From assembly GCA_964016885.1 (NCBI GenBank), contig OZ024746.1, positions 17,050,001 to 17,114,000 of the forward strand: a DNA stretch of 64,000 nucleotides, in the 5' to 3' direction. The translations under genes were made by a program, and so were the position numbers. The notes under the pieces are model-generated. The model worked only from the letters and a program-made list of their open reading frames with translations, did no database searches and had not been told where the DNA came from. This document shows positions 1 to 64,000 of this stretch, one piece after another; positions within the stretch are counted from its first letter, which is position 1; every line of letters starts with the position of its first letter. The DNA is from Eledone cirrhosa. Taxonomy: Eukaryota.

Positions 1-1044
1 TGAGGGGGCTTGGCTTCAAATATTTTTAAAAATCAACGTCCTCATTCCATATTGTAGTATGTGACTGAACGACCTGCTCTCAATACTGTATCTTGGCCTA
101 TCTCAACATTTTTTAGAAGGCAACACCAGCATTCCCTCTAGTTCTTTTTAATACACACCATTTGCTTATTAAATAAAGATAAACGTAATTTATAGAAATA
201 GGAAAATCAAAGTTTGAATTAAATCTTCGTGATTCAAATATTTTACTATATTACTGTTGAGGTTTAGCCGTGCTATGTAGACACCTAAACCGATGGGAAA
301 TTTCAAATACTTGTTATTGGAACAAATATTTACTCGGTTTTGACTGTCTTTCGGGGGTGTGTCTTTATTTTGGGTAGAAAGGGGGTAGACGAAAGTTGAG
401 AGGTATGAGAAGGAAGCTGTGAATATAATGACAACAAACTTTTCTCTTCACTGTCTTTATTAAGGGGTGTAAACAATTTCCTTCTACTTCCGTTCTAGTG
501 ACACTCATTTAAAACATCAGCAACATTAAAAATATTACTCCTACCACTATAATCACTACCACTTCACTGTTTCTACAGTCCCACCTCCTTATAATCTCTT
601 CTTTACAACAATAACAATAATATTTTTATCAAGGAAACAATTTTTTTTTTAAATTAAAAAACGATTTCTAAATGGGAAGACCAGTTTTTAATTCTTTCCT
701 TTAAATTTAATCTGTCACCCTGCCGTCCCCACCTAGACCCAACCACTCTAGTATCAATGTTCTGTTACCCCCCGCCTCTTCTTTATCTTCTACTACACAT
801 TCTTGCCTCCCACTAAATCATTAAATAACCCAACCAAGTAATACCTCACATGTGAGATATTAAGTCTCTATCCACCTCTGTCTCTTTCTTTGTCCCCCCC
901 CCCCCCTTCTATTTCTATATCTTTCTTCTGAACACTGTCACTCATGTCTAATAACCCTTTTGATACCAACCTGTCAAAATCCACCCTTGTTTCTGTAAAA
1001 CAAAACCACACATTTTAAAGGGTTCCTATTTAGATCTTCCAACA

Positions 1045-1952
1045 TCTATATATATAAAACTGAGGATGTCTGTGTGTGTGTGAGTTTGAATCCCTAAAAT
1101 TCGAGAACCACTCAACCGACTGTTTTCAAACTTTTCACATGTAATACTTATGTTTCAGGGAGTGTTCTAATTTTCAATGCCCTAGGGACCGCGTTAGGCG
1201 ATTTAGCGATCTGTCTCTATAATTCTTAGGCTTTCTCTTTTTAGATAGATACATACATATAACGTCACGCCCTTATAATATCTGTCTGTATGTCTGACTG
1301 TCTGCATTACGTCACTTCCCTGAGGATGTCTGTGTGTGTGTGTGTGCGTGCGTGTGTGTCTGTGAGTTTGAATCCCTAAAACTCGAGAAGTACCCAACCG
1401 ACATTTTTTCAAACTTTACATGTGTATTACTTATGTTTCAGGGAGTGTTATGCACATAAAAAGTTCAACTTTTTCATCCCATGGGGTCCGCATTAGGTGA
1501 AAAACTGAGTTTTTTCAGGTTTTTAGGAGATTTTTGAGGCGTTGCGTCAGACCGATTTCCTTGAAATTGTAACTATGTAATAGTCAGTCGCTTCTTCATA
1601 CAGTGAGCAAAGAAAATCCAACTTTTTTATGGCCTAGGGCCCGCATTAGGTGAAAAACTTCATTTTTTTCCAGCTTTTTAGGGCTTCTTTGAGGCGTTAC
1701 GTCTAGCCGATTTTCCCGAAATTTCAAGGCATATTATGCACATTAAAAAATTCATTTTATTGATCCCCTAGGGCCCGCATTAGGTGAAAACCTGCATTTT
1801 TCCTCCTTCATCGAGGAAAATCTTAAAGATTATCCAGCCATCAGAGTATTCGGGTTATTTTCTTTACATATTGTCCAGGCATGCAGTTTTTTCACGATTA
1901 GGCCCGCATTCCAAAATACCTTATCCCGTGCAACGCCGGGTACCACTGCTAG
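1045..1952 (+). mobile_element. Non-autonomous Helitron
   Basis: Starts A|TC (TCTATATATATAAAACTGAGG). Ends with GC-rich hairpin CCCGTGCAACGCCGGG (1925-1940) then CTAG|T at 1949-1953. No TSD. Internal duplication of about 1061-1200 at about 1321-1500. Confidence 0.85.
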
Positions 1953-3260
1953 TAATTTTATATAAGTACTCTTTATGTTACCAATATCATCTTTGAAATT
2001 ATGATTTTAATAAATACTTCCCAAATTCTTCATTAATTACTTTAGATACAAAGTATTTCATTAGAAGTATGGTAAAAACATTGTCTTTCACCATCTCTTT
2101 AAGCAATACTTCAAATATATGATATTAACACTTAGTGGAAATAATCTAAGACAGGTCTCTCTCTCCTTCACAAATTTGGTCATATTCTCCCCACCTCACT
2201 CTGTGACATTGTTTACCTAGCTTGTTTAAAATATCACTTAAAGAAATGAATTAACAAGTTGGTAGAAACAATAAATTAGCACACTATTGCAAACATCTGA
2301 GGGTGTCATTCTATCACTCTACTTTCTGAGGTTCAAATCCTATTGACTTGGCCCTTTATTTGTGACTTTTGGGTTATTTGTAAAATAAATACCTGTAATT
2401 TACTTGAGCCATGTAACTTTATCAAATAAGAAGACACTACCATTTAAAGAATTTCATCAGCCTAGTTCTGATTATCAGTTGTAGCTAGTTCTCTTTCCTG
2501 TATTTTCATTAAAATCCTTACATTTTCGATCTACCAAATTCACTCACCCAGATACCACACATCAGGACTGAACCTGGAATCACATGATTCTGAAGCAAAC
2601 TTTTTAACCATATGTCCACATCTTTACCTAGTATTAGTTATTGTAGCTACATGAGTCTTGTTTATAATGTATGATCTCATAATGTTTGGATTGGTAATCT
2701 CAGAACGTTTTAACTCTTAACAACCTGTAATGATTTACCAAAATATTTTTTAAATGCGTTTACTAATTCAAATGTTTGTCGTATCTTTACTAGCAGATAG
2801 ATCATTGTGGAAATTTGTAATATTCAAAAAATGGCCTTAATTTTTCATGTGGTGTCGTCACAGTTCTGTTTTGTACTTTTCCAGAATGTCTTGGTAATGT
2901 AGTTTGGTGTGGTACTCAATATTGAGTTATCCAACCTCTGATAGAAATCCATTACAAATATATCTGCTTTCTAAAATGATTTACCACTGCAACTATATTA
3001 TGCTTACTTCTAAATATCACACACACACACGCTATGAGATAAATATTTTCCCTGAGAAAAAAAGAAATAATATAGATAAATATGTAATCTCCAGCATTTT
3101 GGTTTTCTGAAAAATACTAAGAATGCTTTGTATGTTAAGAGTGGTTTACAAGCATGTGGTGAAAATGTGGGACTTTAAAAAAACAATGACAATTGTATTT
3201 TTCATGTAAAGTTTTTATATAAAGTATTTGGTTCATATATATATAATATATATATATATA

Positions 3261-4537
3261 TCATCATCATCATCATCACTGTTTTACATCCGTTCTTCCA
3301 TGCTAGCATGGGTTAGACGGGTTGTCCTGTTGTGGGCAGTGTCTGGTCGGCTGACCATGCTTTGCTCATACAGGAACTGATTTTGGCTTGATTTCTACAG
3401 CTGGATGCCCTTCCTAACACCAACCTCATTTACAGTGAGTGCTGGGTGCTTTTTCCGTGGCGCCTACACGTCCACTTTACAGTGTGGGCTGGGTGCTTTT
3501 TTGCCGTGGCACCTCCACGACCACCTTGCAGTGGGAGGGTTTGGGGGCATATTGTCTATATGCTTCAGCTTGTACCCATGGCAAGTCGGGTACTCTGTAT
3601 TACTGTGTGACGCCAGAGGTCACGGTCGTGTGTCATCGCCTTTGAGAGGTGTAATTGGGTAAGGTCGGCTTTTATCACCTCATCCCAGGTCTTCTTCAGT
3701 CTCCCCACTCCGCGGTTTCCATTGACTTCTAGTGCTCTGCACCTTTTTATGCAGCTGTCATCCTTCATACACATCACATGTCCATACCAGCGTAACCGCC
3801 TCTCCTGCACACAGCATTTGATTCCTCTTATGCTCAGTCTCTCTCTCAATTCATTTATGCTTTGTCGTTCGCGTATATTACTATTACACATCCATCAGAG
3901 CATGCAGGCTTTGTTTCTTTCTAATCTACGTAAGTCTTCCATCTTCAGCGCCCAGGTCTCACTACCATGTAACATTGCTGTTCGTATACACGCATCATAC
4001 AGTCTGCCTTTCATTTTGAGGGAGAAGCCTTTTGCAGCTAGCAGTGGCAGTAGTTCCCTGAACTTCTTCCATCCCGTTCTTACCCTAGTTATTGTACTTT
4101 CTGAACACCCACCTCCACTGCTAATTCGGTCACCTAAGTAGCAGAAGCTGTCTACTGTTTCTACAGAGCCCCCCAGAGATTAGTGGTACTTGTTTCCTGT
4201 GGCTGTTTGCTGCTTGCTGTCCCAGCACAGCTGCTACATGTGAAGCCTATATTCTTAATTAAGCTTCCTGAGATCCCGCTACATCTCTTGTGTACCCATT
4301 GTTTGCATTTGGGGAAGAGAATGGAGTTCCTACCTACACCTTTCCTACATACTGAGCAAGGCCATTTCCCTGAAGGGATCTGGGTTCTGTTTTCTCATCT
4401 ACTTACAAGGACCTTAGTCTTTGTCATGTTGACTTTGAGACCCTTTCTTTCTAGTCCCTACTTCCAAGTTTGGAATTTCTTCTCTAGTTCTACCATAGAT
4501 TCAGCTATAAGTGCTAGGTCATCAGCATACAGGAGTT
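3261..4537 (-). mobile_element. 5'-truncated RTE-clade LINE, family A
   Basis: Minus-strand ORF 3565-3891 has RTE C-terminal motifs (RRLRWYGHV, GRLKKTWDEVI, DRDLWR). RT motif LLYADDL near 4517-4535. (ATG)n 3' tail. Near-identical to 24407-26177. Confidence 0.9.
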
Positions 4538-5016
4538 TCCGTGTGTTACACAGTGAGATCTGTATAGAGAACAATATCTACAGGTTTACCAATTAAATAG
4601 AAAAAAACTAAGTCAGAATCAAATCTCTGAAGTAGAGTTTTAAATTACCAACCTTATAACTATAAGTTTGCTGATACGAATCAAGTTCGTTTCATCACAG
4701 AAATGTGTAGTACAACAGACCACAGGTTCCTCAGTCAGCAAATGTGGATGCTATTCACGACACATCTAACCTCATGGATAGAGAGAAAGCTAATATACAC
4801 GCTGCCAAATCACGTGTTATTTGCATCAAATAACGGCTCTCATGGATTGGGGAAAATGCTAGAGAGAGCAGCCCAACCATTCGAATTTATTAGCTCAACA
4901 ATTTGGAACTCGTTAAGTATACGGGGATCATAATTAAGAGTATTCCGCAGTTCACAGTAATAATAATAATATTAGCTCAAAGAGGAATAGAGAATTTTCT
5001 TCTGAGCTATACTATA

Positions 5017-6991
5017 TATATATTTGAAAAAAAGGAAAAGAATGACTTCACTTTTAGTGTTAAATAATTTGATTTAATTTTATAATATTATGAGTTGGCA
5101 GATCTAGTAAGTTCTTTGTTAACTTCAGTGGGAAGAATTTTAAAGATTCCTGGTTAACTTTGTTGGAGAACTTTCTCGCATGCATTTGTCGGTGGCGATT
5201 GTGGATGTATATATATATATATATATGTATATGTGTGTATATATGTATGTGTGTGAGTATGTATGTATATATATGTATGTGTGTGTGTATATGTATATAC
5301 GTATATATGTACATGTATGTGTGGGTGTATGCGTGTGTATATATATATATATATATATACAGGGTGCGGACGATATTTGTTTGCAAGATTACTGTCTAGG
5401 AAAAAGTAACTCAGTAGTTTTATTTTTTAAGATTTATTTATCAAACTTGGGTCAGTTTGTCTTCATGACTTGTTCTTTCGATCTCACTCTTTAAACCCGC
5501 CATTGGCTTTGATGACGGCCTCAAGGCGGCCTCGTAACCGGTTACAGGCCTTCGTCACTGTTCCCCAACTTAGACCCCTAAAGGCACTTGTGATCCTGGC
5601 CTTCAGATCGTCTTTTGTATTGCAGCTAGATTTGTTGGTGTCTCGTTCCACTGCGCCCCACACAAAGAAGTCGAGAGGGTTGCAGTCAGGCGAGCTGGGA
5701 GGCCAGATGCCAGGTGAAGTGTGGTCGATGAAGTACTCTGACAGCCAAGCTTGGGTCTTTCGGCTGGTATGGCAGGGCGCTGAGTCTTGCTGCCACACAT
5801 ACGGCCTACCTGCAGCTACCTGGTTGATCCAGGGCTTTACTACCTCGCTCAGAATGCGGATGTAGCCATCGGTGTTCAGGGAAGAAGTGAGGTGGCGTGA
5901 CGTCACCTTGACTGCTGACAGCACCTAAGACCAATGTTGTCACTGGAAACCTTGTCTGCATGACTCTGAGCACGTCTTTGGATGAGACAGCGAGCCACCT
6001 GTTGTTCTGGGAGTTGATCTTCTGCCCTTATTTGTCCTCCCGGCGCGGATTCCAAGAAGAACTCCGTATCTCTTCCACAAATTTGGAGGTTCAAAATTAT
6101 TCATAATGAATTATTCTGAAAATAAATAATGGAAATATAGTCACTGTTTTTATGAAGACAAGAGTGACAACGGAAATAAAAAAAATTTGCATAAAATTAG
6201 CAGTTGAAAATTGCGAACAAATATCGTCCTCACCCTGTATGTGTGTGTGTGTATATATATATGTGTGTGTTGATATGTGTATGTGTGTATGTATGTAATA
6301 TATATGGACTGTAAATTTATATATAGGGAAGTGAATATGTGAGCTAGCATGTCCCCCCCCCCCACACACTTCCTCTCCCAAACCAATACCAACAACACAT
6401 TTTTGACAAATGTTCCAAAACTACCCTTCTTTTCTCTTTTTACTGTCATCCCATTCTTATCAAAAGACATGTACCTTACACCTCATTAAAACCCAGACAC
6501 CACCTAAAATCATCTTTGATATAGACATTTGTAGAAGATATTCTTTATAAATTTAAGAGAGTTGATTCAACTATAAGAAACGAATTTGAAAATCACCCAT
6601 TATATACTCATCAAAGGTCAACTAATGAAATAAAACCAGCAAGAGGGGATGTTTACAACCACCTTCTGAAACACCTTTATCTTGCAACCTCACCATTGTC
6701 TGAGTGTATATATATATGTGTGTGTGTGTATGCTTTAATTCCTCCAAATCTTCATCAATACTCATTAACACGACGACACCTCAGACACATCCAAATCTCT
6801 CTTATATATATAGTCACACATCTAAACACAACCTGATCTCAGTTTGACAATTGCCACCAACGAATTTGAGAAAGTTCTCCAACAAAGTTAATAAAGAACT
6901 TACTAGATCTACCAACTCATATTATTATAATATTAAATCAAATTATTTAACACTACAAGTGAAGTCATTCTTTTCCTTTTTTTCAAATATA
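5017..6991. repeat. Inverted repeat pair (about 5017-5192 and 6848-6991) enclosing the maT element
   Basis: TTTGAAAAAAAGGAAAAGAATGACTTCAC...TTTGTTGGAGAACTTTCTC on the left is the reverse complement of GAGAAAGTTCTCCAACAAAG...GTGAAGTCATTCTTTTCCTTTTTTTCAAA on the right. Confidence 0.85.
5360..6237 (-). mobile_element. Internally deleted Tc1/mariner transposon, DD37D (maT) type
   Basis: 27-bp TIRs CAGGGTG(C/A)GGACGATATTTGTT(T/C)GCAA match at 25/27, flanked by TA. ORF 5484-5924 has WQQDSAPCH...WPPSSPDCNPLDFFVWG with 37 residues between the second and third catalytic Asp. N-terminus missing. Confidence 0.92.
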
Positions 6992-7662
6992 TCTAACTGT
7001 ACCAAGGATCTCACATATTTTATATATATATGTATTTTTTTAATGAATGTATGTGAATTATAATTATTTATTTTCACTTTCTCTCCCTCCCATACCACTC
7101 TTTGCATTTCCCTTTGAATTCTTAGTGAGTTGGGGTCTCAAATAGGAGCAGTAGTTATAGATGAGATGGGTGACTCAGTTAGTTTTACTGCTTGGGACTA
7201 TGAACACCGCGCCACACCACAGTAACAATGTACAGTGACTAAATTATTACATTTTAGAGTGTAAAAGCACCAAGCAGTACAGCAATCAGTAGTGTTTTAT
7301 CATCATCATGTCTTTGTATATATTAAATGGAGTGGCGATGGTTGTGGTGAGTAAATATGTTTAGATTTTTAAAACAGTAATAGTACAGTGACTAATGGAA
7401 TTAAAAGAAAAGGAAACAAACATATTCTTGTCATAATCATCATCAACAATATCATCATCATCGTTTCTAAGCCAATGATGATGGTGATGGTGGTTGAGTC
7501 TGCACCCTACTCACTACCAAAACAAACTTGTTACTGTCTAAAATCAACAATATAGTTTGTTAGTCAACAAATATCAGTGTATGTTAATTTGTCAGCTATT
7601 TTAAATATTTTTCTCACAGTTAAAGTGATGGGAAATATTTTATTATGATTAAAATATCAACA

Positions 7663-8547
7663 ATTATAGCACCTCATTAATATAACTATATTAAAATATT
7701 AATGTCTATGGCACCTCATTAGTATAACTATATTAAAATAGTGTTGTCTATGACAACTGATTAATATAACTATATTAAAATATTAATGTCTATGGCACCT
7801 CATTAGTATAACTATATTAAAATATTGATGTCTATGGCAACTGATTAATATAACTATATTAAAATATTGATGTCTATGGCAACTGATTAATATAACTATA
7901 TTAAAATATTAATTACTATATTGCTATATTAAAATATTAATGACTATAACACCCCATTAATATCGCTATATTAATGACTATAACACACCATTAATATCAC
8001 TACATTAAAATATTAATGACTATAACACACCATTAATATCACTACATTAAAATATTAATGACTATAACACCCCATTAATATCACTACATTAAAATATTAA
8101 TGACTATAATGCCCCATTAATATCACTATATTAAAATATTAATGACTATAACACCCCATTAATATCACTATACTAAATATTAATGGCTATAATGCCCCAT
8201 TAATATCGCCATATTAATGACTATAACATGCCATTAATATCGCTATATTAAAATATTAATGACTATAATGCCCCATTAATATTGCCATATTAAAATATTA
8301 ATGACTATAACACCCCATTAATATCGCTAAATTAAAATATTAATGACTAAAATGCCCAATTAATATCACTATATTAAAATATTAATGACTATAACATGCC
8401 ATTAATATCACTATATTAAAATATTAATGACTATAACACCCCATTTATATCACTATATTAAAATATTAATGACTATAACACCCCATTAATATCACTATAT
8501 TAAAATATTAATGACTATAACACCCCATTAATATCACTATATTAAAA
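7663..8547. repeat. AT-rich minisatellite, about 42-bp unit, about 21 copies, two sub-variants
   Basis: ATTAATGTCTATGGCACCTCATTAGTATAACTATATTAAAAT grades into ATTAATGACTATAACACCCCATTAATATCACTATATTAAAAT. Confidence 0.9.
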
Positions 8548-8599
8548 TCAGAAATTTATTGTTTGCTTACTGAAACATGTTTTTATAAATATATATACA

Positions 8600-8762
8600 C
8601 TAGCTGATGTACCCAGCTTCGCCCGGGTAAACAGATGATAAGAGAAGACAGGTAAAAGAGAAAATGACTGTATTGGATGTTTGTCTGGTTACAGTATGAG
8701 GTGAGTCTGTGGTGTCTGTGTGATACAAAAAACAGTAAAAAAAATCTTCTAGATATACCAGA
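8600..8762 (-). mobile_element. Short Helitron fragment (3' end clear, 5' end approximate)
   Basis: Minus strand reads ACCCGGGCGAAGCTGGGT (hairpin) ACATCAG CTAG|T. Confidence 0.6.
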
Positions 8763-11568
8763 TATGTGAATGTATGTTTGTAAGTAGATGTGTATATATA
8801 TTTATACATGTGTGTGTGTATAATATATATACAGGGTGGACCAAAACTTGCACACCCATTTGAAAACTGAATAATTGTATTATATATGCATGTGTGTGTA
8901 TATATATATATATATATACACCCTTGCACACACACACACACACAAAGCATTATTGATGTAGGTCAAACTAGCAACTAAGATCAACTTATGAAACTGACAT
9001 CATATTTACTCCCAACAACAATATTTCATGGTTACCATTTATTTCATGAATGACATATCCAGAAGATTGGTATATGAAGATTACAATGGGAACTACAAGT
9101 TAAACCAACCACCACTACTACTGCTACCACCACTATTACTATCACCATCACCACCACTACCAACATACAGATATATTTCTGAACCAACCCTCCTCTTTCT
9201 CTTTATATATATATATAAAATATATAATTGTAAATAGAATGATTTGAAAACAAACCAAGCCATACTTTCATATCTAGAATAAAACACTTTTATATTATAT
9301 TTTATTTGGTACATAGTGATGTTTCAGTAGTATAAAACATGTAAAACTAGACATACATTTATTTGCTTCATCAATTGGAACTTCAACAGAAGTAGTTATT
9401 TGAATAACCTTGTTTATGACAATATACAATAATAACTGTGAGAAAGCAAAACATTTAGTGTGGCAAACAAATTTGAAATTATGTTTGGGGGGAAAGAATT
9501 CTCTAATGGTAGATTATTTGTTTCAAAAGTACTCTAAGTTTTAATATGTAATTTAATCCTTTTGATGCCAAACCACCTAAAACCGCTCTTGGTTTTATGA
9601 TGCAAAGCTGTTTATTTTAAACAATTTATAATAATATACAAACTTTCCATCATAATTTTATATAAGAATCTCTGTTAAAGTATGTTCCAAACACTCACTT
9701 AATAATGATAAAGTTAGTTATATTATTAAAGTCAACTTTACCGTTCATCTATTCATGGTCAATAAAGAAAGTACCAGTCTAGTACTGGGGAATGATTCTT
9801 CCTCTATATCTCTTTCTCACTTCCTCTCTCTCCCCCTCTCCCCCCCTTCTCTCTCTCCTTCTCTCTCTCTCTCTCCTTCTCTTTCTCTCTCTGGAAGAAA
9901 TCTACTGTATTCAGACCTGGAGAGGAGATGGTCCCTGCCAGATTTTAAAATATACTCTAGAAACACTATGTCAATACAGTGTCCCTACAACTCCTTCAGG
10001 AGTTACGGGTCCATACATACTTAGTTATATTACTAAATCCATTAAAAAAAAAAAAAATAATAGCATATTTTCTACAATGACCAACTGTTATTACAGTTAT
10101 TTTCATTTCAGGCTAAAAGCAATTATGTAAAATGATCGCTGATTTGAGTAGGAGGGGGTGTTTATAACAGTAATAAAGAAATGTGCAGCAGAACAGAATA
10201 CTGGGCTGGTGGTATATAGTCCAACATTATTGGGATCAGAATACTGATCCAGCCAGCTCAAAGTGTGAAAAATATTCTACACTATTAATTGTTTCTACTT
10301 TAGGCACAAGGCCAGCAATTACCCAGTGCATTACTGGTACTTTATTTTATCGACCCCGTAAGGTTGAAAGGCAAAGTTAACCTTGGCGGGATTGACTTTG
10401 CCTTTCTACACTATTAATGATTCAGCTTTACATACTTGATATAAAGTTGTCAGTCATTTCGTAGCAGTGTTGTTAATGTCAACAATTCTTTAGCTATGAA
10501 CCTTTGAAGACCATAACTGTATTGTTTCTAGCTTTAAGGCTTCTCAAAGACATACTCAAATCTGAAGGAGACTTCAGAATTAAAGAGTCTTTGAATAAGG
10601 AAATAAGTTTCTACCGTTTATTGTTTCAATAACATCACACACCAACGAACTATAAATCTTGTGGAACACTTTGAAGATGAGATCTATTTGATCAGAGCTG
10701 GCCTGGGGTTAAACAATAACAACACAACAACAGTCTTGATCTGCAGTACTTTTTTATTCATCTTTTTTTATATTTTATTTTTATTTTGTGTGTTTAAGAT
10801 TTGTTAGGTGTAGGCTTAACTTGGTGTAGATGTTCGCTTTGCTGCTTTATAGTTATAGGGTCAGTCATACTGAATGAAATTAGTTGATGGAAGCTGTGTG
10901 GAAGCCTGCCTTACACACATACTCACACACATATATGTATGTGTGTGTGTATTTGTTTTTTGCCTCAATGGACAGCCAGTGGTGTTTGTTTATGTCCTGC
11001 ATAAACAATACATTGCACAGCTCAGTTCATCACAACAATATTACCTGACTTCAAAACAAAATGCTTTCTAAAACTCATGCCGGTGTGAAAAGTCAATGTA
11101 AAAACAATGATGATTTGTATTATAAATCTTGGTGTGTCTCTCATTACTGTTTGTTGTTGTAGTTCTTCCCTTTCACTTGAGATTGTTCTTTAGCTCTGAT
11201 CAAGTAAATCTATAATCAAAAGTATAAGATGCTCCAAGCCATGCCCATGCCACCTAAATTTATTTAGACTTAGTATATATAAGACATTATTCAGTGTGCA
11301 TTTAAATGTGTGATTTAAATGAGAAGTTGCATCTATTTCTAGCTGGTTGAGCAAATATATATATGTGTAACACAAGTTTGAAGTAACTATAAGGTTGTAT
11401 CAAATACATACAGATACACATCTATCTGTAAAGTTGTACACACACCTCCATACACACCAACATACACACACCAACACACATACACCAACACACATACATG
11501 TAGATATATTCTTTCATATATATATATATTTTTGTTAATATATGAGAAAAATAGTTATTTGAAGAGTA

Positions 11569-11600
<32 letters not shown>

Positions 11601-11700
11601 TATATATATATATATAATTATCATCATTGTTGTTTTAACAAGGGGTTGGATGAATCCACACAGACCAAGTCAGTACTGAAGCAGAGCCACTGATCTCCCA

Positions 11701-12128
11701 TCATCATCATCGTCATCGTTTAACGTCCGTGTTCCACGCTTGCATGGGTTTGGACGGGAGTTTTCCCACTTGAGGCAAGAGTGGTTGTCTTGCTCGCATA
11801 GGACTGTCTGGCAGGTTTTCTACAGTTGGATGCCCTTCCTAACACCAACCACATTTACAGTGTGGGGCTGGGAGGTTTTTACCGTGTTACCTACACGGCC
11901 ACATTACAGAGTGGACTGTGTGTTTTTTTGTCGTGACACCTACACAACCTCATTTGTTTCGGGCTGGATGTTGTGTCACCAACATAACTTTACATTGAAA
12001 GGGGTGGTGTGGATGGGGTGGGGGTAGTGGGACGGGGGTGTATTTTGTTAGAGATGCCTACTGACTGTAGTAGGTTTTACTTTGTATTTAGGTAACGCGG
12101 GTCTTCTCTGTTACTGAGTACCGCCAAA
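11701..12128 (-). mobile_element. RTE LINE family B, 3' UTR fragment
   Basis: Matches 15254-15680; (ATG)n tail; abuts a (TA)n(GA)n microsatellite. Confidence 0.85.
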
Positions 12129-12130
12129 GG

Positions 12131-12231
<101 letters not shown>

Positions 12232-12717
12232 CTGCAGTGATGAGAACGAAGAGACCACTAATCATGGGAGTACTCAATGCATGGGGAGATGTAGAGTGGG
12301 CATAGAGATATGTAAAATCCCGACCGCAGTGCCAAGTGGTTTCGGGATTTTACATCTCTCTCTCTATGTATATATATATATATATATATATAAGATGGGC
12401 TTCCTTATAGTTTCAGTCTACCAAATTCCTTTCCAAGGTTGTAATAGAAGACATTTTGCCAAGATGCTATGCAGTGGGATAGAACCCAAGACCACATGGT
12501 TGTGTGGTTAACAAACTTGTTAACCACACAACCATGCTTGCACTTAATTGAACCAACGTATGTGTGTGTGCAGACAGACAGACAGAAGTAGTAGTAGGAG
12601 AGGCACCACTGTTCCAAATAGAAGGAAATATGAAAGTAAATATATAGTACTATAGTAGCAGTTTCTGTTGTGATAGCAGGAATATCAAGTGGATGTACAT
12701 TAGTTTTAGTTTTGTTG

Positions 12718-12895
12718 TTGTGGTGTGGTGTGACAGGGTGTGGTGTGGTGTAGTGTGACATGGTATGGTAAGGTGTGGTGTGGTGTGACAGGGTGTGGTG
12801 TGGTGTAGTGTGACATGGTATGGTAAGGTGTGGTGTGGTGTGACAGGGTGTGGTGTGGTGTAGTGTGACATGGTATGGTAAGGTGTGGTGTAGTG
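12718..12895. repeat. 55-bp tandem repeat built on GTGTG, about 3 copies
   Basis: ACAGGG recurs at 12734, 12789 and 12844. Confidence 0.85.
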
Positions 12896-13074
12896 CGATA
12901 AAGAGATAAAAGGGAGTAGATGAGAAATAGAAAGAAGAAATGGCCTGGAGGAGGGGGGTACTGATTTAATTAGAAGAAAAGGGGGCAGTGTAATTAGTTT
13001 AGGGAAAAAGAAGCAGTTTGTTTTTATCAAATGAATTAATCAGCAGATAGGAGAAAACTGTCTAAACTGATTGT

Positions 13075-13462
13075 GTGCTGATGATGGTTATTGTTGTTTT
13101 TATGGTGGTGGTGGTGGTGATGGTGTTGGTTGTGGTGGTGATCATGGTTCTGTTTGTGGTGGTGATAATGATGATGATGGTGTTGGTTGTGGTGGTGATG
13201 ATAATGATGTTGATCATGGTTGTGATGATTAGTGTTGGTTGTGGTGGTGATAATGATGATGATGATGGTGTTCAGGATGATGGTTGTGGTGGGAATAATG
13301 ACGGTGATAATGGTGTTCAGGGTGATGGTGGTAATGGTGCTGGTTGTGTTGGTGATAGGAGTGCTGATTGTGGTGATAATGGTATACAAGATGATGATGA
13401 TGTTTTTAAGTGCTGATTGTTGTGATAATAGTGTTCAGGATGATGGTGGTGATGATTATGAT
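13075..13462. repeat. Degenerate (GAT/GGT)n trinucleotide tract
   Basis: Low-complexity tract; source of the poly-M/V/H/T ORFs. Confidence 0.9.
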
Positions 13463-13813
13463 TCATAATAAGTTGTGTTTGTTAAGGAAAAAACCCAACA
13501 ACACTACATCTATGTACTCTCATTGCTTTTGTAATGATGACAAATAACTGTTTCAAGTTTAAAACTAATTTAGATGCCCTAACAATGATAATGTTTATAT
13601 TTCATTACCTCCCTTGTGTATTTTCCCTAAACAATTGCTGTGTACTACCTTCCTTCCTAATATATACAACCACTAAGGAATGAGATGCCTTTATGTTTGC
13701 TTGATTGATTACTTCATTACCAACCTCTGGTATCTTAGTAAATAGTGAAGTTAGTGTCAGGTCCAATTTTTTTCTTTAGCAGTGATTGATTACTAAGCAA
13801 AATATTACTAAAA

Positions 13814-13855
13814 ATGTTTTGTTTTTTGAAATTTTACTGTCTGAATAGATGCCAG
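13814..13855 (+). CDS. CSK: Candidate first coding exon of CSK (MFCFLKFYCLNRCQ)
   Basis: Acceptor TTTTTTTCTTTAG/CAG (13779 or 13782), AAAATG at 13814, 14 open codons, strong phase-0 donor CAG|GTAAGC at 13855/13856, in frame with exon 19189. No homology support. Confidence 0.4.
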
Positions 13856-14548
13856 GTAAGCTGTGGGTTTATAGAAAAAAAACAAAAACTATTAGTTAAA
13901 AAACGAAATGAAATACAAATATATTTACCTTGCAAGCAGGGAAAAGCGGACGTAAAATGATGATGATGACATTGCTTGGGCCCACAATTCTTGATGTTAA
14001 GATTAGTTATTAAAATATGTACCTAGTCCAGAAGCTCATTAGACAAGAGAATATCTGTTTTGTGAGTTTTAAGTGACTGAAAGCATAAAGCTCACTCCCA
14101 ATCAGGTTGACAGTCAAGTGCAAGGTTAAAACTATAACTGCTGAATGGTATGGAGAAATGTGAAATGAAGTATCTTGCTTGAGAACACAAGTGACCACCC
14201 AATCCAGGAATCAAACTCACAATGCTATGATCATGAGTCCAACACATTAACCACCAGGCTACCGAGTTATAAGGCCACCATTTTATTCCCATCTGATGGC
14301 TATAGTATTATGGCTGAATGATATTGAACTTTTAAATAAAAAGTCTTAAATCCAATCCAGATGGTGTGTTTCGGCTGTACACATGACTCAACACCCTTTA
14401 GTAACAACCCAACAACTTATGGCCATCTGGAGAGTTTCATACACACACACATACATATAACCCATGCAAACATGGAAAAATTAACATAGGAATGGTGATT
14501 ATGATGATATATATACACTCAGTCATACACACACACCTGCCGCATACA

Positions 14549-14595
<47 letters not shown>

Positions 14596-14686
14596 ATAAT
14601 AAGTTAATGGACCCAGCATATTTATCAATGCCAGTACCGGTTGTGTCTCAGTGTACTCCATGGGCAATGTAAGATACATTACCAGA

Positions 14687-14737
<51 letters not shown>

Positions 14738-15253
14738 TGGCTGTGGATTTATATGTATTTAAATGACAAAAAACATTTACTGATGCTGTGATTCCATATT
14801 AGTGGTTGATTTGTGTTATTTACTATATATATTTCAGTTGACTGGTACTTGAATTTCACCAATACTTATTAATCAGCCAGTGGAGATGTTTTATGTGTGG
14901 CATAAACTTTCATATAAACTCTAGATAATTTGTTTCTATAAAACACTATACATCAACTAGCATCACTGGATGATTAACTACTGTTGGTGAAATCTGAGTA
15001 GCAGGCAACTGAGATATATGTGGAGGAAACAAAATAAGAGCAGAAAGAAGAGGAAAGCAAATAGTCATTGAGGAGGTCATAGAATGTGTGGTGAGAGAAC
15101 TTGGACAGATTAACTAATAACAAAGCTGAAAATTAGTGTGTATTTTTATTGGCAATATTGACAACGTGACCATCCCCAAATATAAAAATATTTGTTTCAA
15201 CAACATTTCATATAAAGAATCTTGCTAAACAAATACATAAACATATATATATA

Positions 15254-16975
15254 TCATCATCATTTAACGTCTATCTTCCACGCTAGTATGGGTTTAGCCG
15301 GGAATTGTCCCACTTGAGGCAAGATTGGTCGTCTCGCTCGTATGGGACTGTCTGGCAGGTTCTCTATGGCTGGATGCCCTTCCTAACACCAACCATGTTT
15401 ACAGTGTGGACTGGGAGGTTTTTACCGTGTTACCTACACGGCCACATTACAGCGTGGACTGTGTTTTTTTGTCGTGACACCGACACAACCTCATTTATTT
15501 AGGACTGGATGTTGTGGTACCAACATAACTTTACAGAGAAAGGGGTGGTGTTGATTGGGGTGGGGGAGTTGGGGTAATGTGACGGGGGTGTATATTTGAT
15601 TAAGAGGTGCCTACTGAGTGTAGGTTTTGCTTTGTACTTAGGCAAGGCGGGTTTTCTGTATTACTGTGTGGCGCCAAAGATCTTGGTCCAGTGACATTGT
15701 CTTGGAGAGGTGTAAGTGTGTAAGGTCAGAATTTATCAAATCGTCCCAGGTTTTTCTGGGTCTGCCTACTCCGTAACTTCCGTCAATTTTGATCGCCCTG
15801 CACTTTTTTATACAGCTGTCGTCTTTCATGCGCATCACGTGACCATACCAACGTAGTCTTCTCTCGAGTAAACAGCATCTGATCCCTCTTATTCCTAATT
15901 TCTCACTTAGTTCATTTATGATTTGCTGTTCATGTATATTACTATTACACATCCAGCGGAGCACGGATGCTTCGTTCCTCTTCAGTCTGCGCAGATCCTC
16001 TGCACACAATGCCCATGTCTCACTGCCATGTAACATAGCTGTTTGTATGCAGGCATCATACAGTCTGCTTTTCATTTTTAGAGAGAAACCTTTAGTGGCC
16101 AATAATGGTATAAGCTCTCTGAACTTTTTCCATCCCGTTCTGACTCTGGCTACTGTACTTTCAGAGCACCCACCACCACTGCTGATTTTGTCACCCAAGT
16201 AACGGAAGGTGTCCACTATTTCTATAGAGCCATCTGGGCAATAGAAGGAGCTAGTATCCTGTGGGCGCTTGCTACTTATTGCACCTGAGCACTGGCCACA
16301 TATAAAATCTACGTTCTTAGATAGCTTACCTGTGATCGCACTACATCTTTTATGCACCCATACTTTGCATTTGGGACATAAAATGGAATTTCTGCCTACT
16401 CCTTTCCTACACACTGAGCATGGCCATTTCCCAGAGGGGGACCTGTGCCCTATTTACCCTCCTACATACTAGAACTTTAGTCTTAGACAAGTTAACTTTA
16501 AGGCCTTTTGTTTCTAGGCTATGCTTCCATGTTTGGAATTTCTTCTCTAGTTCAGCCATCGATTCAGCTATGAGCGTTAGATCGTCTGCATAGAGAAGTT
16601 CCCATGGGCAGCTGGTCTTGAACTCCTCTGAAGGGCAATAATAAGTAGGAGGGGGCTAAGGACAGAGCCCTGATGGACACCAACTTTTACGCTAAATTCT
16701 TCACTATATTCATTGTTAATTCTAACCTTGCTGACTGTTTCTTTATACATGGCTTGTATAGCTCTCGCAAGCCATTCATCAACCCCTAGTTTTCTAAGGG
16801 CCCACCAGATAATGGTGCGGGGGACTCTGTCAAAGGCTTTCTGCAAGTCAACAAAAGCTAAGTAGAGGGGTTTACTTTTAGCTAGGTACTTCTCCTATAG
16901 TTGTCATACAAGGAAAAGGGTGTCTGTGGTACTTTTACCTGACACAAACCCAAACTGCATTTCATCTAGATCAAT
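15254..16975 (-). mobile_element. 5'-truncated RTE LINE, family B (RT, Cys-rich insert, C-terminus, 3' UTR)
   Basis: ORFs 16577-16846 (KAFDRVP, GVHQGSVLSPLL) and 15638-16414 (FRYLG, RRLRWYGHV, GRPRKTW). Frameshifted. (ATG)n tail. Confidence 0.92.
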
Positions 16976-17421
16976 ATATATTTATATATAATGTATATAT
17001 ATATATATATGTATGTATATATATCTTTAGGTTTGTTGGTTCACCACTGGATAGATTTGGTCATTCCGTATGGTCAATCTTGGTGTAATATGACTTCTCT
17101 CTTTCTTTCTTTCCCTTTTTTATTTTTTATTCTTTGACGGAGAGTGGTAGTACATTATAAGCCTTCGCCCCTCACCAGATGGTCATTAGCAGATCGAGTT
17201 GCCATCACTTTGAGGGCGACTGGCCAAGGTAAAGACAGCTAGTTGGTCAGTCGTCCTCTCTGTCTCTGATTTTTCGGACCCATGGTTTTTACATATTCCT
17301 TTGTTATATTTCAAATACCTGATGATATCACCGGATTCATATAGAACCCAGTCATTGAAATGATTATAGTATAATAAATTTTTCAAGGATTTACACCAGT
17401 CCAACCTCCTGTTATTTTTAT

Positions 17422-17469
<48 letters not shown>

Positions 17470-17487
17470 ATATATATATATATATAC

Positions 17488-17841
17488 ATACAATATATTA
17501 ACAAATGGAAACTATATTTATAAAACCATATTTATTTCATTATACATATTTCAAGGGCCACCAAGGCAAACTATGGTGTGCTTTCATCAGATAAAATATA
17601 ATATAGGTTAGTTTTATAAATAAATATTGACATACCCTGAAAAAATGCAACCATTCTGGTTGGAATCTCATGGAATGGTTGCATTTTTTCAGGGTATGTC
17701 AATATTTTTTTTTTAAACTAACCTATATTATATTTTATCTGATGAAAATGCACCATAGTTTTCCTTGATGGCTCTTGAAATATGTATAATGAAATAAATA
17801 TGGTTTTATAAATATAGTTTCCATTTGTTAATATATTGTAT
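17488..17841. repeat. Fold-back element, about 170-bp arms and 16-nt loop, between (TA)n tracts
   Basis: 17488-17656 is the near-perfect reverse complement of 17673-17841. The arms carry CTGATGA...GAAATATGTA...AATAAA. Confidence 0.92.
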
Positions 17842-17931
17842 ATTTACTCCAATAATTTGTTGAGTGCTTTATATCAGTTATAAAAATATTTTGCTTGTTA
17901 TATCCCAACAAATTAAATATAACCTCTACAC

Positions 17932-18316
<385 letters not shown>

Positions 18317-18418
18317 GGAAAACCTAGATGGAAGTGGTGAGAGCTCATCTTAGATCACTGAAGCTCACAGTGTAGATTATAAAAGAATGGAACAAGTGGA
18401 AAGATGCTGTACTGAGAA

Positions 18419-19093
18419 GAACAGCAAAGCATAAATGAACTAAGTGAGAAATTAGGAATAAGAGGGATCAGATGCTGTTTACTCGAGAGAAGACTACGTT
18501 GGTATGGCCACGTGATGCGCATGAACGACGACAGCTGTATAAAAAAAAGTGCAGGGCGATCAAAATAGACGGTAGCTACGGAGTAGGCAGACCCAGAAAA
18601 ACCTGGGACGACTTGATAAAATTCGACCTCACACACTTACACCTCTCCAAGACAATGTCACTGGACCGAGATCTTTGGCGCTACGTAGTAATACAGAAGA
18701 CCCGCTTTGCCTAAGTACAAAGCGAAACCTACAGTCAGTAGGCACCTCTTAACCAAAATACACCCCAGTCCCACTACCCCTACCGCCATCTACACCACCC
18801 CTTTTGATGTAAAGCTGGTACCACAACATCCAGTCCTAAATAAATGAGGTCATGTAGGTGTCACGACAAAAAAAACACACAGTCCACGCTGTAATGTGGC
18901 CATGTAGGTAACATGGTAAAAACCTCCCAGTCCACACTGTAAACGTGGTTGGTGTTAGGAAGGGCATCCAGCCATAGAAAATCCGCCAGACAGTCCTGAG
19001 CAAAACAACCAATCTTGCCTCAAGTGGGACAATTCCTGTCCAGACCCATGCTAGCGTGGAAGATGGACGTTAAACGATGATGATGATGATGAT
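18419..19093 (+). mobile_element. RTE LINE family B, 3' fragment
   Basis: GRPRKTWDDLI...DRDLWR, 3' UTR and (ATG)n tail; ends about 95 nt upstream of a CSK exon. Confidence 0.9.
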
Positions 19094-19188
19094 ATCTATA
19101 TATATATATATACACACACACACACAAAACGTATATACACTGAAGTGATTATGTAAGTAAATTAAAATATTGGTTTTATTTTCTTCAG

Positions 19189-19305
19189 CATGAAACTTGG
19201 CAGATGGGAACCGAAGTTGTGGCCTGCTACAAGTTTCCAGGTGGTTCTTTGGAAGATCTGCCATTCAACAAAGGAGACATTCTTACCATTATCAAGGCAA
19301 CAAGA
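19189..19305 (+). CDS. CSK: CSK exon, SH3 N-terminal half (HETWQMGTEVVACYKFPGGSLEDLPFNKGDILTIIKATR)
   Basis: TTTTCTTCAG| acceptor and AGA|GTAAGT donor, 117 nt, phase 0-0. Aligns to Csk WPSGTECIAKYNF...DLPFCKGDVLTIVAVTK (recalled human sequence). Confidence 0.95.
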
Positions 19306-20533
19306 GTAAGTATATTGTTATTCTTTCTTATTTTTTTCAAAGCCATTGTTTGTTTCTCTAATCTCTTCATTTTCATATTGTTGTTGATCTTTAGTAAGGA
19401 TAGTGTGTCATCTCTTGTCTCCCTCCTCTCATGTACGTACATACACCCTCTCTAACTCTCTCCCTGATTAATCAGTAAGTGATTAAGATAGGTGCAGGCA
19501 GAAAATGCAAATTAAAAGCAAATAGTACCAAATATGTTTGGACATACCAACTGCGATCATTCTTTTAGTGTCAGGAAGGACAACTGGACATAGAAAAATT
19601 GCCTCAAAAATATTTCATCCAACCCATGCAATCATGGAAAAACAGACATAATGATAATGGTGATTCCATGAATTAAGACAAACCCAAGCCTGCAAAACCT
19701 TTAGAGGTACATTGTACACAGTGCAGCAAAAATATATCCCACATTTTAAGTGTTGACTGTGTAAAATATGGGAGGTTTTTCTGCCACATCCTCTATTAAT
19801 ATAGTGTAAACTACAAAATTGAAAATAGTGGGTAAATGGATTAGTCATTGTTTAATAGAGGAAACTCTTACTTAGACATACTTTATTTTACAATTGTCTA
19901 GTGATATAAGACATCAGATTGGATTGAGATAGCAGGATGTGGCTAAATATAACGTGAGGAGATTAGACCTTCATACCCACAGCTGGATCACAACAGCTTA
20001 GGACAGGAACCAGTGGGGGTGGGGGTGGCTTTTACCTGATATTCTTAATATGACTCGTATTTGATATGGACAGTCATATAGATAGACTTTATGATGATGA
20101 TAAGGATTAGGCGACTTAGTGAAGAGTGTGTGGGAGGGGGACTTTATAATAATCTTTGATTATAATCATATGATTTCCTTTTTCTAAGTGTATGTGTATC
20201 ATTAGCATCACTTCTGTACACACATACACACACCTGCATATGTGTGCAAGCATAGCTGTGTGGTTTTATGTTCAGTCCCACTGCATTGCACCTTGGGAAA
20301 GTGTCTTCTCCTATAGGCTTGAGTTCAAGATGACCAATGCCTTGTGAGTAATATTTAACAAACAGAAACTGTGTGGAAGTCCATCCTCTGTGTGTGTTTC
20401 CACGTCAGTTTGTATTTACTGTAGCAGACTTGAAAAGAAAAAGAACTGAAGTTGAGATAATCAACTAAATCTCTTCAAGACAATATGGCAGCATTGCTGC
20501 AGTCTAATGATTGAAACCAATAATAAAAGTATG

Positions 20534-20535
20534 CA

Positions 20536-20569
<34 letters not shown>

Positions 20570-20682
20570 CATACATACATACACACATACATACATACAT
20601 ACATATATACATACATACATACATACATACATACATACATACATACATACATACATACATACATACATACATACATACATAC
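20534..20682. repeat. (CATA)n microsatellite
   Basis: Directly visible. Confidence 0.97.
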
Positions 20683-20710
20683 AAGTAAAATTCCATTATA
20701 ACGAATACCA

Positions 20711-21835
20711 TATGGGTACATAAAAGATGTAGTGAGATCACAGGTAAGCTATTTAAGAATGTAGATTTTATATGTGGCCAATGTTCAGGTGCAATAAGGT
20801 ACTAGCTCCTTCTATTGCCCAGATGGTTCTATAGAAATAGTGGACACCTTCCGTTACCTGGGTGACAAAATCAGCAGTGGTGGAAGGTGCTCTGAAAGTA
20901 CAGTAGCTAGAGTCAGAACTGGATGGAAAAGTTCAGAGAGCTTATACCACTATTGGCCACTAAAGGTTTCTCTCTAAAAATGAAAGGCAGATTGTATGAT
21001 GCCTGCATACGAACAGCATTGTTACATGGCAGTGAGACATGGGCATTGTGTGCAGAGGATCTGCACAGACTGGAGAGGAACGAAGCATGCATGCTCCGCT
21101 GGATGTGTAATAGTAATATACGTGAACAGCGAAGCATAAATGAACTAAGTGAGAAATTAGGAATAAGAGGGATCAGATGCTGTTTACTTGAGAGAAGACT
21201 ACGTTGGTATGGTCATGTGATGCGTATGAAAGACGACAGCTGTATAAAAAAGTGCAGGGCGATCAAAATTGATGGAAGTTACGGAGTAGGCAGATCCAGA
21301 AAAACCTGGGACGATTTGATAAATTCCGACCTCACACACTTACATCTCTCCATGACAATGTCACTGGACCGAGATCTTTGGCACTACGTAGTAATACAGA
21401 AGACCCGCCTTGCCTAAGTACAAAGCAAAACCTACAGTCAGTAGGCACCTCTTAACCAAATATACTCCCCCTACCACTACCCCTACTCCACCTCAGCCCC
21501 CACTCCCACCAACACCACCCCGTTCTCTGTAAAGTTATGTTGGTACCACAACATCCAGTCCTAAATAAATGAGGTCGTGTAGGTGTCACGACAAAAAAAC
21601 ACACAGTCCACGCTCTAATGTGGCCGTGTAGGTAACACGGTAAAAACCTCCCAGTCCACACTGTAAAAGTGGTTGGTGTTAGGAAGGGCATCCAGCCGTA
21701 GAAAACCTGCCAGACAGTCCTATACGAGCGAGACACGGTCACCCGACCAATCTTGCCTCAAGTGGGACAATTCCCGTCTAAACCCATGCTAGTGTGGAAG
21801 ATAGACGTTAAACAATGATGATGATGATGATGATG
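20711..21835 (+). mobile_element. 5'-truncated RTE LINE, family B
   Basis: ORF 20923-21417 is nearly identical to 15638-16414 on the opposite strand; (ATG)n tail. Confidence 0.92.
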
Positions 21836-22669
21836 ACCATTATAATGAATTTTTCAATGCTCGAATTGTTTGTCAATCTCGTTACAATGAATCTCTTTTT
21901 ATAGTCTGTGAATTTTGTTATAATGGAATTTCACTATATACATACATACATATATATATATACACACACACACAGGGACATACATATATACACACACACA
22001 CAGGGACATACATCCACACACATCTGTACAGTATGTATATACATAGTTCTCCTTCATCTGACTAGTAATGGCACCCAGTATTGCCATATATTGTCAGTCA
22101 ACCAGGGAAGATGACCTGAAAGTATTGGTTAATATGTTTGTTCCAGCCAGAGATCATAGAAACACATTACTCTAATATCCATGTTTTCAGGACTTTGGTG
22201 GTAGACTGTATTAGCAATAATTGGGATTATTTCAGCATGTATTTTTATTGGATGGGCTGTTATAGACCAAGTTGTTACTTGCTCAGAGCTACTGTCCTTC
22301 TAAGTGGGTTAGGGGACCACCTGTTTCTCAATAATGTTGATTTTTGGCATGGTTTCTACAGCTGAATGCCACCCTTCAACTACTTTATGGGGTACTGGTG
22401 TATTATCAAAGCAAAAGCAATAGAAAAATTGTTATATCCTTAACATGACTGTAGAGTCCTCTCTACCTTAATATACTATAGTAAATTTATCACAAAAGTT
22501 ACATTTTCAGTGCCAAATACCACATTATAATGGACTTCCTCCTTTGTAACGAAATGTCTATATCATTGACATTCGAGACAAGACAGGTCAAATTACCACA
22601 TTTTGCTCATACGTTCCATATTTTGACATGATTTCTATAGCTGGATGTCTTTCCTTATGACAACCACCC

Positions 22670-23000
22670 TACAGAGTAAACTGGGTGCATTTTCCTGTAT
22701 TACCAGCTCTACTACTTTACAGGGTGTAATGGGTGCATTTTATCATGATACAAGCACTACCACCTAATAGGGGGTACTGGGTGCATTTTCCTGTGTCACC
22801 AGCTCTACTACTTTACAAGGTACACTGGGGGCATTTTATCATGACACCAGCATTGCCACTTAACAGACTGTACTGGGTGCATGTTATCATGACACCAGCA
22901 CTATCATTTTACAGAGTGTACTGGGTACATTTTATCATGACACCAGCACTATCACTTTACAGAGTGTATTGGGTACATTTTATCATGACACCAGCACTAA
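22670..23000. repeat. About 48-bp minisatellite, about 7 copies
   Basis: Unit TTTACAGAGTGTACTGGGTACATTTTATCATGACACCAGCACTATCAC. Confidence 0.85.
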
Positions 23001-24406
23001 AGAGATTGTCTAGTCCTTGACAAAACCAAATATTTCTCTCCCCCTTGCATTGTTTCAGATTGTTTGTCAATCATATTAGTCTATATTTTAATAATAGTTG
23101 TATTATTATGTTTATCACTCACCTCACTAATCCCAGGTTATTAGATTACACATGATGCTATGATTCCTTAACGGTAATTGTTTTAGTCAATTTAGTTGTT
23201 GTTTTTGTTGTTATTCTATTTCTCATGAACAATGTGACCAATCTCGCCTGCTTCAGTTGACATTTTACCATTTTTCAATTTCATCTGCTTACTTGACCCA
23301 ACCACAGCTTATAGCAACAACATATATACAATTATAATCTCTACATAATTCATGTGACACATTATTATTCTGGTCACCAATTATATTCTCTTTTAATGCT
23401 TCTAGAAAATGTTCTCACCACCACCACTAACAACAACACCCTTCATCATTATTGTCATCCCAACTATCAAGCTAATGGAGGACCCTCCACACAGTTGCTT
23501 TACTTACTGGGTGTAGCAGCTAAATCTGCCTTAAATCACATTGTATCACTTTTGACCCTTTTATTTACCATATTTGTAATAAAATGCACTGCCTATGATT
23601 TCCAAATAATTTTCAAAGTAAGTTTTAGTAATATAACTAACTTTCTCATTATTAAACTGGTGTTTGGAAATGACAATTATTCTTACATATTGAAGGATTT
23701 TAGATAAATATAAACACTTTAAAACAAACAGTATTTGTATCATATAACCACAGTTTCAGGCAGATGGTATTAAAGGGATTAAGAAGGTTGGACATTGGCA
23801 GATGTAGTCCTAGATATACAAAAAGATGAAATGATATTTGGAATGCTTTTAATCATAGGTCAACTCAGTCAGGAATGACTTGAGCTTAAACAGCAACAAC
23901 ATCAACACTACTGTCAATATCAGTTGTATCATTCATTGTCAATCTCATTGTCATAACATTGACTGTTTTTTTTTTGGGGGGGGGGGCTATCAGTAGAGTA
24001 GATTTACACAATAGGGGGTAAGTGGGGTGGATTTACACAGGGGCAGGAGAGGAGATGAGGGGTATCAGTAGGCTGGATGTACACAGTAGTTGTGAATTAG
24101 CAGTCATTGGAGTATTGGATTAAATGCCTTGCAGTATTTGTTCTAACTCTCTACACCCTCTGTTCAAATCCCACTTTAAGTTACACATTGTCTTTCATCT
24201 TTTCAGAGTTGATAATATAAACTATCAGTTGAGGGTGGTGAACTGGTAAAATTGTTAAAGCATTAGATAAGGTGCCTTGTTGTATTTGTTTAAGCTCTGT
24301 GCATTCTGGGTGTTCATATTCTACCTAGGGATTTGAATCCCACAATGGCTAGAGCTGACCACATGGCTGTAACTGATTATGAAAGCTGTAATGAACAAAG
24401 ATGAGT

Positions 24407-26177
24407 CATCATCATCATCATCACCGTTTTACGTCCGTTCTTCCATGCTAGCATGGGTTAGACAGGATGTCCTATTGTGGGCAATGTCTGGTCGGTTGAC
24501 CATGCCTTGCTCATACAGGAACTGATTTTGGCTTGATTTCTACAGCTGGATGCTCTTCCTAACACCAACCTCATTTACAGTGAGTGCTGGGTGCTTTTTT
24601 CCGTGGCGCCTACACGTCCACTTTACAGTGTGGGCTGGGTGCTGTTTTGCCGTGGCACCTCCACGACCACTTTGCAGTGGGAGGGTGTGGGGGCATATTG
24701 TCTATATGCTTCAGCTTGTACCCATGGGAAGTCGGGGACTCTGTATTACTGCGTGACGCCAGAGGTCACGGTCGTGTGTCATCGCCTTTGAGAGGTGCAA
24801 CTGGGTAAGGTCGGCCCCTATCACCTCATCCCAGGTCTTCTTGGGTCTCCCCACTCCGCGGTTTCCATTGACTTCTAGTGCTCTGCACCTTTTTATGCAA
24901 CTGTCATCCTTCATACGCATCACATGTCCATACCAATGCAACCTCCTCTCCTGCACACAGCATTTGATTCCTCTTATGCTCAGTATCTCTCTCAATTTAT
25001 TTATGCTTTGCCGTTCGCGTATATTACTATTACACATCCATCGGAGCATGCAGGCTTCGTTTCTTGCTAATCTACATAAGTCTTCCACCTTCAGCGCCCA
25101 GATCTCACTACCATGTAACATTGCTGTTCGGATACACGCATCATACAGTCTACCTTTCATTTTGAGGGAGAAGCCTTTTGCAGCTAGCAGTGGCAGTAGT
25201 TCCCTGAACTTCTTCCATCCCGTTCTTACTCTAGTTATTGTACTTTCTGAACACCCACCTCCGCTGCTAATTCGGTCACCTAGGTAGCAGAAGCTGTCTA
25301 CTGTTTCTACAGAGCCCTCACAGAGATTAGTGGTACTTGTTTCCTGTGGCTGTTTGCTGCTTGCTGTCCCAGCACAGCTGCTACATGTGAAGCCTACATT
25401 CTTAATTAAGCTTCCTGAGATCCCGCTACATCTCTTGTGTACCCATTGTTTGCATTTGGGGAAGAGAATGGAGTTCCTACCTACACCTTTCCTACATACT
25501 GAGCAAGGCCATTTCCCTAAGGGGATCTGGGTTCTGTTTTCTCACCTACTTACAAGGACCTTAGTCTTTGTCATGTTGACTTTGAGACCCTTTCTTTCTA
25601 GTCCCTGCTTCCAAGTTTGGAATTTCTTCTATAGTTCTACCATAGATTCAGCTATGAGTGTGAGGTCATCAGCATACAGGAGTTCCCATGGGCATCCGGT
25701 CTTAAACTCCTCCATTATTGCCTGCAGGACTATGATGAACAGGAGCGGGCTAAGAACAGAGCCCTGGTGGACACCAACCTGTACGCTAAATTCCTCGCTA
25801 TACTCATTGCTAATCCTAACTTTGCTGACTGCTCCCCTATACACGGCTTGTACAGCTTTCAAAAGCCATTCATCTACTCCTAGTTTTCTAAGAGCCTACC
25901 AGATTATAGCATGTGGAACTCTGTCAAAGGCTTTCTCGAGATCGACGAATGCCAGGTAGACTGGCTTACTTTTAGCTTGGTACTTTTCCTGTAACTGCCT
26001 CACAAGAAGAGGGCATCAGTGGTGCCTCTTCCTGGTACAAACCCAAATTGCATCTCATCTAGTTTCACCCGGTCTCTAATCAACTGTGCTATAACTCTTT
26101 CTGTTACTTTCATGACCTGGTCCATCAGCTTTATACCTCTATAGTTTCCTCTATCTAGTGCATCACCTTTACCTTTG
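24407..26177 (-). mobile_element. 5'-truncated RTE LINE, family A
   Basis: ORFs 25629-25862 (GVHQGSVLSPLLF...LLYADDL) and 24711-25160; (ATG)n tail. Confidence 0.93.
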
Positions 26178-27034
26178 AGTGTTGTATACTATATTTATAA
26201 AAGAAAGTATGGGTTGGAATCAAGAAAGAAAAAATGCCTAAAATAAAACGTCTCATCTAATCTACAAGCTGTCCACTTTGTTATTTGTGCCATCCCTGGA
26301 GGGGCTCTGATGCAGGAGAATTCACCTCATGTAGTGAAACCAATCGTGATTGGGGTGAAAAATAGTCAATTTCATTATAATTAGGGTGTTTCTGATACTA
26401 ATATGGTTAGATTTTTAATCCTGGGGAATATAGAAAATTGTTTGAATTTGAATCTGCTCTAAGTCTATGACCAGGTTTGTAGCTGGAATTTGGGTAGGAA
26501 GAAGGTGGTATGTGAAGAAACTAGGATAGAACAAACAACTAAGGAGGTGATGAAGTTATGTCAACAGTTGATTAAAGGAGAGGAATAAAGTTTTAAACTA
26601 GAGAAAGGTTATTTAGTGTTGTGTTAGCTGCCAGCTTGCTAAAGGTATATGTAATTAGATGTGAGACACAACATAGCAGGTTTTTCTAAATTATATCAAC
26701 ACCACTAACCAGAGCACCAGAACATCTGTGACATTGTGAATAGTAATACATATATATATAGATTATTTACTAAGATTGTTGATATTAACTCAACAGTCCC
26801 TGGCCAATGTTTAGTTCACTCAATAAATCTGCCAAGTTGCAGTAATGCAACTGCAACCAGTAGTTCAGAGTGCACACATTTTAGTTAATAGCAAGTACAG
26901 TGGCTGTGTTTTGATAGAGATAAAGTATATATCTCTTATATATATATATACATATACATATACATATAAATATATATATATATATATAGACAGACATATA
27001 TAAATATAAATATATACATATATATATGTATAGG

Positions 27035-27257
27035 ATCGATCGACTTTCGTCAAATCGGACAGACGAAACAATGTGTCCGCTGGTCTTTCCAGTTGCTAGT
27101 ACTATCTATCGGTCACAACTCCAGGTAGAAGGAGCAACGTGAAATAAAGTGTCTTGCTCAAGGACATAACGCATCACCCGGTCCAGGAATCGAACTCACA
27201 ACACAACCTCAAGATTGTGAATCCAATTCTCTAACCACTCAGCCACACGCCTTCACA
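27035..27257 (-). mobile_element. tRNA-derived SINE with CORE-like segment (related copies near 14090-14265, 36050-36175, 47010-47262)
   Basis: Minus strand has A-box TGGCTGAGTGG, B-box GAGTTCGATTCC, then GTCCTTGAGCAAGACACTT. Confidence 0.75.
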
Positions 27258-29319
27258 TATATATGGGGATATAGAAAATATGGGGACTCTGCATAGAATA
27301 TGTGCTCCATTTCCCTGCATGTCGTAAGATGTGACTAAAAGGGTTGGTAGCAAGAAGAATATTTTACTATAAAACATTGCCATGGAGTCTTCAAGGTTAA
27401 CCCCTGCTTTAAAATGCTTATGAATGATTGATAGTTTATGTTAATTGAAGTCAAGTTTACTCTCAGAAATTTAGATGTGGAGTCACTGATAAAGTCTAAA
27501 GCATGTGATATCTGAGATAGTTCTTCTTAATAACTTAATAAAATGTGGAGAACTCAGGGAACTTGTGTTGGTCTGTATTAACACAATACAGTCCGGGGCA
27601 GATGTGGACTCTGCTAGCCGTAGTGAAAGCAACCTGTCTAGGAGAACAGTGACTCTGATTTAAAACAATTGCACAAGGCAGACGTAGGCTCCGCAAGCCA
27701 TAGTGAAAGCTGCCCATCTGGGAGAGTAGACACTCCAAATAAAAACTGATACGGGGGGGGGGGGGGGGACTCTTAAGTCCAATAAGACAACCTCTCTAGT
27801 GTTGGTGGCATGAATAATGTACCTAGTCCGCACTGTAAAGTGGATGGTGATAGGAAGGCCATCCAGCCAGAAAAACCCAGCCAAAATTTGAAAGAAAATG
27901 TTCAACTGACCTCAGGAGTTTAGAATCTACAGTTTCAGACCTTAAGGCTTTGTGTCTGAGAAAAAAGGATAAGAGACAATATGGTGTTGTTTGGAGGCTG
28001 GTAGACAGCACTTCTTAATGACTGCTATGTTATGAGACTAGTATTAATGTTGGGAACAATACTGAAGATTTTTTTTTTCCTGTTAGAATTCAAGACCTGT
28101 CCTTCCTTTCAGGATTAAACAGTATGGATTTCTACATTTTATCTTGGTACACCTACTACACACACCTCTTTTGTTTTATATTTTCTAACTGCACAACATT
28201 TTTGGTAACAAAGAAAACCTTCAGCAATATCCTATATACAATAGTTTAATGATAAGTTTAAAATGTGTAACTAATTAATGAATTAATTAGAGTTGTCATT
28301 TACAACTAATTAATGCCCTCTGGAACTGGATTGACAATTTCACTGTATTTGAGAGAGATTTTGCCTGTAAATTATTGAGGGGGAAGTGACCACATAAAGA
28401 CATGGGAATAGGTTGGATAATGGACAAAATGAAACATAGCACAGACTATCGTTCTGGAATCCTGTCAGAGAGCACAGTAAAGTTCTCAACTTGGTAGAGG
28501 TACTAGATATATATCTGGAGTTGTTGATAGCAGCTTCCTTGAGTAATGGAAAAAAAGGAAATATGCCGAGACTGTCATTTCTGAAATCCACATAATAAAC
28601 TGCACTGATTGATCTACTATGAAACTAATGAAGTTCAAGTTGCAGGATCCCAGAAGTAGTTGATGTTTTAAGGCTTTTCATCCTGGAGGGGACCACATAA
28701 CAGTTGAAGGTTCAGAACCACCACTGAGTCCATGTCAGAGCTCATAGTTTGTTTCTCAACTAGGCAAAGGCAGTGGATATCTATCTGGAGCTGTGGGTTT
28801 GTTACAACTAGTTATTCAACTCTCTACTGCTTAGTTACTATTAAAGATCTGCTCAATCAGGTCTGAATACCAACATTACTTTTATGCCCAATTACCCATG
28901 CTGACACAGGTTTTCTACAGACAGATACCCTTCCTGATGCCAGCATATACTTTACTTCTTAGTATGGTGTATACCATTCATCTTTGCCAAACCAGTTAGC
29001 TGCAGGCCATAAAGAATGTCACTTTAAATGGTGTCAGTGTGCATGATGTCAGTCACATACATATATATGATGGTTTTAATATACCTAATTGAACCATATG
29101 TTCTTACATTCAATGCAGATTATCTCCAGTTAAAGTTGATATGTTCTATTGTACATGTATATCATTAGATATATATGTATATATGTCATTCACTATTTTG
29201 TAATGATTAAATGCTCAGATTTATTCCTTGAGCTTAGTCTTAGGGGATAAAGCGCATCTTTGAGATTATCTCAAACATGACATTTTTAATTTTAGATGTA
29301 ATGTACACACACATGCATA

Positions 29320-29480
29320 CAATGGGATCCTCACAGTTTTCAACTACCAAATTCATTCACAAGGCATTGGTCAGCCCGAGCCGATAAAAGACTATTACCC
29401 GACATGCTTTGCAGTGGGGTCAGACCCCAAATCTCTGTGGTTACAAAGCCAACCTCTTGACTAAATACCCATGCCTGTGC
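29320..29480 (-). mobile_element. Degenerate SINE of a second family (copies near 2520-2625, 12395-12540, 20250-20390, 46855-46960)
   Basis: Recurrent CCAAATTCA(C/T)TCACAAGGC...GCAGTGGG motif. Confidence 0.6.
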
Positions 29481-29711
29481 TTTTAATTAATGTATTCCAA
29501 AATTGGAATCAGTAATGTGTACTACTAGCTCTTCAAATTTGGAACCAGTTATATGGGTCAGGCTGCTTTAATGTGGGTCAAACTAGTTTGATTGAGCTAA
29601 TAATACTTTTGAGATAACTAACCTAGTTATTTTAGTCCTTACCTTATTTTTATAGCACACTGGTATTTAGTTAAAGAGGGAAAAGGAGGTAAAAGTCTGT
29701 TGGGAGAAGAT

Positions 29712-29960
29712 TACTGATGTGTGTATATATATATAGTCAGTACTACTGATGTATATATTTATATAGTCAGTACTACTGATGTATATATTTATATAGTCAG
29801 TACTACTGATGTATATATTTATATAGTCAGTACTACTGATGTATATATTTATGTAGTCAGTACTACTGATGTATATATTTATATAGTCAGTACTACAGAT
29901 GTAAATTATATATAGTCAGTACGACTGATGTGTTGTGTTTATATATATATAGTCAGTACA
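29712..29960. repeat. 30-bp minisatellite, about 8 copies
   Basis: Unit TACTGATGTATATATTTATATAGTCAGTAC. Confidence 0.93.
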
Positions 29961-30649
29961 GAGTTACTAATTGCAGATGCAGACTGCTATACTTGTAATG
30001 AGTAGGTATTTAGGCATATAAATGGATATTTAAAAATAATTGTGGCTATTTAGCAATATATGTAGATAATTTAACAGTATAAATTAATATTTATCCTTCT
30101 GATACCAGACTCCCCGAAACCACTCCTAATTCCATGAATGATTAAAAGCTTTTTTTTTAAGTGTGTATATTTATCTAAACCACTTCTATCATAATTTTAT
30201 GTCAGAACCTTTATATTTCAAACACCATTTTAAAATGCATGAGTTAAATTAGTAAAGTCTTAGAAATTTTTGATTATTTTCATAGCTAATTGAAAATCAT
30301 AGGCTGTGTAATTTCATTTGAAATATTGTAACAAACGGTTATAATATAGCAATCATTTTTATCGTTTTTACATCTGTTACTAAAGAAAAGTGCATTGAAC
30401 TTCACATATCAAACAGTTATTAGAACATTGGACATAATACCTTGTGGTATTTGTTTTGTCTCTGCTCTAAGTTCAAATCTTGCTGAAATTATCATTGCTT
30501 TTCAACCCCTCCGGTTTGATAAAAGTACCAGTCTTCAACAGTGGATTAGTGTTGGTCGTGTTGGTCGTGGTGGTAGTGTTGGTCGTGGTGGTAGTGTTGG
30601 TCGTGGTGGTAGTGTTGGTCGTGGTGGCGGTTGTGGAGGTAATTACTAT

Positions 30650-30684
<35 letters not shown>

Positions 30685-31360
30685 TTTTCAATGAAATATC
30701 ATTGAGTGTTCATAAGACAATGCCAAGTCACATATCTGTGATGGATTTAATAAGAGAATGTCTCATGGTTAGTAATACATACATCCATAGATTTATCACC
30801 CAACAGACAAGGCTTGTTATATCTACCCCCCACACAGCCATTTCTCTCTCTCTGTCTTTATTTTTCCTTCTTTCTCACCCCACTACATAAAAATCTCCAT
30901 TCTCTCTCCTCAATCTCCCTCTCTTACACCCTCCTCCTCTTTTCCTGAAACATTGTCTAGGAGTTTGTGAGGTATTTTTCATTGATAAATAACACTTGTA
31001 ATAATTTGGCATCCTGTCAAGAATTAGCAAGATTTTCAACACTGTTTCTTATTGCTTTTCTCCTCCACTTCATCACTATCATCACCATCACCACCATCAT
31101 CACCACTACCATCATTATTTTTACATCACCTTTTCCATGCTGGCATGGGTTAGATGAAATGTTTTGAGTATTCTACAGTTAGATGTTATTTCTTGATGTC
31201 AGCCCTTAGTTTGGTACTTATTACACACATCAATCCACTTAGATACAGGATATAAACAAACTGCACTATTTGTTTTTAAATGGTGTCAACATGAAGGCAT
31301 GGAGAAACAAACACAAACTCACACATACATTATTTTATTTTCATCATATATATAATATAA

Positions 31361-31415
<55 letters not shown>

Positions 31416-32434
31416 AAGACCATCATGTGTGTGTGTGACGTGCATGATATAGTGGTTAAGGTGTTGTGTTCTCGAGCATTGTGTTTTTAAGAGAGTTGAG
31501 TATGATTTAAGAATGATACAGCTGTTATTTCTAGCATGTGAAGTACCTGTATACCTGTCTCTCATTGATTTAGTTTCTTGGTTGTTACTTCATTGTTTCA
31601 CTCACGTATCAGCTTTGGCCACCCTGTCCTCTTTTTTTTAACTTATTATAAACAGAAAAAAGTCATGCAGTATAGTCATCCATTTCTAAGATTGTAGAGG
31701 GATATTTGACTGCCAGTTCTACCAGATCAAGTAATCATTTATATCTACTTTGTTGATTTGAGGTGTTCACACTTGTTATAGTCACACCATATATGGTGGT
31801 CATACCTGGTATAGTCACACCATTTTCAGTGCTGCTATTTATTGAATTAACATGTCCTTGCATTTTTAAGACCTGGCGTGATTTGAGGAAGATCTGGCTG
31901 CTATTTAGTGAATCAACAAACCATTATTCCATTATGTGGTGGTATCTATTTACCGTTAGGTAAACTGTGGTGTTAAGAATCATATTTATTGGCCATATTA
32001 GTAACAGAATATGAACTCTTAACACTTTATATCTCACTTCCTTTATGATTTGGACAGCTATAGCCCATAATAAATAATGAAGAATTTTTCATGGCTGTTA
32101 ATAACTATCACAGTAATCTCACTTTCCTTTTTATTATATTCACATGATTCATTATGCTCACACCTTAATTAGTGTACTAATTTAAGATAACTATATGATG
32201 TGGCGATCAATAATTATTGTTCAGGATTAAATTGAATAGTAGAGATTTTCATATTTTATATTGTTTGTGTAATGTTATTACGTGTAAGACTAGTAGCTAG
32301 CAATACATCATATAATGACCTATATCTATTTCACAGTGATGTAGTCAATTGCTACTGTTCTGCTCACACTTTGCCAAAGAATACACAAATATATTTTCAC
32401 TCATATTCTACTAGAATGTATCCAAGAAAAGCCA

Positions 32435-33040
32435 CCTGTCTGATAGACAACCATCACTGTGTCTTTACTGTGTCTGGTGGACAACTTTCACTGTCTGATA
32501 GACAAGACTCCACTGTGTCTGTTAGACAAGACTCCGCTGTGTCTGACAGACAAGACTCCGCTCTGTCTGTTAGACAAGACTCCGCTGTGTCTGATAGACA
32601 AGCCTTTACTGTGTCTGATAAACAGACCTTTACTGTGTGTGATAGACAGACCTTCACTGTGTCTGATAGACAGGCCTTTACTGTGTCTGATAGACAGGCC
32701 TTTACTGTGTCTGATAAACAGGCCTTTACTGTGTCTGATAAACAGACCTTTACTGTCTATCAGACACAGTGAAGGTCTGTCTATCAGCAGACCTGCACTG
32801 TGTCTGATAGACAGGCCTTTACTGTGTCTGATAGACAGACCTTCACTGTGTCTGATAGACAGGCCTTCACTGTGTCTGATAGACAGACCTTCACTGTGTC
32901 TGATAGACAGGCCTTCACTGTGTCTGATAGACAGACCTTTACTGTGTGTGATAGACAGGCCTTCACTGTGTCTGATAGACAGACCTTCACTGTGTCTGAT
33001 AGACAGACCTTCACTGTGTCTGATATACAGACCTTCACTG
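32435..33040. repeat. 24-bp minisatellite with one inverted segment at about 32756-32787
   Basis: Unit ACTGTGTCTGATAGACAG(A/G)CCTT(C/T). Inverted piece TCTATCAGACACAGTGAAGGTCTGTCTATCAG. Confidence 0.93.
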
Positions 33041-33440
33041 AGTTTATAAATCCAGTACTAGTTGAGGGTGGTGGATCAACAGAATTGCTGGATGTATCTG
33101 TTCTAGCTTTGTGCATTCTTAGTTCAAATCCTGCCTCTTCCACAAATAGGGACATGATAGACCTGAGATCCCTATCATTAAAATCTCCTAGAGACCTATG
33201 GAATGCAGCCTAATAGGAGGCCAGCAAAGCCTGCACAGTTGTAAGCTGTAACAACAGCAATATGCCCAACCACATCTGTGTAAGCCCCCCCCCCCCTTCA
33301 AATTAGCCTAATTATTTTTGTCATTATTGTTATTGCACGGAACTATGTTTATTGTGCTTCTTACTGATAATCAGCTTAAGGAGAGGAGGAGAAAAAATAT
33401 ATATCAACTAACTAGTAGTACTGCAGTACTATTACTTAGT

Positions 33441-33496
<56 letters not shown>

Positions 33497-33500
<4 letters not shown>

Positions 33501-33818
33501 AAAAAACGAAAAATCAGTGATGCATCTGGACTCAATTTATTGCGTGTTACAATTGTTTCGCCGGCAGGTAGCTCGAGACATGGTCCCTTGTATGGATCTG
33601 GCTGATTCTACGGCGGCAGGTTCCTTCAGACACGGGTAGTTCGTTCGGAGCAAATTTTATCACTGCTCCAAATGAACTACCCATGTCTGAAGGAACCTGC
33701 CGCCGTAGAATCAGCCAGATCCATACAGGGACCTTATCTCGAGCTACCTGCCGGCGAAACAATTGTAACACGCAATAAATTGAGTCCAGATGCATCACTG
33801 ATTTTTCGTTTTTTTATA
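33497..33818. mobile_element. Fold-back element, about 155-bp arms and 11-nt loop, with hammerhead-like motif; probable inverted pseudo-LTR of a Penelope-like element
   Basis: 33497-33652 is the near-perfect reverse complement of 33664-33818. The arm reads CGTGT-CTGAAGGA...GGC-GAAAC-AATT-GTA-ACACG-CAATAAA. Bounded by (TA)n. Confidence 0.7.
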
Positions 33819-33904
33819 CTATCTACACTCTACTCTGTTGAATATTGAGTGCTAATTTTGGGATACCGCCTATGGAAGCACCATAGCTACCATTATACAC
33901 AAGT

Positions 33905-34506
33905 ATATATATATATCAACTAACTAGTAGTATTGCAGTTCTATATATATCAACTAGCTAGTATTACTGCAGTGCTATATATATCAACTAACTAGTAGTA
34001 CTGCAGTGCTATATATATCAACTAACTAGTAGTATTGCAGTGCTATATATATCAACTAACTAGTAGTACTGCAGTGCTATATATATCAACTAACTAGTAT
34101 TACTGCAGTGCTATATATATCAACTAACTAGTAGTACTGCAGTACTATATATATCAACTAACTAGTAGTATTGCAGTTCTATATATATCAACTAACTAGT
34201 AGTATTGCAGTTCTATATATATCAACTAACTAGTAGTACTGCAGTGCTATATATATCAACTAACTAGTAGTACTGCAGTACTATATATATCAACTAACTA
34301 GTAGTACTGCAGTGCTATATATATCAACTAACTAGTAGTACTGCAGTGCTATATATATCAACTAACTAGAAGTACTGCTCTCTGTAGAGTCAAGATTATT
34401 GATGTAATTATTCAATAAAGTATTTACTAACTGTAGGTGTAGACAGCAGTACTATTAGTTAGTTGATATATATAGTACTGCAATACTATTACTTAGTTGA
34501 TATATA
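33905..34506. repeat. 34-bp minisatellite, about 14 copies, plus inverted copies at 34447-34506
   Basis: Unit TATATATATCAACTAACTAGTAGTACTGCAGTGC. Confidence 0.93.
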
Positions 34507-34566
34507 TGAATATAAAGTGATATTTAGAAATGCTGTGTCAAGAACTTAATAACTTCTAACCTTTTG

Positions 34567-35425
34567 AACCCTGACCCACTGCTACATGTGTGTGATACCC
34601 AACCCTGACCCACTGCTACATGTGTGTGATACCCAACCCTGGCCCACTGCTACATGTGTGTGATACCCAACCCTGACCCACTGCTACATGTGTGTGATAC
34701 CCAACCCTGACCCACTGCTACATGTGTGTGATACCCAACTCTGACCCACTGCTACATGGGTGTGATACCCAACCCTGGCCCACTGCTACATGTGTGTGAT
34801 ACCCAACTCTGACCCACTGCTACATGGGTGTGATACCCAACCCTGGCCCACTGCTACATGTGTGTGATACCCAACTCTGACCCACTGCTACATGGGTGTG
34901 ATACCCAACCCTGGCCCACTGCTACATGTGTGTGATACCCAACCCTGACCCACTGCTACATGTGTGTGATACCCAACCCTGACCCACTGCTACATGTGTG
35001 TGATACCCAACCCTGGCCCACTGCTACATGTGTGTGATACCCAACCCTGGCCCACTGCTACATGTGTGTGATACCCAACCCTGACCCACTGCTACATGTG
35101 TGTGATACCCAACCCTGACCCACTGCTACATGTGTGTGATACCCAACCCTGACCCACTGCTACATGGGTGTGATACCCAACCCCGGCCCACTGCTACATG
35201 GGTGTGATACCCAACCCTGACCCACTGCTACATGGGTGTGATACCCAACCCCGGCCCACTATTACATGGGTGTGATACCCAACCCCGGCCCACTGCTACA
35301 TGGGTGTGATACCCAACCCCGGCCCACTGCTACATGGGTGTGATACCCAACCCTGGCACACTGCTACATGGGTGTGATACCCAACCCCGGCCCACTGCTA
35401 CATGTGTGTGATACCCAACCCTGAA
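34567..35425. repeat. 34-bp minisatellite, about 25 homogeneous copies
   Basis: Unit ACCCTGACCCACTGCTACATGTGTGTGATACCCA. Confidence 0.96.
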
Positions 35426-36787
35426 CATCTGTATGAAAATCACTGAAAAATGATATAACAAATATAGAAATTTGCCAAAAATAATGTTAAGGTCCTCTCA
35501 ACTCCAACTAAAGTAATATTGTATAACAACCACTGATTCAAGCAGGAAGTGGTTTTTGGCCTGTTTTGAATGAATATAGCCTTCCAAACTGTTGGATATT
35601 GGTAAAAACTCATTACGTACTGGAATTGTGAAACAAAAACTATAATTTAAACAACACTTAGAACATTTCAAACATCAAAATATTAAAACTTCATAAATAT
35701 ATTCTCCACTCATGAGAATTGTGTTGATAACCTGCTTCGGGTTATAAATGGGGTTTGGACTTTTGCCTATATGTAAAATATATATATATATATATTTGAG
35801 TAATTTTGTAAGTCTTTTGGAAAATAAATTCTAACTTAGCAGATTTACTACTACATGTGGAATATGTTATTTGTAACCTTCTGGTGTTCCTATCCAACCT
35901 TTGCTAGCAGGGAAAGCGGAGCTTAAAACGAAGATGATGATGACCGTGATGATGTAACTGTCCAGTGTTCATCAATAATTGAAAATTTGGTGGATTTGAC
36001 AAAGGTGAAAATGGGTGAATTGGAATTGAATTTGAAACGACTACACGTACAATTGTGTGGATTAGTGTTTAAGTTGCTCGGTTCATGATTGTAAGGTTGT
36101 GAGTTCGATTCCTGCCTGCATCAGGTGGCACATTGTATCCTTGAGCAAGATTCTTTATTTCACGTTGCTCCAGTGGTCTGATCACTTATCCCTTTCTACT
36201 GTATTAACGATATCAAAAGCTCTAGTAACAGAACAAAGTGATCTGTTGCTGAGGCTGTTCTCTCGTTTCTCCACACCAGGATGAGACAGAGCTGTTCCTC
36301 ATCAGTAAATGGAAAATAACAACAAAAATGAATCAGAAAGAAGAAAAATAAAAGATTTACTTTGTCAATTATTTGTTACAACAAAGAATGCTGATGTTTC
36401 ACTTTAAACATTTTTGAGGCCAAGTAGTAAAGTTAACTAGGCTTCAGTGGGATTTGAACTCAGAACACAAACACCTGGAAGAGATACTGCAAATCATTCT
36501 CAATAGATCTCAGAATGAAGTAAATGAAAATATCTCATCCAATTCACTAGATTCATTGTGTATATATACATTTAGGTAGGGCTAGTCTTAGAGTTAAGAT
36601 TAGGGTTTGCTCATTGGTGTGTGTGTGTTTGTATGTGTATGAAATATATGAGTTGAGCATGTGAAATGAATCTGGTAAGTTGAATGAGATATTTTCATGT
36701 TTTTCATTTGAGATCTATTTTCAATGACACCCAATTATTCACTTATGTACCCCTTTGTTAATTGGCCTTAAGTCTAAGAAAAAAACT

Positions 36788-36844
36788 CACCATCTTCATC
36801 ATCAACACTACCATTATCATCATCATCTTCATTATCAATAGCAT

Positions 36845-36876
<32 letters not shown>

Positions 36877-37180
36877 CAACCAACCTTACAACCACCATCA
36901 TCACCACCACCACAACCAACCTCTCAACCAGTACTATCATCATGATCATGGCCATTCTCACCACCACCATCATTATCATCATTATCGTGACGGCAACCAT
37001 TCTCACAAATATCATCATCATCATTACCACAACTAACCTCACCACCACCACCACCACCACTATCATCATCATGACCACAACCATTCTCACAAATATCATC
37101 ATCAGTACCACAACTAACCTCGCCACCACCATTATCATCATCATGACCATGACCACAGCCATTCTCACAAATATCACCAA
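36788..37180. repeat. Degenerate (CAT/CAC)n tract
   Basis: Low-complexity tract giving poly-I/T and poly-V/M ORFs. Confidence 0.9.
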
Positions 37181-37870
37181 GATTATTATATAGTGTTTAC
37201 CAGATTCATATTTGTATGCTAACATCAGCCTTGATCTTTATATAGCATTTATTGTCATTAGAACATACCAGAATATATGTGCTAAGTAAAATTGCAGCTG
37301 AGATTAGCGAGTTATGTTCTACTTCACATTTTAACTATTTGAGGCTATTTATGAGGGGCTGTTAGTATAACCCCACCCCCTACACATAACATCAAACATA
37401 CTTAAACTATTAAAGAAAATGTTTTAAAAACAAAGATGTACAGAAAAAGAGCCCCCTCCCCCCACTTGAAAAACTGGACCGTGTGTTTTCTTCTGAAGTG
37501 ACAAAAATAAATAAAATGTAGGAGGGGGTACATCCTTCACCCCGCCCCCACCTCCCACCACAAAAAAAAATTCTAACCACACTACTACTCTTACCTATCC
37601 TCTCCAGATTATCTGCACTAAGTATAAAGGTGGGGTGTACCCTGATCTGGTGACCCAGAAGTTTAGAGTTCATATTTTCATTGCAGGTGTTTATTATTGC
37701 TACTGATTATTTACCTAGACAAGGATCTTGGTTTAGTGTTTACTCTAGCAGAATAGGTAGACAGGTCCTAAAAGAGGGGCAATTTAATAGGGAAATACCA
37801 AGGTGACTGTGAATTAATTAAGTTATATATATATAATTTGTCTCTCATTAGAGAGGAATTCATATCAGAA

Positions 37871-37914
<44 letters not shown>

Positions 37915-38073
37915 CAATATCGGAGAAAGCTTTTTAGCGATACTCCGGCCAAATTCCAACTCACTCAACAAACATTAGGAAATAAGTGATTATATTCCTA
38001 ATTAAGCGTTCAGGGTGCTAACTAAAAGTATTGCGTGTATTATTTCATATGAGACATATCGAATATATCTCTT

Positions 38074-38200
38074 CCCAGACGGACGTCTCGTTTCATTATA
38101 GGATTCCTACAATTTGGGTGAAATTATACCAATTTATGTAGGAGCTTGTATACCATCAATAGATATATATCCAAGTGGGCTCCTATAATTCATCAGTGGG
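38074..38200 (-). ncRNA. Type I hammerhead ribozyme motif
   Basis: Minus strand: CCCA-CTGATGA-ATTATAGGA...TCCTATAAT-GAA-ACG AGACGTC CGT-C-TGGG. Stem I 4 bp, stem II 9 bp perfect, stem III ACG/CGT with palindromic GACGTC, GUC cleavage triplet. Confidence 0.8.
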
Positions 38201-38509
38201 TGCCCCAATAATACTAATATTGATAATCTAATCAACATCAGTATTTAGCGATAATCATCATCATCAGTGCCTGAGGTATCTGTCAGGGTTGCTAGTCCAG
38301 CAGTTCTAAAGAAATGCTCAAACTGATTCGAAAATGAGGAAGTAAATTACCGCCAAAAAAAAAATAATACATGCGCATGACAATGAACTCTAAAAGGAAT
38401 TTAGGCTACTATATATATATATGTAGGAATTCTGATATGAATTCCTCTCTAATGAGAGACAAATTATTTTCTTCATACCACTGCTTTTACAATAATAATA
38501 ATAATAATA

Positions 38510-39620
38510 ATAATTTCTAATTTAGGTGCATAGCCAGCAATCTGGTTGGAGGAGAAAGTCTATTATAATGACCCCCCCCCCCTCATCCCCAGTACTCGAC
38601 TGGTATTATATTTTATCAAGCTCCTAAAGTATGGAAGACAAAGTTTTAATTCAAAATGGGTTTGGAACTCAAAATGTAGAGCCAGAATAAATACTTGCAA
38701 AGTATTTTGTGTGACATGCTAAAATGATTCTTCTAATCCACTGCAGCACAACAACGATTTCTTTGTTAACCTCAAAGGTTTACATAGAGATCAAATGCAA
38801 TATAGAACAATAGTATGGATTTACATGTAAAACATTTAAAAAAGGAAAATAATTAAAACAATCTGAAACATTAAAAAGCCATAAATTCTAGTGGTGAGGG
38901 GGAAGGGGCTATATATATAGACAATTGAATTCATGCCCGGTATATTGCTGGTACTTATTTTGTTGGTTCTACACCCAGAATAGAAAATCAGTGACTGCAG
39001 AATTTGAAGTTACCGATAATGGCAGTGGTGGTCACCATGGCAACAATAATTTCCTACACATTGGGTTTTAGAAACGGGATGGGTTGTGAAATTCTTACAT
39101 TGATGATGATGATGATGATTGTTTCTAAGGTTGAAAATTTAGTTGGGTTGGTTGATTTATAATATGGACCCCAGTACTTGACTGGTACTTTATTTTATCG
39201 ACCTTGTAAGGATGAAAGACAATTAACTTCAGTGGGATTTGAACTCAGAACAAGTACTGCAAATAATTTTCTTCAAATCCCTAACAATTCTGCCATAATA
39301 ATGGTTTCTAATTTAGGCACAATGCCAGCAATCTAGTGGAGGTATTAAGCCCAGTACTCAACTGGTACTTTATTTTATCAACCCTGGAAAGATCTTACAA
39401 AGAACATAGAGGGATGTAACAAAATACTGCAAAGTATTTTCTCCAATGTGCTCATGATTTTGTCAATTCACCATCAATAATCATAATAATTCTGTCTAAC
39501 ATCAAGCCAGCAATTTTGGTGGAAGAGAAAATATTGACCCCAGTACTTAACTGGTATTTAACGACCCAGAAAGGCAAAGTTGAACTCAGTAAGATTTGAA
39601 CTCAGAATGTAAAGAGCTGA
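38510..39620 (-). mobile_element. Cluster of about 4-5 degenerate head-to-tail SINE copies (family of 50010-50203)
   Basis: Repeated CCCAGTACT...ACTGGTACTTTATTTTATC...GATTTGAACTCAGAA. Confidence 0.75.
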
Positions 39621-40794
39621 CCATGAGGGCAGCAATACTGTCATTTAGTATTTTGTGAAGCTAATTTAATTAATATTTCAGTGTTGATAACTTATGGTAG
39701 GTAGAAGTTTGTTTAGCTGTCTTCCTCTTAACATGATCCTCTTATCAGCTTTCTTCTTCAATTAACTTGTTTTTAACAGCTTAACTCAAAGCACAAATCA
39801 TACACGGTTAAGTCCCTTATTAAAACAATTCAATAAGATCGGTATTTACACAGTTATGTATTTCTCTATAAACTATATACACATGCCTAAAGAACAAAAA
39901 GAAGTGGTTAATCAATGGTAACAACAAGAACAATTGTTATATCATAATTTCACTCCCTTTCTATATTTCTCCATGTTTCCTGCTTAAACTGTTTTTATAC
40001 TAATCCTTCTGAAACCACTTCTGTTTCTGCAATACAAAACTATTTTTAAATGTGCATTTAAAAGATCGTCCGTTGTAATTTTATTCAAGAATCTTTGTTA
40101 AGTTGTGTTCCAAACACAAGCTTTATAATGGAAAAATGTTATTTTACTAAATCCCTCCAAATTCTTGATTATTTTCAAAATGATTTAAAACACAGAAAGC
40201 ACTTCATTAAGCATTAGAGTTAAACAGATCTTAACCAGTTCTCAACTGTTACAGTAGCAAATATGTAGCAGAAGTATGGTTAGTATTAGAACATACTATC
40301 AGAAGATAGTCGAGTTAAACAGATCTTAACCAGTTCTTAACTGTCACAGAAGCAAATATGTAGCAGCAGTATGGTTGATATTAGAACATATATAACTATT
40401 GATGATTTAGAAACTGGATTCTCTTGTTAATATTAATCACAATGGTATGTATTACAAAGATTCAACAAATATCTGCTGTTTGAACAGCGTCTTAATAATA
40501 ATAATAATGAAATTATTGTGTAAAGTGCTCAGGTGCACTACAACTCGTCAATATAGTACATAGAATAATACACAAATGTCAGGGAAGTACATGTTTGTAT
40601 GTGTTAGCTGTAGTGTTGGCGGATCTCGGGAAGCATGGAGGCCTTAAAGGATGCAGTGTCTCGACAGCTAACAACTGATGCAGGATCTTATACAATATAT
40701 TGCTCCCATCTTGTCTGAATAAACTCCTTTTAATTACTACTTCCTAAGGTGGTTTTTAGGAGACAAAAACTGAACTTTGCCCCTACACTCCTAA

Positions 40795-40847
<53 letters not shown>

Positions 40848-43637
40848 TACATAGATAGAGAGAGAGATGTAGCCTTTTTTTCATTCTACAGCTATTATTA
40901 CAACAGGCATTGCACCTATAAACTTCCTGCTTCCATTCTAACTTCACCCAACATTTTTCACTACTTCCTCAGTTCTTTCTGTTTACCAACCACAACTATA
41001 TTTTCTTTAACTCTTCTTCTCAGAAGTGATTCTCTCTAGAGTTTTAGTCCAACCCTTAAGATATTACTTTGTTTATTTTTAGTCAAAATTATTTCCTCTA
41101 AATGTTGCATTTTTTGTGATGGTGGTGGTGGGGTATTCCACTTGATAGTAACCAAACAAAAGTCAGGAAGTTGTTATAAAGTCAAGAGAGGAAGGGCAAT
41201 GCCAATAACCTGTTTCAGAGCCTTCAGCGAGGGAGTGAGGTGGCCTTAAACTAGAGACCTCATCTGAATGCTTGCAACAGAATAAAAATATGAAGAGGTG
41301 CAAAATTTTCACTGGTTTATTATGCCTGTTTATTAGAGTGGTGGCAGGAAAAGTGTCTTTGCCTCTCCCCAGAGACTGAGAGCCTTTGCTACCCACTGAA
41401 AAGAGTCCTCCTTCAAATACCAGACCTCATTTCTTCTCTCCATACACAAACTTTGTTTTTTGTTAATATAAACCATTGTCTATTTTCTTGAACTCTCGTC
41501 CCCATTTTTTCCACACTAGCATGGGTTAGACCTAACAAATATATCCATTCTAGCCATCTTCTTGTTTAGGATATATCAGATTACTGCTGGATGTATCAAG
41601 CCCCTTCTATTTCTTTCTGTATGATTAAACAGTTATTGAAGATTTTTGGTCCTCCAATTAACCAGTGCTGCCACACTAATTTGGCACTGACCTGACACTG
41701 TCAGTTTGACATTTTTATCAATTTGTCTTCCCAGACAGAGACTTTCTTCCTACTCCTACAATGTACCAGCCATAGCCATTAACTTTTGTCACATATGACA
41801 TATATTCATTGTATATTATCCATTGACAAGTTATGTGATATACTACTGGATCATTATTGCCTTATCCAGGACCTTATACCGGATCAGGGTGATATAGTAA
41901 TGCATCTATAACCCTTGTGGATGCTACTGTTATATTTCAGACCTGGGAGTTGTATCAGCTAAGAGTTAAGTCCAGTCTTCTCAATATCTGGGATTTCCCA
42001 ACACTGACTCTGACATGAGATGTAGTTTAAAGTTATAACCAGGACATGTTATACTCTACCTATTCTATCCATACTAACAAGGAAGATATTTTTCTCAAAA
42101 AATGAAGAAATGAGTAAAAGACAAAGTAAATTTTTATCTTATCAGTTAAAACAAGCAGAGGGAAACATTATAGAAATAAACATGAAGTCAATAAACCTTC
42201 CTTTAGATTTTTCAAATGTTTCCGGTACAGATTGATATATCTAGCTGAATTCAGTCATTACAAGACTATTGAGAAGAAAGATAAGTGTCTATTAATTGAA
42301 ATATTTTTAAAATCTTACTAGTGGGTAGGTTTGAGCACTTAAGAATTGTTTAAAAAATGCACTCAAATGGAATGGAAGTACTTAATTAAAATGAAAATTC
42401 TAAACTAGTTGTACTAATTAAAAAAATAAATACTTTTAAGGTTATATCATTGTATGATACATGTCAAAACTTCACTGCTATTAACTTTTTCTTCTTTTAG
42501 TAAAGGGCATCCAGCTATAGAAACTGTGCCAAAAATGAGGGTTGAAGGGATTCTTCACTTGCATCAAGGGCATATCAGTCTCCCTAATACTAGTACCATA
42601 TTATAATACATCTAGTACATTCTATAAACTGTTTGGCATTATAAAGGGTATTCAGTTGTAGAAACCATGTCAAAATTGAAATGTATGCCAGCAAGACGTG
42701 GCCCTCAGTCAGTATAAAGAGAACAGAGGCTCCAGTTAAGTACTTACTTGGTCTCCAACCCATGCTAACATGGGAAAGTAAACATAAAATGATGATGACA
42801 GTGATGACTAAATCTAATGTTTGATTTTGTTCCGTGAATTTTTATGACTGTTCTGTTTATTTTTGAAATCCTCATTCTGAACAAAATGTAAATTTTGTCT
42901 AGATTTCTGAGATAAGGAATTATTATACAAGTAGCATTTTAAGACCATTTTCTCTGCTAAAGCAGGTTTTATATGCATCAATGGGGTAATTTCTTAGCCA
43001 ATATTTTATAACTGGATGCCCTTCCTGGCACCAGCCAATGAAAGTTGCTTCTTACAACATGCAGGGATATAGTGTGTCTATTGTGAACCAGATACATACA
43101 ACAAGCAGTATATGAGGAATTATAATTATTATTAACTAATTTATTTGGACTTGTCTGCCTGCTTTTTGTGAATTCCATCCTTGGTTTATTGTATTTATAT
43201 ATACTCTAGTTTAAGCAGAACAAGTGACAACACAATTAATATAAAGAAATCCCAGGCATGGACAACAGAATGAGAACAATCTACCTCCTGTAATTTGAAT
43301 ACAGGGTTTGGCTTGAAATCCTAAGAACATTATTGAATACAACAGGACCCCGAAGATGGTCAGAGGGTACAATAGCTGAAACATTGTGATTTATAACAAC
43401 CAGGATAAGATTAATAGTCTGATTATCATCATCATTGTTTTTATGTCCACTTTTTCATGTTGTCATGGGTTAGATATGAGGATTTGAGACATTTTACAAC
43501 TGGATGCCATTTCTAACACCAACCCTTTCAGTTGTTTTTTATGACATGCAGGGATATAGTGTAGCTATTCTAAAGCACGGAACACACACTATATCAGTAT
43601 ATAAAGTTTTGTGCTGTTTAGTTGTCTATTTTTATAT

Positions 43638-44170
43638 TCATCATCATCATCATCATCATCTTCGTTTAACGTCCATCTTCCACGCTAGCATGGGTTAGAC
43701 GGGAGTTGTCCCACTTGAGGCAAGGTTGGTCGGGTGACCATGTCTCGCTCATATAGGACTATCTGGCAGGTTTTCTACGGCTGAATGCCCTTCGTAACAC
43801 CAACCACATTGACAATGTGGACTGGGAACTTTTTACCGTGTTACCTACACAACCACATTACAGCGTGGACTGTGTGTTTTTTTTGTCGTGACACCCACAC
43901 GATCTCGATCTCGATCATCTCATTTATTTGAACTGGATGTTGTGGTACCAACTTTACAGAGAGAGGGTGGTGTTGGTGGGAGGATAGAGTAGGGGTAGTG
44001 GATTGGGGTGTATATTTGATTAAGAGGTGCCTACTGACTGTAGGTTTTGCTTTGTACTTAGGCAAGGCAGGTCTTCTGTATTACTGCGTAGTGCCAAAGA
44101 TCTCGGTCCAGTGACATTGTCTTAGAGAGGTGCTAGTATGTAAGGTCGGAATTTATCAAATCATCCCAGG
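43638..44170 (-). mobile_element. RTE LINE family B, 3' fragment
   Basis: Matches 15254-15750; (ATG)n tail. Confidence 0.88.
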
Positions 44171-45396
44171 AGTTAAAATCTTACCATAGTTGATTTTGTC
44201 TTTCATACTTTTAAAGTTGATAGAATAAGCACCAGTCAAGTACTGGCGTCAATTCGAATTGATTGTTCTTTTTCAAAAACACGTTAACATCCGCCTATGT
44301 TAGAAATCATTACTATTATCATATTATCACAAATATACGGAGAGCAATATTTTGTATTGTAGGGACAAGACCACCTCTCTAGTATTGGTACCACAATAAA
44401 ATACATCCATTATACTCTGTAACGTGGTTTGTGTTGGAAAAAGCATCTAGTCATAGAAACCATATCAAACAATTTTGGAATGTATTAGCGGAACCTGGCG
44501 TCACAGTTTATCTATGGGGGCGTCACAGTTTAACATGTCCAATCCTTGCCATCATGGAAAGCAGGTGTAAAATGATATCTAGGTTTAGGGCTAATCATTC
44601 ATTCCAAATCTTATCCAGAAGTATCCCAGTTTGTCAATGATTCATCAAACACCAGTTCCAATCACTGATGTATCATTGTTTTATATTATTAACTAACAAC
44701 ATTCACAGCTGTTGTTTTTTTTTTCACTCAAATTAATTAAGTAAACAAGTGGGGGTTGTCAAGTGCTGATATAATGTACATTCTTTGGACTGTTTAGAAA
44801 GTCTTGCCATTAATCTATGTTTGTGTGTCAGTCCAAACAATATCTATTACACACACACAAAGAAAGAGCTTGGCAGTAGATCAGATTGTTTGACAGGCAC
44901 CAAAATAAACAATCTTATATTGAGATATATATGGGACACAAGGCTTCTATATGAATATATAAGAATTGTGGTTTGGAAATGACTAAATGTATAGAGTACT
45001 ACTTGTACTTGCTTTGGGCTTTCACCCATGATGGGTTGAGCCAACTTCAACCAGTGAATTTACAGCATCGCAAATACAGGCCACCAATGTATTGTGATCA
45101 AAGATATCCAATGCGGATATTGTCAGTCACAATTCCAACAACAGATATGTATTTGAGGAGCAGATATTAACTCAATCTGACTTAATTGTACTAATTACGT
45201 TTTAAATTGTCTGCCCCACCATTGACTCCATTTTGGGAAGGACTAGCATGATTTTTATTATTTTCAAAATGATTTGAAAATCATAGTCTGTCTTTTGTTA
45301 GAAATATGGTAATAAAAAGGTTTATGAACAATTCTGAAAGTCAATACTCCTTGTTTATTATGTTCAATTAATTTATTTTGATTTTGTTTATTCTAG

Positions 45397-45497
45397 GACC
45401 CTAATTGGTACCAGGCTAAAAATTCATATGGCAGAGAAGGAATGATTCCAGCAAATTATGTTCAAAAGCGACAAGAAGTCTCATTACAGACTATGCC
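45397..45497 (+). CDS. CSK: CSK exon, SH3 C-terminal half and SH3-SH2 linker ([34 protein letters not shown])
   Basis: TTTGTTTATTCTAG| acceptor and ATGCC|GTGAGC donor, 101 nt, phase 0-2. Matches Csk [25 protein letters not shown]. Too short for the ORF track. Confidence 0.96.
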
Positions 45498-45867
45498 GTG
45501 AGCAATCTATTTTGTTTTTGTTGTTTCATGTGTTATCTGCCTTTTGATGGTTGTTGATATCAATATTGTTGTTGTTGTAGTCATTGTTATTGTTGCAAAA
45601 ATCAAATATTATCATTATTGTGTCATCATTATTATTATTAGTAGTAGTAGTAGTAGTAGTAATAGAAGTGAAGAGGGTTTCAGTCAATTTAATTAATTTG
45701 AAAACTTGATTAGTACTTAACCAACCCATCCTGGGTGAATGCCCTGCAAGACCTTGGATTCATGGAAAGTAAAGTTGACCTTGACAGAATTTATAATATA
45801 AAACACATAACTAGATATTATAGACATTTAGTCCGATCCAATTTGGCCACACCACTACTCTAATGAC

Positions 45868-46075
45868 AATAATAATTGCTTCTACTTTTGGCACAAGGCC
45901 AGCAGTTACCCAGTACATTACTGGTACTTTATTTTATCGATTCCCCCCCCCCCTCCCCGTAAGGATGAAAGGCAAAGTTAACCTCAGCGGGATTTGAACT
46001 CAGAACGTAAAGGGACGTAACTATGCTGGAAAGCATGCCCGACCCTCTACCGATACTGCCAATTCACCAATAATA
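45868..46075 (-). mobile_element. tRNA-derived SINE
   Basis: Reverse complement of the 50010-50203 family. Confidence 0.85.
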
Positions 46076-49000
46076 ATAATGTGATGATGATGATGATGAT
46101 AATAATTGTTCTCATTATGACAGTAAATACTGTAACCTGTTCTGTATTGAAGAGCCACAGTTTATGACAGTAAATACTGTAACCTGTTCTGTATTGAAGA
46201 GCCACAGTTTGTTGAGTCTGTGATGTGCTAACTTAATGGGTGAGTAGTTTGCCCTTTGTTTCCTATAGCTCACTGACTTATTTGTTAAGTGGGTGCTATG
46301 AAGGAGTGTAACAAACACACTGTAGCCTTTAGGAATGTACTATATAACAACTGATAAACATTTTATCTACTGCTGGTGATGATGAGCATCAGTAGTAGAT
46401 CTGTTATTAAAATAATAGTGATTAATCTTCAGGGCTTCTCCAGGTTGGGAATGGATCTCTTTGACATTTCAAGCTTAGAGCCCTCAATAATATAGATCCA
46501 CAATTGCTGAGCACCGTTCTACCCAAAGACCAAACTTATAATATGCTGGCAGCATCCCATAGTGAGAAAAACTTGTCTATCATTAACCACTTAGATGCCT
46601 GCTGAAATAAAGATAAGCTCCTATATACTGCAACATCTATTAATGTTGGCTACAAAATGCTTTTAATTGCATCCATCTTCCACAATAAACTGAAATATTT
46701 TGCAATGAAATGGAAGGAATCTCTGTCGATGATGTGTGTTTCAGTTATTTGATCAATGTGCAAATGGCTAACATTTCAGGCACAGGTACACCTAATGTAA
46801 TTCTCAAGGAGATTCACAATGACAAGATTAACCTTTTGAATTACAGGTACAAGCTTCCAAACTGTTTCTGTCTATCCAATTTTGCTCTCAAGGCTTGGGT
46901 TAACTGAAGGCCATCATAATTGACACTTTCCCAAAATGTCACGCAGTGGGAATAAACTTTATGATTACAACGAATTTACAATATAATTTTAAAGCTGTTA
47001 CTTCTGTTCTCGAGTCTAGAGGTTCATTAGGTCAGAGCTTATTCTGTTTTCATGAGGCATTAAGCAACTGAGAGTATTTAAATTCCCCCTGGGTGGGATA
47101 CCAATCCATTGCAAGTTTAACTCCTCAGCTGAGTGGTCAAGAGCAACATGAAATGAAGTGTCTTGCTTAAAGACACAATGCACCACCTGTTCTGAGGATT
47201 CAATCTATAACCTTACAATTGTGAGTTTAACACCTTAACCACTAAGCCATGCATCTTCACTGCATTGTTGTGGCTTTCTCAATCAGTTTTCATTTTATTT
47301 CTCAATGCTGCAGATAAATTACATTTACTTCACTTCAAAAATATTTATTTATTTGATAGCAGGAAGAACACTGAGTTGTTTTATAATTGGACACTGTATA
47401 TCTACCTTCCTGGAGTGAGATACCTGTTGTTAACAGCTTTTGTTTAAGCCTTGGTCAACCCAGCAGACCTATAATCAATGCTATTCCAGCTGTTACTATC
47501 TTATCACTTTTTATTTATCTAGGACTACATTATACAATGTGTCCATATTTAGAACAGCAAGTTTTGATTGAGGGAGATTTGACTGCTATTTTTAGCTTAT
47601 CAAACGACTACCTTAGAAGCTCTTCCTTGTTAGTTCATAGAACATATTTTGAAATAGGTAAATAAGATTGTCTGGGTTGATAAAATATAGGACAACCTTT
47701 TCATAGATCCTCAGTTCGAATCTACAGCTGGTAAAATTAGAAAACTACCTTACATTACCGATCTGTGTGAATTAGGTACCAGAAGATGGGTTACCTAGCA
47801 TGTTAAGAGTTATCTCCCTTATTTCTACACACTACAAAACTACTTTTAACCCTTTAGCATTCACATTATTCTTTGAGGTTGACTTTGCCTTTCATCCTTA
47901 CGGGGTCGATAAAATAAAGTACCAGTAATGCACTGGGTAATTGCTGGCCTTGTGCCTAAAGTAGAAACAATTATTCTATATACACTATTATATTTTCATC
48001 GTAAAGGCTTAACCTCGCATAATTATCTCACATAATATCGAATCTGAGATTTTGAAAGTATTTATTTTGAGAACAATACCTTAACATCAGTATGAGTGGC
48101 CGGTTACAGCTAGTTTCAACAGAAAGAAGCAGAGAATTCTGGCCGGTTTGAACATTAAAGGGTTAATCACTGGTTCACATGAATTCCTTCAACTCCCCTG
48201 ATATATGATGTGGCTTCAGCATTTTAACTCTTTCAATACCATATTTCTAATGAAATACATTCTATTTCACTTAAAGATTTTAGATGAATTTGAAAGGGCA
48301 TCAGGCTGTAGAAAACTTGACAAACAAATGGTTGGGAAGACTTTTCAGCTGTGTCAGAGACATAACCTCCTGGTGTTGATGCTATAATAAAATACACTCA
48401 GTAGAGCACAGGATCATAAGTGATATGCAAGCCCCTGGCCTATCTGTGAGGTCAGTGGCTCCACTTGAGCACTGACTTGGTCTTTGATGACCTCTTCAAA
48501 TCTTACCAGCAGGGAAAAATCGGGCATTAAGTGATAATGAAAAGGATTAATTATTTCATTAAAATAGGATTTGTAACAAATGGTTCTTGTATGAAAATCA
48601 TGCTGGAAGATTATATATGAACCTTTTAAAATGGGTGGTTTTGTTTCATAGAACAAGAGTTGGTTTTGGATGAGTTTGTATCAAAAGGTTGAGCTTTTTC
48701 TTCTCCAGGCCTGAACACAATTGATTGTTTTTCCGGAGAGAAAGATTGAGAGAGATAGAGGATGAAAGAAGGAAAGTAGAAGAGAAGGATCTTACTGGCA
48801 CTCTATTTTTCAACCGTGAAAAGATGATAGGCAAAATTAACTTCAGTAGGATATCAACCCTAACCTCAATGGGATATGAACCCCCATCCTAACCTCAGTG
48901 GCATATGAACCCTAACCTCAGTGAGATATGAACCCTAACCCCAATGGGATATGAACCCTAATCTCAGTGGCATATGAACTTAGAACAAGGAGAGCTGAAA

Positions 49001-50009
49001 AGAATATAGTAAAGTATCCCATATGACTTTCTAACAAGTCTGGCAATCTGCCACCTTACAATAGCACTAGCAGAAATTGAAACCATGACAACACAACTAC
49101 TGTGGCTCGTTAATTGTTATTGATCTGTGTTATGTCTTCCTTACTCATCAATATTTTCAATATTTAAAAAATGTAATTGTTGTTTTTAATTGATCTCTTT
49201 ATTTTTTGTTTGTTTGTTTTTTCTTGAGTTCCATTCCAGCCCTAAAGGTAACAAGTAATAAATCATTTTATTTTTAATTCTTAATATTTCTGTATAATAA
49301 TGTCATGATATATGATGTTGACACATATATGATGTTGGCACATGTTATATGATGTTGCCACATGTTATATGATGTTGCCACATGTTATATAATGTTGCCA
49401 GGTGTATAGCAGTGTCATTTGGTGTGTATTTAAGTGTCTCTGTCATAGTGTATATGGAATTTCCCGTATAAAATATTTTGAACAGGGTTAAAATATTACA
49501 ATAAACCCCTAATAGTTGTCATTTAATGAACCTAAGAAGTGAGTGGGTTAACAATAGGTTCACAATGTGGTTGCCTGCCTTTCTAGAAATAATAGCCAAA
49601 CTCTCTCAAATTATACCATACTGTAGACAGTGTAGTTCTAAGTAGACAAAAAGATGAGATGGGTGTGACTGGAAGGCTTTTGGTCATGTTTACCCAGTTA
49701 GGTCTAACCTAGGGTTAAACAACAACAACAAAGCGGATTCTATATAAGTCTATCTGCTAAAATAGTTATAATGTTTACCAAATAAATCTCTGTCTGAAGG
49801 ACTGAGTTCACAAGTCCCTGTTGAAAGTATACAAATGTAATAACCATGGATACAAGACAGACTGATGCAATAAGATTTAACTAAATATTCCCCCTCCATA
49901 CACACGGACACGTGTATATCGTGGCTCATACACTGTTCACTTTCATCACATTTGTACATTATTCTATGTACTATACTTGCACCTGAACACTGTACACAAT
50001 ACTTTCATT

Positions 50010-50203
50010 GTGGATTGGCAGTATCGGTAGAGGGTCGGACGCCATGCTTTGATGCATAGAGTTATGGTCCTTGCCATTCTGAGTTCAAATCCCGCCAAGG
50101 TTAACTTTGCCTTTCATCCTTACGGGGTCGATAAAATAAAGTACCAGTAATGCACTGGGTAATTGCTGGCCTTGTGCCAAAAGTAGAAACAATTATTATT
50201 ATT
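50010..50203 (+). mobile_element. tRNA-derived SINE, full length (partial copies 10288-10405 minus, 47875-47975 plus)
   Basis: A-box TGGCAGTATCGG, B-box GAGTTCAAATCC, central GCCTTTCATCCTTACGGGGTCGATAAAATAAAGTACC, (ATT)n tail. Confidence 0.88.
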
Positions 50204-51439
50204 ATATAAACTTAATAAACTAGATTTTAGCAAGCCAATGCTTTAGGTGTTAAAGTCTTCCTGGTATCGACTGATTAGTTAACAAATATCTCAATAGCTT
50301 TTAATTGATCCTCTGTGGTGTTCAACAATGAGCATTCACTTGTTTGATCAACTGAACTTATTAAATTAACATGTACATACCTGAGTATTCCACAGGCACA
50401 TCTACCTCTAATTTAATTTTCAGACAAAAATCAGTATGACACAATATATGACAAGCTGAACTTCTATGGTTAAGACAACTGCTGAAGTTGCAATGCAGTG
50501 GGGTCAAACCAGGGACCTCATAATTGTAAAGTGGATTTGTTAACTACTCAATGATACCTGCATAACATCAATAACTACAATATGAAAATATTACTCAAAA
50601 GATATAAATGATGATGATGATTAGTTGTTTAATGGAGTTGTTGTTGTTGTTGTACAGACACTTCTGTAGTGGCACCTGAGTAGTCTAGGTTGTTGATTGA
50701 CTGGACAGATCAGGTGTGATTGTGTGATCCATAGATCTGGTGGTTTAACTCAAGGTCTGCCTTGTACAAGCTGATCTATGAAAATGAAATATGAAATTTA
50801 CAGTTCACACCTATGCAGGTTTAGCTGGCCTCCTACAAACATATGAGGTTTCTTGGGTGTTTTAATGATAGGGGCCTGATCCTATCATGAAAAGCAATGT
50901 AAATGAAGTGAACACAATATTTGTGAGTCCAACACCCTAACCCCTAGGCCACATCTGTTCACTGATAGCAACAAATAAGTTGTTGAGGTGGTTGGTTGAA
51001 TAACAAGGTGTTATTGTTATCACTGCAATTAACCCTACATCTGTTGTGTACAGACATACTTATATTCAAAGGCATTCCTGACATGACCATCTCATCTTTT
51101 TCCTATGTGCAGAGAACCCTGGACTACATTATCCAATGTATCCTTTTCTAAGATAGTGAAGTGTGATTTGATGGAGATTTGGTTACTATCTCTAGCAGAT
51201 CGAGAGACCATGCAGAGGCTTCCTCATTGAGTTTAGTTTATTATAATGTAAGAAACTTCTTGACAGAAATTGCTGGAGGAAATAAATAAATTTGGTTCCT
51301 ACGGTAACTGATTTAGCATCTAATGATAATGTCTAAAGTAGATGTTAAGTAGAAGTTTATTGAACTACTGTCTGTAGGGAGTTAAGCGGCTAGAGTTAGT
51401 GGCATGTTTTGTAAAATTTGGAGCTGGTATTTGGGATAT

Positions 51440-52290
51440 ACTACTATGAAATGTGAACCTGATATTTGGGATATATTGCTGTGAAATGTGGACCTAGTGT
51501 TTGCGATATATAGCTATGAAATGTGGACCTGTTAATTGTGATATATAACTATGAAATGTTGGTAATGAAGACTGTGTAGCTATGAAATGTGGGTAACAAA
51601 GACACAGGATGTGTAGCTATGAAATGTGGGTGATGAAGACACAGGATGTGTAGCTATGAAATGTGGGTGACAAAGACACAGGATGTGTAGCTATGAAATG
51701 TGGGTGATGAAGACACAGGATGTGTAGCTATGAAATGTGGGTAACAAAGACACAGGATGTGTAGCTATGAAATGTGGGTGATGAAGACAGGATATGTAGC
51801 TATGAAATGTGGGTGATGAAGACAGGATGTGTAGCTATGAAATGTGGGTGATGAAGACACAGGATGTGTAGCTATGAAATGTGGGTAACAAAGACACAGG
51901 ATGTGTAGCTATGAAATGTGGGTGATGAAGACAGGATATGTAGCTATGAAATGTGGGTGATGAAGACAGGATGTGTAGCTATGAAATGTGGGTGATGAAG
52001 ACACAGGATGTGTAGCTATGAAATGTGGGTAACAAAGACACAGGATGTGTAGCTATGAAATGTGGGTGATGAAGACAGGATATGTAGCTATGAAATGTGG
52101 GTGATGAAGACAGGATGTGTAGCTATGAAATGTGGGTGATGAAGACACAGGATGTGTAGCTATGAAATGTGGGTAACAAAGACACAGGATGTGTAGCTAT
52201 GAAATGTGGGTGATGAAGACAGGATATGTAGCTATGAAATGTGGGTGATGAAGACAGGATGTGTAGCTATGAAATGTGGGTGATAAAGAC
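51440..52290. repeat. 35-37 bp minisatellite with a 144-bp higher-order repeat
   Basis: Unit GATGTGTAGCTATGAAATGTGGGTGATGAAGACACAG. The GTAACAAAG variant recurs at 51741, 51885, 52029 and 52173. Confidence 0.95.
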
Positions 52291-53244
52291 AAATCATGTG
52301 TTATGGAATATGATATGGTGAAGTTGAGAAATGTGTTTAGTTAAAGTTAACTTCAGAAATCTTTAATCATTTTGGTACCAACCCACCTGAAACTGCCCCT
52401 AGTTCTATGATACAAAACTGCTTTGTTTTATTAAAGTTTATATTAAAACCTTCCGACTCAATTTTATATAAGAACTTTTTGTTGTGTAATATTGCAAATA
52501 TCAGCTTACTAAAGAAAAGTTATTTTAGTATTTTTAAAATTAGTTAAAACACATAGACACAGTATGTTTCAATAAAAACATGGTAACAAAAGAGTTAAGA
52601 GATGAAAGAGAGATGGCTGCAATAGTATGGACATATAATGTAAATAAACGATATATGCTAGAATTAGGTGGCTTTACAGTCATTGGAAATATGTGAGGTA
52701 GAGAGTGGTGTACTAAAACAAGTGAGATGAACTTGTTAAGTACCTGTGCCATTGTGCAGTCTTGGTATTTTACTGCCTCAGGCTTGGCTCCTTTATTAAA
52801 TTTTGTACTTTTCAAAAATTTGTTAAGAATAAAGTAAAAGATATTTTGATGAAATTTCTTTTATTTATTTTGTCTGAACCTGTGCTTCAAAAACTAAACT
52901 AAAACATACCAGTATGCCATTGGGTGGTAAAAGATATTGTAAATAAGCTTAGCCAGCAACTAGACATAGAAAGAACCTATATTGTAGGTCCTTCAAACCC
53001 ATGCTATATAAACAAACTGATGGTAAAAGAACGACAATAAGGAGCTGTCTGGAAATGTTTTAGGAAATTTATTGTAGGATCTATTTTGTAATATTTATGC
53101 AGTAGCTGTGTTTGACTTATTAAATGATTTGATATTAACAATGTATCTTTTTTTCTTTGTCCTTTGATGCTTTTATTTTTTATATGAATGTTTTGTTTTT
53201 ATTATGCAACCGTTTCCTTTAGCAGCCTGTGATATTTGTTGCAG

Positions 53245-53470
53245 ATGGTATCATGGAAAAGTTAGCCGAGAAGAAGCAGAATCTCTTCTGGCTGGACACA
53301 TGATAGGGTCATTCCTTGTACGAGAGAATGGCCATTACCCTGGGGATTACACCTTGTCACTAGTCATCCCTGGGGATGTAGTGGAGCACTATCGAGTGCT
53401 ACAGACAAACAATAAGGTTGAAGTCGATGGTGGTGATCTTCAGTTCGATACTCTACTGGAGTTAGTTGAG
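53245..53470 (+). CDS. CSK: CSK SH2 exon A, divergent alternative (WYHGKVSREEAESLL...FLVRENGHYPGDYTL...VEHYR...FDTLLELVE)
   Basis: TTTGTTGCAG|A TGG acceptor and GAG|GTATAC donor, 226 nt, phase 2-0, 75 uninterrupted codons. Keeps the Csk-type YPGDYTL and VEHY motifs. Confidence 0.9.
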
Positions 53471-55067
53471 GTATACTTTTCTTTGGAGATAACTTCCATT
53501 TCTTGGAGACACCTCCGGTCTTTCCATCGGAGCCGTCTCTCTTCTCAACACAATTTTCTTTGTTTTTAATTTATTATTAAACATTTGTGCATGTCTGCTC
53601 AGTTAGTGGAAATATTTTGCAGCTATTTATTACTAGTTTGTGGATAAACAACAAACCAAGGATAATTGCATTACCTTGCATCTTTGCTCTACTTATATTT
53701 TATGACTAGATGTGTCACTAAACCATGAGATAGCTACTAGAATATATATATATACAAATATATACATACATATTCAAATATTCACAACAATGTATATAAA
53801 CTACAGTGGACTTCATTTCAAAAAATAAAATATTTTTTCTTTTATTTCTTTAAACATTCAGTAATACCGTATTTAATCATGTATAAGTCGCAGCTTTTTC
53901 AAAGACAATACAATGTGTAAACCAGCATTTGACCTAGCTTCTGGATCTAGAAAACTTCACTTCAAAATATAAAGGACATTGTATGTTATATGTAAGGTTG
54001 AGGTGCAACTTATACATGAATATATATGGTGTATATATTTTTTTGCTCACCACTGTTGCATGTGCAGCAGTTATAAATCTGTCAGTGTTGGGTTTATTGA
54101 ATCACTTAGAAGCTTTGCAGATTTAATTAGAAACTAATTTGGCCAATAATTAAATTTCTGGAATATTTGAGTGTTAAATAATTAGAAATTAATTCTTGAG
54201 CTTGTAAAATGAAAATTAGTTTGTTTTGTTTTGTTTTTTTTTGTTTTTTTATTTATTTATTTTATTTATTCATTAATTTGTTTTGCTGCATAGAATATCT
54301 TAAGCAAGCTTCTTCACTTGTCTCTTCCATTCATATTTATTTAGGTATACTTTTTCATTATTGATACTTTAGGATTAACCTTCATTATGTACTTCTGTTT
54401 AAGTGTTATATAGAATTTAATTACATATAGTGGAAGAGCTAGTTTACCTGAATTTCCTTCTCATAAGAGTAATTCTTCATATTTTACATTGAAACAATCT
54501 CAAGTAGTTTGGAAATGTTTTCTCATCAAACAGAACCATGCTCTTCTTCAGGTTAAGTTTCTACGCTTTTGTATTATTTATTCTACAAATAATATAGATT
54601 GTCATTTGGCTATTTTCATTGTCTCCATTTTAAAAAGAAACATTCTTTTAGTCATGTTTCATCATATAGTGAATCCATCTTATGTAAATGTTCTATATTC
54701 ATATATTACACTCTTACTACATTTTATATAGGATAGGTCTGTAGATATATGTAGTTTATATATATACCATCCAACCCTTGCTAGCAGGGAAAGTGGATGT
54801 TAAAACAACGATTATATATATAACTTATTGAGTGTATTGCATCACACAAGATTCCTGTACCTTGGGTTTCATGAATAATTCTATTCATTCTTCAGCAGGC
54901 CTTGTTTAAGATAGTAAATAAAACGGAAATAAATCCTTTTTAAATAACCAACCCTGTTGAATGAGGAGAATATTAATGAAACCTGATGTAGACATACCCA
55001 ATAAATTGTCTATACTCTATCTGAATGTGTATGTGTATATTATTTATATATATATTATATATGTATC

Positions 55068-55109
<42 letters not shown>

Positions 55110-57137
55110 CACACATATATATATGATTAGACTTCTGAGTGAACATTCACTTTGCTGAAACAATGTAGCTATGTTGTAATAAAATGAGTAAATCAACCCA
55201 TATAATTAGCTCTATTATTAATATTGGGTTCTTCCTCTTTTGTGGACTAGTAAGATCACTAGATAAGAATGATATATATGAGTGTGTGTAAATAGATACA
55301 TTTGTATGTATATGTGTGTAGTAGTAGTAGTAGTAGAGGTAGTCTGTAACTCACGGGTTTATAGAAATTCTTTTACTGTATAATTATTGCTCAGAACAAC
55401 CAGCTTTGGTTTGTTAGATTCTTATCTTTGCCTCCCTCCTCTCCTTAAGCCCCTTCCATACTCTCATCTCATCGTTATTGAAAGATAGATATATGAAATG
55501 CCATAATGTTTGTGATCAACTGTAATAATTGGAATTTTTCCAAAGAAAACATAAATCATATTACCATTATTATTACCATTTAACTTGATGTGAATTCAAT
55601 TTTTGAAACAATTCATTCATTGCTACATTTCATACGTTCTGGCTTGGGAACTGATTGAATTTTTTGAAAAAAAATTTTAACTACAATTCCTTTGAAGAAA
55701 TTTTCAACCAACATCATTGGTTTCCTTTCTTTTTTATCTTATATCTCTATATATATTGGTTGTCCTGTCATATATCTATATATATATTTATATATATTGG
55801 TTGTCTCGTCATATATCTATATATATATATATATTGGTTGTCCCGTCATATATCTATATATATATATTGGTTGTCCTGTTATATTGTCGTAAGTCTTGGA
55901 TCTGTTAGTCATTATTTGGTTTATCTTGTCGTTTCTCTGGAATGTCAGTCAAATTGTTGTTTTATTTTTGTTGTTGTTATTGTTGTATTTTATTTTGTTC
56001 ATTAGTCTGTCTCTTGTGTTATCATTATATCTTTTATATGAAATCTTGTTGTTTATGACAGTTGTCTTTCAAAAGTGTAGTATGTATTGAAGAAAAAAAA
56101 GCAGATTTTTGCATACATACATACATACGCACAAGCACATTCTATCTGTCCTTCTCTTTCTGCCATACATACACACACCTCATGCAATACATACTTACAC
56201 TCACATATATCATCATCATCAATATACATATGAAGGAATATACATACATATGTTCTTGTATCTAAGAAAATATCTGCATATGCATATACAATTACACATA
56301 CAATACATTTGTTATTACAGTATATTCTGAATATTAAGAATTTCTATAAGAAATTAAATTGATAGTCAACTGTATTCCAGAATATATAGAAATAGATTCT
56401 CTCTTTGAAAGATTTCTATTCTGTTCTTTCTTGTTCATGGGTTTATAGTTGTAGAAGACTTCACTTATAGAAGACTCCTAATAATGGTGGAATCTGCAGT
56501 CAAATATTCTTGTACTGGGAATATATTACTTTTAGTTTCAGAGAGAGAGAAAGAATAAAGAATGATGATTGAAAGTTTTCATTTGGCTCATACTAATTAG
56601 TTAATTAGTATTAAAACAATAGAGTTCTCTTAATCATCATCACATTTGCTAAATATATAATTAGTTTAGTAAATAATAGCAATCACTTCTTGGAATGACT
56701 TCACTCATTAGACACATTAATAATAATAATAACAATAGTAACAGTGATGACCATTTGTACGCAAATTCTTTTCATTTATTTCATTTTATTTTATTTTTGC
56801 ATTTAATTTTTTCTTATTTTCTTTTTCATTTTTTTTTTTGTCTTTTTTTTTTTCGCTTTGGAATCTCACAGATGCAACCATCACCAGCCTGGATTCTAAC
56901 TGTTTTATTTTTACCACTGCCACCACCACCATCACCACCACTGCTGTCGCTGCCATCACAAGCAACAACCCTTGCCTCAAACCCTAACTTATCTAATATT
57001 CTTGGGATTCATTTATTTTTCAGGCATGCAGACATATTTACTTCTCGCTGGATTGAAATGCCTACTTAACTTTTGCCCTTGCCATTTTTCAGATTTGCAT
57101 GGATGTAGTTAGATTTTTGCACAACAGGCTGCTATTG

Positions 57138-57715
57138 AGTTAGGCAGTATCTTATATGTTAATGGTCAGGTGGCATCCTACATGTTAATGGTTAGGCAGT
57201 ATCCTACATGTTAATGGTTATGTAACATTCAACATGTTAATTGGTTAGGCAGCATTCTACATGTTAATGGTTAGGTGGTGTTTTACATGTTAATGATTAG
57301 ATGGCTTCCTCCATGGACATAGTCATGGTTTGATAAATCCTACATGAGTATGGTAGCCCATGTAATACCAGGCAATGTTCTACATAGTAACATTTAGGCA
57401 ACGCTCTATATGATATCAATTAGGCAGAATCATATATGATGTTATGCAGCTCTCTATATAATACCAGATAGCTATCACTCTGTGTGATATCAGGCAGTAT
57501 CAAACATGATAACAGTTAGGTAACATCCTACATGGTTATGGTAGCCAGTATCCTGTATGTTAACAGGCAATATTCTATATAGTAACACTTAGGTAGTACC
57601 CTATACAATATCAATCAAGCTGGTTAGACAGCACAGAACATAATTGTTTAGTAGTATCCTACATGGTAATGACAACCCATATCAAATGTGATAACTGTTA
57701 GGCAGTATTCTATAT
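57138..57715. repeat. Degenerate short-period tandem repeat
   Basis: Recurrent TTAGGCAGTATCCTACATGTTAATGG variants. Confidence 0.75.

Positions 57716-64000: not shown

What the first reader, a model, noticed from the sequence alone, without database searches (positions are those of the whole stretch)
38074..38200. Canonical hammerhead ribozyme antisense within a CSK intron
Seen on the minus strand: all core nucleotides (CUGAUGA, GAAA, GUC), perfect 9-bp stem II carrying a long branched insert (TCCTACA/TGTAGGA sub-hairpin), stem I CCCA/UGGG, and stem III around palindromic GACGUC. Predicted cut is between 38078 and 38077. It sits in a roughly 500-bp insert bounded by (TA)n. Known: type I hammerheads with short or palindromic stem III occur in Penelope-like elements and retrozymes and may cleave as dimers. 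Inference: remnant of such an element. Antisense orientation spares the CSK pre-mRNA.
Basis: partly seen in the sequence, partly recalled or inferred. Interest (0 to 1): 0.7.

Follow-up and report, generated by a model that had tools for sequence, protein, structure and literature searches.

The report
Branched hammerhead retrozyme riding Penelope elements
This is one truncated copy of a non-coding ~700-base mobile repeat with thousands of copies in this genome; it carries a predicted self-cutting hammerhead ribozyme with an unusual conserved branched insert and is likely spread by the enzymes of a Penelope-like retrotransposon, while its place in a CSK intron looks incidental.

Summary
The hammerhead is real and correctly placed (minus strand 38200-38074, predicted cut 38078/38077), antisense in a 26-kb intron of a CSK-like gene. 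It is not a lone remnant. It lies in a 5'-truncated 500-bp copy of a ~700-bp non-coding repeat: 8,849 matches to a 3' motif and 990 full-length ribozyme matches in the genome. Copies have a fixed 3' end at (TA)n, random 5' ends and head-to-tail arrays. Six subfamilies (60-87% identical) keep the core. Stems I and II and both hairpins of a 77-nt branched insert show compensatory changes, and stem III stays palindromic while changing sequence, which points to cleavage as a dimer. This is the anatomy of a non-LTR retrozyme. The 3' junction of four subfamilies matches, in register, the 3' junction of an intact Hydra-clade Penelope family, the likely mobiliser; the match is weak for the window's own subfamily. 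Rfam misses the window copy. Cleavage, circular RNA and expression were not tested, and the monomer fold is predicted to be poorly populated. Strand counts are 50:50 and nothing suggests a role for CSK. Verdict: a new variant of a known kind.

The parts
37910..38409 (-). 5'-truncated copy of the ~702-bp retrozyme monomer (positions ~197-702, subfamily A1)
   Evidence: 93.9% identical to an array unit
38074..38200 (-). Type I hammerhead ribozyme, predicted cut between 38078 and 38077
   Evidence: sequence; covariation
38190..38196 (-). 5' catalytic core CUGAUGA
   Evidence: only position 7 varies among six subfamily units
38104..38180 (-). 77-nt branched insert on stem II: GCCCA junction, hairpin a (38175-38145), hairpin b (38143-38105)
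   Evidence: compensatory changes in both hairpins; predicted by RNAalifold
38079..38091 (-). Stem III with palindromic GACGUC, predicted dimer interface
   Evidence: self-duplex -14.7 against monomer hairpin +0.4 kcal/mol; palindrome changes among subfamilies
38202..38206 (-). GGGGC just 5' of stem I, complementary to the GCCCA junction (candidate pseudoknot or blocking helix)
   Evidence: conserved but no covariation; inference
37910..37945 (-). Fixed 3' end of the element, the likely priming site; homologous in older subfamilies to the 3' junction of Penelope family PLE-C
37874..37910 (.). (TA)n target tract at the 3' side
38410..38421 (.). (TA)n tract at the truncated 5' side
37833..37873 (.). 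Left arm of a 41-bp inverted duplication of flanking host DNA
   Evidence: only these two arms in the genome
38427..38467 (.). Right arm of the inverted duplication
   Evidence: joined to the element in contigs of two runs
19306..45396 (+). Host intron between the two SH3 exons of a CSK-like gene

Best explanation
The site is a 5'-truncated insertion of a non-coding ~700-bp tandem repeat whose RNA is predicted to self-cleave through a branched type I hammerhead, likely as a dimer, and is likely copied into (TA)n tracts by the enzymes of a Hydra-clade Penelope-like element. Shown: copy number, non-coding unit, head-to-tail arrays, fixed 3' end, random 5' ends, (TA)n target, covariation of the fold, palindromic stem III, and 3'-junction similarity to the intact family PLE-C in four of six subfamilies. 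Inferred: transcripts of arrays are cut once per unit by paired ribozymes; monomers are ligated to circles; the Penelope endonuclease nicks (TA)n; its reverse transcriptase primes about 180 nt downstream of the cut and runs through the cut site for a variable length, sometimes more than one round. The window copy holds one ribozyme, is antisense to CSK and is most likely inert.
For: Copy number: 553, 990, 3,088 and 8,849 pattern matches, reversed controls 0-1. No ORF: longest stop-free stretch 52-137 aa over 52 units. 110 of 117 mapped elements end within 8 nt of the unit end, 95 have a TA-rich 3' flank, 38 exceed 760 nt. Among 28 places picked by a ribozyme motif alone, 27 reach position 695-702. 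Fold: 94.3% of cells paired, 8 pairs changed on both sides, slid controls 31-48% paired. Among 30 loci picked by a 3' motif only, 20 reach a recognisable 5' half and 17 of those have a whole core. Stem III reads CGAUCG, CGGCCG, CAAUUG or contains GACGUC. Circular monomers fold better than shuffles (z -7.0, -2.0, -4.0; 15 shuffles) and better than their reverse strands. Junction 50-mers of A2, A3, A3b and A4 score 32-44 against PLE-C, 0 of 6,000 background windows reach that, and the best window in the PLE-C unit is its junction. PLE-C has open frames of 698-726 aa in 6 of 6 fetched loci with the Hydra-clade motifs of PMC8557442 section 11.
Against: The isolated window copy is predicted to form stem I with probability 0.01 or less; its local fold z is only -1.43. 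None of three circular minimum-energy folds shows the complete ribozyme. Rfam finds no hammerhead in the window copy. The count of pairs changed on both sides is not beyond shuffles (39 of 500), and the changes reflect a few subfamily events. The PLE-C junction match is weak for the window's subfamily A1 (score 15; 6 of 6,000 as high) and A1b (8; 55 of 6,000), was noticed by eye first, and covers only ~45-70 AT-rich bases. Units within arrays are not closer to each other than to the nearest outside copy in 5 of 6 arrays, so a single circular template is not shown. In bioRxiv 2026.07.22.740005 only 1 of 9 predicted retrozyme dimers cleaved in vitro.
Confidence: 0.8

Rival explanations
1. The unit is the pseudo-LTR of an autonomous Penelope family that was not sampled, and the copies are its 5'-truncated ends.
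For: Short stem I, long stem II and palindromic stem III resemble Penelope hammerheads (PMC4209133); fixed 3' end and (TA)n target.
Against: Upstream of a full unit comes another unit or (TA)n; no shared non-family upstream flank recurs among 117 elements. No nucleotide similarity to PLE-A beyond AT-rich runs, and no convincing tblastn match of the PLE-A protein to 52 units. Only Hydra-type protein was used as query.
Confidence: 0.08
2. The same family, but the ribozyme cuts little or not at all, and integration uses uncut multimeric transcripts rather than circles.
For: Low predicted population of the active fold; most integrants run through the cut site; Penelope hammerheads are slow in vitro.
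Against: The core and palindromic stem III are kept across subfamilies only 60-87% identical, which implies selection for catalysis at some step.
Confidence: 0.09
3. The copy has been co-opted to regulate CSK, for example by cutting an antisense transcript.
For: Intact core inside a CSK intron.
Against: It is an ordinary, 5'-truncated, ~94%-identical member of a family with thousands of copies; it has one ribozyme, so no partner in cis.
Confidence: 0.03

Closest known systems
Metazoan non-LTR retrozymes (PMC7229834; bioRxiv 10.64898/2026.07.22.740005)
   Same: Non-coding head-to-tail repeats with one type I hammerhead per unit, thousands of copies, self-paired predicted circle, co-occurrence with Penelope-like elements.
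   Different: Units of ~690-760 nt and up to 1,030 nt (reported: ~170-400 nt circles; 51-972 bp consensus lengths). The ribozyme has a 4-bp stem I, a 9-bp stem II and a conserved two-hairpin insert instead of short interacting loops. Mostly dispersed 5'-truncated copies with a fixed 3' end at (TA)n.
Penelope-type minimal hammerheads (PMC4209133)
   Same: Short helix I (4-5 bp), long helix II, palindromic helix III, predicted dimer activity.
   Different: Large branched insert on helix II; carried by a non-coding unit rather than a pseudo-LTR next to an ORF.
Hydra-clade Penelope-like elements (PMC8557442)
   Same: (TA)n target, tandem and inverted insertions, fixed 3' end with a ribozyme upstream; 3' junction similar to family PLE-C of this genome.
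   Different: No RT or GIY-YIG ORF; similarity is confined to ~45-70 nt at the junction.
Rfam RF00163 Hammerhead_1
   Same: Same core and topology; weak hit (E 0.027) to an A2 copy with the insert skipped.
   Different: Below the gathering score; no hit on the window copy.

Membership tests
Type I hammerhead ribozyme | Core CUGANGA, GAAA, NUH | tested here: met
Type I hammerhead ribozyme | Three helices around the core, open at helix I, supported by covariation | tested here: met
   helix III pairs do not vary in that alignment
Type I hammerhead ribozyme | Loop I-loop II tertiary contact | tested here: inconclusive
   candidate GGGC/GCCC pairing conserved, no covariation
Type I hammerhead ribozyme | Self-cleavage at H17 | not testable with these tools
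   needs an in vitro assay
Rfam Hammerhead_1 (RF00163) | Score at or above gathering threshold | tested here: not met
Non-LTR retrozyme | Head-to-tail repeats with a type I hammerhead in each unit | tested here: met
   arrays of 2-4 ribozyme-bearing units in L020, L065, L066, L156/L157
Non-LTR retrozyme | No protein coding | tested here: met
Non-LTR retrozyme | Expressed as linear and circular unit-length RNA | not testable with these tools
   no RNA run was available to test it
Non-LTR retrozyme | Target-site duplication | tested here: inconclusive
   hidden by (TA)n; 1 direct and 3 inverted flank repeats in 117 elements
Autonomous Penelope-like element | ORF with RT and GIY-YIG endonuclease | tested here: not met
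Non-autonomous partner of Hydra-clade PLE | Shared 3' end and target with an intact family | tested here: inconclusive
   met for A2, A3, A3b, A4; weak for A1 and A1b

The most novel reading that the evidence does not exclude
The branched insert is a new functional hammerhead domain whose GCCC junction pairs with the strand 5' of stem I to stabilise or switch off the ribozyme, and the family is a SINE-like passenger that hands a circular RNA to a Hydra-clade Penelope reverse transcriptase through a borrowed 3' junction. That would give a named enzyme-template pair for testing rolling-circle, target-primed retrozyme integration.
Probability: 0.3. Interest if true: 0.72.

Novelty: new variant of a known kind. 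Interest (0 to 1): 0.5.

Why it matters
Animal retrozymes are thought to be mobilised by Penelope-like elements from circular RNA, but the papers read here give co-occurrence and pseudo-LTR similarity, not a priming site or a tested partner. This family offers a defined priming site ~165-190 nt from the predicted cut, a candidate intact partner sharing that junction and target, and six subfamilies for comparison. It also shows that hammerheads with large branched inserts, and core variants in the partner elements, escape Rfam, so counts of genomic ribozymes made with it are too low. For CSK itself it matters little.

Tried and rejected
Rfam scans of the window, of the narrow site and of 11 related loci: no hammerhead at gathering score. 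Sequencing-run search: no RNA holder listed; the four runs laid were contigs, at most two samples of one study, and showed no empty-site joint; neither bears on expression. MITE reading of the flanking 41-bp inverted repeat: rejected, it occurs only here. PLE-A as direct parent: no nucleotide similarity, and junction scores 0 or below. Pile-up of 5' ends at the cut site: 1 of 117, expected about 1.5. Within-array divergence as a test of rolling-circle copying: 1.1-3.7%, below the median between loci in 5 of 6 arrays but below the nearest outside copy in only 1 of 6, so inconclusive. Pseudoknot covariation: none. Pfam does not recognise the PLE-A or PLE-C proteins; they were classed by motifs from PMC8557442. 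Earlier-finding look-ups returned nothing. The primary paper on dimer cleavage (PMC5785218) was not held.

Full report
Observation. The 77-nt insert (38180-38104) is a three-way junction with two hairpins. The host gene is CSK-like on the + strand: an SH3 exon whose best PDB matches are Csk, a second SH3 exon at 45397 and two SH2 exons. The site is therefore antisense in a 26-kb intron. Rfam gives no hammerhead for this copy. The host is an animal with a 3.0-Gb assembly; that it is a cephalopod is my guess from recalled genome features and was not tested.

The element. A search with the insert gave 2,364 candidates; of 40 scored, 39 other copies were 93-94% identical. Exact or near-exact patterns gave 553, 1,266 (control 17), 990 full-length long-insert ribozymes (at least one, L133, is not of the family), 3,088 5' halves and 8,849 matches to a 3' motif, split evenly between strands. 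The unit is 702 bp in the window's subfamily and occurs head to tail. It has no ORF: 52-137 aa stop-free at most over 52 units. Of 117 distinct mapped elements, 110 end within 8 nt of the unit's 3' end, 95 have a TA-rich 3' flank, 67 a TA-rich 5' flank, and 38 exceed 760 nt. That sample is biased by how loci were chosen, but 27 of 28 places chosen by a ribozyme motif alone also reach the 3' end. 5' ends are scattered; 1 of 117 lies within 4 nt of the cut (expected about 1.5) and at least 87 lie more than 50 nt upstream of it (the sample favours copies that hold the ribozyme). A fixed 3' end with random 5' truncation is the established mark of target-primed reverse transcription. Because copies run through the cut site, the template was a circle or an uncut multimer (inference). 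The window copy covers positions ~197-702.

The ribozyme across subfamilies. Six subfamily units (single copies, not consensuses; 696-989 nt) are 60-87% identical, and the cut lies 165-188 nt from the 3' end in all. In an alignment of 31 of 70 distinct ribozyme sequences, chosen to balance subfamilies and lacking A3b and A4, 94.3% of cells pair. Eight pairs change on both sides: one in stem I, two in stem II, four in hairpin a and one in hairpin b. Slid controls pair 31-48%. The covariation score exceeds all 500 shuffles, but the number of doubly changed pairs does not (39 of 500), and the changes are a few inherited events. RNAalifold predicts essentially the same fold. Those sequences were found by core patterns, so I checked 30 loci chosen by the distant 3' motif: 10 were truncated or too degenerate to match, 20 showed the 5' half and 17 a whole core. 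Within the core only position 7 (U/A) differs among the six units, and the cut triplet is GUC or GUU. Stem III changes among CGAUCG, CGGCCG, CAAUUG and the GACGUC form and stays self-complementary; self-duplexes are -6.4 to -14.7 kcal/mol against +0.4 to +2.4 for the monomer hairpin, with one exception (the A3b copy, -1.8). By the established behaviour of such ribozymes (PMC4209133, parts 1-2 of 4 read; PMC6765202, passages) this points to dimer cleavage. Against strong monomer activity: stem I probability is 0.01 or less, local z is -1.43, and circular minimum-energy folds do not show the whole ribozyme, although they beat shuffles (z -7.0, -2.0, -4.0) and their reverse strands. A GGGC just upstream of stem I is complementary to the conserved GCCC junction in all six units, but shows no covariation; a pseudoknot or blocking helix is a hypothesis only.

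The likely partner. Two abundant Penelope families with open frames near 710 aa were found. PLE-A forms 3,542-bp tandem units and PLE-C has open frames of 698-726 aa in 6 of 6 loci picked for long frames. Both show the RW(K/R), DKT, CxCX5C, CxxC and CxH motifs and the (TA)n target that PMC8557442 (section 11 and passages read) gives for the Hydra clade; no tree was built. PLE-A shares no sequence with the unit. PLE-C ends at (TA)n with a junction that aligns in register with the retrozyme junction: scores 32, 40, 44 and 36 for A2, A3, A3b and A4, reached by 0 of 6,000 background windows, with the best window of the PLE-C unit at its junction. A1 scores 15 (6 of 6,000) and A1b 8 (55 of 6,000), with their best windows elsewhere. 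The likeness was seen by eye first and covers a short AT-rich stretch. I take PLE-C or a relative as the probable mobiliser of the lineage; the window's own subfamily may have drifted or use another family.

Local detail. The insertion is flanked by a 41-bp inverted repeat found nowhere else in the genome and seen in run contigs. Such inverted flank copies occur in 3 of 117 elements against 0.4% of mismatched pairs, probably from template switching at self-complementary (TA)n during insertion (inference).

Comparison and novelty. It works like, and meets the testable features of, a metazoan non-LTR retrozyme (PMC7229834, parts 2-4 of 6 read; bioRxiv 10.64898/2026.07.22.740005, parts 1-3 of 5 read). 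The circle-and-Penelope model is theirs. Expression and cleavage could not be tested. It differs in unit size, in the conserved branched insert and in a definable priming junction shared with an intact family. Literature searches listed no description of such a family or insert; PMC6962438 (passages) notes only 235 Hammerhead_1 hits in giant squid. Supplements were not read and most subscription journals and Repbase are not covered, so prior description cannot be excluded. Verdict: real, a new variant of a known kind, interest 0.5; the CSK location is most likely incidental.

Noticed in passing
window 53245-53470 and 59018-59237 (+): Two SH2 exons of the CSK-like gene (226 and 220 nt) have the same splice phases; including both would shift the frame, so they are likely mutually exclusive alternatives. 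One literature search listed nothing relevant.
   Followed up: partly
L061:7742-7852 (-) and L031-L064: PLE-A carries a type I hammerhead with a U3-A8 core (UUGA[U/G/C]AA) and a palindromic GAGCUC in stem III; it folds as a hammerhead in the minimum-energy structure. U3-A8 is described in PMC4209133.
   Followed up: partly
L208 about 1234-1320 (+): The PLE-C 3' end can be drawn as a type I hammerhead with an altered core (CAGAAGA, U4 to A) in most copies matched; it is not the minimum-energy fold and Rfam does not hit it.
   Followed up: partly
L068-L087: A second non-coding hammerhead repeat family (250 matches; one pair 508 bp apart) has the same stem I but a short loop II and long stem III; its loop II is complementary to sequence upstream of stem I, with an apparent compensatory variant in L082 seen by eye.
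   Followed up: partly
L067:1476-1525; L062, L064, L071, L102, L136, L155, L158, L170, L190: Several further small hammerhead motifs, some U3-A8, lie in neighbouring repeats, so the genome holds many such families.
   Followed up: no
L154/L155 and L156/L157: Subfamily A4 units are 989-1,030 nt, apparently through an internal duplication of the 5' part of the unit.
   Followed up: no
window 3568-4394, 16410-16655, 20801-21414, 24714-25895: Fragments of LINE-type reverse-transcriptase ORFs, and a transposase-like frame at 5487-5924, read from six-frame translation and named from recall.
   Followed up: no

Follow-up and report, generated by a model that had tools for sequence, protein, structure and literature searches.

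Csk is the kinase that switches off Src, and it is controlled mainly through its phosphotyrosine-reading SH2 domain, which recruits Csk to Src and raises kinase activity. The window (the whole stretch of 64,000 nucleotides analyzed here, G000:C6:17050001-17114000, from a genome of 3.0 Gb) carries on its plus strand the 5' part of an octopod Csk gene, with two SH3 exons and two SH2 exons, termed here A and B. A preliminary description had taken exon A for a maintained paralog with altered ligand preference or altered SH2-kinase coupling. Does exon A provide the same kinase with a second SH2 domain that behaves differently, and how old is such an arrangement?

Two alternative SH2 exons in one Csk gene

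The relevant features, in window coordinates, are as follows.

19189..19305, plus strand: Csk exon encoding the first half of SH3 (tblastn with P0004, 95% over 40 amino acids; AG/GT ends)
45397..45497, plus strand: Csk exon encoding the second half of SH3 and the SH3-SH2 linker, ending in phase 2 (101 nt; AG/GT ends)
53194..53244, plus strand: intronic segment leading up to exon A, alignable in other species (contigs of runs X3, X7 and X22)
53220-53225, plus strand: TAGCAG, second possible acceptor, 19 nt 5' of exon A (a contig of X18 starts exactly at 53226)
53243-53244, plus strand: AG, annotated acceptor of exon A, within 53194..53244
53245..53470, plus strand: SH2 exon A, 226 nt, phase 2 to 0, equivalent to human Csk residues 82-154
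53327..53329, plus strand: AAT codon, Asn at betaB7 (human Csk Ser109); AGC in exon B, and one A-to-G change from a Ser codon
53471..53735, plus strand: intronic segment following exon A, alignable in other species at about 92-93% (contigs of X3, X18 and X22)
59018..59237, plus strand: SH2 exon B, canonical Csk type, 220 nt, phase 2 to 0 (AG/GT ends)

Exon A had been delimited exactly in the preliminary description: AG precedes it, its donor GT lies at 53471, and its 75 codons contain no stop. By tblastn, every exon of P0004 finds its place on G000:C6 in the right order, exon 45397..45497 matching residues 48-81 at 100%, which places SH3, SH2 and tyrosine kinase in one gene. Seven more Csk exons, common to both isoforms, lie beyond the window, from about 17125236 to 17135816 on G000:C6; the kinase exons are shared by the A and B isoforms. 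Membership in the Csk family is indicated by this domain order and by Csk being the top PDB sequence match for B and the top fold match for the A isoform. The best PDB matches of exon B are Csk SH2 domains (E 3e-28). Human Csk numbering is used throughout, taken from the 1K9A match range 82-154.

Exons A and B are homologous neighbors with 49% identity, the same phases and canonical AG/GT splice sites, as expected of tandem duplicates. The earlier estimate of roughly 50% divergence thus holds, while the term paralog has to give way to that of a duplicated exon inside a single gene. A search by tblastn at E 10 gave no third SH2 exon between B and the next exon, and a genome search in which 19 candidates were scored showed exon A in one copy. 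Three other explanations were rejected. A separate paralogous gene is discounted by the position of A between the SH3 and kinase exons of one gene and by its single copy among those 19 candidates; an assembly artefact, by the presence of the same exon A in four named octopods; and a pseudoexon or decayed copy, by its intact state in annotated isoforms, its splicing to the next exon and the protein-level constraint described below.

The reading frame bears directly on how the two exons are used. The SH3 exon joined to A and the next exon, or to B and the next exon, gives an open frame, and inclusion of both or of neither leads to a stop. The frame between the upstream exon and the next exon accepts only one of A and B, so the gene probably makes two kinases. 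A tandem protein with two SH2 domains was rejected for the octopod gene, since A and B together close the frame. In a cluster of 12 octopod isoforms, A is present in 9, B in 3 and both in none. Annotated Csk isoforms of Octopus bimaculoides, O. sinensis, O. vulgaris and Argonauta hians carry an exon A whose protein matches the one encoded here at every residue, whereas exon B shows 2 residue differences from the B of three Octopus species. Six gene models from other molluscs do chain A and B together, though with exons cut short or with read-through sequence separating the two. Mutual exclusion of A and B appears to be strict, and would be enforced at least by frameshift.

Contigs from sequencing runs were compared over positions 52400-53750 only, for 4 of the 24 listed runs (X3, X7, X18 and X22). 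None of the 24 is on record as RNA; three of those compared are guessed to be RNA. In X7 and X18, contigs run up to the last letter of exon A (53470) and continue directly into the opening 21 letters of the shared next exon, so that splicing from A to the next exon is seen in two of the three runs guessed to be RNA. Exons A and B end in the same 9 letters, and a 31-letter assembly path would for this reason stop at 21 letters if a B-to-next path joins it; the 21-letter contig end suggests that X7 and X18 contain both the A and B forms. Run X3 yielded only an unspliced contig over exon A, and the X7 contig reaches into the intron upstream by 51 letters. Among the loose ends tabulated for the three runs guessed to be RNA, a table shortened by 73 ends, none joins the SH3 exon to A, so the upstream junction rests on database gene models. 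We hold the exon structure and the use of A to be highly probable.

Some other elements of this region were noted. A minisatellite lies at window positions 51573-52291, 950 nt upstream of exon A, with a 37-nt unit in about 20 copies and a 144-nt higher-order period. Farther along G000:C6, at about 17152700-17160840 on the minus strand (L010-L011, L002), is an inverted partial Csk duplicate that runs from exon B to the last exon and is 91-99% identical to the main gene. It has neither exon A nor the SH3 exons, its splice sites look intact, and it is missing about 15 kb and 3 kb of intron present in the main gene. A strongly diverged Csk-like gene follows on the plus strand at about 17183320-17196834 (L004, L013-L015), with the same SH2 exon borders and 34% identity to B; one of its kinase exons reads HCDLAARN instead of HRDLAARN, and its tree branch is very long.

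Constraint on exon A and the residues that distinguish it

Exon A is kept under protein-level purifying selection, as had been argued from its open frame. The X22 contig shows 3 synonymous and 0 non-synonymous differences from exon A, and 19 of 316 letters differ in the flanking intron. At that intron rate 3.2 synonymous and 10.3 non-synonymous differences would be expected in the exon (P(0) = 3e-5). Across the four runs there are four differences within exon A, all synonymous. With synonymous sites changing at the intron rate and non-synonymous sites unchanged, the constraint is on the protein.

Residues were compared after 498 domain hits had been reduced to 210 distinct full-length Csk-type stretches (26 A-type, 183 canonical and one reference), which include many vertebrates, so that the residue counts are not independent. 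A mollusc-wide A signature emerges, distinct from two changes confined to octopods. The signature consists of His111 (26/26 A-type against 10/183 canonical), Ser119 (all A-type against 22/183), absence of Tyr133 (present in 0/26 against 148/183), and a DGG motif with Gly142 (26/26 against 1/183) and one added Gly (26/26 against 0/183). The octopod-only changes are Asn109 at betaB7, where all 208 other Csk-type stretches (183 canonical and 25 other A-type) have Ser, and an insert in the CD loop found among A-type exons only in octopods. The octopod A exon accordingly lacks the Ser of FLVRES that marks a canonical phosphate pocket. Ser is missing at betaB7 from 51 of the 343 SH2 stretches fetched that show a clear FLVR-like motif, so Asn at this position need not abolish binding.

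Much of the SH2 core is retained. A-type exons keep Arg89, Arg107, His128, Tyr129, Asp141 and Glu154, and octopod A also keeps Glu127 and Arg130. Exon A belongs to the SH2 fold (PF00017) with both Arg betaB5 and Arg alphaA2 in place, and the first Atlas hits were all to PF00017. At positions 108 and 127 octopod A has the canonical Glu, where most other A exons have Asp. Relative to Csk 1K9A, A lacks Tyr133 and any Cys and has DGG plus one Gly in the EF loop; octopods add Asn109 and the longer CD loop.

The motifs reported earlier for exon A (SREEAE, FLVR, VEHYR, FLVREN, TLSL, one extra residue in the CD loop, and VDGGDLQ in the EF loop, which brings one extra residue with it) can all be read there. 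One detail of that account needs correction. The change from FLVRES to FLVREN is right for A, but exon B reads FLLRES, FLVRES being the vertebrate form. EF and BG had been named as the loops that set selectivity; because BG is encoded by the next exon, which the A and B isoforms share, EF is the one selectivity loop that changes. Within SH2 the differences between A and B fall in the BC, CD, DE and EF loops, and the two isoforms have SH3, the kinase domain and the BG loop in common. Residues specific to A concentrate on the loops that face the ligand and are conserved in three classes.

These patterns bear on a reading under which A and B are biochemically equal and the pair is kept for control of expression, A being tissue-restricted or feeding unproductive transcripts through the acceptor that ends at 53225. 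Use of that acceptor after the SH3 exon is out of frame and meets an immediate stop, and the start of the X18 contig at 53226 would fit it, as would the absence of an SH3-to-A junction among the listed loose ends and the alignment of the intron on either side of A across species. The substitution pattern just described argues instead for constraint on the protein, and conservation of A-specific residues on ligand-facing loops across three classes is likewise at odds with biochemical equality. We regard this reading as rather improbable, and a real biochemical difference between the A and B isoforms as probable.

Both isoforms of O. bimaculoides were modeled with AlphaFold2 from 50-row alignments. 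A is predicted to form the helix-sheet-helix of an SH2 domain, with pLDDT of 83-93 over the SH2 region (78-85 in the B model). The best match of the A model is Csk 1K9A (E 7e-53, TM 0.64-0.72, rmsd 6.7-7.9 A), with Src and Abl at 15-23 A, and its top six fold matches are all chains of 1K9A. These models, made in line with the earlier suggestion that both isoforms be modeled, predict an SH2 fold for A and a Csk-like arrangement of its domains, which falls short of proof that the domain folds or binds.

Distribution and age of A-type exons

A separate search brought up Csk isoforms of other molluscs with the unusual EF loop of octopod A. A profile of 8 such DGG-type exons was searched against 5.8 billion clustered proteins (best 120 of 464 matches) and 1.84 billion representatives (best 150 of 4909). 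Among the matches listed, DGG-type exons occur in at least 17 named genera from three classes, and all named carriers are molluscs; 8 more carriers have no informative name. The genera are:

Octopus, Argonauta
Mya, Mercenaria, Mizuhopecten, Argopecten, Pinctada, Mytilus, Crassostrea, Magallana, Saccostrea, Ostrea
Haliotis, Littorina, Nucella, Biomphalaria, Bulinus

Octopod exon A fits the mollusc A-type definition in every part: DGG with the Gly insert, His111, Ser119, no Tyr133, and a position upstream of B. The same order, A upstream of B, is found in locus L029 and in chained gene models of other molluscs. The borders of the octopod SH2 exons are those of arthropod-like and vertebrate-like Csk loci, and exon B is 67% identical to the mammalian stretch. 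The domain order of the gene is that of 1K9A, and the predicted arrangement of the A isoform is alike; molluscs differ in having two alternative exons for residues 82-154, and some clams and snails have three.

In a tree of 59 rows and 74 columns, all 19 A rows fall on one branch (100/99; the bootstrap is not fully settled), with octopod A as a long end branch of 1.47. Three smaller trees also unite the A rows, and bootstrap values across the four trees are 98-100. The presence of A-type exons in three classes on one branch makes it likely that the exon swap predates the mollusc classes, the divergence of snails, clams and octopuses being Cambrian in age. A single origin of A exons before the mollusc classes split is likely, though not proven, from these sequence comparisons.

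Alternatively, octopod exon A could be a separate duplication in the cephalopod line that converged on the A of bivalves and snails, in which case the exon would be younger and its function might still differ from that of B. AU tests do not reject trees in which octopod A groups with cephalopod B (p values of 0.0506 and 0.101), and octopod A, on its long branch, has just 53% identity to other A exons, compared with 49% to canonical exons. The canonical Glu108 and Glu127 of octopod A point the same way, no squid-like A exon was found among the matches listed (best 120 of 464 and best 150 of 4909), and SH2 exons have undergone further duplication, both in annelid-like loci and in clams and snails. 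A cluster of 9 cephalopod-like transcripts contains B only. The single-residue Gly insert, absent from all 183 canonical stretches, is nevertheless shared by octopod A, which matches 7 of 11 A-diagnostic columns in all. The shared position upstream of B and the bootstrap support in four trees also speak against a separate duplication, which we consider unlikely.

Duplication of this exon has occurred repeatedly, as a third SH2 exon is found in Mercenaria, Mya, Littorina, Nucella and locus L029. The last is a bivalve-like locus (L029:1044-6323) with three tandem SH2 exons, namely A, B and a third. L027 and L029 have in common GGTCATGTGAC directly behind the exon A donor, a possible splice-control element that is absent from the window. 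Among 79 metagenome loci, 4 (L040, L046, L048 and L049) hold two SH2 exons without DGG and are annelid-like by weak sequence evidence. Their paired exons have the same phases (L040:1494-2238, L046:5658-6744, L048:3099-4268 and L049:1409-2838), and L046 is a whole compact gene. These annelid-like pairs reflect either an older duplication or a repeated one.

Docking and activation of the two forms

Mutagenesis and structural work on human Csk has mapped several of the loops in which A and B differ; the statements that follow are those of the accessible parts of the papers cited. The kinase domain of Csk depends on SH3 and SH2, Tyr133 and Glu147 help to relay ligand binding, with Tyr133 part of ligand-stimulated activation, Asn148 and Met150 are linked to constitutive activation, and Glu127 sets the specificity of Csk as against Chk (all PMC10016382). 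A Cbp peptide perturbs the BC loop, betaD and the DE loop (PMC5071372), lengthening the CD loop by two Gly residues lowers Src phosphorylation about 3-fold (PMC3764022), access to SH2 specificity pockets is gated by the EF and BG loops (PMC3507883), and scaffolds both recruit and activate Csk (PMC3492796). In PMC6531875 and PMC3492796, "S109" comes up only in passages of no concern here.

Since A and B differ in the loops mapped by this work, splicing would choose between two forms of Csk. B would be the canonical form, recruited by scaffolds and activated by ligand. A would have a reshaped pocket and weaker ligand coupling, docking on other phosphotyrosine scaffolds and being less activated by them. 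Its specificity pocket may be changed by DGG and the added Gly in EF and by His111 in BC, and ligand-triggered activation may be lost through the absence of Tyr133. Asn109 and the CD insert, as a later change in the octopod lineage, might further weaken phosphate binding and lower basal activity. By analogy with human Csk mutagenesis, altered ligand choice and SH2-kinase coupling of A are likely, and through exon A a single kinase likely gains a second range of docking partners and a different response to them. Octopod A does keep Glu127, the residue of Csk-versus-Chk specificity, which weighs against such a change. Taken as a whole, an exon swap that yields two kinases, with A and B differing in docking and in activation, is the reading we favor with reasonable confidence.

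A more radical possibility is that phosphotyrosine binding is largely gone from octopod SH2-A, which would make the A isoform a scaffold-independent, dampened Csk whose SH2 only props the kinase domain. The substitution of Asn for an otherwise invariant Ser at betaB7 invites this reading, and in human Csk S109C abolished p62 binding (PMC2198989, accessible part); the missing Tyr133, the lengthened CD loop, and a long octopod A branch followed by stasis would also agree with it. Retention of Arg89, Arg107, His128, Tyr129 and Arg130 tells against such a loss, as do the 51 of 343 SH2 stretches that have another residue at betaB7, and the A exons of bivalves and snails, which keep Ser, would be left unexplained. 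Loss of binding is in our view unlikely.

A variant of this idea invokes RNA editing, which the accessible part of PMC8382921 describes as abundantly recoding in coleoid nervous tissue. The genomic Asn would leave SH2-A nearly blind to phosphotyrosine, and A-to-I editing at 53328 (AAT read as AGT, Ser) could restore docking in editing tissues. The Asn codon lies in a predicted short local RNA hairpin, and positions 53190-53740 folded as RNA give a z of -2.8, 1 of 100 shuffles being as good, a weak signal. The best long-range duplex around the codon (-35.6 kcal/mol) falls within the range of -24 to -41 for ten other exon windows. Contigs of three runs show no A-to-G at 53328, which excludes only majority editing in those samples. 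"CSK" does not occur in the accessible supplement text of PMC8382921 (64,827 characters) and PMC9068888 (3,805 characters), which does not include the large site tables. We rate an editing-gated SH2 as a long shot.

On the favored reading of two kinases that differ in docking and activation, molluscs appear to keep an ancient splice switch that exchanges the ligand-facing part of SH2 and spares SH3, the kinase domain and the BG loop. Exon A is a natural domain swap that touches residues known singly from human Csk mutagenesis (Ser109, Tyr133, Asn148 and the CD loop), and so provides a natural test of SH2 loops in specificity and allosteric coupling.

A literature search, which most subscription papers lay outside, found no paper on an SH2 exon swap in mollusc Csk. 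The A and B isoforms are already present in automatic annotations, and the mollusc-wide A-type exon is reported here as new. The swap of tandem duplicated exons is itself of a known kind, FYN being the nearest kinase case. FynB and FynT likewise arise from tandem mutually exclusive exons in a tyrosine kinase of the Src pathway, with one homologous block differing; FYN exchanges the SH2-kinase linker and the start of the kinase domain, whereas mollusc Csk exchanges the ligand-binding three quarters of SH2 (PMC9741552, accessible part). "CSK" occurs nowhere in the main text of that paper. The vertebrate pair Csk and Chk/MATK similarly comprises two Csk-type kinases whose SH2 domains read different phosphoproteins, but vertebrates use two genes that differ mainly at one residue (Glu127/Ile167; PMC10016382, accessible part), and molluscs use alternative exons of one gene, with Glu127 kept in octopod A.
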